This document shows, piece by piece, positions 1 through 64,000 of a DNA stretch of 64,000 nucleotides; the first letter of the stretch is position 1; every line of letters begins with the position of its first letter. The position numbers and the translations under genes are program-made. The stretch is from Candidatus Bathyarchaeota archaeon (GTDB lineage: Archaea > Thermoproteota > Bathyarchaeia > Bathyarchaeales > Bathycorpusculaceae), in NCBI GenBank assembly GCA_963815095.1, contig CAWFFH010000008.1, positions 32,001 through 96,000 on the forward strand, read 5' to 3'. The notes beneath the pieces were generated by a model that did not search any database, was not told where the DNA came from, and saw only the letters and a program-made list of their open reading frames with translations.

Positions 1-5
1 TGAGT

Positions 6-560
6 CTAGAGCATTCGTAACAAGTCTGCCTTTGTAATGATGCCTATTACGATGCCTTTCTTCGATACTAAAACAGCTGAGTAAGTCTGCAAAAGACTAG
101 TTATCAACGATAGGGGAGCATCCTCGTTTATCTGTGGGAACGATTCTTCCATAATGTCTTCCGTTGGCAATTTGGAGATTTGCTCTAAATCTTTTCCAGA
201 AAGGATTTGGTGAAGAATTGCCTTTTCTGATATGCTGCCTACAGACTGTTTCCCATTAAAAACCGGTAGTTGTGAGTAACCGTGGTCTTTCATTATTTTT
301 ACGACTTCTGAGATTGGTTGATTTTTTTGGATGCTAAGGACGTCGTTGTGGACTATTTTTTCTGTTTGGACTTTAGTTTTGAATTCTAAACGTTCAAGCA
401 CGTCAAAGATGGTTTTTACTTTGGTGTAGGATGAATCTATGGTTCCTGCTTCAAGTTTGGCGATTAAGGATTGGCTGACGCCTGCGGCTTTGGCTAGTTC
501 TGATTGTTTTAGACCTAGTTGTCTGCGGCGTTTGGCAATGTCTTGCAGTGTCGGGACCAT
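6..560 (-). CDS. XRE-type HTH transcriptional regulator with C-terminal CBS pair (COG3620-like)
   Basis: N-terminal HTH (RRQLGLKQSELAKAAGVSQSLIAKLEAG) followed by two CBS motifs (HGYSQLPV...VGSISE; GIITKADLL). Divergent from the met operon. Confidence 0.9.
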   Translation of the reverse strand: MVPTLQDIAKRRRQLGLKQSELAKAAGVSQSLIAKLEAGTIDSSYTKVKTIFDVLERLEFKTKVQTEKIVHNDVLSIQKNQPISEVVKIMKDHGYSQLPVFNGKQSVGSISEKAILHQILSGKDLEQISKLPTEDIMEESFPQINEDAPLSLITSLLQTYSAVLVSKKGIVIGIITKADLLRML

Positions 561-585
561 GGTTTAATGATTGTTTTTATGGGCT

Positions 586-605
586 AATATTCTTTTTGGA
601 ATATT
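586..605. promoter_or_regulatory. Palindromic operator candidate AATATTC-N6-GAATATT
   Basis: Perfect 7-bp inverted repeat with a 6-nt spacer in the 112-bp gap between the regulator and metY. A second palindrome, ATAACG-C-CGTTAT, lies at 622-634. Confidence 0.55.
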
Positions 606-672
606 TTTTGCAAGAACCCATATAACGCCGTTATCCATATTTTGTTTCAACCAAAACAAGAGGCAACCAAAA

Positions 673-1974
673 ATGCCAAACAAAAAAATAGACACAATCG
701 CCCTCCACGCAGGGCAAGAAACTCCTGATCCAACTACAGGATCAAGAGCCGTCCCAATCTACCAAACAAGCTCATTCGTGTTCAAGAGCACAGAGCATGC
801 AGCAAACTTGTTTGCTCTAAAAGAGCTCGGAAACATTTACACAAGAATGATGAACCCCACAACTGATGTCTTCGAAAAAAGAGTTGCTGCAATCGAAGGC
901 GGAACCGGAGCCTTAGCTGTAGCATCAGGCCAAGCAGCAATATCATTGGCACTGCTAAACATAACACAAGTCGGCGACGAAATAGTCGCAGCCAACAACC
1001 TGTACGGCGGAACCTACAGCTTACTTCACTATACTTTCCCCAAATTAGCTAGAAAAGCAACCTTCGTTGATTCCCAGAAACCAAGCGAATTCAAAAAAGC
1101 CATTACACCCAAAACCCGTGTCATTTACGCTGAAACAATCGGCAACCCCAAACTCGATGTCCCAGACTTTGAAGCATTAGCAAAAATAGCTCACGAAGCG
1201 GGTGTCCCACTGGTTATAGATAACACGGTAGGGGTGGGTTTGGTGAAACCCATCGATTACGGTGCAGACATCCTAGTTACTTCAGCCACCAAATACATCG
1301 GTGGACACGGCACAAGCATCGGCGGAATAATAGTGGATTCTGGCAAATTCAAATGGAATAACGGCAAATATCCAGAATTTACCGCGCCAGATCCAAGCTA
1401 CCATGGAATAAAATATTGGGATGCTTTTGGAAACTTCCCAGATTTAGGAAACGTTGTATTCATATTCAAAGCGCGAGTCCAACTTCTACGAGATTTGGGA
1501 CCTACTTTGAGTCCATTCAATTCCTTCCTATTCCTTCAGGGCTTAGAAGATTTGCCCCTAAGACAACGCAGACACTCCGAAAACGCTTTACAAGTTGCAC
1601 AGTTCCTCAAGAATAATCCCTTGGTTAGCTGGGTTAACTACCCAGGCTTAACAGACAACCCCAACCACAAGGTTGCCTCAAAATATCTCAAAAAATACTA
1701 TGGTGGCTTAGTTGGGTTTGGCATAAAAGGCGGCTTAAGCTCAGGCAAAAAATTCATCGAATCAGTAAAACTGCTCTCGCACTTAGCAAACATTGGCGAC
1801 GCAAAAAGCCTAGTAATTCATCCAGCATCTACGACTCATCAACAATTGACTCCACAGGAACAGGCTACAACGGGAGTCACACCCGATTTTATCAGGCTCT
1901 CAATTGGCTTAGAGGACCCTGAAGACATAATCTCTGACATAGACCAAGCCCTCAAATCATCAGCCAAACCGTAA
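673..1974 (+). CDS. metY: O-acetylhomoserine aminocarboxypropyltransferase / sulfhydrylase (PLP-dependent)
   Basis: Motifs [33 protein letters not shown] (PLP lysine), [23 protein letters not shown] at 673 is more plausible than the ORF-track start at 571. Confidence 0.95.
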
Positions 1975-1996
1975 ATACCTCACCTTTTCCTTTTTT

Positions 1997-3136
1997 ATGG
2001 AGGCAAACACGCTAATAATCAACGAAAAAACTAACCCAACGCAAACCTACACTTTCGCCAGTCCACCAGACGAGTTAACGTTGGAATCAGGCGAAAAACT
2101 AGGTTCAATTACGCTCGCCTACGAAACATACGGCAAGTTGAATAAACAAAAATCAAACGCAATTCTAATTCTTCATGCTCTCAGCGGCGATGCGCATGTT
2201 TCAGGACCAGGCGGTTGGTGGGAGAACCTCATAGGTAAAGGATATGGTATTGATACAGACAAGTACTTTGTCATATGCAGCAACGTTATTGGCGGCTGCA
2301 AGGGTTCAACTGGTCCATCTTCAATCAATCCAAAGACGGACAAGCCTTATGGTCTTAGTTTTCCATTGGTTAGCATAGGCGACATGGTTGAAGCACAAAA
2401 AAAACTCATAGATCATTTGGGTATTGAGAAACTTTTGGCTGTGGTTGGGGGCTCGATGGGTGGTATGCAGGTTTTGCAGTGGATGATCACGTACCCAAAC
2501 AGAATACGCTCGGCCATTCCTATAGCAACTACACTTAAGCATACTCCTCAGCAAATAGCTTTCAACGAAGTTGGTCGGCAAGCGGTGATGTCTGACCCTG
2601 ATTGGAAAAACGGCGACTACTACAGTCACAATCCACCAGCGAAAGGATTAGCTGTGGCTAGAATGATTGGGCACATAACCTACATGAGCGACACTTCAAT
2701 GACTGAGAAGTTTGGTCGAAAAACTCGAATTGATAAAGAACCCTTCAAATTCAGCGCTGACTACGAAGTCGAAGGATACCTACGTTACCGAGGAGACAAC
2801 TTTGTCAAACGTTTTGACGCCAACAGCTACCTATATCTCACCAAAGCCATAGACAACTTCAACATCCTAAACGGCCACAGTTTAGGCAAGGTCTTTTGGG
2901 GCTTAAAGGCAAAGGTTCTAGTGTTAGCTTTTAAATCGGATTGGCTCTACCCAGCTTATCAAAGCCAAGAAATCGTAAAAGCCTGCAAACTCGCCGATAT
3001 AGAGGCAAGTTATTGCGAAATAACTAGCACTTATGGACACGACTCTTTTCTGTTGGAAACTGAACAAGAAGCGCAGCTTATCGGGGGTTTCTTGAAGGCT
3101 GTGACAGCTGGAAATGGGGGCAGCGACCAAGCATGA
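1997..3136 (+). CDS. metX: Homoserine O-acetyltransferase
   Basis: Motifs [23 protein letters not shown] (nucleophile Ser), RFDANSY, YGHDSFL. Confidence 0.95.
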
Positions 3137-3726
3137 CCAAGCAAACCCACGTGATAGAGCATAAAGTCATTTCAGGGTGGATAAGTAGCGGAGCATCCGT
3201 GTTGGATTTGGGGTGTGGCGATGGTGAATTGCTTTCTTTGCTGATTAGAAACAAGCAAGTGCATGCCCAAGGTGTGGAGCTAAACGATCAAGCTATCCAC
3301 AATTGTGTTACAGTGGGCTTAAGTGTGTTTCAACAAGATATTGATACGGGATTAACGGAATTCGCCGACAAAAGTGTCAATTACGTAATTTTGAACCAAA
3401 CGCTTCAACAAGTTAAGAAGCCTGATTTTGTCATAAAAGAAGCATTACGCGTAGGTAAAAAAGTTGTAGTTGGTTTCCCAAATTTCTGCTACGTTACTGA
3501 TCGCTTCCAGATTTTCTTCCGGGGAAAAGTTCCAGTTACACCCTCACTGCCCTTTGAATGGTATAATACCCCAAACTTGCATTTCTTAAGTATCTCAGAC
3601 TTCAAGGAATACTGCAAAAAGAACCAGATAACCATTGAAAATGCGGCATTCATTTCAAAGAATAGGAATGTTACTATTTTGCCTAATCTGTTTGGTGAAG
3701 TTGGGCTTTTCTTGCTTTCAAAATGA
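3133..3726 (+). CDS. metW: Methionine biosynthesis protein MetW (SAM-MTase fold)
   Basis: Motifs [37 protein letters not shown] overlap with the metX stop. Confidence 0.92.
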
Positions 3727-3947
3727 ATTGCCATATTTTCTGCGGTGTTAATAGTTTAGAAAAACTTCAATATGACCTCCCCTCTTAGGTTGCTGCATAC
3801 AGTTTCTAATTGGATTTAACAAAAGTCCATTCATTAGTGCAAAGCGAATGAGCTATACCCACCAAACATAAGGTGTACAAAAGGTATTTTCAAATGGGTA
3901 AAGGTTTAAGTGCAACATTCATTCTTATTCTGCCAAAGGTATGAAAT

Positions 3948-4109
3948 ATGCCAACTCACGGAAGTCTATCAAAAGCTGGAAAAGTCCGCTCTCAAACACC
4001 AAAAATCACAGCGCAAGAGAGAACTGCTCCGAGTCCAAAAGCACGAAACAGACGAAACTTTGAGAAACGCGTGACTCTGCAGCGCAAAGCCGGTCAAAAC
4101 TGGGTCTAA
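3948..4109 (+). CDS. rps30e: 30S ribosomal protein S30e (53 aa, not in ORF track)
   Basis: Manual translation gives [53 protein letters not shown]. HGSLxKAGKVRxQTPK is the S30e signature. TATA-like AAAGGTTTAAG at ~3900 and a T-rich tract downstream. Confidence 0.95.
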
Positions 4110-4195
4110 GCAGAATATTTTTTCAAGCTCATTTTTTCATTTTAAGTTAGTTTAGTTTATTTATTTGTAATCTTAACCTATTCTGGTACTTTCCT

Positions 4196-5791
4196 TTGAA
4201 CGCCCAAGTTGCCCTCAGAGAAATAATTGCAACATTGCTTTCTATGCCCTCGCCCACGCATGAAGACGTAAACCGCCTAAAAATCAAGGTCGCAGCAAAG
4301 TACCATTTAAAAGCTGTCCCCGCCAACGCCGATTTAATAACCGCATTGACCCCGACGGAAGCAAAAAAACTTTTACCTATTATTAGACGAAAAAATACTC
4401 GCGCCATCAGCGGCGTAACAGTAATCGCCGTCATGACTAAGCCTTATCCGTGTCCACAGCCTGAGCCCTGTGCTTACTGCCCCGGTGGACCCACCCAAGG
4501 CAGCCCCCAAAGCTACACAGGATATGAACCAGCCGCTTTGCGTGGAACCCAAAACAGTTTCGATCCATATGAACAAGTTAAAAGCCGCATACGCCAACTC
4601 ACAGCTATCGGGCACAAGGTGGATAAGGTCGAGTTAATCGTTATGGGCGGAACCTTCCCAGCCACTCCGATGGAGTACCAGACCTGGTTTATCCAGCGTT
4701 GCCTAGACGCCTTAACGGGAAAAACCTCTGCAAACCTGGATGAAGCTAAAGCGAATGCTGAAGTTAGCAAAACCCGCAACGTCGGCATAACCGTCGAAAC
4801 GCGGCCTGACTGGGCAAAACAAGTTCACATCGATGCTATGCTTGGCATGGGTGTAACGCGTGTGGAGATTGGCGTGCAGAATCCCGATGACGAAATTTAT
4901 CATCTTGTTGGAAGAACCCACACCGTTGCAGACGTAATTGAGGCCACGCAAATTGCTAAAGATTCGGGATTAAAAATTGTTTATCACTTAATGCCTGGAA
5001 TGCCTGGTTCTAATGCTGAAAAAGATATCGCTGCGTTCAAAAGAGTTTTTTCCAATCTAGATTTTAAACCGGATATGATAAAAATTTATCCATGCCTAGC
5101 CATTGCTGGAACCAAAGCCAATGAGTGGTTTCAGAAAGGCACGTTTGAGCCTTATACAACTGAACAAGCCGCCAACGTAATCGCGGAAATCAAAAAAACC
5201 ATTCCGCAATGGGTAAGAGTGATGCGTGTGCAACGCGACATTCCAGCCAGACTTATTTTGGCAGGCGTAAAAAAGAGTGATGTGCGAGAGCTTGCCCAGT
5301 CAAAACTTAAAGCACAGGGTAACCAATGCCAATGTATCCGGTGCCGAGAAGTGGGACACCGTTTGGAAGTTGACCACGTAAGGCCTGATTTGGAAAAAAT
5401 CAAAATCCTAACCCAACACTACGAAGCTTCGGGAGGTAAAGAATTTTTCATATCAGTCGAAGATCCAGAAAACAATGTTTTGTTAGGTTACTTGCGTATG
5501 CGTGTTCCTTCTGTGAAGGCTCACAGACCAGAAATCACTGCTATGCCCTCTGCAATTGTGCGGGAACTCCACGTTTACGGACAGCTTGTCCCAGTCGGAA
5601 AACACACCGCTGGCGCTTGGCAGCACAAGGGTTACGGACAAATTCTACTAAAAGAAGCCGAACGCTTAGCAGGAGAAGAACTTGGTCTGAAAAAGCTTTT
5701 AGTTATCAGTGCGTTAGGAACAAGAAGGTATTACATGCGTTTCGGGTACGAACGCGATGGAGTTTACGTTTCAAAAAAACTGGTGAATTAA
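4196..5791 (+). CDS. elp3: Elp3 tRNA U34 carboxymethyltransferase (radical SAM + GNAT)
   Basis: Motifs CPQPEPCAYCPGG, QSYTGYEPAA, ETRPDW, RVQRDIP, CIRCREVG, VRELHVYG, QHKGYG. Confidence 0.95.
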   Translation: MNAQVALREIIATLLSMPSPTHEDVNRLKIKVAAKYHLKAVPANADLITALTPTEAKKLLPIIRRKNTRAISGVTVIAVMTKPYPCPQPEPCAYCPGGPTQGSPQSYTGYEPAALRGTQNSFDPYEQVKSRIRQLTAIGHKVDKVELIVMGGTFPATPMEYQTWFIQRCLDALTGKTSANLDEAKANAEVSKTRNVGITVETRPDWAKQVHIDAMLGMGVTRVEIGVQNPDDEIYHLVGRTHTVADVIEATQIAKDSGLKIVYHLMPGMPGSNAEKDIAAFKRVFSNLDFKPDMIKIYPCLAIAGTKANEWFQKGTFEPYTTEQAANVIAEIKKTIPQWVRVMRVQRDIPARLILAGVKKSDVRELAQSKLKAQGNQCQCIRCREVGHRLEVDHVRPDLEKIKILTQHYEASGGKEFFISVEDPENNVLLGYLRMRVPSVKAHRPEITAMPSAIVRELHVYGQLVPVGKHTAGAWQHKGYGQILLKEAERLAGEELGLKKLLVISALGTRRYYMRFGYERDGVYVSKKLVN

Positions 5792-5792
5792 A

Positions 5793-7133
5793 ATGAGTCA
5801 AATTGAAGATTCAGGTTACAAAGGCGAGGCACTGCGCCTGCTAAAACAAGCCGACTGCAGCGTCGGAGACATTCTGAAAGTCATAAGCAAAGGCAAAACC
5901 TACGAGGGCATATTGATTCCCCGCTCAGGCGAGGGGACAGCCATCATTATCAAGATGAAAAGTGGCTATAATATCGGCATCCAAGCCTCCTCGGACATTG
6001 AAGTTGAAAAAATCGGGAAGGGCACCAAACCCACCTTCGCTTCACCGCCCATTCCCAAACAGAACCCTGCTTTACCCCACGTTGTTATCATGAGCACTGG
6101 CGGAACCATCGCTAGCCGAGTAGACTACCGCACAGGCGCAGTGCGCTCAGCGATTTCAGCCAGCGATCTATATGGCGTGGTTCCAGAGCTCGCTGACGTA
6201 GCAAGAGTTGACACAGAAATTGTTTTTAGTATTTACAGCGAAAACCTCACCCAGCAAAACTGGCAAGAACTGGCCATTAAGGTGGCAGAGCGCATCGAGC
6301 AAGGCGTGGATGGCGTTGTCATTGCGCATGGCACAGACACTATGGCTTACACATCAGCCGCTTTGAGCTTCGCACTGCAGAATTTGCCCGTTCCAGTTAT
6401 TCTCGTTGGGGCCCAGCGTTCTTCTGACCGCCCCAGCAGTGATGCAGCAACAAATCTGATTGGTGCAGTTAAAGCCGCTGGAGAAGCGCCCTTTGCCGAG
6501 GTTGGATTGGCGATGCATGAAACTGTCTCTGACACCGCAATCGTAGTTCATAGGGGAACAAAAGTACGCAAGTGCCACACAAGCCGAAGAGACACCTTCA
6601 AGGCGATTAACGGTTTTACCATTGCGAAAGTCAAAGATTTGCAAGTTACAATGCAAACTGACCAATACCCGCGCCGAGACCCCAAGAAAAAACTGGTTCT
6701 CAAACCTAATTTTAGCGAAAAAGTAGCGCTTGTAAAGTTCTATCCTGGACTCGACCCCGCTATCATTGACTTTTACGTTGAAAAGGGCATGAAGGGCATT
6801 CTGCTTGAAGGTTCAGGTTTAGGTCATGTCAGCAAATTCTGCTTTGACGCTATCAAAAACGCAGTGTCCAAAGGAGTAGTAGTTGCTTTAGCTTCCCAAT
6901 GCATCTGGGGTCGTGTAAACATGAACGTCTACGATACAGGACGCGATTTGCAATCATTCGGTGTTGTGCCGCTTGACGACATGTTCCCCGAAACCGGGCT
7001 TGTTAAACTCATGTGGGCTCTTGGACAAACGGATGATCCAAATGAAGCCGTCAAATTGCTGAAAACTAATATTGCAGGTGAATTCTCCCCCCGAACGCTT
7101 CCACAAGACAAAATCGTTGAAGGAGCACAATAA
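5793..7133 (+). CDS. gatD: Glu-tRNA(Gln) amidotransferase subunit D
   Basis: Motifs KMKSGYNIG, STGGTIASRVDYRTGAV, HGTDTM, GAQRSSDRPSSD, RKCHTSRRD. Confidence 0.97.
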   Translation: MSQIEDSGYKGEALRLLKQADCSVGDILKVISKGKTYEGILIPRSGEGTAIIIKMKSGYNIGIQASSDIEVEKIGKGTKPTFASPPIPKQNPALPHVVIMSTGGTIASRVDYRTGAVRSAISASDLYGVVPELADVARVDTEIVFSIYSENLTQQNWQELAIKVAERIEQGVDGVVIAHGTDTMAYTSAALSFALQNLPVPVILVGAQRSSDRPSSDAATNLIGAVKAAGEAPFAEVGLAMHETVSDTAIVVHRGTKVRKCHTSRRDTFKAINGFTIAKVKDLQVTMQTDQYPRRDPKKKLVLKPNFSEKVALVKFYPGLDPAIIDFYVEKGMKGILLEGSGLGHVSKFCFDAIKNAVSKGVVVALASQCIWGRVNMNVYDTGRDLQSFGVVPLDDMFPETGLVKLMWALGQTDDPNEAVKLLKTNIAGEFSPRTLPQDKIVEGAQ

Positions 7134-7134
7134 A

Positions 7135-9033
7135 ATGACCATCGACTACGCTAAAGTGGGCTTAAAAGTGGGTTTAGAAATCCACCAACAACTCAACGTC
7201 AACAGCAAACTATTCTGTAGTTGCCCTCCTGAACTCTTCAAAGAAAAACCCGAAATCACATTCCTACGGAGACTACGACCAACTCAGAGTGAACTGGGAC
7301 AGGTTGATCCTGCAGCATATTTTGAGTTCCAAAAGGGTGTAAAAATCCTCTACGAAGCCAACCACAAAAGCTCCTGTCTCGTCGAGATGGATGAAGAGCC
7401 ACCTCACCCAATTAACTTGGATGCGGTCGAAGTGGTCTTGACTGCTTCGTTAATGATGAATATGCAACCCGTCGACGAAGTTCATGTCATGCGTAAAACC
7501 GTTATCGATGGCTCAAACACTACGGGCTTTCAGAGAACGTGCATTATCGGTTTGGACGGTTGGATTAAGGTCGGCGAGAAAATTATCCCTATGCAAGCCT
7601 CGAGCTTAGAGGAAGATGCTGCTCGCAAAACTGGCGCCCAAGACGAAGGCAAAACCATCCGTTACCGCATCGACCGTTTAGGAATCCCACTCATCGAAGT
7701 TGCGACTGCACCCGTAATTTATTCGCCGCAAGAGGCACAAGAAGTTGCATTTGCAATTGGTAGAATACTTCGTGACACAGGCAAAGTTATGAGGGGTCTA
7801 GGCACAATTCGCCAAGACCTCAACGTCTCCTTACCAAACGGTGCCTTAATTGAAATTAAAGGCGTTCAGGAACTCGAATTAATTTCTACTGTCGTCGAAT
7901 ATGAAGTTCAGAGGCAGCTTGAGTTAATCGAAGTTAAAGAAGAACTTGCCAAACGCGGAATTAAACCTGAATCGCTCAAGCCCGAATATGTCGATGTCAC
8001 AGCAATCTTCAAAGACACTAAAAGCAAAGTTATCCGCAAAGCGGTCGACAAAAACCATAAAGTCTTAGCCGTCAAACTTTTGGGTTTTGCAGGTTTAACC
8101 GGTCGTGAATTGATGCCAAATTTCCGGTTAGGCTCAGAGCTGTCTGACCGCGCTAAATTCTGGGGTAGAGTCGGAGGAATATTCCACACAGACGAGTTGC
8201 TTTCTAACTATGGCATAACGCCTGCAGAGGTTGAAGCTGTACGCGAAGCAGTCAGTGCCAATGAAGCCGATGCTGTCGTGTTTGTTGCAGACACAGCTGA
8301 AAACACCCAAGATGCCCTCAAAGCAGTTGTAGAGCGGGCGCAAGAAGCCTGCACAGGCATCCCCGCGGAAACTCGAACTGCCAAAGACGACGGAACTACT
8401 CGGTACATGCGTCCACGTCCAGGCGCTGCAAGAATGTACCCCGAAACCGATATCCCCGCGCAACCCATAACAGAACAGATGGTGAACAAAATCTGTTCAC
8501 ATCTTCCCGAACCAGCCGACAAAAAGCTTGCCCGACTCATAAGACAGTATGGCTTAAACGAAAAATTGGCCAAACAACTCATCGACTCCGAATACCTCTT
8601 GCTCTTTGAAGATACCGCCAAAGCTGGCGCCGTCGCAGCATCCACCGTTGCAGCATTCTTGACCGAAACTATCAAAGCGCTCAAACGTGAAGGGATCCAA
8701 ACCGAAAATGTGACAGATAACCAAATCAGCTCCATTTTCAAATCCGTCGGCTCAGGAGAACTCGCCAAAGAAGCAATTTCAGAAGTGTTTAGTTGGCTTT
8801 CTAAAAATGAGGGCAAAACCATGCAGGATGCAGGTGCCGCTTTAGGTCTCAAAATGTTTACTGAAGCAGACTTAGCGCTAATTATCGATCGGATAATCGC
8901 TGCCAACAGCCAGCAAATCGAAAAGTTGGGCAAGAATGCTCAGGGGATGCTTATGGGAGCGGCAATGAAAGAAGTTCGTGGAAAGGCTAATCCTGAACTT
9001 GTAGGTAGACTTTTGCGGGAACGTCTAAAATAG
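7135..9033 (+). CDS. gatE: Glu-tRNA(Gln) amidotransferase subunit E
   Basis: Motifs GLKVGLEIHQQL, RRLRPTQSELG, IDGSNTTGFQRT, RGLGTIRQDLNVS, RPRPGAARMYPETDIP. ATG at 7135 directly follows the gatD stop. Confidence 0.97.
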   Translation: MTIDYAKVGLKVGLEIHQQLNVNSKLFCSCPPELFKEKPEITFLRRLRPTQSELGQVDPAAYFEFQKGVKILYEANHKSSCLVEMDEEPPHPINLDAVEVVLTASLMMNMQPVDEVHVMRKTVIDGSNTTGFQRTCIIGLDGWIKVGEKIIPMQASSLEEDAARKTGAQDEGKTIRYRIDRLGIPLIEVATAPVIYSPQEAQEVAFAIGRILRDTGKVMRGLGTIRQDLNVSLPNGALIEIKGVQELELISTVVEYEVQRQLELIEVKEELAKRGIKPESLKPEYVDVTAIFKDTKSKVIRKAVDKNHKVLAVKLLGFAGLTGRELMPNFRLGSELSDRAKFWGRVGGIFHTDELLSNYGITPAEVEAVREAVSANEADAVVFVADTAENTQDALKAVVERAQEACTGIPAETRTAKDDGTTRYMRPRPGAARMYPETDIPAQPITEQMVNKICSHLPEPADKKLARLIRQYGLNEKLAKQLIDSEYLLLFEDTAKAGAVAASTVAAFLTETIKALKREGIQTENVTDNQISSIFKSVGSGELAKEAISEVFSWLSKNEGKTMQDAGAALGLKMFTEADLALIIDRIIAANSQQIEKLGKNAQGMLMGAAMKEVRGKANPELVGRLLRERLK

Positions 9034-9114
9034 CGTTTTTTATGTTAAAAGAAGCTATTAGCCGCAAATCCTAAATGTTTTCTCAGAGTATAGTTATAGA
9101 CGAGGCTTTAGCCT

Positions 9115-9591
9115 ATGAAACGTATTGAAGCACGCATAAAAACTGGTTTTGGTGAAGTTGTAATTGAAGGCGAAAGCCCCCAAGACATAATGAATATGCT
9201 GGAATCAATTCCAGAAAATTTTGTTGAGAAACTCTCCGATTTTGTATCTAACCGATTAACCCCTTCAGGCGCGCAATTAAAAGGCATAATTGAACCTACA
9301 ACTGAAGGCCCAATAATAGTCACACGCGAGAACCTCACACACTATGAAGCAGTAGGGCTTGTGTTGTATGCTTCGGATGAGCGAAAAAACACCGCTGCGA
9401 TGGTTCAGAAGCTTTTGGAATCCAGCGGCATAAAAAGTATGGTGCCCGCCCGGCTCAATGAGATGACTAAAAGGGGACAAGTCTTCAAACCGGACCCCAA
9501 CAAACCTGAGTTCAAACTGACAATTCAGGGCGAAAAATGGGTAGAACAAGACGTTCTCTCCAAACTTAGGGGAAAGATGAGTGAGCGTTAA
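9115..9591 (+). CDS. Hypothetical protein, probable C-terminal winged helix
   Basis: Intact 158-aa ORF. Pattern ARLNEMTKRGQV...FKLTIQG resembles a wHTH recognition helix and wing. Paralogous to the next gene. Confidence 0.65.
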   Translation: MKRIEARIKTGFGEVVIEGESPQDIMNMLESIPENFVEKLSDFVSNRLTPSGAQLKGIIEPTTEGPIIVTRENLTHYEAVGLVLYASDERKNTAAMVQKLLESSGIKSMVPARLNEMTKRGQVFKPDPNKPEFKLTIQGEKWVEQDVLSKLRGKMSER

Positions 9592-10093
9592 ACCCGAAAA
9601 AATCCACATACAAATAAAATACAAGGGCATTGAACAGCAATTTTCTGCTGAAACTCAAGAAGCGTGGTTATTGCTTAACCAATTCTTCAAAGACATGTTG
9701 CCTTCTTTTGAGATTGCCCAAAAACTCTGGCTAAACGTTGACGTTGCGCAGCTTGCAAGAGATCTAAATGGTATACTGGCTTTTTCTAGGGATGGCGTAA
9801 GTTTACTGGTGCCTAAAAATAAGTTGACTGATTATGAAGCCTTGTTGGTTTGGCTTGTTTCTTATTATCTTGGTCACCAGCTTGGCTTAGTTGGAAGCGA
9901 TTTGGTCTCGAAAAAGGAGTTGCAAACGAAGCTTGCCAAAAGCGGCAAGATAACTAGCACGCGGCTTGGTGAATTAGTTAAGGATGAATTAGTGGCTAAA
10001 ACGGGTGATGATTGCTTTAAGGTAACATCTTTTGGAATTATTCAAGTGCAGAAGGATATTATTCCAAAAATACGGGCTAAAATGACCGTTTAA
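9581..10093 (+). CDS. Hypothetical protein, probable C-terminal winged helix (paralog of upstream gene)
   Basis: Pattern STRLGELVKDELV...FKVTSFG. Overlaps the upstream gene by 11 nt. Confidence 0.65.
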   Translation: MSVKPEKIHIQIKYKGIEQQFSAETQEAWLLLNQFFKDMLPSFEIAQKLWLNVDVAQLARDLNGILAFSRDGVSLLVPKNKLTDYEALLVWLVSYYLGHQLGLVGSDLVSKKELQTKLAKSGKITSTRLGELVKDELVAKTGDDCFKVTSFGIIQVQKDIIPKIRAKMTV

Positions 10094-10109
10094 GAGTTAA
10101 AAAGTAAGC

Positions 10110-10406
10110 GTGCAAAAAGCATATTACTTACTTAATCTTAATTTTATAGTAGGGATTCTATTGGATAATACAGTTTTAATGACCATTATTCTTTTTGTTT
10201 TGGGCAACTTTACCTTTGACCTTACAGCGCTGATTATATTAGTCATAATTGGCTTGATAATCATAGTTCTAATCAAACTTTTCTTAGTGCTGATTCCAGC
10301 GATTATAGTCGCCGCCATAGTTTGGTTTTTGACGGGGGGTAACTTGTTTTGGGCAGGCATTGCTTTCCTTGTGGTTGCTGCGCTGTCAATTCTGGCCAAG
10401 TTGTAG
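10110..10406 (+). CDS. Small integral membrane protein
   Basis: Almost entirely hydrophobic 98-aa ORF. The true start may be downstream (~10179). Confidence 0.55.
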   Translation: MQKAYYLLNLNFIVGILLDNTVLMTIILFVLGNFTFDLTALIILVIIGLIIIVLIKLFLVLIPAIIVAAIVWFLTGGNLFWAGIAFLVVAALSILAKL

Positions 10407-10625
10407 GTTCCCAAAAAATCCTTTTTTCTTTTTGCAATTTTTCTTATACAGTTTTTGCGTTACTGATGGTTATGGAAAGTTAAATTTTTATAATTATTTC
10501 CCAAAGCAAACTTTCTTTATTGCTTATAGTAAATCCTTTTTGTTGAGAGCTGTGGCTCTTTCATAAGACTTTTATATTTGGGATGGAGTTCTTGCATAAT
10601 AACAGAAATGGACAGGGACCCTAAA

Positions 10626-10874
10626 ATGACGATGATGGAACCAAGTAAAAAACCGTTGAACGTTCTCATTAAACAGTTGCATGGCAACATTGAAGTTGTT
10701 CTGAAAAACGGCTATGAATACAAGGGAAAAATGATAAAGTGCGATGGCCACATGAACATTCTCTTGGAAGGCGCCACAGAATTCAAAGAAGACCAATTAA
10801 TGACTAACTATGGAAACGTGTTGCTTCGCGGAAACAACATTCTCTACATAGTTATGGACGCCAGCAAGCACTAA
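10626..10874 (+). CDS. Sm/Lsm-like protein (SmAP)
   Basis: Sm1 motif (VVLKNGYEYKGKMIKCDGHMNILL) and Sm2 motif (GNVLLRGNNILYI). Confidence 0.92.
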   Translation: MTMMEPSKKPLNVLIKQLHGNIEVVLKNGYEYKGKMIKCDGHMNILLEGATEFKEDQLMTNYGNVLLRGNNILYIVMDASKH

Positions 10875-11770
10875 AAAACTAAACTTCTGGCCTTTCCAGT
10901 TACGTATTTGCAGGCTTCTTCTGCAGTTAATTCTATGTTAAATTTGCGGCTGAAATAAGTCAGCAAATTTTTAATGTCTCTTTCCAGCAGTTCTGGCGCA
11001 TTAGCATGATCTGTCTTTACAGCTTGAGGCCAATCAATTATGAGAATGTGGCCGTCAGGTTGTAGGATGATGTTGTATTCACTTATGTCTGCGTGGATGA
11101 GGTGGGCTTTGAGGTATGCTTTTCTGAGGTTGCGCAGGATTTCTTTTAGGACTTTTTCGGGTTTGCCTATGTCTTTGTATTTTGAAAGTTGGGCGCCTTC
11201 GATCATTCCCATAGCTACGACGTGGCGGTTTTGGCTTATGGGTTCGGGTACGGCTACGCCGTTTTCATATGCAAGTTTCATGGCGTTGAATTCTTTTTCT
11301 GCTGCTATGTGTGATTGGAAGAGCCATGTTGAGTGTTCTCTTGTGTAGCCTCTTGTACGTCTTGTTTGCCTAAAACTTATCCTTCCTAGTCTGTGAAATT
11401 TTACGGCTACGCGTTTGCCAGTTGAGTTTAATGCATCGAAAACGTCGGCTTCTTTTCCAACACCTAAACTTTGTCCAAAGGATTCGATTACTCCTGCTTT
11501 GACCAGAGCGTTTATGGCTAGGCAATCGTATCCTGCGTAGTTTAGGGTGTGTCCATTGTAGGTTTCTTTTGTTCGATACGTTAAGCCTAACTTGTTTATT
11601 TTGCCTAGCGTGAAGTCGATGCGGTCCATGGGCAGTTTGGCGTATCTTTGGATTTGATCTTTTGGGACGAATTCGTGTTTGCTCATGCCTGCTTCGATGA
11701 TGTTTAGTATTCGGAAATCTTCGGCTTCTAATTCTTTGAATACTTTGACGGCTACTTCTGCGCTTGACAT
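10871..11770 (-). CDS. rio2: RIO2-type serine/threonine kinase
   Basis: N-terminal wHTH, then GVGKEADVF, VKFHRLGRISF, HADISEYNI, IIDWPQ. Confidence 0.93.
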   Translation of the reverse strand: MSSAEVAVKVFKELEAEDFRILNIIEAGMSKHEFVPKDQIQRYAKLPMDRIDFTLGKINKLGLTYRTKETYNGHTLNYAGYDCLAINALVKAGVIESFGQSLGVGKEADVFDALNSTGKRVAVKFHRLGRISFRQTRRTRGYTREHSTWLFQSHIAAEKEFNAMKLAYENGVAVPEPISQNRHVVAMGMIEGAQLSKYKDIGKPEKVLKEILRNLRKAYLKAHLIHADISEYNIILQPDGHILIIDWPQAVKTDHANAPELLERDIKNLLTYFSRKFNIELTAEEACKYVTGKARSLVF

Positions 11771-11927
11771 ATAGAGTTTAATGGTTGGTTTAATCTATTA
11801 AAACTAGTTTTTAAGTTGTCAGCGTTTTTTAAGTGGAGCTTATATGGGAGATTAGAGTTTTATTGGGTTATAGCCAAAATTGACGGTAAAAAAATGTAAT
11901 TAATTATTTAATGCATGATGTTGAAAT

Positions 11928-12662
11928 ATGGCAGTAGATCAAGCAAACGTTTCAAAAATACTTTCGGTTCTTTCGCATCCATTGCGAAGGGAAATATTAC
12001 TAGACCTAAGCCATAATGGCGAATCCTCTTTCACGGATTTGCTAAATTTGCTGAAGGTTGATACTGGAAAGCTTAGTTTTCACCTTCGTTCGCTTTCACC
12101 TTTCATTGAGCAAACGGCCAATGGCAAGTACAAGCTTAGCCGTGCTGGGGAGAGTGCTGTCCGCGTTATTCATGATGTCGAGGGTTGGGCTGAGGTTGCT
12201 GATGTGCAGGGAAAGGCAAGTCAGCTTCCCCTTGCATCTTTTAAAAATAGGGCTTTTGCTTTCCTTATTGATTTTGCTTTGATTTTGGCAATTACAACAG
12301 CAATAACTTATCTTCCTCAATTGTTTTCATTTTTATCAGGTATCGCTTTTGCAGAGAGCATTAGTCAGGTTCTTTTCATCACTGTTGGTCTTCTTTGGCT
12401 TTACTCCACTTTACTTGAGGGATTTAATGGTCAAAGCATCGGCAAACGCGTATTGGGTCTTAAAGTCGTTCGAACTGATGGAAAGAAAATGTCCTACGAC
12501 CATGCAGCGGTGAGAAACTTTGGCAAAGTTTTACCTTTACTACCCTTTGACCTACTGATCGGGTGGCGAATTAGAAATGACGTTTTCATGCGCTACTTTG
12601 ATAAGTTCGCAGGAACAACAGTTATTGATTTGCGTTTCCATCCTCTTAAAAAAACGGGTTAA
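11928..12662 (+). CDS. ArsR-type HTH fused to an RDD-family membrane domain
   Basis: N-terminal LSHPLRREIL...GKLSFHL; C-terminal RAFAFLID, GQSIGKRVLGLKVV, DKFAGTTVI. Confidence 0.8.
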   Translation: MAVDQANVSKILSVLSHPLRREILLDLSHNGESSFTDLLNLLKVDTGKLSFHLRSLSPFIEQTANGKYKLSRAGESAVRVIHDVEGWAEVADVQGKASQLPLASFKNRAFAFLIDFALILAITTAITYLPQLFSFLSGIAFAESISQVLFITVGLLWLYSTLLEGFNGQSIGKRVLGLKVVRTDGKKMSYDHAAVRNFGKVLPLLPFDLLIGWRIRNDVFMRYFDKFAGTTVIDLRFHPLKKTG

Positions 12663-12715
12663 TTTGGTGAAATCTTATTTGACTCCTTTACATAGGATGT
12701 AGCGGAGAGGTCAAT

Positions 12716-13180
12716 ATGAGTGATAAGGAGCTTAGAGTTTCCAAAATCAAAGATGGTACGGTCATCGATCACATCTGCGGTGGTTACGCTTTAGATGTTG
12801 TTAAAATTTTAGGGATAACTGGAAAGGAAAAAAGAGTTATGACTATCGCCATCAATGTTCCCAGTAAACGTTTTGGGGTTAAGGACATAGTTAAGATTGA
12901 AGGAAAAGCCCTCAATTCACAGGAAGTTAACCGGATTGCTCTTGTTGCTCCTCACGCGTCAATAAATATTGTTCGCAATTATGCAGTGGTTGAAAAACTT
13001 GAAGTCAAGCTGCCTAAAGCGATCGAAGGCATAGTAAAATGTGCAAATCCATGTTGCATAACCAACGCCAACGAACCCGTAGTCTCCAAATTCTACATAA
13101 AAAGTGAAGACCCCTTGTTATTGAAGTGCCACTACTGTGGAGTCCCACTTGAACAGGCAGATGTTCTGGGACAACTCTAA
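12716..13180 (+). CDS. pyrI: Aspartate carbamoyltransferase regulatory chain
   Basis: Motifs IKDGTVIDHI, KDIVKIE, and zinc ligands CANPCCIT / CHYC. Confidence 0.95.
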   Translation: MSDKELRVSKIKDGTVIDHICGGYALDVVKILGITGKEKRVMTIAINVPSKRFGVKDIVKIEGKALNSQEVNRIALVAPHASINIVRNYAVVEKLEVKLPKAIEGIVKCANPCCITNANEPVVSKFYIKSEDPLLLKCHYCGVPLEQADVLGQL

Positions 13181-13602
13181 GGCAACCTTTCCTGAGCAAG
13201 CAAGAACAGAGCCTCAAATTCCTTTTTGGTCATCTTTTTTCCTTTGCTAATTCCTGGGCACTCAAGAGTAAAATCAAAGACATGCAGATCTTTTTCTGGG
13301 TCAAATTTTAGTTCAAACGGGTAAAACCTGCAGATTAAGGGTCTTAATGTGTAGATCGTGCATTGGTTGTCTTTGAGGAAATGACATTTGCCTTCGCTGT
13401 TCTTTTTTATTTCATAGCAATACGGGGTTTTGTCGACGATTGATGTGGTAAAGACTTGTTTTGGCAAATGGGTTTCTGTTGATATGGCATTTGTTTCTGT
13501 TTCTAAGAGAAGTACATGTCTTGTTTTCTGTGTGGTGTCTCCGCAGCATACTCCGCATTTGGTACATTCGAAAAATAGGTTGTTTGGGCAGGTGAATTCC
13601 AC
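13177..13602 (-). CDS. YkgJ-family cysteine-cluster (Zn/Fe-chelating) protein
   Basis: Motifs CTKCGVCC and CHFL...CTIYTLRPLICRFYPF, plus CPG. Confidence 0.88.
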   Translation of the reverse strand: MEFTCPNNLFFECTKCGVCCGDTTQKTRHVLLLETETNAISTETHLPKQVFTTSIVDKTPYCYEIKKNSEGKCHFLKDNQCTIYTLRPLICRFYPFELKFDPEKDLHVFDFTLECPGISKGKKMTKKEFEALFLLAQERLP

Positions 13603-13649
13603 TTTGATTCAACACGTATTATTTCTGTAGGTTGCCATAAAAATGTTGG

Positions 13650-13982
13650 TTACAGGTTTTTGTTTTGTTCTGTTGGTTTGGTGCGGTGTCCTTCGCCATA
13701 TTGAAAGGGTCTGCCCAGGTTTTTTTCCAATTTCTTTTGGAAGACTTCATCCATGTTCATGTTTGGGCATGCTAAGCGACTTGCATCCAAAATGTAAAAG
13801 ATAGTGTCGATGAGTTCTTCTGCGATTTTTTCTTCCGGGTATCCTTTTTTCCATGCGTCGCTGGCTTCGCCAAGTTCAATGAATGCAAAGAGGAGTTTTT
13901 TTGGGATGTCTTCGGGTTTATTGTAGAAGCCTTTCGCTATTACTAGGGCTTCGATTTGTTTTTTCATCTCTTCGAGCTGCAT
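13650..13982 (-). CDS. MazG-like NTP pyrophosphohydrolase
   Basis: ELGEASDAWKK...IAEELID acidic helix motif. Start placed at MQLEEMKK; the upstream ORF extension looks spurious. Confidence 0.8.
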   Translation of the reverse strand: MQLEEMKKQIEALVIAKGFYNKPEDIPKKLLFAFIELGEASDAWKKGYPEEKIAEELIDTIFYILDASRLACPNMNMDEVFQKKLEKNLGRPFQYGEGHRTKPTEQNKNL

Positions 13983-14203
13983 CGTTTGTGCTCCTTGGTG
14001 TGTCTTTTGTGTTAGACTTCCCTTTAAATGTACTTTGAAGTGGTAAGTTAATGAGTTATTTTTTGTTCTTTTTGTGTTGGGTGTGGTGGCTAAAATTGCT
14101 ACATTACACGTTGTTTTTGTTGATATATTTCGTTTTTTGCAATATCGCTTATATGCGTTTTTTGTTGATTCTGATGTATAAAGTATTGAGTGGGGAGAAA
14201 GGA

Positions 14204-14455
14204 ATGACTTCAAAACTATCGTCCAAAAAAGGCAAACAAGCAACCTGTCTTGCGGGATACTTTGCACTGTTGGCATTAAGTATCAGCGGTTTAGTTCTTC
14301 AAGGCGGAATCTGGGTCCTCGTAGGCGTAGTTTGCCTCTTTGGGGCAGTAGCCGCTTGTTTTCTTCTGCGTTCAATAGATAGACATGCAAAAAACTTAAA
14401 ATATGTCGCATTAACAAGAGATGGCTATAAGGCTAAGAATTTTGGGGAGAGTTAA
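14204..14455 (+). CDS. Small two-TM membrane protein
   Basis: MTSKLSSKK followed by two hydrophobic segments. Purine-rich sequence precedes the ATG at 14204. Confidence 0.45.
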   Translation: MTSKLSSKKGKQATCLAGYFALLALSISGLVLQGGIWVLVGVVCLFGAVAACFLLRSIDRHAKNLKYVALTRDGYKAKNFGES

Positions 14456-14596
14456 TTTTTGCTTCATGTCCACTTCTGTCAGGAAGGGACCTTGCAGTGT
14501 TAACTTTGCTTGCAGATATATTTTATATTATTAAGCGTTTGTAATTTCGCTTAAAATTCAGATTGGCTTTTATCATTAACAAAGGTGTTTTTGTAA

Positions 14597-15313
14597 ATGA
14601 GAAGCGGAGAAAAATGGGGTAATCCTTCTACGCAGGTTATTATTGCCGCGTTGAATGAGGAAGAAGGAATTGGTCTAACCATCGCTGAGATGATTGATGC
14701 CCTAGGTGACCCGCAAGTGCTAGTGGTTGATGGCAAAAGCACCGATAGAACCGTGGAGGTGGCTAAGAATTTGGGTGCCCAACTCTTTGTCCAAGATGGA
14801 TTAGGCAAAGGTGACGCAATAGCCAAAGCAGTAGCAAACATAGATCCAACAGTTGATTATATTGTGTTAACCGACGCAGATTACACATATCCAGCAGTGT
14901 ATGTTCCTGAGATGATCAGGATTTTGGAGAAGTATCCTAAGGTAGGTATGGTCTGCGGTAACCGTTTTAATGGTTACGAAGAAAAAACGGCATTAAGCAG
15001 CATTTTTTATGTCGGTAATCGGTTTATAGCTTTTACCCACAACTTGTTGAATGGTGTCTCATTAACTGATCCATTGACTGGGCTACGTGTAGTGCGCGCG
15101 GGGATTCTTAGAAATTGGACGGTTCAGTCTAAGGGTTTTGATGTTGAAGTTGAGCTTAATCATTATGTAGAATGTGCTGGTTTTGGGATAGTGGAGGTTC
15201 CCATTAATTATCGAGAAAGACTGGGTCAGAAAAAATTAGGCATTAAAAATGGTGGCGAAATTTTTAAACGTATACTGCTAGAATTTGTTAATGAAAATAC
15301 TAAAATTGCATGA
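14597..15313 (+). CDS. GT2 glycosyltransferase, DPM1-like (polyprenol-phosphate glycosyltransferase)
   Basis: Motifs IIAALNEEEGI, VVDGKSTDRT, GKGDA, DADYTY, TDPLTG, GFDVEVE, EVPINYRER. Confidence 0.88.
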   Translation: MRSGEKWGNPSTQVIIAALNEEEGIGLTIAEMIDALGDPQVLVVDGKSTDRTVEVAKNLGAQLFVQDGLGKGDAIAKAVANIDPTVDYIVLTDADYTYPAVYVPEMIRILEKYPKVGMVCGNRFNGYEEKTALSSIFYVGNRFIAFTHNLLNGVSLTDPLTGLRVVRAGILRNWTVQSKGFDVEVELNHYVECAGFGIVEVPINYRERLGQKKLGIKNGGEIFKRILLEFVNENTKIA

Positions 15314-15535
15314 GGCAATGTTTTCTCTTCTCTTAATTTTGGTTTTCTTATTCTACATCGGTGACTTCAAAGTATAACAACCAGTATGTTAGTTTAATTC
15401 TGAACATGACCAATAGATTATCTATTTTTGAAACTCCTTCGAAGAGAAATCACTAGAAATCATGTAATCAGTCCTAACCAAACCCAACAAAAAATATTTT
15501 CAGTGACCCTTATTTTTAGCGTTCAAGGTATCGGT

Positions 15536-16393
15536 TTAACGGGTTCTTGTTGCAAGGACAATGTATTGCGATCCGGTTGAGCGGAAAAATAGGTAGCCGC
15601 TGTCAGCGTATTCTTGCAGCTTCTGATTAATTCTTATTCCCACCCTGTCAGAGAACAACCGATAGCCAAAAAAAGTGAATGGTCCAAATCCTACACTTGC
15701 GCTTTTCACGACATTTAAACCTGCCTCGCAAAGATTATTGTTGAATGCTTTTGGAGTATATTGACTATAAGGTGGCGCATTGGTCCAGGGATTCCATGAA
15801 CTAAGTAACCCTGCTCTTTCAAGTTTACTCTTTATTAGCCATCGGACCTGTGCTATTGGTGGAAAAGTTTTGGGATCAAGTAATGTTGTGGCTCGTAATG
15901 CATTATCCATTGTCAGGACAATAAAACCGCCGGGTTTTGTGACTCTTATGATTTCAGTCAATGCCTTTTTGAAATCATGAAGCCAAGGGATTACTCCTAA
16001 AGCAATGATTAAGTCAAACGTTTGGTCCTTATAGGATAGCTCATGAATATCGCCTGTGCAAGCCCTGATCTTATCTAATAACCCCGTTTGTCTTGCATGT
16101 TCATTTGTTAGATCAACCATTGCTTGTGCATGGTCAATTCCTTCAATAAAAAATCCGCGCTTTGCAAGAGCGGCAGTCATGAACCCTGCTCCGCAACCGA
16201 TTTCAAGAACATGAGCAGTTCTTGGGAGCGATAATCCATCAATATAACTGAGGGCGACGGCCTGCCGCCTTTGATAAATTATTCCAGCAATGTCCTTCTT
16301 TTTGTACGTATCTCTCCAATATGTTGCCTGAGTATCGAAGAGTTCATCAACCAGCTTCTGCTGACGATCGTTTTGTGCTTTGGGTGAAGCCAA
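15536..16393 (-). CDS. Class I SAM-dependent methyltransferase
   Basis: Motifs VLEIGCGAG, GIDHAQAM, FDLIIALGV, RVTKPGG. Divergent from comA. Confidence 0.88.
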   Translation of the reverse strand: MASPKAQNDRQQKLVDELFDTQATYWRDTYKKKDIAGIIYQRRQAVALSYIDGLSLPRTAHVLEIGCGAGFMTAALAKRGFFIEGIDHAQAMVDLTNEHARQTGLLDKIRACTGDIHELSYKDQTFDLIIALGVIPWLHDFKKALTEIIRVTKPGGFIVLTMDNALRATTLLDPKTFPPIAQVRWLIKSKLERAGLLSSWNPWTNAPPYSQYTPKAFNNNLCEAGLNVVKSASVGFGPFTFFGYRLFSDRVGIRINQKLQEYADSGYLFFRSTGSQYIVLATRTR

Positions 16394-16537
16394 TTAGCAA
16401 ACATCCCCTACTTCCCAACTATCGATAATCATCATGGCTTTAAACTATTCTTTGTTACTTCTTGACTCTATCCTTTTGTTCCTGAATCTATAGATAATTT
16501 TTTTGTAAATGCGTGTTTCCATCTATGGTGATAAAAC

Positions 16538-17371
16538 TTGATTGATTCTTTTCCTTCTTTAAATTTGCCACGAAAAGGGCAACTACATACCGATGCTTAT
16601 CTAAAATCGATCGGTGTTCCCGAAATAACTTCAGCGACCAGCCCGTTCGACCCTGGATATGATGCCTTAACGTTGGCGGGTCATCTTGAACAAAGTCACC
16701 ATCTTATATCGATTCTGAAGGTTTCAATGGCGTGTTGGATGATTGCAAACGAAGATGTTACTCGTCAGAAAATTGCAGTTGCTAAGAAATACCGCGTGCC
16801 CACAACTACGGGCGGCGGACCTTTTGAGGTAGCGTATGTGCAAGGTAAGCTACAGCAATACCTTGATCTTGTGGCCGATTTTGGATTTACGCGGATAGAA
16901 TGCGGGGAGGGGTTCACAGATATTTCCTTAGACGCTCGAGAGATTGTGAAAATGGCAAACGACCGTGGCTTAGAGGTTCAGTTTGAACTTGGGAAAAAAC
17001 ATACGGGCGCTTTTACTAAAAATGTAGTTGAAGCTTTGATTAGCCAAGGTGAGCGGTGGCTTGAGGCTGGAGCCGTTCAGTTGGTTGTAGAGGCGCGGGA
17101 GAGTGCGAAGGGCGTTGGGTTGTTTGATGATGAAGGGAATCTTAATGTTGGTTTCGCTGATCGTTTCGCAAATGCGTTTGGCCACAGTGTGGTCATGTTT
17201 GAAGCACCTAACAAGCCAAGTCAATTTGCTCTGTTAGATCACTTCGGTCGCCACGTTCATCTATGCAATGTTCGCCTTGAAGAGTTGTTGCGGGTGGAAA
17301 TTTATAGGCGAGGCCTTCACTCAGATGCTTTTAACAAAGAGAATTTGCGTCCCCATCTTCCGGTGGAATGA
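16538..17371 (+). CDS. comA: Phosphosulfolactate synthase-like protein (ComA family, divergent)
   Basis: Motifs FELGKK, AGAVQLVVEARES, FEAPNKPSQ, VHLCNV, EIYRRGL match the ComA TIM barrel. Confidence 0.85.
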   Translation: MIDSFPSLNLPRKGQLHTDAYLKSIGVPEITSATSPFDPGYDALTLAGHLEQSHHLISILKVSMACWMIANEDVTRQKIAVAKKYRVPTTTGGGPFEVAYVQGKLQQYLDLVADFGFTRIECGEGFTDISLDAREIVKMANDRGLEVQFELGKKHTGAFTKNVVEALISQGERWLEAGAVQLVVEARESAKGVGLFDDEGNLNVGFADRFANAFGHSVVMFEAPNKPSQFALLDHFGRHVHLCNVRLEELLRVEIYRRGLHSDAFNKENLRPHLPVE

Positions 17372-17396
17372 AGCGGTATTAAGGAGAAGAGAGGTT

Positions 17397-18110
17397 ATGA
17401 GCAGAAAATCAGTTGCTATAGATTGTCTAAGCGAGAGTCTATGTCATTATGATGAAAGATGTGCGGTCATAGTTATCGATGTTATTCGTTCAATAACTGT
17501 AGCATCCACGATAGTTGAATCTGGAAGAAGATGTTTTTTTGCTCCTTCGATTGAGGCGGCATTTCTTTTTGCAAAACAGTTTGACAATCCGTTGCTGATT
17601 GGTGAAATGGGCGGGAGCATGCCCTATGGTTTTGACATTAATAATAGTCCGGTGGAAATTGAAAGCCGCAAAGATATTTTGCGACCTGCAATTCTGGTTT
17701 CTTCATCGGGGATACCGCTGCTTTATTCGTTGAGAGATTGCAATTCAGTTTACGTTGCTTGTCTTCGGAATTATAGTGCAACCATCAAGCATCTCGCTGG
17801 ACTTTACAATCGAGTAATAGTTCTTGGTGCCCCAACCCGGGGAGAGTTTCGTGAAGAAGATAAACTGTGTTGCGCACGGATTGCAGCTGGCCTCATCAAA
17901 GCTGGATATGCTTCTGAAGATGAAAAAACCACGGAGATTGTAAATCGTTGGGCAGAAAAGCCAGTTACGGTTTGTGGTGAAGGGAAAAGTGCTGAGTATC
18001 TCCGAAGATCTGGTCAAGCAAAAGACCTTGATTTTATTCTCAGCCACGTGAACGACCTTAACTCGCCACTTAAGATTAAGAACAATGAGATTGTTAAAAC
18101 ACCGGTTTAG
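17397..18110 (+). CDS. comB: 2-phosphosulfolactate phosphatase-like protein (ComB family)
   Basis: Motifs VIVIDVIRS, GEMGG..PYGFDINNSPVE, CLRN, EEDKLCCA. GAGGT precedes the ATG at 17397. Confidence 0.85.
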   Translation: MSRKSVAIDCLSESLCHYDERCAVIVIDVIRSITVASTIVESGRRCFFAPSIEAAFLFAKQFDNPLLIGEMGGSMPYGFDINNSPVEIESRKDILRPAILVSSSGIPLLYSLRDCNSVYVACLRNYSATIKHLAGLYNRVIVLGAPTRGEFREEDKLCCARIAAGLIKAGYASEDEKTTEIVNRWAEKPVTVCGEGKSAEYLRRSGQAKDLDFILSHVNDLNSPLKIKNNEIVKTPV

Positions 18111-18117
18111 TCGCGGA

Positions 18118-19365
18118 GTGGAAAAGACGGTTAAACGTGAAAAGGTTACTGCAGAAGATACGAGCGTTCCAGTTGTCGTATTGTACACTTACCACTATGG
18201 TCAATTAGGCGTCTTGCGTAGTTTTGGAAGGCTCGGCATTGTAGTTCATGGTGTTGATCCAAATCCGCGGTCTCCCGGTCTGTTTTCCAGATATTGTCAG
18301 AAAAAATTCTTGTTTGATATAGACGCTGCACCCTCCCGCGCTTCTGTTCAATACTTATTAGATGTTGCCAAGAAAATTGGAAAACGTTCACTTCTGATTC
18401 ACACAACCGATAGTGGTGCAGGGTGGCTTGCAGACAACGCTGAAGCTTTGAGTGAAGGATACATTTTTCCGAAGCTATCTTCTCAGCTTGTTTTAGCTCT
18501 TGCCAACAAAAAAGAGATGTATTTTCTTGCCAAAAAGTATGGTGTTCCAACTCCCGAGGCGTGCTTTCCACTTTCGCTAAGCGATGTTGAAGAATACGTG
18601 AAGGATGCAGTTTTTCCGGTAGTTTTAAAGGAGCTTTATCGTGGAGGGTCACCCCGAGTTGGAAAAAGAATGTTCGTGGCAAAAACGAAAGCTGAACTTC
18701 TCAAGTTTTATAGCCAATGCGAAGATTCTTCGAACCCAAATTTTATGTTACAAGAGTATATTCCAGGTGGGGATGATTCGATTTGGATGTTTAACGGTTA
18801 TTTCGATGAAAAATCGGATTGCCTTTTTGGAATGACTGGACGAAAAATTCGTCAATCTCCCATTCATACTGGTGTGACCTCGCTTGGTGTTTGTTTGAAA
18901 AACCCATTAGTTGATGAAATGACGAGGCGCTTTATGAAAAGTATTGGTTACAAGGGGATTCTTGACATCGGATACAGGTACGATTTGAGAGATGGAAAGT
19001 ACAAGGTTCTCGATATTAATCCTCGTATAGGTTCAACTTTTCGGCTCTTTGTAGGCGCTAATGGGTTAGATGTTGCCCGCGCCCAATATTTAGATCTCAC
19101 TGGTCAATCAGTTCCTTCAAGTGAGCTTATTGAGGGGCGAAAATGGTTTGTTGAAGACAGAGATTCTGTTTCGAGTTTTCGGTATCACTATGAAAAAAGT
19201 CTAACCTTTAAACACTGGTTAGCATCATTTCGTGGCGTCCAAGAGAGTGCTTGGTTTGCTTGGGATGATCTTTTGCCGTTTTTCATGATGTGCGCCAAGT
19301 CTTCAAGAAAAGTGCTTTCTAAAGCAGACAATAATGCGTTAAATCCGTACAAACTTACTCCTTAA
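18118..19365 (+). CDS. ATP-grasp carboxylate-amine ligase (D-aspartate ligase-like)
   Basis: Motifs LGVLRSFGRLGI, SRY, NKKEMY, FPVVLK, QEYIPG, RKIRQ, YKVLDINPR. Starts 8 nt after the comB stop. Confidence 0.85.
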   Translation: MEKTVKREKVTAEDTSVPVVVLYTYHYGQLGVLRSFGRLGIVVHGVDPNPRSPGLFSRYCQKKFLFDIDAAPSRASVQYLLDVAKKIGKRSLLIHTTDSGAGWLADNAEALSEGYIFPKLSSQLVLALANKKEMYFLAKKYGVPTPEACFPLSLSDVEEYVKDAVFPVVLKELYRGGSPRVGKRMFVAKTKAELLKFYSQCEDSSNPNFMLQEYIPGGDDSIWMFNGYFDEKSDCLFGMTGRKIRQSPIHTGVTSLGVCLKNPLVDEMTRRFMKSIGYKGILDIGYRYDLRDGKYKVLDINPRIGSTFRLFVGANGLDVARAQYLDLTGQSVPSSELIEGRKWFVEDRDSVSSFRYHYEKSLTFKHWLASFRGVQESAWFAWDDLLPFFMMCAKSSRKVLSKADNNALNPYKLTP

Positions 19366-19511
19366 ACTCTAAGGAAAACTCGCGAATCCTTTCTAAATGC
19401 TATAATTTAAGTTCTCTGTTTTCCTAATCTCTTCTTCTTATCAATTAAAGAACAAAAGTTATAATCCTCAACTAAGAATAATCTTTAACTTCAATTTATC
19501 TGGTGATTAAA

Positions 19512-20132
19512 ATGGTATTTGCAAAAAAAGTTGTGTTGGCGGTGGGAGCCCATCCTGATGATATTGAATTAGGGTCTGGCGGGACAATCTATAAAGCGGT
19601 GCAAGCAGGGGCGCATGTTATTGCTTTGTATATGACAAGGGGCGGAAAAATCACTGACACTAATGTAAGAATGAGAGAAAGCACTGAGGCCATGAACGTT
19701 TTGGGCGTTAATGAAGTCTTTTTTGAGAATTTCCCTGACACGGAGATTCCAGATTCATTTGAAGCCATAAACTGTTTAGAACAATACGCCCTCAAATACC
19801 AACCCGATATCGTGCTAACACACTCAATTAACGATATACATCAAGATCACCGAAGAGTAGCTTGGCTTGCAATGTCTTCATTTAGGAACATACCGAAAGT
19901 TCTTGCTTTTGAAACCCCTAGAGTAAGACCTGCGGCTTTCTTGCCTACTTACTTTGTAAATATAACGGGCAGTGTTGACAAGAAATGGGAAGCCCTGCGA
20001 TGCCATGTTTCTCAAAACGAGAAAAGATATCTAGCATACGAATCCACAGTTAATCTTGCTTCTTTTAGAGGGAGCCAGGTTGGTATTGCTGCGGCAGAAG
20101 CCTTTGAAATTGTAAAATATGTAGAAGGCTAA
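19512..20132 (+). CDS. PIG-L/LmbE family N-deacetylase
   Basis: Zn-binding motifs AHPDD and HSINDIHQDH, plus HVSQ and AEAF. Confidence 0.9.
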   Translation: MVFAKKVVLAVGAHPDDIELGSGGTIYKAVQAGAHVIALYMTRGGKITDTNVRMRESTEAMNVLGVNEVFFENFPDTEIPDSFEAINCLEQYALKYQPDIVLTHSINDIHQDHRRVAWLAMSSFRNIPKVLAFETPRVRPAAFLPTYFVNITGSVDKKWEALRCHVSQNEKRYLAYESTVNLASFRGSQVGIAAAEAFEIVKYVEG

Positions 20133-20471
20133 ATAACATAGAAGACTATCGTAATGATGATTTTTTAATTCTCAATACAGAAGGTATTTCTTTCTTCTTG
20201 ACAATTTTCTATAGGTTTCATACTACCCTCTTGAGATGCCTTGCATAGAAAAAAAATGATGATTGGCGGAAAATTAATCTCTGAGTGTGGATCTCTTTAC
20301 GCATCTGCTCCTGTCAGGGAGGGATTTCAGAGAGATGAGCTCGGATTCCAGAGTTATATTTAGGGATTCGGGATCTTCAGTTTTTATATACATTGATCAT
20401 GATTTGATTAAGATGGCTAATTTGTTATTTGGTGTTGGTTTTCTTTAAATTAACTGATTGAGGTCTCATGT

Positions 20472-21467
20472 TTGCAAACGAATAAGTTGAAAGTGGCAGT
20501 GGTTGGAGTAGGTAAGATGGGCTTAGTGCATGCTAGTATTTTTAACACTCTGCCCAATGTTGAACTTGTTGCATTATGTGATAAGAGTACTTTGATACGT
20601 AAATTCTGTAGTAAACTATTGTCTGGAGTTCATATAGTGGATGATATAACGAAAATATCTGACTTAGACATTGACATAGTTTGTGTAACTACCCCCATTC
20701 CTTCTCATTACTCAATTATCAACAGCTTCTGTTCCACCAAAAAGGCACCAAATATGTTTGTTGAGAAAACCCTTTCTTCTTCCTATTCAGATTCTGCAAA
20801 ACTGTGCGAATTGGTTCGGAATTCAGTAAGCGTTAACATGGTTGGTTATATGAAGAGGTTCGCCGTTACGTTCATAAAAGCTAAAGAACTGTTAGAACAA
20901 GGTGCTATAGGATCTACGTATTCTTTCGAAGCACATGCTTATTCATCAGATTTTTTTGGCCTAAAAAATAATCCTTCACATGTGACGTCGAGCCGGGGAG
21001 GCGTTCTTAGTGATTTGGGTTCACATGTTATTGATCTTAGTTTATGGTTTTTCGGAGATTTACAGGTTCAAACCGACCAGATCGATGCAAATGATATTCA
21101 AAACGCAGTAAAGTTTAAAGTCGCAAGCGGTGCCTCTGTTGATGGAATTTTTGATGTATCTTGGTGCAAGGAAGGTTATCATGTGCCAGAATTTGGGTTA
21201 TTAATCACCGGTTCTAAGGGTAAAATAGAGGTCGATGATGATGTAGTTGAGTTGTCGCCCGCTTCAGGACAATCAATCCGTTGGCATAGACATGACCTTA
21301 ATGATAATGTAGGTTTCTTACTCGGTGCTCCGGAATATTTCCGAGAAGATGATTATTTTGTTAAATCAATTTTGAATGGCGCTACTGCTGAACCTAGTTT
21401 TGCTACCGCTTCAAAAGTTGATTATGTAATCGAAAAGGTATTTGATGGAGCTAAAAAAAATGAGTAG
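20472..21467 (+). CDS. Gfo/Idh/MocA family NAD(P)-dependent oxidoreductase
   Basis: Motifs VVGVGKMG, FVEK, VGYMKRF, GGVLSDLGSHVID. Confidence 0.88.
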   Translation: MQTNKLKVAVVGVGKMGLVHASIFNTLPNVELVALCDKSTLIRKFCSKLLSGVHIVDDITKISDLDIDIVCVTTPIPSHYSIINSFCSTKKAPNMFVEKTLSSSYSDSAKLCELVRNSVSVNMVGYMKRFAVTFIKAKELLEQGAIGSTYSFEAHAYSSDFFGLKNNPSHVTSSRGGVLSDLGSHVIDLSLWFFGDLQVQTDQIDANDIQNAVKFKVASGASVDGIFDVSWCKEGYHVPEFGLLITGSKGKIEVDDDVVELSPASGQSIRWHRHDLNDNVGFLLGAPEYFREDDYFVKSILNGATAEPSFATASKVDYVIEKVFDGAKKNE

Positions 21468-22353
21468 GAAACAACCGATTTTGCTGGTCGGGGACAATCC
21501 ATTTCATGGTATTAGCCATCTTTCTCAACAAAATGTTAAAAATAGAGGAACTGACGTTACCAGGGCAAAATACGCTTCTGACATTGTTAAAACCTCAATC
21601 GAAAATGGCGCCAATGGATTCATGTTTTCAGTAAGCGAAACAACTCTCTCAATACTAAATATGCTCCCTGAAAAGGAGCCGAAAAAACGGCTGCATCTTT
21701 ATGCACTTGTCCCTTATGCTTACGAATATGTTAGACTGGCCACTCATGAAGGGGGTCTTCCAGGATTGGCAAAGCGCTTTGCTAAAGAGGTATTGCGATC
21801 GGGAAATTTGAAAACTGTTGGTGTTGGATTAAAGGGTGTCTTGACGTCTGATCCAATTGATGTTATGAAAGCCTATCTTTCATATGAAATTATTAGAGTT
21901 AAAGCTTCTGCAAAGAATCGAGGTGTTTTGCGTTCTGTTTTGCTTCACGAAGTAATTACTGATATGGCTATAGCTCTCAATCTTGAAAGCTTGGTTAAGT
22001 CCTACATTAAGTTTATGAATGACCATGGAATAGAACCTGGATTTGAGACGCGCAATTTTTCCTATCTTGTGAAGAAGTTTAAAGAATGGGATATAGATTT
22101 TAAGGGAATAGTTCTGGCAGCTCCGTTTAACAAAATAGGTTTCTACATGAACCCTTCTAAGGATGAGTGTGAAAAGTCGCTTGCCGATGTTTCTGGGGGC
22201 ACTGTGATTATGATGAGTATTCTGGCGGCAGGTTACTTGAAACCCAAAGAGGCTATAGATTACGTTCTTGGGCTTCCAAATGCTAATGCAGTTGTTGTAG
22301 GCGTATCTAATGAGAAGCAGGCGCGTGAAACATTCAGTCTTCTTGGAACCTGA
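21460..22353 (+). CDS. Conserved archaeal hypothetical protein, possible aldo-keto-reductase-like TIM barrel
   Basis: Motifs LLVGDNPFHGISHLS, PFNKIGFYMNP, MSILAAGYL, VVVGVS resemble the AKR-fold C-terminus. Overlaps the oxidoreductase stop. Confidence 0.55.
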   Translation: MSRKQPILLVGDNPFHGISHLSQQNVKNRGTDVTRAKYASDIVKTSIENGANGFMFSVSETTLSILNMLPEKEPKKRLHLYALVPYAYEYVRLATHEGGLPGLAKRFAKEVLRSGNLKTVGVGLKGVLTSDPIDVMKAYLSYEIIRVKASAKNRGVLRSVLLHEVITDMAIALNLESLVKSYIKFMNDHGIEPGFETRNFSYLVKKFKEWDIDFKGIVLAAPFNKIGFYMNPSKDECEKSLADVSGGTVIMMSILAAGYLKPKEAIDYVLGLPNANAVVVGVSNEKQARETFSLLGT

Positions 22354-22442
22354 ACAGAAATAGTTTCAAGGTCTCATTTGCTTAGAAATAATTTTACCAT
22401 AAAAGAAGAACAATTAACTTTACTAACATGTGATTTTTTCAA

Positions 22443-23669
22443 ATGACCTCTATTACTCTTTGCATGCTTGCTCCAGAATTTATTCCTGTCTGGGGCGGAA
22501 CAGGATCATATACTGTTGAATTGGTTAAGTCTCTCCCAAGCACTATGGATATTCATGTAGTTACACTGAAGCGTGACGTAGGTCTCTCCGCAAGAAACTC
22601 TTCTATCGATAATAATGTAGATGCAATAGTGAAAAGGTCTCTCAAAGTCCATTATTTGACCAAGTCTAGTGAGACATTTTTCTATAATCTTCCTTTTCAA
22701 CTTGCTTGTACCGCAAAAATTCCGGTACTTCACAAGAAGTTCGGCTTTGACATTATGCATTCGCATATGTGTCAGATGCCTGATGTATATTTAAAACTGC
22801 TAAATCAGCTGAAAATTCCGACTGTTGTTACTATTCATGGAACGATTCAAATGCTAAGAGATCATGCGATAATTGCACGCGATTTGTTTCATGATTTGGA
22901 ATCTGGTGAGAAATCTATTCTGCGTTTCTATCCAGTAATTAGTCAACTACAACAATTATACGTAAAAAGGGTATCCCGGTTTATTGCAGTTTCCAAAAAA
23001 ACTAAGGAGTTAGCTGTGGAACATTTTGGCGTTGACCCGAGCAAAATTAGTTTAGTATACAATGGTGTTGATGTTAATCTATTTCGAATGCCTGATGAAT
23101 CTGAACTTCTCAACAGGTATTCAAGCCCAAAAATTGTATACGTTGGGCGAATCATTTCCAAAAAAGGTATAGATATCCTCATCAAAGCGATGCCTGAGAC
23201 TTTGAAATCTTTTCCACATGCCTGTTTTGTATTTGTTGGAGGCGGTAACATTTCCCTCTACAAAGAAATGATAAAAAATAAAGGCATATCTGAGAAAAAC
23301 TATCTGTTTACAGGTCATATGGGTTATCTCGAACGAGCAAAAATATTCCGTGAAGCAACAGTATTTGTAAATCCTTCTTTTTTTGAGAACTGTTCCATTA
23401 GCATTCTTGAAGCAATGAGCAGCGGTTGTGCAGTCGTAGCAAGTAATGTAGGTGGCAATCCAGAGCTTATCCAATCTGGAAAGAATGGTTTATTGGTACG
23501 TGCATTTGATGATAAAGAGTTTGCAAGAGCGATAATTTCACTTCTAAAAGATGAGCATCTGAATAGAATAATTGGAGAGGAAGCAAGAAAAACCGTCGAA
23601 AGATCTTTTTCATCAACAAAATGTGCAAAAGACACATATGAAGTCTATAGACAAACCCTTGATTCATGA
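22443..23669 (+). CDS. GT4 glycosyltransferase
   Basis: Motifs PVWGG, YNGVD, YVGR...KG, ENCSISILEAM, NVGGNPE. Confidence 0.9.
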   Translation: MTSITLCMLAPEFIPVWGGTGSYTVELVKSLPSTMDIHVVTLKRDVGLSARNSSIDNNVDAIVKRSLKVHYLTKSSETFFYNLPFQLACTAKIPVLHKKFGFDIMHSHMCQMPDVYLKLLNQLKIPTVVTIHGTIQMLRDHAIIARDLFHDLESGEKSILRFYPVISQLQQLYVKRVSRFIAVSKKTKELAVEHFGVDPSKISLVYNGVDVNLFRMPDESELLNRYSSPKIVYVGRIISKKGIDILIKAMPETLKSFPHACFVFVGGGNISLYKEMIKNKGISEKNYLFTGHMGYLERAKIFREATVFVNPSFFENCSISILEAMSSGCAVVASNVGGNPELIQSGKNGLLVRAFDDKEFARAIISLLKDEHLNRIIGEEARKTVERSFSSTKCAKDTYEVYRQTLDS

Positions 23670-23757
23670 TTTAAAAGTAATACAATAGAAATACTTTCGA
23701 AATTTGTCAATTTTGTAACAAAAACTCCGTAACATCCTGTAATTAGAATCCAATTAT

Positions 23758-24771
23758 GTGAGTAAATTAGTTATGGCTGAAAACAATAGCAATTCTCTTG
23801 AAACTCCAGCCATAAGCGTCATTGTGGCAACGAGGGGCGACAAGTTAGATTTCTTGAAAAACTGTCTTTTGTCACTTAAAAATCAGAAGTTCAGAAACTT
23901 TGAAATTATTGTAGTTTCAAAAAGGTTTCCAAAAGAACTAGAAGATTTGTTTGAAACCGAGAATATCAGATTTATTGAGGAAAAAGGATCGACATTAGGC
24001 GCCGCCAGAAATTTAGGGGTTATAAACGCTAAAGGCGAACTGGTTTCATTCATTGATGATGATGCAGAAGCCTCGGTTGACTGGCTTGGAAAAATATCTA
24101 AAACTTTTTCATCTTTCCCTTCATTGACTTCCTTAGGCGGACCACACTTTACACTCCAAGAAAAAACCAAAAAAAGTCCTTTAAATTATTTTGAAGGTTT
24201 GTTTTTTGAAGGTAATTCCCAAGTAACATATTTTGATAAATCAGCAATTGGGAAGATAGCTGGCTGCAATGTGACGTACAAGAAGTCTGTCTTTCTAGAA
24301 ACGGGCTGTTTGAACGAGCAATTGCGAACTTGTGAAGATTGGGATTTTAATAGACGGCTAGTTGAAAAAGGATACAGTTTACGTTATGATCCAGAAATTT
24401 GGGTTTTGCATCGTAGACAGGGCCTAAAGCATGCCTTCCAAGGCAGTTCAAGAAGTGCGCCGTTTTTCTTGTCAAGGAAGACTCTTAAACTTGCAAGATA
24501 CGAATCAATGATTGCCTACTTCTATGTAACGAATTTTCTTTTTATTTTGCTTCTTGTTATTCTGATCATTTCGCCATTGTTTTTTGTCTTGTTTTTCCTT
24601 ACAATTTTAGGTGGATATATAATATTTAATGCAGTGAGAACACATACTTATAACCGTAAAATTTTGTATTTTCCGTTAGTAATTTTATTTACAGGCGCGA
24701 GAATATTAGGTTTCTATTTTGGCTTGATCAAGTATGTGGCCTCAAAATTGCGTACTTCTTTTAAGCGATGA
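23758..24771 (+). CDS. GT2 glycosyltransferase with C-terminal TM helices
   Basis: Motifs ISVIVAT, ARNLG, FIDDD, GCN, EDWDF. Confidence 0.88.
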   Translation: MSKLVMAENNSNSLETPAISVIVATRGDKLDFLKNCLLSLKNQKFRNFEIIVVSKRFPKELEDLFETENIRFIEEKGSTLGAARNLGVINAKGELVSFIDDDAEASVDWLGKISKTFSSFPSLTSLGGPHFTLQEKTKKSPLNYFEGLFFEGNSQVTYFDKSAIGKIAGCNVTYKKSVFLETGCLNEQLRTCEDWDFNRRLVEKGYSLRYDPEIWVLHRRQGLKHAFQGSSRSAPFFLSRKTLKLARYESMIAYFYVTNFLFILLLVILIISPLFFVLFFLTILGGYIIFNAVRTHTYNRKILYFPLVILFTGARILGFYFGLIKYVASKLRTSFKR

Positions 24772-24887
24772 TCTTCCCACAAATAAAATTTTTCTTCAAA
24801 TCGATAGTAAAAATTTCCAAGAGTTCTATTAATTAAAGAAATCCGACCAACGTTAATTTCTCCTTAAACTACATTAGTTGATCTCAC

Positions 24888-26015
24888 ATGCACGTTTGTA
24901 TGATTTCACGAGAATTTCCTCCTGTGACAGGTGGAATAGGCTATTTTGTTTATAATCTCTCAAAAGGGCTAGTCAAAAGGGGTCATAACGTTTCGATTAT
25001 TACTCGTGGATCTACTGGTAAAGTCGAGAAAAAATTGATAGACGGAATTAATGTATATAAAGCTACTTTCTTTCCGTTATATCCTTTTCATATGGCGTTG
25101 CATGGGTTCTTTGTTAATTCTCTTCTTAATTCTTTAAGTCCTGAGGTAAGCTTAGTTCATTTACACTCACCTTTAACTCCAAAAGTTAAGACTTCTTTAC
25201 CGGTAGTTATGACTGTTCATACCGCTATGAGGATTGACTCGAGGTATCATGAGGTAGTAGATCCTTACTCATTGGCGGAAAAAGTGCAATCGATGTATTT
25301 TTCGCCCCTTCTTGAATCTCAACTGTTAAGAATTTCAGATATAGTGACTGCTGTTTCTCCTTCCGTTGCTAATGAATTGACCGAATACGGAATAGATTCC
25401 AGTAAAGTTAAAGTAATGTGGAATGGTGTTAATGAAAAATCTTTTCCAACCAATAAAAATGAGAAATTGGAAAAATATGTATTGTACACTGGTGTATTGC
25501 GTGCTCGAAAAGGGCTTTTTGATTTAATTAAATGTGCAATCATAGTAAGTAAAATAATACCTGATGCAAAATTTGTTATTTGTGGTACCGGTCCTCTTCT
25601 TCAAAAGTTAAAGGAACAAGTTAAGAGCGCTGGGCTTGAACAGAAAGTAGTTTTCTTAGGTCGCGTAGATAGAAAGAAACTCATTAAAATATATCAAGGT
25701 GCTACGATATATGTTGTGTCTTCTATTTATGAAGGTCTTCCAACAGTTATTCTAGAAGCGATGGCTTGCGGTTTACCAGTTGTAGCCACTGATATAGGAG
25801 GCAATCGCGACTTGATTTCTTCTAATGTAAATGGGCTATTAGTTCCCCCCAGATCTCCTGAGATAATGGCACAAATGATAATGGAATTGTGGAATGATGA
25901 AAAATTGAGGAAGAAACTCGGCGATTGTGCTAGGAAAACTATTATGAAAAAGTACACATGGGATATGATAACTGACAATTTCATAAACGTTTACGAGTCC
26001 CTTCTCAAAAAATGA
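24888..26015 (+). CDS. GT4 glycosyltransferase
   Basis: Motifs EFPPVTGG, WNGV, RKG, EGLPTVILEAMACG. Confidence 0.9.
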   Translation: MHVCMISREFPPVTGGIGYFVYNLSKGLVKRGHNVSIITRGSTGKVEKKLIDGINVYKATFFPLYPFHMALHGFFVNSLLNSLSPEVSLVHLHSPLTPKVKTSLPVVMTVHTAMRIDSRYHEVVDPYSLAEKVQSMYFSPLLESQLLRISDIVTAVSPSVANELTEYGIDSSKVKVMWNGVNEKSFPTNKNEKLEKYVLYTGVLRARKGLFDLIKCAIIVSKIIPDAKFVICGTGPLLQKLKEQVKSAGLEQKVVFLGRVDRKKLIKIYQGATIYVVSSIYEGLPTVILEAMACGLPVVATDIGGNRDLISSNVNGLLVPPRSPEIMAQMIMELWNDEKLRKKLGDCARKTIMKKYTWDMITDNFINVYESLLKK

Positions 26016-26109
26016 ACTCTTATTGATTCCAAATGCATTATAAAATAAGACCTCACAGTAAAATGTTGAAATTTAGGATTCTTTTTTATATTTTGGTTGT
26101 GAAAATAGA

Positions 26110-26720
26110 ATGATTAAATCCAAAGAAGATTACGCATTCTATTTTGGCCCAGATCGACTTGCTCTAACTATAAAGCATAAGCGTCCACGGATATTTCAAG
26201 ATGAAATTTGGAAATTTGAACGTTTACTTCGAAAAGTCGAATATTTAGAAAACTGTGGAAATAATCGTTTAGATGCGATTATTCGTTTGCAGGCAAAATA
26301 TAGCCTTCAAAAGTTAAGTACACAATTTGGGTTTGCGATACCACGTAACGTGTTTGGGCCGGGCTGCAATTGCGCATGGAGGTCCCATAATAGTGCATTC
26401 AAAAGCCTTGGTAGGTGAAAATTGCAGGATTGATCGGTGCGTTTCTAGGTAGTATTCATTACCCTGCAGCTGCCCCCCAGATTGGTGATAATGTGTTTAT
26501 TGGACCCGGTGCGGTTATAGATGGTGATATTGAAATTGCAGCTGGAATAGCAATTGGAGCAAATTCGTATGTTAATAAATCTTTTAGAGAACCCGATATT
26601 ACAATTGCAGGTTGTCCAGCACGCAAGATATCCGATAAAGGTTCGCGCGAATGTTGGTTTCGATCTACTGAAATTTTGCGAAAGTTACGTTCAGAAGGTC
26701 AAATTAATAAGTTTAAATAA
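26110..26720 (+). pseudogene. LbH (hexapeptide) serine-acetyltransferase-like acyltransferase, frameshifted
   Basis: Fragments FGFAIPRNVFGPG / IAHGGPIIV / PQIGDNVFIGPGA..IGANSYVNKS..IAGCPARKI are split across frames. May be a sequencing artifact. Confidence 0.75.
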
Positions 26721-26958
26721 TTGCTTTGTTCGTAAAAGATTTGATGTATCTTTGCCCAGGTAAACATCAAATAATAATTGCAGATATCTAAAAACTATTA
26801 AATCAACTGTAAATTTATGTAATACATTATGTTGTCCCTCATTGAGAATGTTGGCGATTTTGTCCGCTTTTGAATTTTTGTTTAACAAAAAGAAACTAGT
26901 TACTATTAATACATATCGTTTATATTGAGGGTTAAGATATGAGATGCAAGTGTGTTGA

Positions 26959-28233
26959 ATGGCCAAAAAGCTATCGCTTGCATTGTGCATTTGTTTGATG
27001 GTCTGCTATTCATTTAATATGTATTATACTGAGGCGTCAGCTCAACTCAATCAACAATATCCTCTTTCGGAATTGTTTCGATCACCTCCGCTCCAACTTC
27101 TTTTATTTTTGGAAATTCAATAATCGGCACAAATCTCGGGCAAAACGATGCTAACGCTCAATCTATCTCGTACTTCACATGCACTGCAACGGGATCAATT
27201 ACTGACATAATAGCATATCAATGGAGTGTCATCAGGCAGTGCGATAGCAGCATTATATGCAGTTAGCGGAGGGTCAGCAGGAGTTTTACTGGTACAACCC
27301 ATCCCCTAAACGTAAGCACCGATTTTTCATGGAAAGACTTCCAACTACAAACACCGTATACTGTAACATCAGGCACGACCTACGGACTCGCAATAATGGG
27401 CAACATTGCCCTAAACATTATGGAGGGTGCAACAGGTCAACGAGACCACAATGCTGTCAGTTCCTACGTAAATGGCTTCAAAAATCCTTTCGGAACCATA
27501 TGGGGAACCGATAACAGTGGCGCTATGAGCATTTATGCAATAGGCGCTACTTTGTCTCCGACTCCAACGCCTACTTTGTCTCCGACTCCAACGCCTACTT
27601 TGTCGCCGATTCCAACGTCCAAACCATCTTCGGTAAACCTGGAACCTCTTAGCGCTTTCACCGAACAAGCCACTGATTACAGTTACTCACACGTTGACTA
27701 CTCGGTTACTCATAATGGGAATCCGAGCATTTACACTTCTTTGCCATCTATTCCTTTAGTGGTCGTGCCAACGGTGAAATTGATGGTGCTTGGGTTTTAG
27801 TTAATCCCGGGGACCATATAGATTTTGGATGTTGGATTTATGCACCAGACGATGCGCCTTATATTCGTGATCCAGCCTATTCAGGGGCAAGAACAGGCGT
27901 TGACTTCTATGTTTCCAGCGGATCAGCTAATTTAGGCATTGGGATTCCTTATTACAATGCTATTCATGCTGGAGGGCATCCTGATAATTACGTGGGTGAA
28001 CCAACCGCTCGGATGTGAATATTCAGTTTGGTACTGCTGGGTGGCAATATGTAGAGTGGGACTTCTACATTCCAACCGACACATTCACTTTGATGTATGG
28101 AGGAAATCCATGGGCGTTGCATACTATTCCTTCAACGCAAATCCAAAGTATTGTGCCTTGGTTAGACCTTTCAAATTATGATGATGCTTGCCATGCATGG
28201 TTCTTAGAGCCAACTTTATACATCAATCCATAA
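26959..28233 (+). pseudogene. Secreted modular protein (signal peptide, beta-rich domain, Pro/Thr linker, C-terminal ...YINP domain), multiply frameshifted
   Basis: MAKKLSLALCICLMV signal peptide at 26959. Fragments at 27396, 27939 and 28015 join into one reading. C-terminal domain is homologous to 58946-59518. Confidence 0.7.
27547..27617 (+). repeat. 24-bp tandem repeat x3 encoding (TLSPTPTP)n linker
   Basis: Two exact copies of ctactttgtctccgactccaacgc and a third degenerate copy. Confidence 0.9.
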
Positions 28234-28465
28234 TACTTTTTCTTTTGAGTGAACTTCAAAAATTATAGCCAATTTTAGACTCGACAAATAGATAAAATAA
28301 CAATCGACCAATTTGGAGACCTAAGACTGAGCCTGGACTTAACCGAAGCACGCAGATATGCTAAGTAGCGTGGGGATTGATATGTCTTTTTCAATTCATT
28401 GATATTAAATTAGTTTAGGCGATTTCTGAAATGGTTAGTTGATAATCTTCAGCAAGGCGTAGACT

Positions 28466-30042
28466 ATGGAAAAAAATAAGCTCCTCTTAATCCCTTTTTT
28501 TTGTAGGCCTTGCGCTTTTAATATATTCATGGTACTTGAGTTTTCCTTTATCGGTTGATTTTGTCAGTGACTCAATTTTTAATCATATTTCAATTTTGTA
28601 TTGGTTCAGTATTCCTTTATTGTTTACGTCGATGTTTCTGATTTCTATTAGTTTCAAAAACAAGTATTGGATATGGATAGTAACTATCAGCTTTGTATTT
28701 GTACTCTATTCATTATCGTACTTCTATTTCACAATGTCAACCGCCGATGCAGCTTTTTTCAGAGGGCTGACAGAAAATTTCATTAAAACGAATAGTTTGA
28801 ACGCTTCACAATATATCCATAGTTATTACCAGTGGCCTTCTTTTTTCCTTTTAGCTGGAATAACCACATTAATCAGCGGATTAAATTTGGCTAATTATGA
28901 ATTCATACTCTATGCAATTTTAGGGTTTCTACTTGCAACTGCTTTGTATATTTACTGCTTCAAAGGCATACAATCGCGGTGCTTTTTTCGCTGTTTCGGC
29001 CTTCTTTGTTGTAATGTTTTTGTTCTTGAATTATCAAGCCGTTCCATTCTCGCTTGCATTTGCGCTTCTGCTTGTCATGTTAGTTTTGGAGACAAGAGAA
29101 AAGGGTGCTGGTACCATATTGGCAATGTTCGTCTTGTATGTAAGTACAGTAATTACGCATGCTTTTGTTCCCCTTTTTTTTGTAATCTATTTACTCATTC
29201 GGAGCATTATAGGCAGAAGTAGACAGTATTTCGAATTTTTTATGTTGACATTAATCATCTATGTCTTAGCGCAAATAACATTTGTTGTATTTTCTTTTAA
29301 GAGTAATATTATTAGCGTTTTTGCCGCACCGAGCGAATATTCCAATGTCGCGGGGGCTACTCTTGCATCAACTTCCGTTGAGATTGATGCAATCCCCCAT
29401 TTCTTTTCTAGATGGATAACAATTGCATTTGCAATTTTATGTATTGCAGGTTTCGTTTTCCTATTATATAGAAGAAAGTTAAGGAAAATAGACACTGCTA
29501 TTTTTTTAACGGGAATTGTTTATTCGGGTTTAGGTGTTGTTCTTAATGTCTTAGGAACACGTGCAATATCACTACTCTTTATTCCAATCACATTGGGGGT
29601 AGCTTATCTTTTTCAAAGCAAGTTTAGAAAATACCTTAAATTTTTGTTTGTTATCCTGTTAGTTTTTGTTGTTTTCATTCCAATGCATCCTTCATTTAGT
29701 AGTTATCCAATAACTTTTCAAACAAAAGAGGATATTGCGACATCTAACTTCATGATCGAGAAATACGATTGGGCATCCAAAAGCATAGTAATTACTGATT
29801 CTTATAGGAGTTGGTATATACTTCCACAAGTACAGGGAAATACAGAAATCGATTCCAACCTCATTTCGCGCTTTGGGATATTAAACATTACTAAGTATGA
29901 TTCCATAGTATATTCGGTGGGTTTGGCAGAAAGTCTATACGCGTCTAATATTTCAATTGAAGCTACATCTCAACAAATAATGGATAAATTTGATATAGTT
30001 TATAATTCAGGTTTCTCTTACATTGCAACCAAAAGCAGGTAA
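28466..30042 (+). pseudogene. Polytopic membrane protein, GT-C/polymerase-like, frameshifted
   Basis: ATG at 28466 (MEKNKLLLIPF), shift in a T8 run and again near 28960. More than 10 TM segments; loop DAAFFRG...YYQWPSF. Confidence 0.6.
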
Positions 30043-30135
30043 AGTAATACTATAACAAATCTGTATCATCACTGATTTGTTAGAAACTCCATAGTTGAAT
30101 TTACGTACGATTATTCATAGCTTGGTTGGTCAAAT

Positions 30136-31218
30136 TTGAACATTCTGTATTATGGTGAGCCTAATTTAGCAAAAGGGGGCGGCGTAAATAAAGTCGCTTA
30201 CTACCTTCCCGAAGCTTTGAGAAAAAAAATAGGTGTCACTTACTTGCCAAGTATTAAGTCAAATAAAAATTTTCTAGAAATTTACTTAAAAGTATTTAGC
30301 CAGTTTGTCAAAAAAGAATTCGATATTATTCATTTCAATGCTAATCCTGCCTGGATTAATGGAAGTTCTATGTTGTTGAGATTTGCAAAGTTGACCCAAA
30401 CTCCCACGATTCTCAATATTCACGGTATTCCTCAGTTAGAACGGATAGCTGAAAAGGTTAATGATTCTGTTTCATTTTCTGATTGGATGCCTACTTTAAT
30501 CTATTGCAACTTGGCAGACCGAATAGTTGTCAACTCAGAATTTATGCGAAATAATGTTGTTGCATGGTATAGAGTAAATCCCCAAAAAGTTGTAGTTATC
30601 CCTAATGGTGTGGATCAAAAGATATTTACCAACTGTGATAATAGAATGCCCTTAGACGGTGATCCTTCTGTGTTGTATATTGGACACTTTTCAACGCTAA
30701 AAGGCGTTGATATCTTAATTCAATCGATAGCCCACCTTAAGTCTCAATTTCCAAATATTAAACTGCATCTCGTTGGGAGTGGCAATGATCACTATTTTTC
30801 GCTTATTGCGAAGAAGGAAGGAATTGAAAAAAATGTGGTTTTTCACGGTTGGGCAAAGCAACCGGTGGCAGCTTGTTACTATAAATCTGCGGATATTTGC
30901 GTTTTTCCTTCAAGGCATGAAGGTTTTGGGTTAGTTGTTCTTGAAGCTATGGCTTCAGGAATACCCATAATAGCTTCGGATATTCCAAGTTTTAGGGAAA
31001 TAATCTCTGATGGAGTAGATGGCAAGCTATTCAAAACCGAGGATTCTGGTGCCTTGTCAAAGGCAATAGTTAATTTAAGCCAAGATCCTCAACTGAGAAA
31101 AGAATTATCTCTTAATGCATATCAAAAAGCTTCACAATACAGCTGGGAAAACATAGCCGACAAATACATTCTGTTGTACAAATCCTTACTCAATTGTGCT
31201 TCTATAAATTACAATTAA
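30136..31218 (+). CDS. GT4 glycosyltransferase
   Basis: Motifs IPNGVD, KGVD, EGFGLVVLEAMASG. Intact. Confidence 0.9.
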   Translation: MNILYYGEPNLAKGGGVNKVAYYLPEALRKKIGVTYLPSIKSNKNFLEIYLKVFSQFVKKEFDIIHFNANPAWINGSSMLLRFAKLTQTPTILNIHGIPQLERIAEKVNDSVSFSDWMPTLIYCNLADRIVVNSEFMRNNVVAWYRVNPQKVVVIPNGVDQKIFTNCDNRMPLDGDPSVLYIGHFSTLKGVDILIQSIAHLKSQFPNIKLHLVGSGNDHYFSLIAKKEGIEKNVVFHGWAKQPVAACYYKSADICVFPSRHEGFGLVVLEAMASGIPIIASDIPSFREIISDGVDGKLFKTEDSGALSKAIVNLSQDPQLRKELSLNAYQKASQYSWENIADKYILLYKSLLNCASINYN

Positions 31219-31322
31219 AGAGGGCCAAAAGGAAGTTTTCTGTTTTAATAATAGTTGGCTGACCTAAATGGTGCTTTTTCCTCAAAGAGAACCTGCGTTT
31301 GATTTTTTGGGAGTTTTAAGTA

Positions 31323-32191
31323 ATGGGAATAAATGTTAGCATTTTAATTACTGTTAGGAACGTTGAGCAATACATTGATCGATGTTTAAAATCTATATTA
31401 CAACAGACATTTACTGATTTTGAGGTTATTTTGATCGATGATTTGAGTAATGACAAAACGAAGGATATAATAGAAAAATTCACAGACAAACGAATAAGAT
31501 ATTTTAGAAACAAAGAATTACTTGGACTATCTCAGAGTAGAAATGAATGTGTGAAGCAGGCAAGAGGCGATTTTGTTTTCTTCACTGATGGTGATTGCGT
31601 AGTTTCCCAAATTGGCTTCAGGAAGGAATAACATATCTCAAAACCGCGGGTTACGTTGGTGTTGAAGGGAAAACTTACTACATTTCAAAAGAATACAAAC
31701 CCACTCGTTCAGATGATGTGGTTGAAAATAAGACCGGCGAATTATTCATGACCTGCAATATTGCCTACAAGAAAGCAATTTATCGAAAGGATCGGTGGTT
31801 TTGATAAAAGATTTACTTACCATGAAGATCGAGATCTTGCCCTTAGAGCACTTAAGCAAGGCCGAATCTTTTTTAACCCTAAAATGGTAGTGTATCATCA
31901 GAAAAAAACCTTAACACCCATACAGTTTTTAAAAAAAGGCAAAATACTTAGAAACAATGTATTGCTCTATAAGAAATCTAAAGAAAGACCTCTTTTCATC
32001 GGAAGAATCGTTTATCCAAAAGACTTGCTGGCAATAATTTTTCCTCCCTCTAATATTCACAAGTCTTTTTAGAAATGTGAATAAAACAAAAAGAAGATTT
32101 TGCTTTATTCTCCTTTATTTACATAAAACTAGTTTATGAACGCCTTACATTATGGGATATGTGCGCAAGAGAACGAGTTTTTCTAATTTAA
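31323..32191 (+). pseudogene. GT2 glycosyltransferase, frameshifted
   Basis: VSILITVRN...FTDGDC, then TCNIAY, GGFD..HEDRDL and a C-terminus ending CARERVFLI*, spread over several frames. Confidence 0.8.
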
Positions 32192-32383
32192 AAAGCAATA
32201 ACTAAAATAAGGTAATTTCAACTCAATAATGAGCGTTTTCCAATTTGACAAAAAACCTTATGCAATTAAAAAGTGTCTTTTTAACATTAAATAAACAAAA
32301 TAAATTAGAGTTTCCTTTTCATCACACAGTAAAGTAATAGATCATTACAATAGTTTTAAAATGCCTTAACTATTCAAGAGGGA

Positions 32384-33845
32384 TTTGATATTATCTTAAT
32401 TGTCGGGTTACTTTCTTTCATCTTTTCCTTTATTGTCCTTTTTTTTATTTGGATTTACCTTACTAACGGCAAAGTTTACAGTGGTGATACTTTTTTTCAT
32501 CTACTTATAAGCGAGCACATACGCGAACATGATTGGAAATATCCTTCATCACTAGAAAATGTTAAGTTTATTGAAGGCGAAAAAAGATACAAATACTTGG
32601 CATATCCTCCTCTTCTTCATTATATTACTGCAATATTTCCAGTTAATTCTCATCTAAAATTAACAAAGATTCTTAATCTTATTATCCTCTCAATCTTAAG
32701 CAGTTTGGCGGCAGCATTTCGTATATGATCTTACAACAAATCTTATTCTGGCAATTTTTGCAAGTTTCATAGCAATTTTCAACTTCTCAGTTTTTGAGCT
32801 TGTTACAATGTGGACGCCGCCGAGACCGTTAGGTGTGCTCTTTTATTCGCTTATTGTTCTTGGAGCGATTTTCTCTCCTCAAAGCGTTTTTTCAATAATA
32901 GCAATCACAGTGCTTGTTACGTTAGTCATTCTGACACATAAATTCGCATTGCAAGTTTTAGCATTCGGACTTATTCCATATGCCATATTATTTAACACAC
33001 CTTATCTCCTCTTGTCATTTGCCCTGGGTTTCTTGTTGTCAATAATTGTAAGCAGAGGTACCTACATAGAAATTTTTAAAGAGCACCTCAGTTGGCTCTA
33101 CTTTTACTCTAGAGTTAGGTTTCATTTTGAGAGATGTTTAAGAGAAAGTTAATGAGAATTTTTAATAAAAATTTCTGGTACTTAACAATTGGCACATTAA
33201 TCATAATTCTTCTTTTCCAAAATAATTTAAGTCTCTTGATATAATTCAGGTTTAGATTCACGCATACTTTTCTGGGCATTTGTTCCTATAGTAATTGCTC
33301 TTTTTGTTTCTCTTCCTAGGCTGTCCTTTTTAGGTGAAGAATACAGGTACGTTGAGTACGGTGTGGTTCCAGTTGCAATTCTTGTTTCAATTTTGGTGAC
33401 AAGCGCAAATAACTTTTCTTGGTTGATATTGTTGGTATCTTATTTTTATATGCATCGTCTTGTGTTTTATTATTTTGTTGAAGTACAAAGAATACCTTTG
33501 CAATTCAAGAGCTTTGGTCAATTCAGATGATATAATATCATATCGTTCTTTGGCTTCTTATAGATTAAGCAATTTACTAATATTTCCGCCAACAAGGACT
33601 CTGGAAGTTAGGTATTTTACAAAATTAAATGTTGTTCATCAGGTTCGTAAGGCATCAGGGTTTAAATCTGATTCTGAATACGGAATACCTATTAAGCAAA
33701 GGCAATGTTCAATACGTTTTGAAATTTAAAGGCACTGACCCATTCCAACTATTCATGCGTCTATCAAACATTGTGAAAATGAAAAAAATTTGCAGATTTT
33801 ACGAATTTTGAATTATTCGAATTACTGCCCGAAAATTCTGATTAA
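32384..33845 (+). pseudogene. Polytopic GT-C-like membrane protein, multiply frameshifted (boundaries approximate)
   Basis: Manual reading gives GDTFFHLLI...AYPPLLHYI, then TPRPLG, THKFALQ, GEEYRYVEYG. The D..H/YPP loop after TM1 is typical of GT-C enzymes. Confidence 0.55.
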
Positions 33846-33927
33846 AGTTCTTTTGCATTTTTTAGATTAAACCTTAATTTGATCTATCAACAAAAGTTGG
33901 TAAAATACTATTTAGTCTTTTAGATGG

Positions 33928-34248
33928 TTGTCTTATCACCAAAGAATATTACACGAAAACCAACTAAATTTCATAAAATGGGTCGATATTTTAACTATTT
34001 TCACCCCAAAAGTCTTTTTGTACAAAGAATCTGGCGAAACACCTTTTTCTCTTTGGCGTATTGGTTGGCCGCTTAACTTTGCGCCCGTCATTTTTCCGCC
34101 TTTATTTTTGACGATATTATTGTTCAAATTTCACATCATTTATAACAATTGGAGAGCTAAGTTTGTTATATTCTTGTTAGTCAACGCAGTTTTCGAACGC
34201 TTGCAAATATCGAAGACATGTGCCCGAGGAAAAGTCTTTTTGAATTAA
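33928..34248 (+). pseudogene. Orphan C-terminal remnant of a GT2 paralogous to 31323-32191
   Basis: YHQ...FLYKESGE..WRIGWP...IFPP...FERLQISKTCARGKVFLN* aligns with YHQ...LLYKKSKE..GRIVYP...IFPP...YERLTLWDMCARERVFLI*. No N-terminal domain is visible. Confidence 0.6.
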
Positions 34249-34386
34249 ATTACTGTCGTCTTAGTATTTTTAACTAAACAATAGTTAGTTGTCATTTGCA
34301 GTTTATGAAATCATTCTGTTTTTCGTTTTTGTCTGTAGACGATGTACGTTGAACCTTGGAAAAATTTTTTTGGGGGTTGATTTTGT

Positions 34387-35587
34387 TTGTTAGTTGTTAT
34401 TAGAAACGGGAAAGAGCTTTCACTAAAAACAAATTTCCTTATTAAACTTTATGAATCAAGTTCTTTTACCCAAATACTACTTATTTATAGAAAAGACGCT
34501 GATAAGTATGGTGAAAAATGGGGCGACACCCGAATAGACTTAGGCTCTTCTACTTCAAGTATTTTGGCATATCTGCTCTTAACAATCTTGAAGAACCCTC
34601 GTGATCTGCGTGACGGAATGCTGAGACGTTTATTCGGGAGGCGGACTGCACCTGTGCTTTCTGAAGAAGGATTTTTGTCAGTCCTTTCACAAGTCTTGTA
34701 TTATTATTTTGCGGCTTCATCTCGAACTGATGCGATAGTAAGGTTTTTGAAAAGGGTTGAATCTTCAAAAGTCTTTCTAATAGATGAGTTCTGGAGCATA
34801 AATACGGTAGATTTGAAAAAACTAAAGCATTTGGGTAGAATAGTTTATGTGTCTCAGGATGTCGCTTTCAATCGTTATGGGTTTCGAGACAATTTGATTA
34901 CTAAGGAGTTAATGTATCAGTTTGAGCGGACCGCGATTGATCAAGTGGATGTGGTTATCGCCTGCAGTGAGCGAGACAGACTTAAATATGTAGAAATGGG
35001 TGCCAAAAAATCAGTTTATTATCCTAATATTTATCCCCTTGAGGAATTTGAGGCAAGTGTAAAAGATCAGTTGCCGAGTATCGTTATAGTTTCGCGAGGG
35101 CATGGGGATCAAAAGCTGAAAAATCTCTTGAGGAGATTTTCAAAGCTTTGTCGTTTCTAGTAGGACCATCAAGGTTACGGTTATTGGTGTCAAACCCAAA
35201 AAGGTTTCTAAAAACATTAGATTGCAGCATTATGAGTTCATTCCGATCAAATTGGATTATTTACATGTCCTTAGCAAATCTTGGATTGGAATAAACATAG
35301 GTTTTCATATGGCTGGATCAAATGAAAGAAAATATGACTATGCAATGGCTGGATTAGTAGTTTTCTCGGATACAATGGGTACTCGGGGAGACTTACTTCC
35401 AAACGAGTATACTTATGTTGACAGTCAAGACTTGGCAGCCAAATTAGAGCAACTTTTGCAATTTGGAAAAGATAGAATAGTGGAAATGGGCAAACAAAAT
35501 CGCGATCAAGCTTTATCCTTAGCTAAGAAACAACGTGAAATTCTTTTAAGAACAGTTAATGATTTGGTATTGATAAGAGTTAGTTGA
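34387..35587 (+). pseudogene. Divergent GT-B (GT4-like) glycosyltransferase, frameshifted
   Basis: N-part FERTA..VIACSERD..YYPN. C-part GSNERKYDYAMAGLVV resembles the KxxE/DY motif of GT4 subfamilies. Confidence 0.6.
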
Positions 35588-35660
35588 TTTTGTTGTTGGA
35601 TCCATCGAGGTTAGTTTTGAATATTTGGGTATCTGAGACAGAAATAGAGGGGTATTGTTT

Positions 35661-36833
35661 ATGCGTATATGTCATATTTGGCAAAACTTCATACCAATTG
35701 AGTTTGGAGGAGTAGAGCGTTACATACTGAGCTTGTCAGACTTTCTGTCCAATCAAGATCAAAACATGAATTTTCTCATGATTACTGACAAAGCCGCTTA
35801 CGTTCCTTTTTCCCGCGCGATTCGAACATCCAGCTGTCAAAGAATTAACAGTCTCGAAGTACATCGACTGGGACCTAACCTTTCCAGTTTTCTAAGAAGT
35901 TCGTCTTACAAACTTCTTGGTCGACAGTCAAACCTTTTGGACAAAATGTTGATTGCGAGCCTATTTAGAGAAGCTCCACCATAAAAGGTATTGATAAGGT
36001 AGATGTTTTTCATGTGCATGGATTTTGGCAGCCACTTTATCCTACAATAGGGCTTCTTTTAAGTCAACATTTCCATCGCCCCTTATGATTACTCTTCATG
36101 GTGATTCAGTAAACCCAAACGATCGTTTCGCAATGCCCATAAGAGCTTCAGCAACGCTTGACGTGCTTAGACGAGCTGATGTGATTACAACATATTCAGA
36201 GGAGACTCTCAATGTGTTGAAAGAACTTGATCTGGGTAAAACAAGTCGGTTAATACCTAATTTTGTAAATACGAAATTATTCAAACGTCCAACTTTAATG
36301 GAAACGGTTCAGGAAATCGAATAGTGATGGTGACGAGGTTTAGTAAACCCAAGGATCCAATGACTCCAATTCGAGCTTTTGCTAAAGTTATAAAGGAAAT
36401 ACCTGAGGCAACTTTCACAATTGTGGGGTACGGTCCACTTTATGAAGATGCAAATCGTTTGGTTCAAGATTTGAATCTTGGAAAGTCGATCACAATGATT
36501 GGCATGAAATCAGATGTGAGAAAGTTTTTGTGGAATAGTGATATATCTATTGGAACAAGGGGTAGCTACATAACTACACTAGAAGCTTGGGCAGCTGGTC
36601 TCCCAGTTATTGCTCCAGATTTTGGAATCATGAAGGAAATAATTTCTAACGGTAAAAATGGCTTATTAACTCCCCCTGGCGATGCCGATCAGTTAGCGTC
36701 TGCAATAATAAATCTAATAAGAAACAAAGACCTTCGAGCAATGATCGTAGCAAACGGTATAGAAGCTGTGAAAAAACATGATATTCAAAAAGTTTCATCT
36801 TCCATAGCTGATATTTACAAATCGTTGCTGTAA
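35661..36833 (+). pseudogene. GT4 glycosyltransferase, frameshifted
   Basis: MRICHIW...GGVERY; ITLHG; IPNFV; VGYGPL; TLEAWAAGLPVI across three ORFs. Confidence 0.8.
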
Positions 36834-36898
36834 ACTTGTTCAATAAATAGTTTGTAGGTCTTTTGATTTTGATCATTAAGAAACCCTGATTTTATTTT

Positions 36899-38034
36899 TT
36901 GAACTTGGTGTATAAGCAATCTTTAGAGGCAAAATGTAGGTGGAAAGATAAGTTGCTTATTCAAGAAAATACTCCTCTCGTGTCAGTTATTATTTTAAAT
37001 TTCAACGGAGAAAACTATTTAGAGAAGTGTCTTTTTTCCGTTTTAGAAACAAAATACCCAAATTTTGAAGTAATTTTCGTAGATAATGCATCCACAGATT
37101 CGAGCTTGAAAGTGGTTGAAAAAAACTTTGGAAATGACAAACGACTACGAATTTTCAAAAGCAGCGAAAATCTTGGTTTTAGCGCTGGCAATAATTTTGG
37201 TTTTAGACATGCGAGAGGACACTATATTGTTTTTCTAAACAATGATACAATCGCGGATCCTTATTGGCTTGATGCTTTGGTCAGTACTATGGAAAAAGAT
37301 AAAACAATTGGATTAGCTGGAAGTACAATACTATCAATTGATGGGAAGAAACTTCGAGGAGCTGGCGGGCTTTGGAGCGATTATCTTTTGTTCTTGTGGC
37401 CGGTAGGAGCAGGAAAAGAGGCGATTTTAAGTTTATTCCCACTTTTGAAGTTTCGTTTGCCACAGGTTGCTCATTGATAGCCCGAAAGGAATTTCTCAAT
37501 GAAATAGGATTATTTGATCCAGATATACCTTACAATTATGACGATACTTTGTTATCAGTGAAAACGTGGCTTGCAGGCAAACGAGTTGTATCAGTGTCGG
37601 GTTCAAGAATATGCCACATTGGCGGAGCCACCACAAAGAAATTTTGGAATAGCCAATCAGTGACTTTCTCTCTTCTTAGAGCCAAAATGTGTTTGTTATT
37701 TGATGTATACTTCAATTTCAAGGATTTAATAAAAGCTTTATTTATTCTTTATTTTTCACTTGCGGTTGAATCGGGTTTTTTTGTGATAGCCAAAAATCCT
37801 TCAGAAATACTGGGAAGTATTCGCGCTTCCACTTGGCTATTGAAAAATTTTAAACACGTATGGACGAATCGGCTGAACCATTGGAGCAACCCAAAAATCT
37901 CTCCTGAAATGTTAGTTGCAAAAGTAATTCGAATAAAGCTTCCATTTCCACTTTGCGTTGCACATTCTAAACTAACATATTCATTTTATCGTAATGAATG
38001 CTTGAAATACGAAAAAACTCTTTTTTCCAATTAA
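36899..38034 (+). pseudogene. GT2 glycosyltransferase (WbbL/rhamnosyltransferase-like), one frameshift
   Basis: VSVIILNFNG, VDNASTD, NLGFSAGNN, FLNNDT, then ATGCSL, YDDT, HIGGAT. Confidence 0.85.
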
Positions 38035-38093
38035 CTTGAACTTCAATTATAAATAAAACATACTTAAATGTTGTACTTTAGGAGTGTAAATAT

Positions 38094-39164
38094 CTGCATA
38101 GTTTTTTCTTAACCTTCGATACTGAAGATTTCATAAGTGAAAACTCGGTTTCGAGCCTGCATAATATCTTGGTGCTCTTGAAAAAACATGAATTAATCGG
38201 TTTGTTCTTCATAACTGGAAGCATGGCTGAAAAACTGTCAGACTTTCCAGATACCGTAGAATTACTAAGTGAGCACCAAATTGGTTATCACTCTTCCAGC
38301 CATTCTATTCACCCTACCCTTTTCGAGTTTACCGATGTAGAAAGTTATGAGGAGGCATATCAAACTTCCTTAATTCGAGAGACCGCCCATATCAATCCGT
38401 TAACAGGCGAGATTGAAGGGTCCGGTGGAATTCAAGCGCTCCAAGGCTTTTCCCCAAAAAACAAATAGTTTCATTTCGGGCACCTGGTTACTGCTGGACT
38501 CCGCCCCATCTTGACGCGATGAAAACCTTTGGCATAAAATATGATTTCTCAACAAACATCTCCATCGATCCGATCAGCTATCATGGAATCACGTTTTATC
38601 CCTTCACAATACTAGAAACAAACTGGCAAGGTGGAATCCGTGAGCACTATTTTCTTCAACGATTTACATTGAAGCGCGAGATTTCTGTTTTGACAATTCA
38701 TCCTAGCACAATGGTAAACAAACTCGATTGGGACTTAATTTACTACCATAAACATAACAACTTTAAACTTAATCCTACAAATCTTGCTCAGCCTCCTGCA
38801 AGAAGTCCTGAAGAAATAAAATCTAAATATCGTAGATTCGATTTACTCTTAAGACATCTGGCAACACTTCAGAAGTTTCATCTTTTGAAAGTAACACCTG
38901 AACTTAAAACAACAAATAAAACTCTGCATCCGATCATCAATAGATGTGGAGAAATGTTATAAATTGAGTATTAAATGGGCAGAAGGGTTTGGATACAAGC
39001 CGCATTTTATTTATAATCACTTTATCCGATTTTTCGATAAAGATTCGCAGAATAATGCAACGCCAATTCTTAGTTCACTTAATCATCATTATGAAGCAGA
39101 AATTTTTCAATCCAATTTTAGCTTATTTAGCGTCCCATTCTGTTGTCCTTCATTTTTGGCGTGA
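38094..39164 (+). pseudogene. Polysaccharide deacetylase (NodB/CE4-like), frameshifted
   Basis: Motifs LTFDTEDF (read upstream of the ORF-track start), FFITG, IGYHSSSH, FRAPGY, IHP. Start codon uncertain. Confidence 0.75.
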
Positions 39165-39214
39165 TTCTTTGTTGTTCGATAAAACAATTGTAAACTCACT
39201 TCGTTACAACGCGC

Positions 39215-40365
39215 GTGTCCGTCCAGGAAGTGCGCTTAGCTCAAGACTTGAGAGACTATCTTCGTGACACTTCGCGTAACGGTATTTCGAAATTGATACC
39301 AAAGATGCTCATACAATTAGGGTTTCGAATGTCCTAAAGATTGGAGGTGGGTTTTGGAGTGATGTATTCTCCATATCTCTTACTTATATGGACGGAACAC
39401 CCTCAACACCGTAATCTTGTCTTGAAAACTTATCTCGTGAACATCGATCCTGTGATGAAAGCATATATTCATGATGAAGACCTTAGGAAATGTGTAAGAG
39501 AATTTCAGGCTCTAAAAAGTCTTAAGAGAATTGGTTTTCCTGTCCCAGAAGTATACCTTTGTGAGTGTGATTCCCGTTTTCTTGGTTACCCTTTCGTAAT
39601 AATGCAGAAAGAAGAAGTGACTCAAAAAAGCATCAATGAGATAGTGGATAGCTTTGCCTCAACACTCGCAAATCTTCATAATCTCAAAGTGGCCGACTAG
39701 GAATAGCTGTTCTTAGAACTCCTAAAGACGGATATGCATTTGCGAGACGTTGGCCAATTCATTTCAAGCACTATTTGAATCTTGAAACCAAACATCCCAA
39801 AAGACTTAAAAAAGATTTTAATCTGGCAGTTCAATGGCTTAATTCAAATGTGCCGAACAACTATTGTCCACAATATTGTTTAGCTCACGGGGATTACCAT
39901 CCAGGTAACGTTTGTGTAACCAAGGATTCAAGGATGATTGTATTAGACTGGGACTCAATTGAAATTGGCGACCCAGCTTACGATGTTGGTTATGCTTATC
40001 ACTTTGTTAAATTTTTCAGTAACCCCAAAAATCCAAATTCTGCTCAGAGAACTGCCGAACGATTTGTTTCAGAATACAATAAGAATTTCGAAGGAGACAT
40101 TAGCCAGAGACTTGAATATTACAAAATGGTTGGACTCTTAGGGACATCCATTTACTACAGTTCGGGATTATCAAATCCCGTTTACGCCTACAAATATCAT
40201 CGACGCAAAGTTTTACCTACATTTCCTTTTCTCAGTGGGCTATTCATTCTACTCGGATTTCCATTTATTCGATGGCCCTCTGTTGCTCGGCAATTGGCAT
40301 CTGAAGGGGATCTTCTTTGGTTAAAATATTATGAAAATTATCTTGAAGAAGCGTTAAAACAATAG
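39215..40365 (+). pseudogene. APH/choline-kinase-family phosphotransferase (paralog 1), frameshifted
   Basis: VREFQAL..GFPVPEVYL; HGDYHPGN; LDWD; GDPAYD. N-terminus from GTG at 39215 aligns with paralog 3. Confidence 0.8.
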
Positions 40366-40514
40366 ATTAGTCTGCCAAAATACAATAATTTTCTCAATAC
40401 CCATAATCGAAATTACAAAATCGATTAGGATTAAGTGTATGCGAAAAGGGAATCCGCAAAGGATAAGGGTTTATTTTTCTTGAGCGGAAGAATTGACGCT
40501 AAACTGAAATCTGG

Positions 40515-41666
40515 TTGAAAACCATGAGCCATTATTGCCCCATAAACTTAACTTTGGAGAAAAGAAGTCGCCAAAGAGAACTGTTCATTTCTAAAGCGCT
40601 TGAAAAATATTTTTCTTCAATTCTGTTAAATGGCAAATTAGATTTTTTTCCTGACGGAATCAATTTCGTTAGTGTCTCAGATGTTAGGAGATTAAGCTCG
40701 CGTGCTATTGGTAACGACGTTTATTCATTTGTGTTTACTTATCGCGATTTGAGTCGTGAGCGACAGATTAATCTTATTTTGAAAGCCTATGGCAAGTCTT
40801 TAGATCCAGTTTTGAGGGCATCCTCTAATCGCGAAAATTTTGATAGATGTGTAAAAGAATTTCAAGTGTTGAGAAGTCTTGAAAGTGTTAATTTTCCTGT
40901 TCCAAAAGCATACCTTTGTGAGGATGATTTACAAGTTCTTGGTTATCCTTTCATAATAACGCTAAAAGAAGAATTGAACCAAAATGTCATTGTCGATATG
41001 GATTGTTTTGCCAAAAATCTTTTTCTCCTTCATAGCATAGACGTAGGCACGTTGGGAATTGAAGCCATTAAACCCCCCGGAGACATGTATGCATTTGCAC
41101 GGCAAAATATTTTTTACATTAAAAATTATTTGAATCTTTATCCTATTCATAAAAACAAAGGACTAATGAAAGATTTTGATTTAGCAATTCATTGGCTTGA
41201 GTCGAATGTAACTAAATCTTCTTGCCAAACATACTGTCTTATTCATGGTGATTATCGCGCAGGCTTTAACACATTCTTGACTCGTGGTTCTGGAATGGTT
41301 GTGACAGATTGGGAAGATGCTGCAATAGGGGATCCAGCATATGATGTAGGATCCGCTTATGCTCGTGAGCGAGTAGACTTAGGTAAAGAAACTGCTGATC
41401 GGTTTGTTCAAGAATACTTACGGTATCACGATGGAGATGTTACTGGCAGACTTCTTTTCTATGAACTTATTGCGTATTTGCGTTTGGCCATTACTCACAA
41501 CGCGGTTTTGTCGAATCCTCTAAGAGCCTATGAGATTCGTGGGCCAAAAGCGTTTCTTTCATTTCCATTTTTAAATTTACCCTTTGTCGCTAAAAGGGTG
41601 GGAACTGATTTGGATAAAATTTGGGTTAAAAGTTTCAAAGAATTTGTCAGAGAAAATCTGAAGTGA
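40515..41666 (+). CDS. APH/choline-kinase-family phosphotransferase (paralog 2)
   Basis: KEFQVL..FPVPKAYL; HGDYRAGFN; TDWE; GDPAYD. Intact. Confidence 0.85.
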   Translation: MKTMSHYCPINLTLEKRSRQRELFISKALEKYFSSILLNGKLDFFPDGINFVSVSDVRRLSSRAIGNDVYSFVFTYRDLSRERQINLILKAYGKSLDPVLRASSNRENFDRCVKEFQVLRSLESVNFPVPKAYLCEDDLQVLGYPFIITLKEELNQNVIVDMDCFAKNLFLLHSIDVGTLGIEAIKPPGDMYAFARQNIFYIKNYLNLYPIHKNKGLMKDFDLAIHWLESNVTKSSCQTYCLIHGDYRAGFNTFLTRGSGMVVTDWEDAAIGDPAYDVGSAYARERVDLGKETADRFVQEYLRYHDGDVTGRLLFYELIAYLRLAITHNAVLSNPLRAYEIRGPKAFLSFPFLNLPFVAKRVGTDLDKIWVKSFKEFVRENLK

Positions 41667-41775
41667 TACTTGTCAGCGATCGATTAAATGGCCACAGGTT
41701 CGCCTTGGTAATATTTGAGAAAAGAAGTCCTCATATTCAAATTATTACACCCGAGGTTTACCGATAGCGGACTGG

Positions 41776-42030
41776 CTATGTGATTGGGTCGGCATGGGTT
41801 TTAGTCTTAACGCTTTGGTTATCAGCTTTGACGGAAGATATAAGAACGCGGTTTATCAAAAGATGATTGATCTAAGCTTAAGAGAAGAAGAAGTGCCCTG
41901 TGCAGAGTCTTCTTCTTCTTTTGAACTAAAATTGCCTGCAGACCTCCCAAGCGTCGAAGAAACAATGAAACACCTTAGCGCGACTCTAACGACTCTCAAA
42001 CAGCCGGGATTGTGCATAGGCCAAACGTAA
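41776..42030 (+). pseudogene. Truncated fragment of a small DNA-binding-like protein (...NAVYQKMIDL...LPSVEE...PGL)
   Basis: Resembles, from memory, a Bathyarchaeia family often found near integrases. Both ends are missing. Not verified by search. Confidence 0.35.
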
Positions 42031-42066
42031 GAAGACCTCGCAGATAAAAGGAAACATATCTCTTAA

Positions 42067-43184
42067 ATGGCGGTGATGGCGACGAAACGGCCCTTTGTTT
42101 CTATCATCATAGTGAACTTTAATGGAAAGCGTTTCTTGAAAGAGTGTCTTTCCACTGTCTCGAAACAAACTACCCCAGCTTTGAAGTTATCTTTGTTGAC
42201 AATGCTTCCACTGATAAAAGTGTAGATTTTGTCAGTAGTGAATTCAACGAGAACAAATGTCTTACATTAATCAAGAATGGTGAGAATGTAGGTTTTGGCC
42301 CCGCTAACAATATCGGTTTCAAGCAAGCAAAAGGGGACTACATAGTTTTTCTTAATAACGACACTTCGGTGGAACCTGAATGGTTAGCAACCTTGGTCGA
42401 CGCATTGGAGAAAGATGAAACTATAGGTTTGGCCTCAAGTCTGTTTCTCAATATGGACGGTCAAACTGTCCAAACGGCAGGGATTCTGAAGTGTGACTAC
42501 ATGCTACCTGGATATTGGATTGAAATGAATAGAGATTATTTCAAGGTGGCATTTCCCAAAGTTTTCGAGATATCCTCTGTAATGGGAGCCGCAATGATTG
42601 CTAAACGCAAATTTCTAATGCAAATAGATGTGTTCGATCCAAAATATTTCTATTACTATGACGATGATTATCTTTCTTTCAGAACTTGGTTAGCTGGTAA
42701 GCGCGTTGTTACCGTTTCAGGATCCAGAGTGCGTCACTTCCTGGGCGGCACTAGTGGACATAATGATTTCTTTAAATTTCGTCATGCGTTTATTGGTAGT
42801 GTATCTCTTATTTTCGATGTTTATTGGAACCTATTTGATTTGACTAAAGGTCTATTCATCTTTTTTGTGTATAAGTTTTTTTATGATTCCCTTTTAAAAA
42901 GAAAAATAGTGAGATTCCAGGGAAACATGTCTGGGGTGTTCTGGGTTCTAACGCATCTAAAGTATGTATGGAAAAATCGATTGAAATATTGGAGTAAAGC
43001 AGTAATCGACGAAAGAACGCTTAGATCTAGAATGATAAAAATAACTATTCCTGCCGCTGTTTATCTCATTCCAAGGTTGTTCAGTTCTTATTTTAATGAA
43101 ACTGAAAAGTATAGAAAGAATATTCTTTTGTTAAACCAAAAAGAGCTAAATCGACCTTTAGATATCACGAAGCGGGAAAAATAA
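42067..43184 (+). pseudogene. GT2 glycosyltransferase (paralog of 36899-38034), one N-terminal frameshift
   Basis: MAVMATKRPFVSIIIVNFNG shifts into ETNYPSFEVIFVDNASTD...FLNNDT...TWLAGKRVV. Confidence 0.85.
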
Positions 43185-43419
43185 CACTATTAATTTAGGC
43201 ATCGTTACACGAACTATCGTAGTTATTATCGTATCAATAAATGGTTGCTTTGTCTATCGTTAAAAATTTTTGCAAAATGGAATTTTATTCAATCAGAAAG
43301 TACTGTAGGGAGTAAATAATCTCTAAAACCAAAAAAAATTAGTTTCTTACTATTAACAATAAAGATATTGAACTGATAAAATTATGAAATACACTTTTTT
43401 TTGAAGGAATTACATAGAA

Positions 43420-44612
43420 ATGAAAATTGTCTTTACAGGAGCAATACTGCAGCCTTCTTGGCCAGGAGGTGAACCTGCAATTTCACGGATATTAGACCAT
43501 GCCTTCTCAGCCCAAGGTATTGAAGTATCAAAATTTTTCGTGCCTCGGAATCACCCGCGGAAGTGGAGTTTGAATCCTTTGACCGCACAATCTATTACCA
43601 ATCATGAGGCCATAGGTTTATACAGACGTCAAATCGAGAAAATCCGCCCAGATCTTGTTATGACCTGGTCTGATTACGATCTTTCCGCTTTTTGGGCAAG
43701 TGTGCAATCAAAAACACCAACGATTGCTCAGGCTCAGATTCTTTGGCCTGTTTGTCCATCAAGTTGTCTCTTTAATGAAATTGATGAGTCTCCTTGTGAA
43801 GGCCCAAGCAAGAGTTGTGGTCTTTGTTTGGCAAAGCGAGCGAAAGTGGTTAAAGAAATAGTTCGTGTTCCGTATATTGCATGTCTCCCTTTTACTCAGC
43901 TTTCAATGTTGAGAACTAATAATATTAGGTCCAAACTAAAGCATGCTTCAGCAATCGTTAGTGACAATTTGTTCCTGAAGAAAGTGATGGCGACCTTACA
44001 CTTCGATGTTTCAAAAGTCCAAGTGATATACAACGGAGTGGATTTAACGAGGATCAAACCATCGACCTCGTTTAAGAAACCAAAAACTATTCTATTTCTT
44101 TCTCACCAGACCAATAGGCAAAAAGGTTTTCGTCATTTTGTGCAACTTTCGAAAAATCTGAAACCTGAGTTCCCTGATGTACGATTTCTGTGGGTAGGAC
44201 AAACAGAGGTGCACGGTGATACTTTTGATACTCATGGGTACGTTTGGAATAGGGAAGATTTAGAGGAGGTTTTTAGGTCGAGTTATTTGCTTCTTTTGCC
44301 GTCTTTGTGGCCTGAGCCGATGAGTTACTCAGTTATACAGGCTATGGCTCATGGAAAACCAGTAGTAGCATATGATGTAGGAGCCAATAGCGAAGGTATA
44401 ATCCATGGTGAGACTGGTTTGCTCGCGGAATGGGGAAACATAAGGAGCTTTCATCAAACGTGGCCAAGCTTTTAAGTGATGAAAAGCTTGCTGCTAAGAT
44501 GGGGCAAAACGCTATTAGGCGAGCCCAAGAAATGTTTAGCTTAGATCGGATGATAAATAATTATAAAACTCTCATCAAGAAAGTTTTGCCCGACCAGAAA
44601 ACAGCCGGATAA
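43420..44612 (+). pseudogene. GT4 glycosyltransferase with Cys-rich insert, C-terminal frameshift
   Basis: WPGGE, CPSSCL...C...CGLC, YNGVD, PSLWPEP..QAMAHGKPVV. The tail lies in 44430-44612. Confidence 0.85.
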
Positions 44613-44948
44613 TGGGTACAAAATTCATTTAGTCACAAACAGAATGCAAGTAAGTTACTGTAATTGAAAAACAAAATATTAACAATCTGCAAATTTGTGG
44701 ATGAAAGGATTATGTATTTAGAAGAGATTTAAAAGTCCCTCTTCTTATATAGAATAAGATCTCTGTAATTATTGCTAAGCAACAATTCGGAAATATTTAT
44801 TTTTATAACAATTCCATCATCTATGAGAGCTATCGATTTAACCGAGACTTTGTAAAAGAAAAATTCAGAAAGATTTTCGACATATTATACTGATGGAAGA
44901 AAGATTAAAATAAGTACCTATAGGATAAAGTCAGGAGAATCCGAAATA

Positions 44949-45862
44949 ATGTACACCAAAGAACAGATTCAGAAAGAACTAGATGAACTTAAACTTAAAT
45001 ACGGCGAATGGAACTTTGACATTCCTCTTCCTTTTGACATCTGGACTAAAGGAAATCAAGGCGTACCGCAGACAAGACTTAGGAAAATAGTGCAAATTGT
45101 TAACGATCTGTCTCAGAAGCCAATTTCTAAATGCCGCATCCTAGATTTTAGGATGCTCGGATGGGATGTTCTCCATCGAATTCGCATTACATGGGGCAGA
45201 CACTGTTGGTGTAGAAGCAAGAGAAGCCAATATTAAAAAAGCTATATTCAGCAAAGAAGTTCTAAACCTGAAAAACTTGGAGTTTCGACAGGACGATATT
45301 AGAAAAATAAATGTTGCGTCTTATGGGAAATTTGATGCAATTATTTGTAGTGGCGTTTTCTATCATTTGCCCGCTATTGACGCAATCAATCTTATCAAAA
45401 CTATGTATGAAATGGTAAATAGACTTATAGTACTTGATGTTCGCGTAGCTCTCGAACCAATCGAGAAGGTAATGCATAACAAAGATGAATACTGGGGCAC
45501 CATATTCCGGGAACACCCTGAAAATGCCACCACAGGAGAAAGAGAAACGTCTCTTTTACTCAATAGATAATATGACTAGTTTCTGGTTCACACGACCATC
45601 CTTAATCAACTTACTCAGCAAAGTAGGTTTTTCTTCAATTTACGAATGCTTTACCCCCGCACACATGAATTTCGGAAAACCCGGAATTCATCATCCGGAC
45701 CATCTTACTTTCGTTGCATTAAAGGGCGAAATCTGTGAACTCAAAACTTCTCCAGATGTCAATAGTCTTCGAGAGAATTTTCCAGAGGGTAGTCTCACTT
45801 ATGCTCCTGAAAAGCCAGGGTCTTTGTACAAAAGAGCAATATCTAAACTCAAAGAAAGATAG
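44949..45862 (+). pseudogene. Class I SAM methyltransferase (CmoB/WbdD-N-like), frameshifted
   Basis: Joined reading ILDLGCSDGMFSIEFALHGA..GVEAR...FDAIICSGVFYHL. Confidence 0.8.
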
Positions 45863-46148
45863 TTTGACATTTTTCGAAAATCAAAAAAAAAATAATTCTT
45901 TTTGCTTTTGTATTTAAAATTTAAAGCTATAAGACTAATTCAAAGTTATTTGATTTGAAGATTGGCGTGGCGGCAGAGCGAAAATAAAGTTTAGCAAAAT
46001 ATTCGCGCTTTTAAGATCTTGGTAAGAAAACTCTGCGCTAATCACTAAAACCAATAGTTATGAAAAATTGAACTATATGCACAGAAAGAATATTAATTTC
46101 TGGCGTTGCCACCTTTTGAATTATTATCAAGAGAGGGAGCTCCAAACT

Positions 46149-46929
46149 TTGAAAAAGAAAACATTTTCCATCATTATTACAGTATTCCTTTTTACTATAC
46201 TGATGATTTCCGTGTTTATAGGAACATTAGAAATGGCGAAGGCAGATACTCAAAGCAGTGACTCAAACGGAAACCCCGACACATGGTCAATGTTCCATAA
46301 TAATTTAGGTCATACAGGTAATACCACTTCGACCTCTCCAACAACAAACCATGTTTTTGTGGAGTTATATAACAGGTAATGCTGTTGAATCTTCTCCTGT
46401 TGTTGTTGATGGGGTTGTGGATGAAAATGATGGCAAGGTTTATGCTTTGAGTTCTGACACAGGCGCTTTAATGTGGAGTCACACAATCGGCCAGAAAGTG
46501 GTCTTCTCTTGGCGTTTCAAACGGTGTAATTTATGTCGGACGCGTAAGTCCTGATCTCTCAGGCAGAGGCGCAGTTTTCGCTTTCGATGCTGCAACAGGC
46601 TCTGTATTATGGACTTTTCCAACCGATGATGCTGTTTTCTTCCCCTGCAATTGAAAATGGCGTAGTTTATATAGGCTCTGAAGATGGCAAAGTTTATGCT
46701 TTAAACGCTTCTACAGGCGCATTGATATGGAGCTTCACGACCGACGATGAAGTAACTTCTTCTCCTGCTGTTGTTAAATGGAGTGGCTTTCGTAGGTTCA
46801 CTTGATGGTAAGGTTTATGCTTTGAGTGCTGCTACAGGGGCTATGATATGGAGCTTCGCTACAGGCGATTGGGTTGCATCTTCTCCTGCTGTCGCTGGTG
46901 GTGTGGTTTTTGTAGGGACGCGGATGTAG
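46149..46929 (+). pseudogene. Secreted PQQ-like beta-propeller repeat protein, fragmented and truncated
   Basis: Signal peptide, WSMFHNNLGHTG, and repeated SSPA(V/I)..GVV(Y/F)IGS.DGKVYAL.A.TGALIW units. Confidence 0.8.
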
Positions 46930-46956
46930 AAATAATTGATTTGCATGAGTGGCGCG

Positions 46957-47013
46957 CTGTTGAATCCGGAATACTTGACCACAATCTGTTAATCCGGAAT
47001 ACTTGACCACAAT
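46957..47013 (+). repeat. Tandem direct repeat of ~28 bp
   Basis: ctgttgaatccggaatacttgaccacaat immediately followed by ctgtt-aatccggaatacttgaccacaat. Confidence 0.85.
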
Positions 47014-47179
47014 TTAAGGTCAGAAGTCTCCAGACCATTTTGCAACAACTTCTGCATAATTTGACCGAAAATAAACGGCTACAAAAAGGAATAAAAGTAA
47101 TTCAGATTCTTGATTATTAAAATTTATTAATATATGTAGTAAGTGTAATCTCAAACAAGTGACATCGGAGCCTTGAAAA

Positions 47180-48337
47180 TTGTTAGATCCAATTCCTTTA
47201 TACAAGCCTCAAAATACCATAGGCGCAGAGGTACTAGATTCAATTCGAGAAGTCCTTGAGTCTGGGTGGCTGACCATGGGTCCAAAAACAATAAAGTTTG
47301 AAGAGGTCTTTGCAAAGTATATATCATGTAAATATGGGGTAGCCACTGATTCTTGTACTTCTGCCTTGTACCTGGCTTTGGATGGCTTAGGAATAAAAAA
47401 AGGCAACTCTGTCGTGGTTCCAGTAAATACTTTCGTCGCAACCGCAAATGTAGTTAGGTGGTTAGGGGCTGAAGTCCGCTTCTGCGACGTAGGAAAAGAC
47501 GGCGAACTTGATCCAGCAAAATTAGCAACCCAACTCGAACAAGATGATAAAATCAAATGTGTTATCCCCGTTCACCTATACGGTTTTCCCTGCGATATGA
47601 AACAGATCGGTCAATTAGTCAAGAAACATGACTTAGGAATGATAGAGGACTGCGCTCAGTCTGTCGGTGCAACGTTCGGAGATAAGAAAGTTGGCAGTTT
47701 TGGAGATGCAGGTTGTTATAGTTTTTACGCTACAAAAAATATAACAACTGGGGAAGGAGGGATGCTTGTCACAAGTAGCGAAAAAATTAAAGACAGAGCT
47801 CTCCTAATAAGAAATCATGGTCAAAGCAAGACTCCAAAGGAAAAGTTCGCTCACTGGCGTTACGACGTTACTGATTTAGGCTTCAATTTTAGGATGAGCG
47901 AAATTGCGGCTGTAATTGGACTTAAACAAATGGAAAAACTTGACCTTATCATTGAATCAAGACGGAAAATAGCAAAAAGGTATAAAGAAGAGTTAGAAAA
48001 AATCGACGGCATCGAAATGCTCCATGATCCAGAATCTCACATCTATCGACAAGGCGTTTTCCATCTGCTAGAAGTCAAGGTTGAAAAACAATACCCTCTG
48101 AAAAGAGACAAACTTTATGATTTTCTAAAAAAAGAAGGGATAACAACCGGAGTTCACTATCCTCCTCTACACATGTTTTCTTACTACAAAAAGACCACAA
48201 AATATCGAAAAGGAGATTTTCCGCAAGCAGAAGCATTGTATTCAAAGATTCTTTCACTTCCAATGTTTCCATTTATGACGGAGCTTGAATTTCAGACAGT
48301 AATTAACGCTTTAAAGGCAGGAGCTCACGCAACCTGA
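47180..48337 (+). CDS. DegT/DnrJ/EryC1/StrS sugar aminotransferase
   Basis: Motifs SGWLTMGP, SCTSAL, PVHLYG, IEDCAQS, SFYATKNITTGEGG, GFNFRM, LSLPMFP. Intact. Confidence 0.93.
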   Translation: MLDPIPLYKPQNTIGAEVLDSIREVLESGWLTMGPKTIKFEEVFAKYISCKYGVATDSCTSALYLALDGLGIKKGNSVVVPVNTFVATANVVRWLGAEVRFCDVGKDGELDPAKLATQLEQDDKIKCVIPVHLYGFPCDMKQIGQLVKKHDLGMIEDCAQSVGATFGDKKVGSFGDAGCYSFYATKNITTGEGGMLVTSSEKIKDRALLIRNHGQSKTPKEKFAHWRYDVTDLGFNFRMSEIAAVIGLKQMEKLDLIIESRRKIAKRYKEELEKIDGIEMLHDPESHIYRQGVFHLLEVKVEKQYPLKRDKLYDFLKKEGITTGVHYPPLHMFSYYKKTTKYRKGDFPQAEALYSKILSLPMFPFMTELEFQTVINALKAGAHAT

Positions 48338-48481
48338 TTTTTTTTAACAGCCAACTTAAAGAATTAACTTAATGGTCTTTATTGAGATCATATTGTTAGT
48401 GTCAAACCTTGCATTGGAATTATAACGACAAAAATATGGATTGATTAAGAACATTTATTTTTAAAGGAAACGGCTTAAAGA

Positions 48482-49672
48482 ATGAAAGTTCTCTTCACGG
48501 GTGTAATACTGCAGCCTTCTTGGCCTGGCGGAGAGCCCAGCGTTGCTCGATTATTAGAAAATGTTTTCGCAACCCAAGGTATTGAGGTATCCAAATGTTT
48601 TGTACCGCGAGACCGACCGCGGAAATGGTGTCCAGTAAATCCCTTCACTTCGCAATCAGTTATGAATCAAAAAGCAGTAGGTTTGTACAAACGTCAGATG
48701 GAGAAAATCCGTCCAGACATCGTTATGACTTGGTATGATTACGATCTTTCTGCTTTCTGGGCTAGCGTACTTTCAGGAATACCTGCGATTGTTCAGGCTC
48801 AGATTCTTTGGCCTGTTTGTCCATTAAGTTGTCTCTTTAATGAGATTGATGAGTCTCCTTGTAATGGCCCAAGCAAGAGTTGCGGTCTTTGCTTAGCAAA
48901 GCGAGCAAAAGTTGTAGGAGAAATGCGTTCTGCTATACCCTCTATTGCGTGTTTACCTTTTACTCAACTTTCAATGATGAAAGTTCATAATCTTAGATCG
49001 AAACTAAGTCGTGCTTCCGCGATAGTTAGTGATAGTCTATTTCTAAAGACAATGATGGCACGATTTAAATACGACACCGCGAATGTCCACGTGATTTATA
49101 ATGGGACTGATTTTAGCAGCATCGAGCCTGCAATCCCTAGTAATAAACAAAAAATAGTGTTGTTTCTTTCTAACCAAATCAACAAACAAAAAGGAGTCTA
49201 CCATTTTATTCAACTTTCAAAAAACCTTAAACCAGAGTTCCCGGATGTTCGTTTTCTATGGGTTGGTCAAAACGAACTGGAAGGTGACACTTTTGAGACT
49301 CAGGGATACATTCGGAACAAGCAAGACCTGGAGGCTATGTTTAGGTCGAGTTATTTGCTTCTTTTGCCTTCTTTGTGGCCTGAGCCGATGAGTTATTCAG
49401 TTATTCAAGCTATGGCTCACGGAAAACCAGTAGTAGCATACGACATAGGAGCAAATAGTGAAGCGATAGTTCACCGTGAAACTGGTCTACTTGCCCCATG
49501 GGGAAATATTGATCAACTTACATCTCACGTTCGAACGCTGTTACTCGATCAAAGCCTTGCCGCTCAAATGGGCCAAAATGCCCGAAAGCGAGCAGAAGAA
49601 ATGTTTAGCATAAAACGCATGACAAACTCTTACATGAACCTTCTAGAAAAAACTCAAAGTCCTCGCGCATAA
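48482..49672 (+). CDS. GT4 glycosyltransferase with Cys-rich insert (paralog of 43420)
   Basis: Same motifs as 43420. Intact. Confidence 0.9.
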   Translation: MKVLFTGVILQPSWPGGEPSVARLLENVFATQGIEVSKCFVPRDRPRKWCPVNPFTSQSVMNQKAVGLYKRQMEKIRPDIVMTWYDYDLSAFWASVLSGIPAIVQAQILWPVCPLSCLFNEIDESPCNGPSKSCGLCLAKRAKVVGEMRSAIPSIACLPFTQLSMMKVHNLRSKLSRASAIVSDSLFLKTMMARFKYDTANVHVIYNGTDFSSIEPAIPSNKQKIVLFLSNQINKQKGVYHFIQLSKNLKPEFPDVRFLWVGQNELEGDTFETQGYIRNKQDLEAMFRSSYLLLLPSLWPEPMSYSVIQAMAHGKPVVAYDIGANSEAIVHRETGLLAPWGNIDQLTSHVRTLLLDQSLAAQMGQNARKRAEEMFSIKRMTNSYMNLLEKTQSPRA

Positions 49673-49814
49673 CGTTCTATTTTTCGGATTAAGACAAAAT
49701 TATTCTAACAAATTAGCGGTTTAATACTATGGATAACAAAGTAATAGCACACCGTATTCGCAAACTCTAAACAAACGAACTGCATTTTCAAAAGTTGATG
49801 GATTTCTGAGAAAA

Positions 49815-50922
49815 TTGTTGGACTCAAAAAAGCTCGAAGACTATTTGCGTGTAAAATCGAATTATGAGGATTCTAGCATAATCCCTAAAGATGCTACTAA
49901 CGTCAAGGTTTCTAACATTAGAACGCTTTCAGGAGGCATGACGAATAACACTTGTTCTTTCTTGCTTACATTTTCCCAGAAAGGATTTGAGCAACGTTTT
50001 GATCTTGTCATGAAAGCTTATTCTGAGAAGGTTGGTTTATGGTCTAAGATTCATCATGCAGACGAAGATATTAGACCATATGTAAGAGAATTTGAAGCTC
50101 TGAGAAGTCTTGAGAGGGCAGGTTTTCCTGTACCACATGCCTATCTTTGTGAATACGATTCATCTTTTTTTGGCTATCCGTTTTTAATAATGCAAAAGGA
50201 AAAAATAATCCAACAAAGCGTTTTCCCGATGGATCGTTTTGCTGCAACACTCGCAAGTCTCCATAATTTGAAGTGAAGGAGTTAGAGATTAAGTCTCTCA
50301 GCTTCCCTAGTGATAGTGGTTCATTCGCCAGAGAACGGCAAATTTGTTTGAAGCAATATCTAAATGAAACTAGACATTATCGGGCTCTAAAAAAACATTT
50401 CAATTATGCAATAAACTGGCTTGAGTCAAATGTTTCCAATAATAATTGTCCTCAATATTGCTTAATTCATGGTGAATACCACCCTGGTCATGGTTTACTG
50501 ACAAAAGATAATGTCTTGAAAGTAATAGATTGGGAAAGTGTCCAGATAGGCGATCCCGCGTTTGACGTCGGATATGCATATCACATGCTTAAACTGATGT
50601 ACGACCACAAAAATTTAAACTCAGGTGAAGGAGTTGCTGAACGTTTTGTCTCAGAATACAGCAAAAATTTCAAAGGCGATGTACACTCTCGGCTTGAATT
50701 CTATAAGTTGGTCGGACTTTTAGGAGTGGCTGTTGTAGTTAGCTCATGGATATCAAACCCGTTGGAGGCGTACAAAAGTTTTGGGACAAATCTTTTGCAC
50801 GTGCGCTTGCATTTCCTTTTTTTCACTCTCAATTTTTTGCAAAGAGTTGGCTAAATTAAGATTTCTTAGTTTCCTATTTACAATACAGCCAAGATTACAT
50901 TAAAACAGCTTTGAGACGATAA
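49815..50922 (+). pseudogene. APH-family phosphotransferase (paralog 3), frameshifted; catalytic loop reads HGEYHPGH
   Basis: VREFEAL..GFPVPHAYL; shift at ~50273 (missing A); IDWE; GDPAFD. Confidence 0.8.
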
Positions 50923-50990
50923 ATAAAGGTAGCTTGCTCCAATCAACTTATAAAGAAACAGGACTAAACAACGTAAATGGTCGATTCTTA

Positions 50991-52137
50991 ATGGTTCGTC
51001 AAGAAGAGGTCAGAGTTTTTCAAACTGTAGATGACATCAAAGAGTCGATTGATCAAATTTCGAACGATAGTTTCTTTACATATGGATGGTTTAAGACTTT
51101 AGAATCCTTTGGAATGCTTCCTGAACCGCTTTACTTAACTGCGAGTTATGAAGGGTCAACAATAGCGATCGCACCTTGCTTCATAGACAAGATTAACGAC
51201 TTCTTCAGTTGGGGACCAAATATATTGCCTTATCTTCATGGACTCTTGAATGTTAGTCAAAGACTTGGATTATACAAAAGAAACGTATTATTGTGTTATT
51301 CACCAGCTTGTTGTCGTACTAAAATTTTATTTGACGACAACCATAAAGACAAAACAATTCTAAATTTGTTTTCCAAAAAAATCGATGATATTTGCAAGGA
51401 ACAGAAAATTTTGTTCAGCTCATTTCTTTTTGTTTCAGAATTCGACGAACTTTTAATGAAAAATCTTGAAAGTCTAAATTACACGAAATTTCCTAATATC
51501 GTTACTTTTTATCTTGATGTCAACTGGTCAAATTTCGAGGACTATTTGAACAGCCTGAAACCTGGAATGAGAAAAAAAATTAGACGTGAGATCAAAAAAT
51601 GCTCGGAAAATGGTGTGACTATTAAAGAAGAAACAATAACTGAAAATATTGCAGAAAAACTTTCAGAGCTTGGGGCAAATGTTACTTCAAAATACAATCC
51701 TACAAGCAATAATAAACTCCCCTTCTTTTTTCTTAACACTGCAGAAATATGCAAAGGATAAAATAAGGTTGTTTGTGGCTAGAAAGAACGATGAAGTTGT
51801 TGGTTTTTCCCTTTCGCTGCAACACAAAGATGTACTTGACGTGTACATGTATGGTTCTGATTATGCAGCTCAGACAAATACATTTTTCACTTATTTCAAT
51901 CTTGCTTATTACAAACCAATTCAATTAGCAATCGATGAGAAGATAAAGAAAATATATTTTAGATATCTTAACAAAAAAGTAAGGTTAGATCGTGGCTGCA
52001 GACCTGAACAAACCTACTCATTTATTAAATGTCACAATGTATTCCTTCGGCCTTTTATGAATGCTCTGTTAAAAAGCAGACTTTACTATAAATTAAAATC
52101 ACGTTTTCTTCCCGATTATTTCAAAAGAGATCAGTAG
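50991..52137 (+). pseudogene. FemAB-like / double-GNAT-fold protein (DUF482-like), one frameshift
   Basis: FFTYGWFKTLE, WSNFEDYLNSLK..RKKIRRE, YFNLAYYKPIQLAI, RGCRP. Confidence 0.72.
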
Positions 52138-52279
52138 CTTTATGATTTTAGGACACAAAGTCTACAAAGATTGATCAATATTTGAATTATTCAAAATTTC
52201 AATTAAAATTCCTCAAGATTAGAAAGACTATTTTACCTTTCTAATAGTTTTAAAATGGCTTGTAGTCAAAATTAAGTGA

Positions 52280-53404
52280 GGTGGACTGACTTATCAATAA
52301 AAACAAGAGTTTTCAAAACTGTCGACGAATAGGCAAGACGCGATTGATTCACTGGTTGACGATGGTTTTTTTACTTATGGTTGGCTCAAAACCCTTGAAA
52401 CATCTAAACCTCCAATTAAATTGATCCTTTCTATGTGACCGCTTATTATAAACGCAAATTGGTTGCTTTTGCACCTTGTTTTCGCGATATTGCAGATCAA
52501 TATTTCCAATATGGCCCAAAAGTAATTCCTTATATGAAAAGAGTCTTGAATATATATAACCGATTACTATTCGTCAAGATCATGTTTTACTGTGTTACTC
52601 GCCTTGGTGTTTTCGTACCAAAGTCTTTTCGATAAGAATCTCGATGAGGGATTACTTTTAAGCAAATATCTGAAAAAATTGATGTTATTTGTAAGAAGGA
52701 GAAAATATTGTTCAGTTCTTTTTTGTTTGTCTCAGAGTTTGACAAAAATTTGATAACGCATCTTGAAAATCTAGGATATTATAAGTTCTTTTGGCAATCC
52801 ACTCTTTACATTGATGTTTGTTGGCGAAGCTTCGAGGATTATCTGAAAAGCCTGAGAACCACTGTAAGACACGAAGTTAGAGAGAAATAAAAAATTGCAT
52901 AGAAAACGGAATTACTATAGAAGCGGTAACTGATTTCAAGAAACTCTCAAAGATACTATCTGATTTGTCACTAAATCTTTCTTTGAAATATAACAAGTGG
53001 GCACAAAGACTCGAGCCATTTTTCTTTGAATGCTTAAGCGATTATGCAAAAGCTAATACAGTAGTTTTTGTTGCAAAGAAAAATAATGTCATAGTAGGTT
53101 TTTCATTGTTTATTCGCAAGGGAGAAACACTTGATGCCTTTATAGGCGGCTTCAACTATGAACTTCATCTAAAACTGATTTTACTTATTTTAATCTAGTT
53201 TACTACGCACCGATCAATTGGGCAATAAAAGAAGGTATTCGAAAAATTTATTATCGATGGGGCTCAGAAAAAGCGAAGTACAAACGAGGTTGCAAACCAG
53301 AAATGATATATTCCTTCGTTAAATGCCACAATAAGCTTGTGAACTCTCAAATTGGCAATTATTTGAAGCTCAGAAATAAAATAGAGATGCTTAGTAGCCT
53401 TTAA
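52280..53404 (+). pseudogene. Second FemAB-like/GNAT-fold paralog, heavily frameshifted (start approximate)
   Basis: FFTYGWLKTLE, FSSFLFVSEFD, WRSFEDYLKSL, YFNLVYYAPINWAI, KRGCKPE fragments. Confidence 0.7.
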
Positions 53405-53472
53405 GTAGCTTATTATTTACGAATATGACTGAATCTTGTCATTAAAACGATTTCAGGATTATTTAGAATAAT

Positions 53473-54372
53473 TTACTTTGCTTTAGTAAGAAAATAAACG
53501 TAATAATCCAGCATATTTGTTGGGTCAAACACTTCTTTGCCACTATTCAAACCATAAGCCTTGGTATTTGAGAACCCGGCATCATTTAACTGTTTTAGTT
53601 GTTCGCTAGGTGTGCTAAAGTAATCTCTAACAAGAAAATCTTTGTATCTAAAATAGGCCATCATGTGTTGTGTTTTTTTTCCAGTTTGTTTTATGGTTGG
53701 CCATACTTTGTGATTTAACAAGAAATTGTACGTGTTTCGATACAATATTGCTGGGTTTTTTGAAAATCTAAAAGGTGGCTTTAGCTGCCAAGAATTTAGG
53801 TTAAGTGTTGAAAAGCAAAAATAACCGCCCCTTCTAAGTACCCTTCGAATCTCACGCAGAATCGCCAGGCGATCTTCATGTTCCACAGCGTCTATCCCAT
53901 TAAAGCTAAACAAGACAAAGTCAAAATAAGCATCGTCAAAAAGGCTTAGATTTCTAGCATCCGCCCACTCAAGTCTATATTTTGGAAATTTTTCTCGACA
54001 AGCCTTTATCAAAGCGCTTGAATAATCAACCCCTACATATTCTTTAACCAAACCTGCAAAATGCTTGGTAGTGCGCCCGGTCCCCACTCCAATATCAAGC
54101 ATCCTAAAAGAAGGCAGTTCATTCCTCAATTCTTCAAGTATAGTCTTTTCAGGGATTTGTAGTTCAGTTTGAGGCAGATAATCATCTACGAAATCGTTGG
54201 ATTCATACACGCGTTTTACTTGAAAGTTACTCGAGTCATTATGCCTTAAAATTAGCGATGCAATTTCTATATTATACTCGAGAAATAGCCTGAACGATTT
54301 TTTGCCAATTTTTAACATTGCTTTAATTAATATTAGGCTCTTCCCTAAAATCTTTCTCTGCTTGCAGAACAT
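53473..54372 (-). CDS. Class I SAM methyltransferase
   Basis: MLDIGVGTGRTT, GVDYS, FDFVLFSFNGID, GGYFCFST. The true start is probably downstream of 54372. Confidence 0.85.
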   Translation of the reverse strand: MFCKQRKILGKSLILIKAMLKIGKKSFRLFLEYNIEIASLILRHNDSSNFQVKRVYESNDFVDDYLPQTELQIPEKTILEELRNELPSFRMLDIGVGTGRTTKHFAGLVKEYVGVDYSSALIKACREKFPKYRLEWADARNLSLFDDAYFDFVLFSFNGIDAVEHEDRLAILREIRRVLRRGGYFCFSTLNLNSWQLKPPFRFSKNPAILYRNTYNFLLNHKVWPTIKQTGKKTQHMMAYFRYKDFLVRDYFSTPSEQLKQLNDAGFSNTKAYGLNSGKEVFDPTNMLDYYVYFLTKAK

Positions 54373-54571
54373 AACAAAAATTTTTGTTGTTTCGAGAGTA
54401 ACTCTCCCCTATTATTAAATCTCAATACTGATTATTTGTTTGACTGTTTTGTTGAATCTGAATGATTTGAGAGGTAAACTTGGTTCCCAAAAGAAAAGCT
54501 GAATCACCTTTAATATAATCCAAAAAGCTTAAGAATGTAAAATCACCATTCGTGATTCAGTAGGTATACAA

Positions 54572-55427
54572 TTGCAACTTCTAAATTTTGTCAAATCCAG
54601 CAAAGAAGTTGTCCAACAAGTTATTACTCAGAACGTCATAACCACTGCTAACAACAAAATTGTCTATGAGTCAGAAGATATTATAAGATTTTACACAGAA
54701 CAAAACGACCTCCAAAAACCAGAAACAACGATATTAACAGAATTAAGAAATAAGCTGCCCAAGATGCGTATGCTCGATATTGGTGTTGGCGGAGGCCGAA
54801 CCACCACACACTTCGCGTTTTTAGCCAAGGAATATCTTGGAATAGATTACTCCAGCCAAATGATAAACGCTTGCATCAAAAAATTCCATGGTTCCCCCCA
54901 AAAAATTTCTTTCCTTACGGCTGACGCAAGAACAATGAAGAGTTTCAAAGATAATTCATTTGATTTTGTCCTTTTTAGCTTCAATGGCATTGATTATATG
55001 GATCATGAAGATAGGCTGGCATCTCTGCGTGAAATACGACGACTCATCAGATCAGGTGGTTATTTTTGCTTTTCAACACACAATTTAAACTTCCTATCAA
55101 ACAAATGCTCAATTCAATTATCAAAACACCCTTCTATACTTGCATCACGCACGTACAAGCTTTTGCAGATGCGTCTTCTAAACGAAAAAAGACGCTTGGA
55201 AAACAATTAGAGACTCTTCACAAAATCCACGTCATCATATGGTCAATGACGGAGCTCATAATTTTCAGTTGAAGACTTACTACATCACACCAATTGAGCA
55301 AATCAAACAGCTAAGCGAATTGGGTTTTTCAGATATCAAAATGTATAGCTTAGCGGATGGACAAGAGATTAAGAATCCAAGTAAAGCAATGGATCACTGG
55401 GTTTACTTTTTATCCAAAGCTTCTTGA
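54572..55427 (+). pseudogene. Class I SAM methyltransferase (paralog of the divergent neighbour), one frameshift
   Basis: MLDIGVGGGRTT, FDFVLFSFNGID, then NDGAHNF..YY..P.EQ..QL..GF. Confidence 0.82.
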
Positions 55428-55495
55428 AGATGCTGTATATTTTAAATTCGACGCATTATTCGATTTGAAAGTTATTGAAATAATCGTGTGGGTGA

Positions 55496-56622
55496 TTGAG
55501 AATGACAAGAAATCCTTCTAGAGTGTTAGGCAACCAGCAAAAACCCATAGGGCAAAAAGGTGTTTCAATCGTAAGTGTGCGTCCAGCCTCCATTTCGGAA
55601 TGGGATCTGATTTGGCATGAATGTGAATATTCAACATATTTCCACTCTAGGGAATGGGCTGAAATATGGAGCAAATACACAAATAGAAAGATGTTCTTAA
55701 GCCCTTTTCTTGTTTCGTTCTCAGATGGCAAAAAAGCTTTACTGCCTTTTTCATGCAGAAAAAACGAAGGATTAACACCAATTTTAACTGGCTCAACTAG
55801 ACTGTACATCTCCTCCCCTGAGTGCACTTACGGCGGTTGGATCTCTGCAAATGAACTAGGCACTAATCATGCGATCTTGTTGTTAAATTTGATAAAAAAG
55901 AAATTTAACAATTTGTCTTGGAGGTTAAACCCTTATGATTATACCGCTTTAAATTCAGGAGTTTCTATCACCGATGAGGGTGAAACTCATGCAATTAACT
56001 TGGAAGAAGGATTTGACGTGATTGCATCAAACATGTCTAAGGGTCATAGAAGTGCTGTGAAACAGGCAATTCGAAGTGGGGTTTCAGTAAGACGTTCTTC
56101 CTCAATTGAGGATTGGTTAAATTATTATCGGGTTTACGAAACCTCTGTTGACAGATGGGGGAATCGGTTGCTAGGTGAGAAATATTCCTGGGAACTCTTC
56201 CGCGACTTCTTTGCAAGGAATTCGCCGAATGTCGAACTTTGGTTAGCTATTTATCAAGATGCTGTTATTTCAGGGGCACTTTGTTTTCACTCAAAAAGAC
56301 ATTTTGTTTATTGGCATGGTGCATCAACAGATACTTACTTCACTCTTAGACCAGTGAATCTTCTTTTGTACGAAGTCATTAAGAATGCATGCGAAAGAAA
56401 GTTTACTTGGTTTGATTTCAATCCAAGCGCTGGGCTTAAAGGGGTAATTGCGTTTAAAGAAAGATTTGGGCACAAGCTTTGAAATGTCCTATTGTTAGGT
56501 TGAAGCCTAAGAATATGCGCACAGTTGCTATAGCGACAATTGGAGGCAAAATTGGTGAAATCAAAAAGCGAACAAAGTTTGCTTTGCCCACGCCATTTTT
56601 AAAAATCATCTTCAACGACTAA
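55496..56622 (+). CDS. GNAT/FemAB-like (BcsL/CelD-type) acyltransferase; probable frameshift near 56470
   Basis: STYFHSREW, YGG, RSAVKQA, YWHGAS, PVNLL, FDF..S..GV..FKERFG. A likely tail continues to 56622. Confidence 0.75.
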
Positions 56623-56892
56623 AAATTCAAAGATTTGTTAAGCTAAAGAAGGGTTCAAACAATAGTGGGGCACAATTTTTCTACAATATCTAATCCCTCG
56701 TTCATAAAAGTGCGAACTTTGATTTTAGATGCACCCCTTATTTCATCCTCTCACTTTTTAAACTTTAATTAAAGACTAGATGAAAACAGAGTTTTATTGG
56801 ATTTTTTAAAGGTTAATGTTCAGCCTCAATGGGACCTTAGTAATCGTTTTTAATTGACTTTAAAATTTATTTGAATTTACTCTACAATTTGG

Positions 56893-56910
56893 TTTTTTTT
56901 TTTTTTTTTT
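56893..56910 (+). repeat. Poly-T homopolymer (18 nt)
   Basis: Directly visible, about 150 bp upstream of the flippase. Confidence 0.85.
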
Positions 56911-57058
56911 ATTTCGTATATCATATCGGGAATTAGAGAGATTTGGGAATAATGTTTTTATTCAAAGTGTTCATTCTCGTTATGAAATCAGAATTAATCA
57001 AGTCAAAAACAAAAACTCGGCGTCATCTTACTTTATAAGGGGGTTATGAGGGAAAATC

Positions 57059-58630
57059 ATGGATAAAGCAACGGAAATGGGTAAGACTTCAGCTATTGAT
57101 AGCTTACAATTGTTCCTTGGCACATCGATTTCTACTATAATTCGGGCGGTAGGAGCGATAGTACTTGGAATATTCATTCTTCCAGGAGACTATGGATTAT
57201 ATGTTGTTGCATTGATTCCAACAACAACTTTGCTCTATTCCAGGATTGGGGTATAGGTTCCGCTTTGACAAGACACATCGCCAAATACAGAGCGACAAAT
57301 GAAGCAGCGGAACAGCGGAAAGTAATAATTGCTGGATTAATCTTTCGCTTGTAACAGGTTTGGTTTTAACTGTTGTCTCATTTTTTAGCTAATTTCTTTG
57401 CATAACGTCTATAAAAAACCGGCATCTGCTTTCTTGATGACTCTTGCTTCAGTCACATTCTTTCAGGAGCAATATCACTGGGTGTAGCAAGTGTGTTTAC
57501 AGGTTTTGAGCAGATGAAGCTCAACAGTTACTTAGCTGTTATCTTATGCAATAGTGTAAAGTTTATTGGCTCCTTTATTAGTATTTTTGGGTATGGCGCC
57601 ACGGGTGCTATAATTGGTTATACTTCAGCTTCGGTGGTTCAAGGAGTAATTTCATTGATCTTCCTCTATTTCTTTATATTCAGAAAACTTCCTGTCTATA
57701 AAATAAACAAGTCTGAAATAATTCAAACACTAAAGTCATTACTAAGCTATGGGGTTCCTTTAGGAATAGGTGCCATCGTAGGCAATTTAGGCGGTCCAGA
57801 TTTTCTCTTTTCTTATGGCTTCATACGTTAATGAAGTGATGATAGGAAATTACAAAATTGCAGCTAATTTTATAATTCTTTTGAGTTTTCTTACAGTTCC
57901 CATCAGTACCGTTTTGTTTCCTGCATTCTCCAAATTGGATCCCCGAAAGGAGAAAAGTCTTCTTAAAACCGTATTTGCCTCATCCGTTAAGTATACAGTT
58001 CTTCTTTTGGTTCCCGCCGCTATGGCTATGGTTGTCCTTGCAACACCACTTATCGGAACACTTTATGGAAACAAATGGTCCTTCGCTCCGCCTTTTCTCG
58101 CTGTTAAGGTAGTGTTTTATTTGCTCTCGCTTTTCGGTTTGCGCAGTATGGGTAGCCTCTTATAGGCGATGGGCGAAACAAGACTGTTAATGGACAAAGT
58201 GTTCTGCTAGTCTTATCTTAGGGATTCCTGTGGCTTTTCTTTTAGTTCCTTCCATAGGAATAATTGGGATGATAATCGGTCTCCAAGTCGCAGCTTTGCC
58301 AAGCACATTCATCGGACTATATTAAATATGGAAACACTATGGAGCCAAAGCCGATTTTGGTGCTTCAGCAAAAATCCTTCTTGCATCTTTTCTTGCTGCA
58401 GGACCGTTTATCTTTTCCTTCCTTTTTTATCCGCTGCCTTTTGGGTCTTATTAATTGCGGGTTTAATTCTATTTTTGGTGGTTTATCTAATTTCTGCTCC
58501 ATTAGTTGGTGCAATCAATCAATCAGATGTTAACAATCTTAAAACAATGTTTTCCAGTTTGGGTCATAATATCAAGACTACTGAGAATACCGTTGAGGAT
58601 AATGGAAAAACTATAAAAATACGCAACTAA
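57059..58630 (+). pseudogene. Oligosaccharide flippase (Wzx/MOP family), multiply frameshifted
   Basis: SLQLFLG..ST; PGDYGLY; DWGIGSAL; LLSYGVPL; IGNYKIA; VLFPAFS; LIGTLYG. Confidence 0.85.
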
Positions 58631-58945
58631 AACCCGGAAGAAAGTCGATAATGTGACTTTTTTTTTCGCTGTAGTTGACTTTATTTCCAATTTTGAAAAT
58701 TTGAAAAACTTTAACACTTTTTTAACTTCCTCAAATACTACTCCATTTCAATAAATATGCACATCAAAATACAGTTCCTTCTACTATACTTGAGACTTTA
58801 AAATTTGTCTGAATTTTGCTTATCATTCGAGATTTTCTTTTCTTTTTAATTTAAATATCGAAATGTGTAAAGAGATATTTTTTTTCTTTTCTATAATTAT
58901 TAATAAATTTTGAAAAAAAAAAAGAAAGGTTGAAATGATTCTACG

Positions 58946-60651
58946 TTAAGGGTTAACGTAGAATGTTGTGTCTGAAAGCCATGCGTAAGTGTTGTCGGTT
59001 AGACTGCGAGCATCAAACCATGGAACCATTGAACTAATCTGCACTGGATTGACAGAGTGAACACCGTAATTGCCTGCTGCACCGTTCGTGACATATGTGT
59101 AGTATGTTGTTGGAACGTAAATATCCCATGTCAGTAATGTCCAACCGTTACCCCATGGAAGACGTGCTACGCCAGCCATGTTCTCGACATCATTGGGGTG
59201 TCCTGCCTGATGGCCAACAGCGTCAATGGTGGCTATTCCGTAACCTTGTGAGCTTTGGATGTAGAAATCCATTCCAATTCGTGCCCCAGCACAAAGATCA
59301 CTGCTTGCGTAAGAAGCAGTTTTTACCCATGCTGAAAACACAATGTGGTCTCCTGGTCGTACTTTTATCCATGCTCCGTCTACTTCTCTTGATCCTCTAA
59401 CGTAGTCTGGTCCTACTTTGATGCTCGGATTTCCGTTGTGTAATGTGTTGTAGTCAAGTGAAGCGTAAGAAGAAGCGGCGCCTTTCATGTCCGGATAGAA
59501 CACACTAAGCGGCATCAAATTAGGAGACGATGAGCCAGTTTGTGTTTGGGGGTTGTTTGTTGGTGTTGGTGTGGGTGTAGGTGTTTGGTGTTTGTGTTTG
59601 AGTTTGGGATTGGGTTGCTGATTGGTAGATTGTTATTTCTACTATGTGGGCTGCTAAGTTTGCTGTGTTGCCGGTTACGGTTATTTTGACGTATTTTGCT
59701 GTTGTTGGGTTGAATGTGTCTGTGACTGTGCTGGCTCCGGTTTTGGTTGATACTATTGTGTTCCAGTTTGAGCCGTCGGTTGATGCTTGTATGTTGTAGG
59801 TGTATGTTCTTGAGTCGCCGTCGTAGAAGTGGGTGGTGATTTGGCTGATGGTGGTTTGTGTTCCTAGGTTGAGTTGTAGCCATTGTGGTAGTTTGCCGGG
59901 TAATCATGGCGTTTGTTCCCCAGTAATTCCAGGTTGTGTCATCTCCGTCTATGGCTATGTTTGGTGTGTGGGTGCTGTCGTATGAGGAGGCGGTTACGCT
60001 TGACACTTCAACTTGGCTAGATGAAGTCGATTGTGTTTGGGGGTTGTTTGTTGGTGTTGGTGTGGGTGTAGGTGTTTGGGTTTGTGTTTGGGTTTGGGTT
60101 TGGGTTGCTGATTGGTAGACTGTTATTTCTACTATGTGGGCTGCTAAGTTTGCTGTGTTGCCGGTTACGGTTATTTTGACGTATTTTGCTGTTGTTGGGT
60201 TGAATGTGTCTGTGACTGTGTTGGCTCCGGTTTTGGTTGATACTATTGTGTTCCAGTTTGAGCCGTCGGTTGATGCTTGTATGTTGTAGGTGTATGTTCT
60301 TGAGTCGCCGTCGTAGAAGTGGGTGGTGATTTGGCTGATGGTGGTTTGTGTTCCTAGGTTGAGTTGTAGCCATTGTGGTAGTTTGGTAATCATGGCGTTT
60401 GTTCCCCAGTAATTCCAGGTTGTGTCATCTCCGTCTATGGCTATGTTTGGTGTGTGGGTGCTGTCGTATGAGGAGGCGGTTACGCTTGACACTTCAACTT
60501 GATTCAATGAATTTGCTGCTTGGACTGCGCTTGATGAGACCGCTAATAGTATACTTATGACGAAAAGTGCGCTGATGAATAGAGCTGTTGGTTTTGAGAG
60601 TTTTCTAAGGCTAATTGAGTGCTGCTTTTTCTTTAAGTTAGTTGTTTTCAC
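58946..60651 (-). pseudogene. Secreted protein: signal peptide + 2x discoidin (F5/8 type C/CBM32-like) domains + Pro/Thr/Gln linkers + C-terminal ...YVNP domain; frameshifted
   Basis: TASS..P..AIDGD...W...PQWLQLNLG...STDGSNW...AKYVKI. The second linker reads TQTGSSSPNLMPLSVF directly into ORF 58946-59518. Confidence 0.82.
59540..60500. repeat. Near-identical internal tandem duplication (~470-bp unit x2)
   Basis: 59540-60014 and 60031-60500 differ by only a few substitutions and small indels. Confidence 0.92.
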
Positions 60652-61038
60652 TTTATTTTCTCTCTTCCTGAGTTTTTGAGCTTATTTAGAATTGATCTAT
60701 TTTATAGTTTTTTGAAAAATCTACTAACGTCGATTGTCAATTTCAATCTAAGTTTGCAAAGTCAAGTTAACACAGTTTGTGAAGTGCAGCTAGATCATGC
60801 TTTAAAAGAAAGGTTGCAGATTTTGTATAATTAGAAAAAGCACTACATCTTTAACAACTTTATTTTCAATGCAACACGACATTTGAGTATCGTTAAAAAG
60901 TAAGGCGTATATTCCAATAGCGCTGCGTCGCCCATGATTGCTTTTCTTGTCTTTATTTTTTAGTATTTTCGAAATATTATATTCACATAGTACTATTCGA
61001 AAGGTCTATGAGTTTCATTCGTAAATTAAGCGTAGAGG

Positions 61039-61533
61039 ATGCCAAGTTTGATAACAAAAATTCTTGTGGGCGTAGATGGTTCAGAAAATTCGGAAAAAGC
61101 GTTAAATTACGCGCTTGAAGTCGCCGAAAAGTTTTCAGCATCCGTTTTCGTAATCAATGTTTTTCAGCTGCCTCCAGAGTTTGAATATCAACCGGCAATG
61201 GGGCAACAGTTTCCCACGTCCGGGTCCTCTCAAGAGCAAATGGGTAATCAGTCAAACGCGGTCTCTTTTATTAACGATCTTCGAAGAATACATGAGGCGG
61301 TTTTGGTCAGATCTATTGAAAAAGCCACTAACCTAAAGCCTAATCTTGAAATTACATCTGAACTCAAGGAAGGAGACGCAGCATCGCAGATAGTTGAAAC
61401 TGCTACAAACGGTCAATTTGACCTGATAGTTTTAGGTCATCGAGGGAATAGTAAAATCAGTGAATTCTTTTTGGGTAGCACAAGCGAAAAGGTTGCTCAT
61501 ACGGCGAAATGTCCGGTGTTAATTACTAAATGA
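61039..61533 (+). CDS. Universal stress protein (USP family)
   Basis: KILVGVDGSENS, DLIVLGHRG, FLGSTSEKVAH.AKCPVL. Confidence 0.93.
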   Translation: MPSLITKILVGVDGSENSEKALNYALEVAEKFSASVFVINVFQLPPEFEYQPAMGQQFPTSGSSQEQMGNQSNAVSFINDLRRIHEAVLVRSIEKATNLKPNLEITSELKEGDAASQIVETATNGQFDLIVLGHRGNSKISEFFLGSTSEKVAHTAKCPVLITK

Positions 61534-61802
61534 AACTTTCATTTCTAAGAAGATTCGGATAAAGCCTAAGCTTCAAGTCGCGTACCTGTCAGGATCTTCT
61601 TAATTGTTACCTAACAATATTAGTAAAATTGTTGCAAATAAATCTGGAATACTTGCTTTGGGCAAAGAAGAATAAGGTTTAAATAATAAACTCAAAACTT
61701 TCAGTTTTAAGGTTGAAATAATACATTTAATAGCAATTAGGGTAATTAGGGTAATTAATAAAATCACAAAACCACAAAGATCGGAGGAGTGTGCATTTTG
61801 GA

Positions 61803-62442
61803 TTGTCTAAAATCTTAACGCCCAACGAATCAATAAAAGACGATATAGTCAAAACTTGTGCGAGAGCAAAAACCTGCAACAACAAGCCAACTAATAGGAC
61901 TTATCCAAAGTGCAACTAACCTGTCCGAAAAAGAAATTATCAATCTGCTTAATCAACTTGAAGCGGAAGACAAAATTCACTTCAACCTAAGACCAGAAGC
62001 AACTTCTTTTTCATTTGGATCCTACCTTTTTTCATCCAAGTCATCGTGGTATTGGACTATAATAGTAGTTGCTTTAGTTACAACTTTAACAGTTTTTGTT
62101 GTTCCTCAAGATTGGTATCCTTTGGTGTATGTTCGCAATTTTCTTGGGGTGGTGTTTGTGTTGTTTTTGCCTGGGTATGCTTTTGTAAAGGCCTTTTTCC
62201 AAAAGAAGGTTCCATTCAAGACGTCTTCAGAAAGTTTCGATAATATCGAACGTGTGGTTTTGAGTATTGGATTGAGTTTAGCCCTCTCGCCCATTGTAAG
62301 TTTGGTATTCTATTACACTCCTCTTGGTATGGGTCTTATCCCAATAACTTTGAGTTTGTTGGCTTTGATTTCGTTTTTTGCTACTGTAGCCGTAGCTCGA
62401 GAATACCTATCAAAATCGAATAGTATTCAACGAATTTATTGA
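61803..62442 (+). CDS. DUF1616-like membrane protein with N-terminal helical domain (possible frameshift near 61852)
   Basis: RNFLG..FVLFLPGYAF, ERVVLSIGLSLAL, TPLG. Confidence 0.7.
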
Positions 62443-62521
62443 TAACTTCAAGATGCTTTTTTGTGCAAATTTTTATAAGAACACATCCCCCTTTAGTTTC
62501 AAAACATAGGAAACAAATCTT

Positions 62522-62770
62522 ATGGTTGCATCCCTAAAACTGATTTTTGTAAAAGTTGTTGGAGAATTTCTTTTCTTATTTGGCTTGTTAGCATGGATCT
62601 ACGGAGTACTCATCCAGCTAATCCATCCTGAATGGCTACCTCTTAGTCTATCTCATCTTGTAATGTGGATTCGTGTAGACACTTTTACAATATTAAGCTT
62701 CATTGTTGCTGCTTTTGGTTTCCTTGTATGGAGGATTGCTGAAGAGCTGTTGAGATTAAATAGAAAATAG
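62522..62770 (+). CDS. Small two-TM membrane protein
   Basis: Hydrophobic 82-aa ORF with an HPEW..LSH..IRVD loop. Confidence 0.55.
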   Translation: MVASLKLIFVKVVGEFLFLFGLLAWIYGVLIQLIHPEWLPLSLSHLVMWIRVDTFTILSFIVAAFGFLVWRIAEELLRLNRK

Positions 62771-62908
62771 TGATGTCTACCAAAGTTAATTGGAAAATTG
62801 TGCGTTGCTAAGGGAAAAAACACTAACGAATACATTCTTAGTGGGAATAAACTTTAAAAATAGGTTCGAGTCTTAAGATGCAATAAAGTTAAATAAAGGT
62901 ATCTCAAA

Positions 62909-64000
62909 ATGAAGAAAAAAATATCCTTACTAGCTATTTCGTTCTTAACTATCATTACATTGGTTATTTCAATGAACGCCCTCAATGTGGCATCAGCGAC
63001 CGTAATCTTAAGTGATAATTTCCATAGCGGCAATTTGGATGCTTGGAGCCAATTCCAACCACCGACCACGCTTGCTATAAGTAGTGCGGTCACAAACAAC
63101 GGTGAACCTTACAGTGTGGAGGTTACAATTTCCGCAGGTTCAGATAACAATATAGCTTATCAACCGTTACCCCAAGTTACAAATCCAATACATTTCAGAG
63201 AGTACGTTTACATAAGTTCTATAGCAACACCTTCGACTAGTGGCGATTACTATCAAGTTGGCGGCTTTTCTAGCAGTGGCGGCGCAAACAATGGTGATGG
63301 AGAATTAATAGTGACTAATGTCGATGGAACACTCTATTGGGGAATGTTCTATCGTGACGCTACTGGTGGCATCAATCCCTTAGGTTTTAGCAGGGTAATA
63401 AGCTCTACTAATACTACAGGAAATGCACGACCAGTTACAGTTGGATGGACTTGTTTGGAGTTAGAACAAACTACTGGAACTGCAGGACAGCAAAACGGTA
63501 TAGAAAAATTATATGTGAATGGACAACTAATTGCAGAGATAACAAATGCGTTAAATGGTGATAGAACTCCGTATAATGCGGTTATCGGTGGAAGCCAAAC
63601 TGTCACTAGCCTAGTCGGTGGCACATTGAAATATTATCTTGCAGACGTAATTGTCAGCGATAGTTACATAGGATTAAATCAAAACGCCTTAACTTTAATT
63701 ACTAACGCAGGCACAGTGACTCCATCTAACGGCTCATCTTACGCTCAAGGTCAAGAAGTAACAATTACTGCAACTCCACCAACGACTGTAGCGGGTGAAC
63801 GGTACATTTTTACTGGTTGGACTGGTTCTGGTATTGGCAGTTATTCAGGACCTAATAATCCTGCTATAGTTACGATGAACAGCCCAATTACTGAAACAGC
63901 CACGTGGGAACATCAGTATCAGTTAACTATAGTTTCTCCTCAGGGTACCGTTACTGGCAACAATACTTGGTATGACGTTGGTACTACTGCGACTGCTACG
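62909..64000 (+). CDS. Large secreted/surface protein (LamG-like N-domain + InlB-B/Flg_new-type repeats), partial
   Basis: Open from MKKKISLLAISF to the window end: signal peptide, DNFHSGNLDAW, WTCLEL, LYVNG, FTGWTGSG.GSYSG, W..QY.LT. Absent from the ORF track because it has no stop. Confidence 0.8.
   Translation, partial: MKKKISLLAISFLTIITLVISMNALNVASATVILSDNFHSGNLDAWSQFQPPTTLAISSAVTNNGEPYSVEVTISAGSDNNIAYQPLPQVTNPIHFREYVYISSIATPSTSGDYYQVGGFSSSGGANNGDGELIVTNVDGTLYWGMFYRDATGGINPLGFSRVISSTNTTGNARPVTVGWTCLELEQTTGTAGQQNGIEKLYVNGQLIAEITNALNGDRTPYNAVIGGSQTVTSLVGGTLKYYLADVIVSDSYIGLNQNALTLITNAGTVTPSNGSSYAQGQEVTITATPPTTVAGERYIFTGWTGSGIGSYSGPNNPAIVTMNSPITETATWEHQYQLTIVSPQGTVTGNNTWYDVGTTATAT

Follow-up and report, generated by a model that had tools for sequence, protein, structure and literature searches.

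What are homologues of ComA and ComB, two enzyme families of methanogen coenzyme M biosynthesis, doing at the head of a glycosyltransferase island in a Bathyarchaeia genome? The locus lies in a 64,000-nt stretch of DNA, here called the window, and its source has been termed a soil archaeon. A preliminary description had read the two genes, together with the ATP-grasp and PIG-L genes that follow them, as a cassette attaching sulfolactate to an archaeal surface glycan through an amide bond, and the evidence bearing on that reading is set out below.

Organization of the locus

The ComA, ComB, ATP-grasp and PIG-L genes occupy positions 16538-20132 on the forward strand, with all four frames intact, and stand at the head of an island holding at least nine glycosyltransferase ORFs in this window. 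The features of the cassette and its surroundings are as follows.

15536-16393, minus strand: class I SAM-dependent methyltransferase, divergent from the cassette (Methyltransf_11 at 79 bits)
16394-16537, no strand: A+T-rich spacer of 144 nt between the methyltransferase and ComA genes, seen on reading the sequence, presumed promoter region
16538-17371, plus strand: ComA-like phosphosulfolactate synthase (TTG start, 277 aa; PF02679)
17397-18110, plus strand: ComB-like 2-phosphosulfolactate phosphatase (ATG at 17397; PF04029)
18085-19365, plus strand: ATP-grasp carboxylate-amine ligase of an uncharacterised clade (426 aa; AlphaFold model)
19503-20132, plus strand: PIG-L family de-N-acetylase (PF02585)
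20472-21467, plus strand: GFO/IDH/MocA oxidoreductase, sugar 3-dehydrogenase-like (PF01408 and PF22725)
21442-22353, plus strand: 303-aa TIM-barrel protein, from its predicted model, paired with the oxidoreductase
22443-23669, plus strand: GT4 glycosyltransferase (Pfam)
23758-24771, plus strand: GT2 glycosyltransferase (Pfam)
24888-26015, plus strand: GT4 glycosyltransferase (Pfam)

The tight spacing claimed in the preliminary description is borne out, as are the positions, strand and intactness of the four genes: ComA and ComB are 25 nt apart with the ATG at 17397, the ComB frame being open from 17268, and the ligase follows ComB after 7 nt if it starts at GTG 18118, a start favoured because it fits the 415-aa length of a database protein 97% identical to the ligase. 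A longer gap of 137 nt separates the ligase from PIG-L. Archaeal housekeeping genes flank the cassette on one side and the glycosyltransferase island on the other, which, with the divergent methyltransferase, agrees with the setting first described. Downstream of PIG-L come the oxidoreductase, the 303-aa protein and the GT4, GT2 and GT4 genes, and farther 3' the island continues with further genes for glycosyltransferases and methyltransferases, with APH-like and FemAB-like genes and with a DegT aminotransferase gene. The oxidoreductase scores 76 bits against a UDP-GlcNAc 3-dehydrogenase model, below the cut-off of 450, and is the next gene after PIG-L in 5 of 11 Bathyarchaeota loci. The 303-aa protein matched no Pfam or NCBIfam family and has at least 2132 relatives, named 'hypothetical'; its model (pLDDT 79.4) has an eight-fold beta/alpha pattern with weak PDB matches.

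ComA and ComB outside coenzyme M synthesis

The ComA-like protein matches PF02679 over profile positions 11-243 of 243 (166.8 bits, cut-off 25.2) and aligns with M. jannaschii ComA (1qwg) at 121 bits through the motifs EARES.KG.GLFD, FEAP.K and RRGL..D; B. subtilis YitD (1u83) is more distant at 52.8 bits. Residues K61, E121, E150, E185, E222 and D263 are invariant in 20 sequences that include a 19%-identical paralogue, and these charged positions may have catalytic roles. We know of no other activity described for PF02679. The score against the canonical archaeal equivalog TIGR03849 is 170.1 bits, below its cut-off of 280, a result in favour of the preliminary reading. This is the single ComA of the genome, and a second, very different ComA type occurs within the genus in a central-metabolism context. 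ComB matches PF04029 at 105.8 bits (cut-off 26.4), scores below the cut-offs of two NCBIfam equivalogs (74.4 against 235 and 70.2 against 175), and has relatives of known structure in 2z0j, 1vr0 and 2yyv.

The reading of the cassette as something other than a coenzyme M pathway had called for a genome free of comC, comD and mcr, and such is the case. In the genome, which is 98.45% complete, no match was found to MCR alpha (PF02249, mcrA; both methanogen controls positive), to ComC (Ldh_2; five controls positive) or to ComD (TIGR03845, sulfopyruvate decarboxylase alpha; controls positive), and ComA and ComB are the only coenzyme M genes in the window. Since mcrA, ComC and ComD are all missing, ComA and ComB here do not serve coenzyme M synthesis. 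The genome also yields no match to PAPS/APS reductase (PF01507; 14 of 14 control genomes positive), to sulfite reductase NIR_SIR or to ATP sulfurylase; it contains no recognisable route to sulfite, which counts against a sulfolactate product. Rhodanese domains are present, and a connection of these with sulfite is speculative. Sulfite can also be obtained from environmental organosulfonates or thiosulfate.

The ATP-grasp ligase

The AlphaFold model of the ligase (pLDDT 91.4) has a three-domain ATP-grasp fold, with matches to 2pn1 (Z 28.6), PurK (26.4), an L-amino-acid ligase (24.6), PylC (24.3) and PurT (24.1) on structure comparison, all at 10-16% identity. Chains of D-Ala-D-lactate ligase appear among the matches at Z 18-19. 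Ten residues (K142, K182, Q223, E224, D310, N312, R314, R45, R320 and R352) are invariant in 48 sequences, and six of them (K142, K182, E224, D310, N312 and R314) we take, by analogy, to bind ATP and Mg. Pfam matches at E of 0.01 or lower are limited to CPSase_L_D2 and ATPgrasp_Ter, and the same search gave no match to the TupA-like ATP-grasp family to which Cj1438C belongs. Database pipelines name the clade, which comprises at least 3839 proteins at E of 1e-10 or lower, either 'D-aspartate ligase' (JGI) or 'carboxylate--amine ligase'. The nearest structural neighbours, for which Foldseek was used as well, are PurK, PurT, L-amino-acid ligases and PylC, all of which form C-N bonds, and an amine acceptor is thereby supported; that ATP-grasp enzymes are also capable of ester formation or kinase activity counts against an amide.

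Conservation of the cassette across genomes

Gene neighbourhoods were surveyed at 80 loci anchored on the ligase, at 80 loci anchored on ComA and, in a third survey, at Bathyarchaeia loci with a PIG-L of at least 60% identity. The ligase-anchored loci carry ComA in 65 cases, ComB in 66 and both in 63, and the ComA-anchored loci carry the ligase in 72 and ComB in 79, always next to ComA; four of the eight ComA-anchored loci without the ligase lie at contig ends. The two locus sets are not independent, since they have contigs in common, and the linkage of ComA and ComB with the ATP-grasp clade, as first suggested, is reciprocal, often falls within glycan loci and is far beyond chance. The triad of ComA, ComB and ligase spans Bathyarchaeia and more than 10 bacterial phyla. 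As against the archaeal system first proposed, the cassette is not confined to archaea and is mostly bacterial: a quick tree places the archaeal copies inside the bacterial diversity, and within the genus the cassette is accessory (9 of 81 genomes), with some copies that appear decayed. Methyltransferase homologues stand near the triad in 27 of the ligase-anchored and 44 of the ComA-anchored loci, in Bathyarchaeia always divergent and upstream, and ten loci add a homologue of LarA-type 2-hydroxyacid racemases, consistent with a 2-hydroxy acid intermediate.

The triad often lies inside Wzx/Wzy polysaccharide operons, and in the Acidobacteriota it is flanked by the priming Bac_transf gene on one side and the gene of a Wzx-like membrane protein on the other, Wzy lying downstream. 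Several Bathyarchaeia keep the GT4, GT2, GT4 order with the cassette (loci L022/L186, L024/L188, L025/L187 and L029/L198). At least 42 of the 63 complete triad loci have a labelled glycan gene, and the other 21, about a third, have none nearby. An ORF scan covering 16 of these 21 loci (76 ORFs) recovered only two GT2-family and two flippase-family matches, together with five sulfotransferases, four LarA homologues, four methyltransferases and three ABC ATPases. The existence of such loci indicates that a glycan target is not universal.

The deacetylase and the proposed acceptor amine

PIG-L matches PF02585 at 93.2 bits (cut-off 28.2), and its best NCBIfam match is BshB1 (92.6 bits, E 2.9e-26), below the cut-off of 182.5. 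Its membership in the cassette, claimed at the outset, holds for the Bathyarchaeia (9 of 11 and 11 of 13 loci) and fails for bacteria, no PIG-L having been found among the bacterial loci of the neighbourhood surveys. In the survey based on PIG-L itself, 10 of 14 Bathyarchaeia loci have the gene directly 3' of the ligase. Six bacterial loci instead have a PF01522 deacetylase, unrelated to PIG-L, abutting the ligase at gaps of 410 nt or less, and one of these (L080) has neither ComA nor ComB. On Priestia megaterium plasmids, a ligase homologue of 28% identity stands beside a GT4 gene and a PIG-L 29% identical to that of the window. That the ligase is paired with a deacetylase in three settings, the partners being unrelated or distant, fits an acceptor amine freed from an N-acetyl sugar, and the DegT aminotransferases found in seven loci lend further support to an amine acceptor. 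Against it counts the presence of labelled amine-making families (three were considered) within 8 kb in only 25 of the 80 ligase-anchored loci.

A model for sulfolactate attachment and its alternatives

We propose that the cassette is a make-and-attach module by which a glycan of the cell surface receives a sulfonated acyl group. In this model, ComA would combine phosphoenolpyruvate and sulfite into 2-phospho-3-sulfolactate, from which ComB would remove the phosphate to give 3-sulfolactate, and the ATP-grasp ligase would activate the sulfolactate carboxylate as an acyl phosphate for transfer to an amine. In this archaeon the acceptor would most likely be a residue of glucosamine type, first installed as GlcNAc by one of the island's glycosyltransferases on a precursor linked to a lipid or a nucleotide and then de-N-acetylated by the neighbouring PIG-L, which would free the amine. 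All of these steps would be cytoplasmic and precede export, and the divergent methyltransferase may methylate the product further. On balance, it is somewhat probable that an amide bond joins sulfolactate to an amino sugar that has lost its N-acetyl group and belongs to a glycan linked to a lipid or a nucleotide. The initial sulfolactyl-amide reading is partly supported: the genomic checks put forward with it all came out for it, among them the linkage of the triad and the lack of comC, comD and mcrA, but the cassette is not restricted to archaea, and PIG-L belongs to it in Bathyarchaeia only. A literature search found no paper describing a cassette that makes and attaches sulfolactate, or the decoration of a sugar with it.

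Other assignments of the same genes have to be weighed. The ligase might activate a different carboxylate, such as that of an amino acid or, as Cj1438C does in Campylobacter, that of a uronic acid belonging to the glycan, with sulfolactate serving as a nucleophile through its hydroxyl to form an ester, or being attached by another enzyme. ATP-grasp D-Ala-D-lactate ligases, which are among the structural matches, do use a 2-hydroxy acid nucleophile, genes for UDP-glucose dehydrogenase are present at 8 of 80 loci, and Cj1438C is a proven ATP-grasp glycan amidoligase (PMC11800379). An amide to a uronic acid is nevertheless impossible, since sulfolactate has no amine; uronic-acid genes are confined to a minority of loci, the ligase has no TupA-like family match, and the adjacent deacetylases indicate an amine nucleophile, so that we hold this arrangement to be unlikely. 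Doubt may instead fall on the acid itself: if this ComA clade uses another nucleophile or substrate and makes no phosphosulfolactate in its host, the attached group would be a different three-carbon acid. The missing sulfite genes, the sub-cut-off equivalog score of ComA and the second ComA type of the genus, with the functional spread in the family that it implies, all favour such a substitution, but it is rendered quite unlikely by the retention of the motifs common to ComA and the solved M. jannaschii enzyme, by the near-constant company of ComB and by the lack of any other activity known to us for the family, and sulfite may reach the cell from outside.

The remaining alternatives place sulfolactate outside the glycan. 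In the bacillithiol pathway, BshA acts on malate and BshB deacetylates the product, and by analogy a GT4 could add GlcNAc to the 2-hydroxyl of sulfolactate, PIG-L deacetylate it and the ATP-grasp enzyme ligate cysteine or another amino acid to the amine, giving a bacillithiol- or mycothiol-like soluble thiol or solute with sulfolactate as the aglycone. Sulfolactate is a close analogue of malate, BshB1 is the best match of PIG-L, both GT4s match the BshA and MshA models (102-116 bits), the set of GT4, PIG-L and ligase recurs on the Priestia plasmids, and part of the triad loci have no glycan genes. The BshA scores (101.9 and 115.6, cut-off 273.7) and the BshB1 score are, however, typical of any GT4 or PIG-L, and the partner that ComA and ComB keep is the ligase and not GT4 plus PIG-L, no PIG-L having been found in the bacterial loci. 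With the Acidobacteriota triad inside Wzx/Wzy operons and the window's genes heading a multi-glycosyltransferase island, a soluble product of this kind appears very unlikely. Sulfolactate could also be a free solute, as it is in Bacillus subtilis spores, with the ligase and deacetylase serving the glycan island independently; B. subtilis does have ComA and ComB homologues, which were matched in the control genome, but the reciprocal, cross-phylum conservation of a tightly spaced triad would be difficult to account for if the three genes had no pathway in common, which leaves this option highly improbable.

If sulfolactate attachment to an amino sugar is correct, the C-sulfonated hydroxy-acyl group would be a new building block in microbial glycan chemistry, ComA and ComB homologues would gain a function outside methanogens, and a large uncharacterised ATP-grasp clade would gain a substrate class. 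In organisms of peat and soil, a stable and strongly acidic charge at the cell surface could influence how cells bind metals, tolerate desiccation, adsorb phages and aggregate; surface chemistry would be tied to sulfite availability, and a bacterial glycan-tailoring module would have been recruited into an archaeal glycosylation island. With chances a little short of even, N-sulfolactyl surface glycans, possibly O-methylated, may be carried by many uncultured bacteria of soils and sediments and, through transfer, by some Bathyarchaeia; their carbon-bonded sulfonate would derive from phosphoenolpyruvate and sulfite, adding to PAPS-dependent sulfation and sulfoquinovose a third route to anionic sulfur and an unseen sulfite sink.

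Comparison with known systems

Coenzyme M biosynthesis in methanogens uses the same two families in the same order, whereas the cassette would hand their product to an ATP-grasp ligase where the coenzyme M pathway goes on to oxidise and decarboxylate it. The YitD and YitC proteins of B. subtilis likewise represent ComA and ComB homologues used outside methanogenesis, where sulfolactate is either the final product or a building block; to our knowledge they have no linked ligase, and the acid is free there and presumably conjugated here. The D-aspartate ligase of Enterococcus faecium, an ATP-grasp enzyme, attaches a small acid with two negative charges to an amine of a substrate linked to a nucleotide sugar, although for the cassette clade that designation is an automatic name only. 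Bacillithiol and mycothiol syntheses combine a GT4 (BshA/MshA), a PIG-L enzyme (BshB/MshB) and an ATP-dependent ligase (BshC/MshC) that re-acylates the freed GlcN amine, but the cassette ligase is of ATP-grasp and not BshC/MshC type, the scores lie below the equivalog cut-offs, and the genes belong to a multi-glycosyltransferase island. The C-terminal domain of Campylobacter jejuni Cj1438 is a TupA-like ATP-grasp amidoligase of the capsule, and resembles the cassette ligase in lying in a glycan locus and forming an amide, here proposed, on a polysaccharide unit; it belongs to another ATP-grasp family, and in that system the carboxylate comes from the sugar and the amine from a small molecule, whereas here a small acid would be joined to a sugar amine (PMC11800379).

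Composition and genomic setting of the cassette

The genome holding the window (G000; 2.69 Mb, 98.45% complete, with the window at C8:32001-96000) has peat and soil MAGs of Candidatus Bathyarchaeota/Bathyarchaeia as its closest public relatives among the matches listed. Archaeal housekeeping genes (GatD/GatE, ELP3, RIO2 kinase and PyrI) lie in the first 14 kb of the window, and a long island of lower G+C content, containing glycosyltransferases, methyltransferases, APH-like and FemAB-like genes and a DegT aminotransferase, starts approximately 14.6 kb in. The four cassette genes reported in the preliminary description are present and intact, and a class I methyltransferase is indeed found upstream of them in divergent orientation:

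15536-16393 (-), class I SAM-dependent methyltransferase
16538-17371 (+), ComA (PF02679, 166.8 bits)
17397-18110 (+), ComB (PF04029, 105.8 bits)
18085-19365 (+), ATP-grasp ligase (weak CPSase_L_D2 match; NCBIfam 'carbamoyl phosphate synthase-like', 45 bits)
19503-20132 (+), PIG-L deacetylase (PF02585, 93.2 bits)

The gaps of 25 and 7 nt originally read between the first three cassette genes are correct, given ATG at 17397 and GTG at 18118. No Rfam or tRNA match turned up in the window, and public sequencing runs queried with sampled words yielded nine DNA-type runs, none with at least half of the words, and no RNA run. An antisense ORF of 178 aa within the ligase gene (18146-18682, -) is most likely not a gene; comparable antisense 'shadow' ORFs cluster across high-G+C loci.

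Downstream of the cassette, and on the same strand, the island continues with a GFO-type oxidoreductase, a 303-aa protein of unknown function (orf7) and a GT4-GT2-GT4 series. The genes for the GFO/IDH/MocA oxidoreductase and orf7 overlap by 26 nt (20472-22353), and the pair is kept in 5 of 11 Bathyarchaeota loci. Orf7 belongs to no Pfam family and has at least 2132 'hypothetical' relatives; Atlas, a structure model and Foldseek gave a TIM barrel and no function, and its similarity (rank 25) to the DgpB-C-type proteins that partner GFO oxidoreductases is a lead only. Three APH-like ORFs and two FemAB-like/Acetyltransf_6 genes lie at 39775-41666, 50273-50854, 50934-51761 and 55496-56482. Two of the three APH-like ORFs, short C-terminal pieces, may be fragments, and no relation between the APH-like genes of the window and the APH-like kinases of Acidobacteriota or Priestia operons was detectable.

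ComA and the ATP-grasp ligase

Both ComA and ComB score below the NCBI equivalog cut-offs. The full-length alignment of ComA to the solved M. jannaschii enzyme nonetheless reaches 121 bits and retains the shared E/K-rich motifs, and six charged residues are invariant in 20 sequences that include a 19%-identical paralogue. A profile search finds a single ComA in the genome. The preliminary description had noted that no comC, comD or mcr gene accompanies it, and this holds genome-wide: MCR alpha, Ldh_2 (ComC) and sulfopyruvate decarboxylase alpha have no match in the 98.45%-complete genome, with control genomes positive in each search. Coenzyme M synthesis was rejected on this basis.

Six of the 81 genus genomes carry a second type of ComA, with PF02679 scores of 207-218 bits and approximately 25% identity to that of the window; one example is L181:8517-9353 (-) of G052:C7. 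Its neighbors are a PrpD/MmgE-family protein, an FMN-dependent dehydrogenase with a rubredoxin domain, SdhA/B-like genes and citrate synthase, and neither ComB nor the ligase is found near it.

The ligase is modeled with a classical ATP-grasp fold (pLDDT 91.4, on a 48-sequence alignment), and across these 48 sequences K142, K182, E224, D310, N312, R314 and three further arginines are invariant. Its best structural matches, at 10-18% identity, are 2pn1 (Z 28.6), PurK, L-amino-acid ligase, PylC and PurT, all of them C-N bond-forming ATP-grasp enzymes, 2pn1 being an uncharacterised structural-genomics protein. The PDB holds no characterised close relative, and a sequence search against it returned weak biotin-carboxylase-type matches alone (E 8e-4 or weaker). 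Automatic names for the clade are 'D-aspartate ligase' (JGI) and 'carboxylate--amine ligase' (NCBI).

Conserved linkage of ComA, ComB and the ligase

The proposed co-occurrence of ComA with this ATP-grasp clade was borne out by neighborhood surveys from three anchors. Among the best 80 of 211 ligase matches (45-97% identity), drawn from more than 10 bacterial phyla as well as from Bathyarchaeia and one Methanomicrobiales MAG, 65 loci contain ComA and 66 contain ComB; 63 contain the two together, usually in the order ComA-ComB-ligase and in one direction. Among the closest 80 of 233 ComA matches (67-98% identity), 79 have ComB and 72 the ligase, with four of the eight ligase misses falling at contig ends; the two sets share contigs and are hence not independent samples. 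Lastly, the PIG-L-anchored set (52 loci) contains 14 Bathyarchaeia loci with PIG-L at 60% identity or more, the ligase lying directly upstream in 10 of them, and 38 distant loci (mostly Bacteroidota, 24-35% identity) with no cassette gene. These counts define the core as a three-gene unit, or triad, to which one lineage adds PIG-L as a fourth gene. The methyltransferase often joins as a fifth (27 of the best 80 ligase-anchored loci and 44 of the best 80 ComA-anchored loci).

All 160 of these best-matching ligase- and ComA-anchored loci belong to MAG-titled records, with no isolate genome among the best 80 matches of either search, and the chemistry may have gone unseen for that reason.

Distribution and possible transfer

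The cassette is accessory within the genus, where 15 of 81 genomes have a ComA; in nine it is the cassette type and in six the quite different one. A quick maximum-likelihood tree built from 48 ligases (midpoint root) places the window ligase with four Bathyarchaeia sequences (support 100), nested in a set (support 98) that also includes a Methanomicrobiales MAG, another Bathyarchaeota sequence and one from Ignavibacteriaceae. An Acidobacteriota clade is sister to this set (87), and all other sequences are bacterial. Furthermore, the ComA of the window shares 79-82% identity with those of Ignavibacteria and Bacteroidota. Together with the patchy genus distribution, the tree and these identities suggest that the cassette moved between bacteria and archaea, in one direction or the other. 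In two genomes of the genus (G022:C10:43162-44387 and L185, G044:C11) the ligase was recovered in three to four pieces, one of which contains an in-frame TGA. ComB and PIG-L of G044 are likewise broken up, with ComA and the methyltransferase whole; the fragmentation could reflect decay or a long-read assembly (frameshift) error.

Neighborhoods of the triad in other organisms

In the Acidobacteriota, the triad lies within a Wzx/Wzy-type operon in the order AAA-PEGA protein, BcsQ-like ATPase, NusG-like factor, Bac_transf priming transferase, (methyltransferase), ComA, ComB and ligase, then a Wzx-flippase-like multi-pass membrane protein of 467 aa, an APH-like kinase and Wzy. Other neighbors recur across the surveyed loci.

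Table. Recurrent neighbors, with number of loci
PF01522 polysaccharide deacetylases: 12
Second ATP-grasp: 11
LarA-type racemase homologues: 10
UDP-glucose dehydrogenase: 8
Epimerases: 8
DegT aminotransferases: 7
AMP-binding enzymes: 7
AsnB-type amidotransferases: 4
Sulfotransferases: 4

At least 42 of the 63 complete triad loci have a labeled glycan gene. From 16 of the remaining 21, 76 ORFs were scanned, revealing only two GT2-family and two flippase-family members, against five sulfotransferases, four LarA, four methyltransferases, three ABC ATPases and three members of the FemAB-like/Acetyltransf_6 family. A glycan context is thus common, but not universal.

In L048, L077, L090 and L100, mostly Actinomycetota MAGs, Sulfotransfer_1 or Sulfotransfer_3 genes directly adjoin the triad, and sulfation and sulfonation might be combined in one product. 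Ligase homologues without ComA or ComB adjoin AMP-binding (acyl-adenylate-forming) enzymes in L074, L084, L087 and L094, which suggests that these sub-clades use other acids.

A deacetylase is placed beside a ligase of this kind in three separate settings. Besides the PIG-L of the Bathyarchaeia, PF01522, a family unrelated to PIG-L, lies next to a ligase gene, at most 410 nt away, in L042, L056, L065, L080 (twice), L091 and L097, and in L080 it does so without any ComA or ComB. The third setting is a PIG-L - GT4 - ATP-grasp - phosphotransferase operon on plasmids of Priestia megaterium, with spore-coat genes around it (36 of 40 plasmid matches are from Priestia), as in L238 (NC_017139.1, Priestia megaterium WSH-002 plasmid, 4992-9189), where the ATP-grasp gene is annotated 'carbamoyl-phosphate synthase'. 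Its ligase and PIG-L are 28% and 29% identical to those of the window, and the operon offers a culturable system for the deacetylase-ligase logic.

Discussion

The cassette is real and widely conserved, and brings known kinds of enzyme together in a new combination. It is most likely a module that would make sulfolactate and attach it to surface glycans, seen here in a Bathyarchaeia form with PIG-L; we infer the acceptor and the bond type of the ligase product. The preliminary description had proposed that sulfolactate is amide-linked to a de-N-acetylated amino sugar of a surface glycan. The conserved triad and the deacetylase-ligase adjacency partly support that proposal, but its generality is narrowed by a glycan context that is not universal and a PIG-L that is lineage-specific. 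On the supply side, the 98%-complete G000 has no match to PAPS/APS reductase (PF01507, matched in all 14 control genomes), NIR_SIR sulfite reductase or ATP sulfurylase, and hence no recognised sulfite supply; three rhodanese domains are encoded on C3.

As first supposed, the cassette is undescribed: a literature search limited to the papers themselves found no paper linking ComA/ComB to an ATP-grasp ligase and none describing a sulfolactyl glycan. Judged by title or abstract, the listed papers naming sulfolactate and glycan concern catabolism or are unrelated, and none naming sulfolactic acid, or phosphosulfolactate synthase and polysaccharide, is relevant. The term 'phosphosulfolactate synthase' appears in a transporter context in a SAR11 paper, and sulfolactate is confined to the reference list of a paper matching sulfolactate and ATP-grasp.

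Two known systems invite comparison. The deacetylase-ligase adjacency, which recurs in three settings and follows the same GT4/PIG-L/ligase logic as bacillithiol and mycothiol synthesis, supports a reading in which the ligase would re-acylate a de-N-acetylated sugar; the difference here is a ligase of another family. The closest functional precedent is Cj1438, whose TupA-like ATP-grasp domain forms an amide on the glucuronic acid of the C. jejuni capsule (PMC11800379). Compared with Cj1438, the window ligase belongs to a different ATP-grasp family, and the roles of acid and amine would be reversed.
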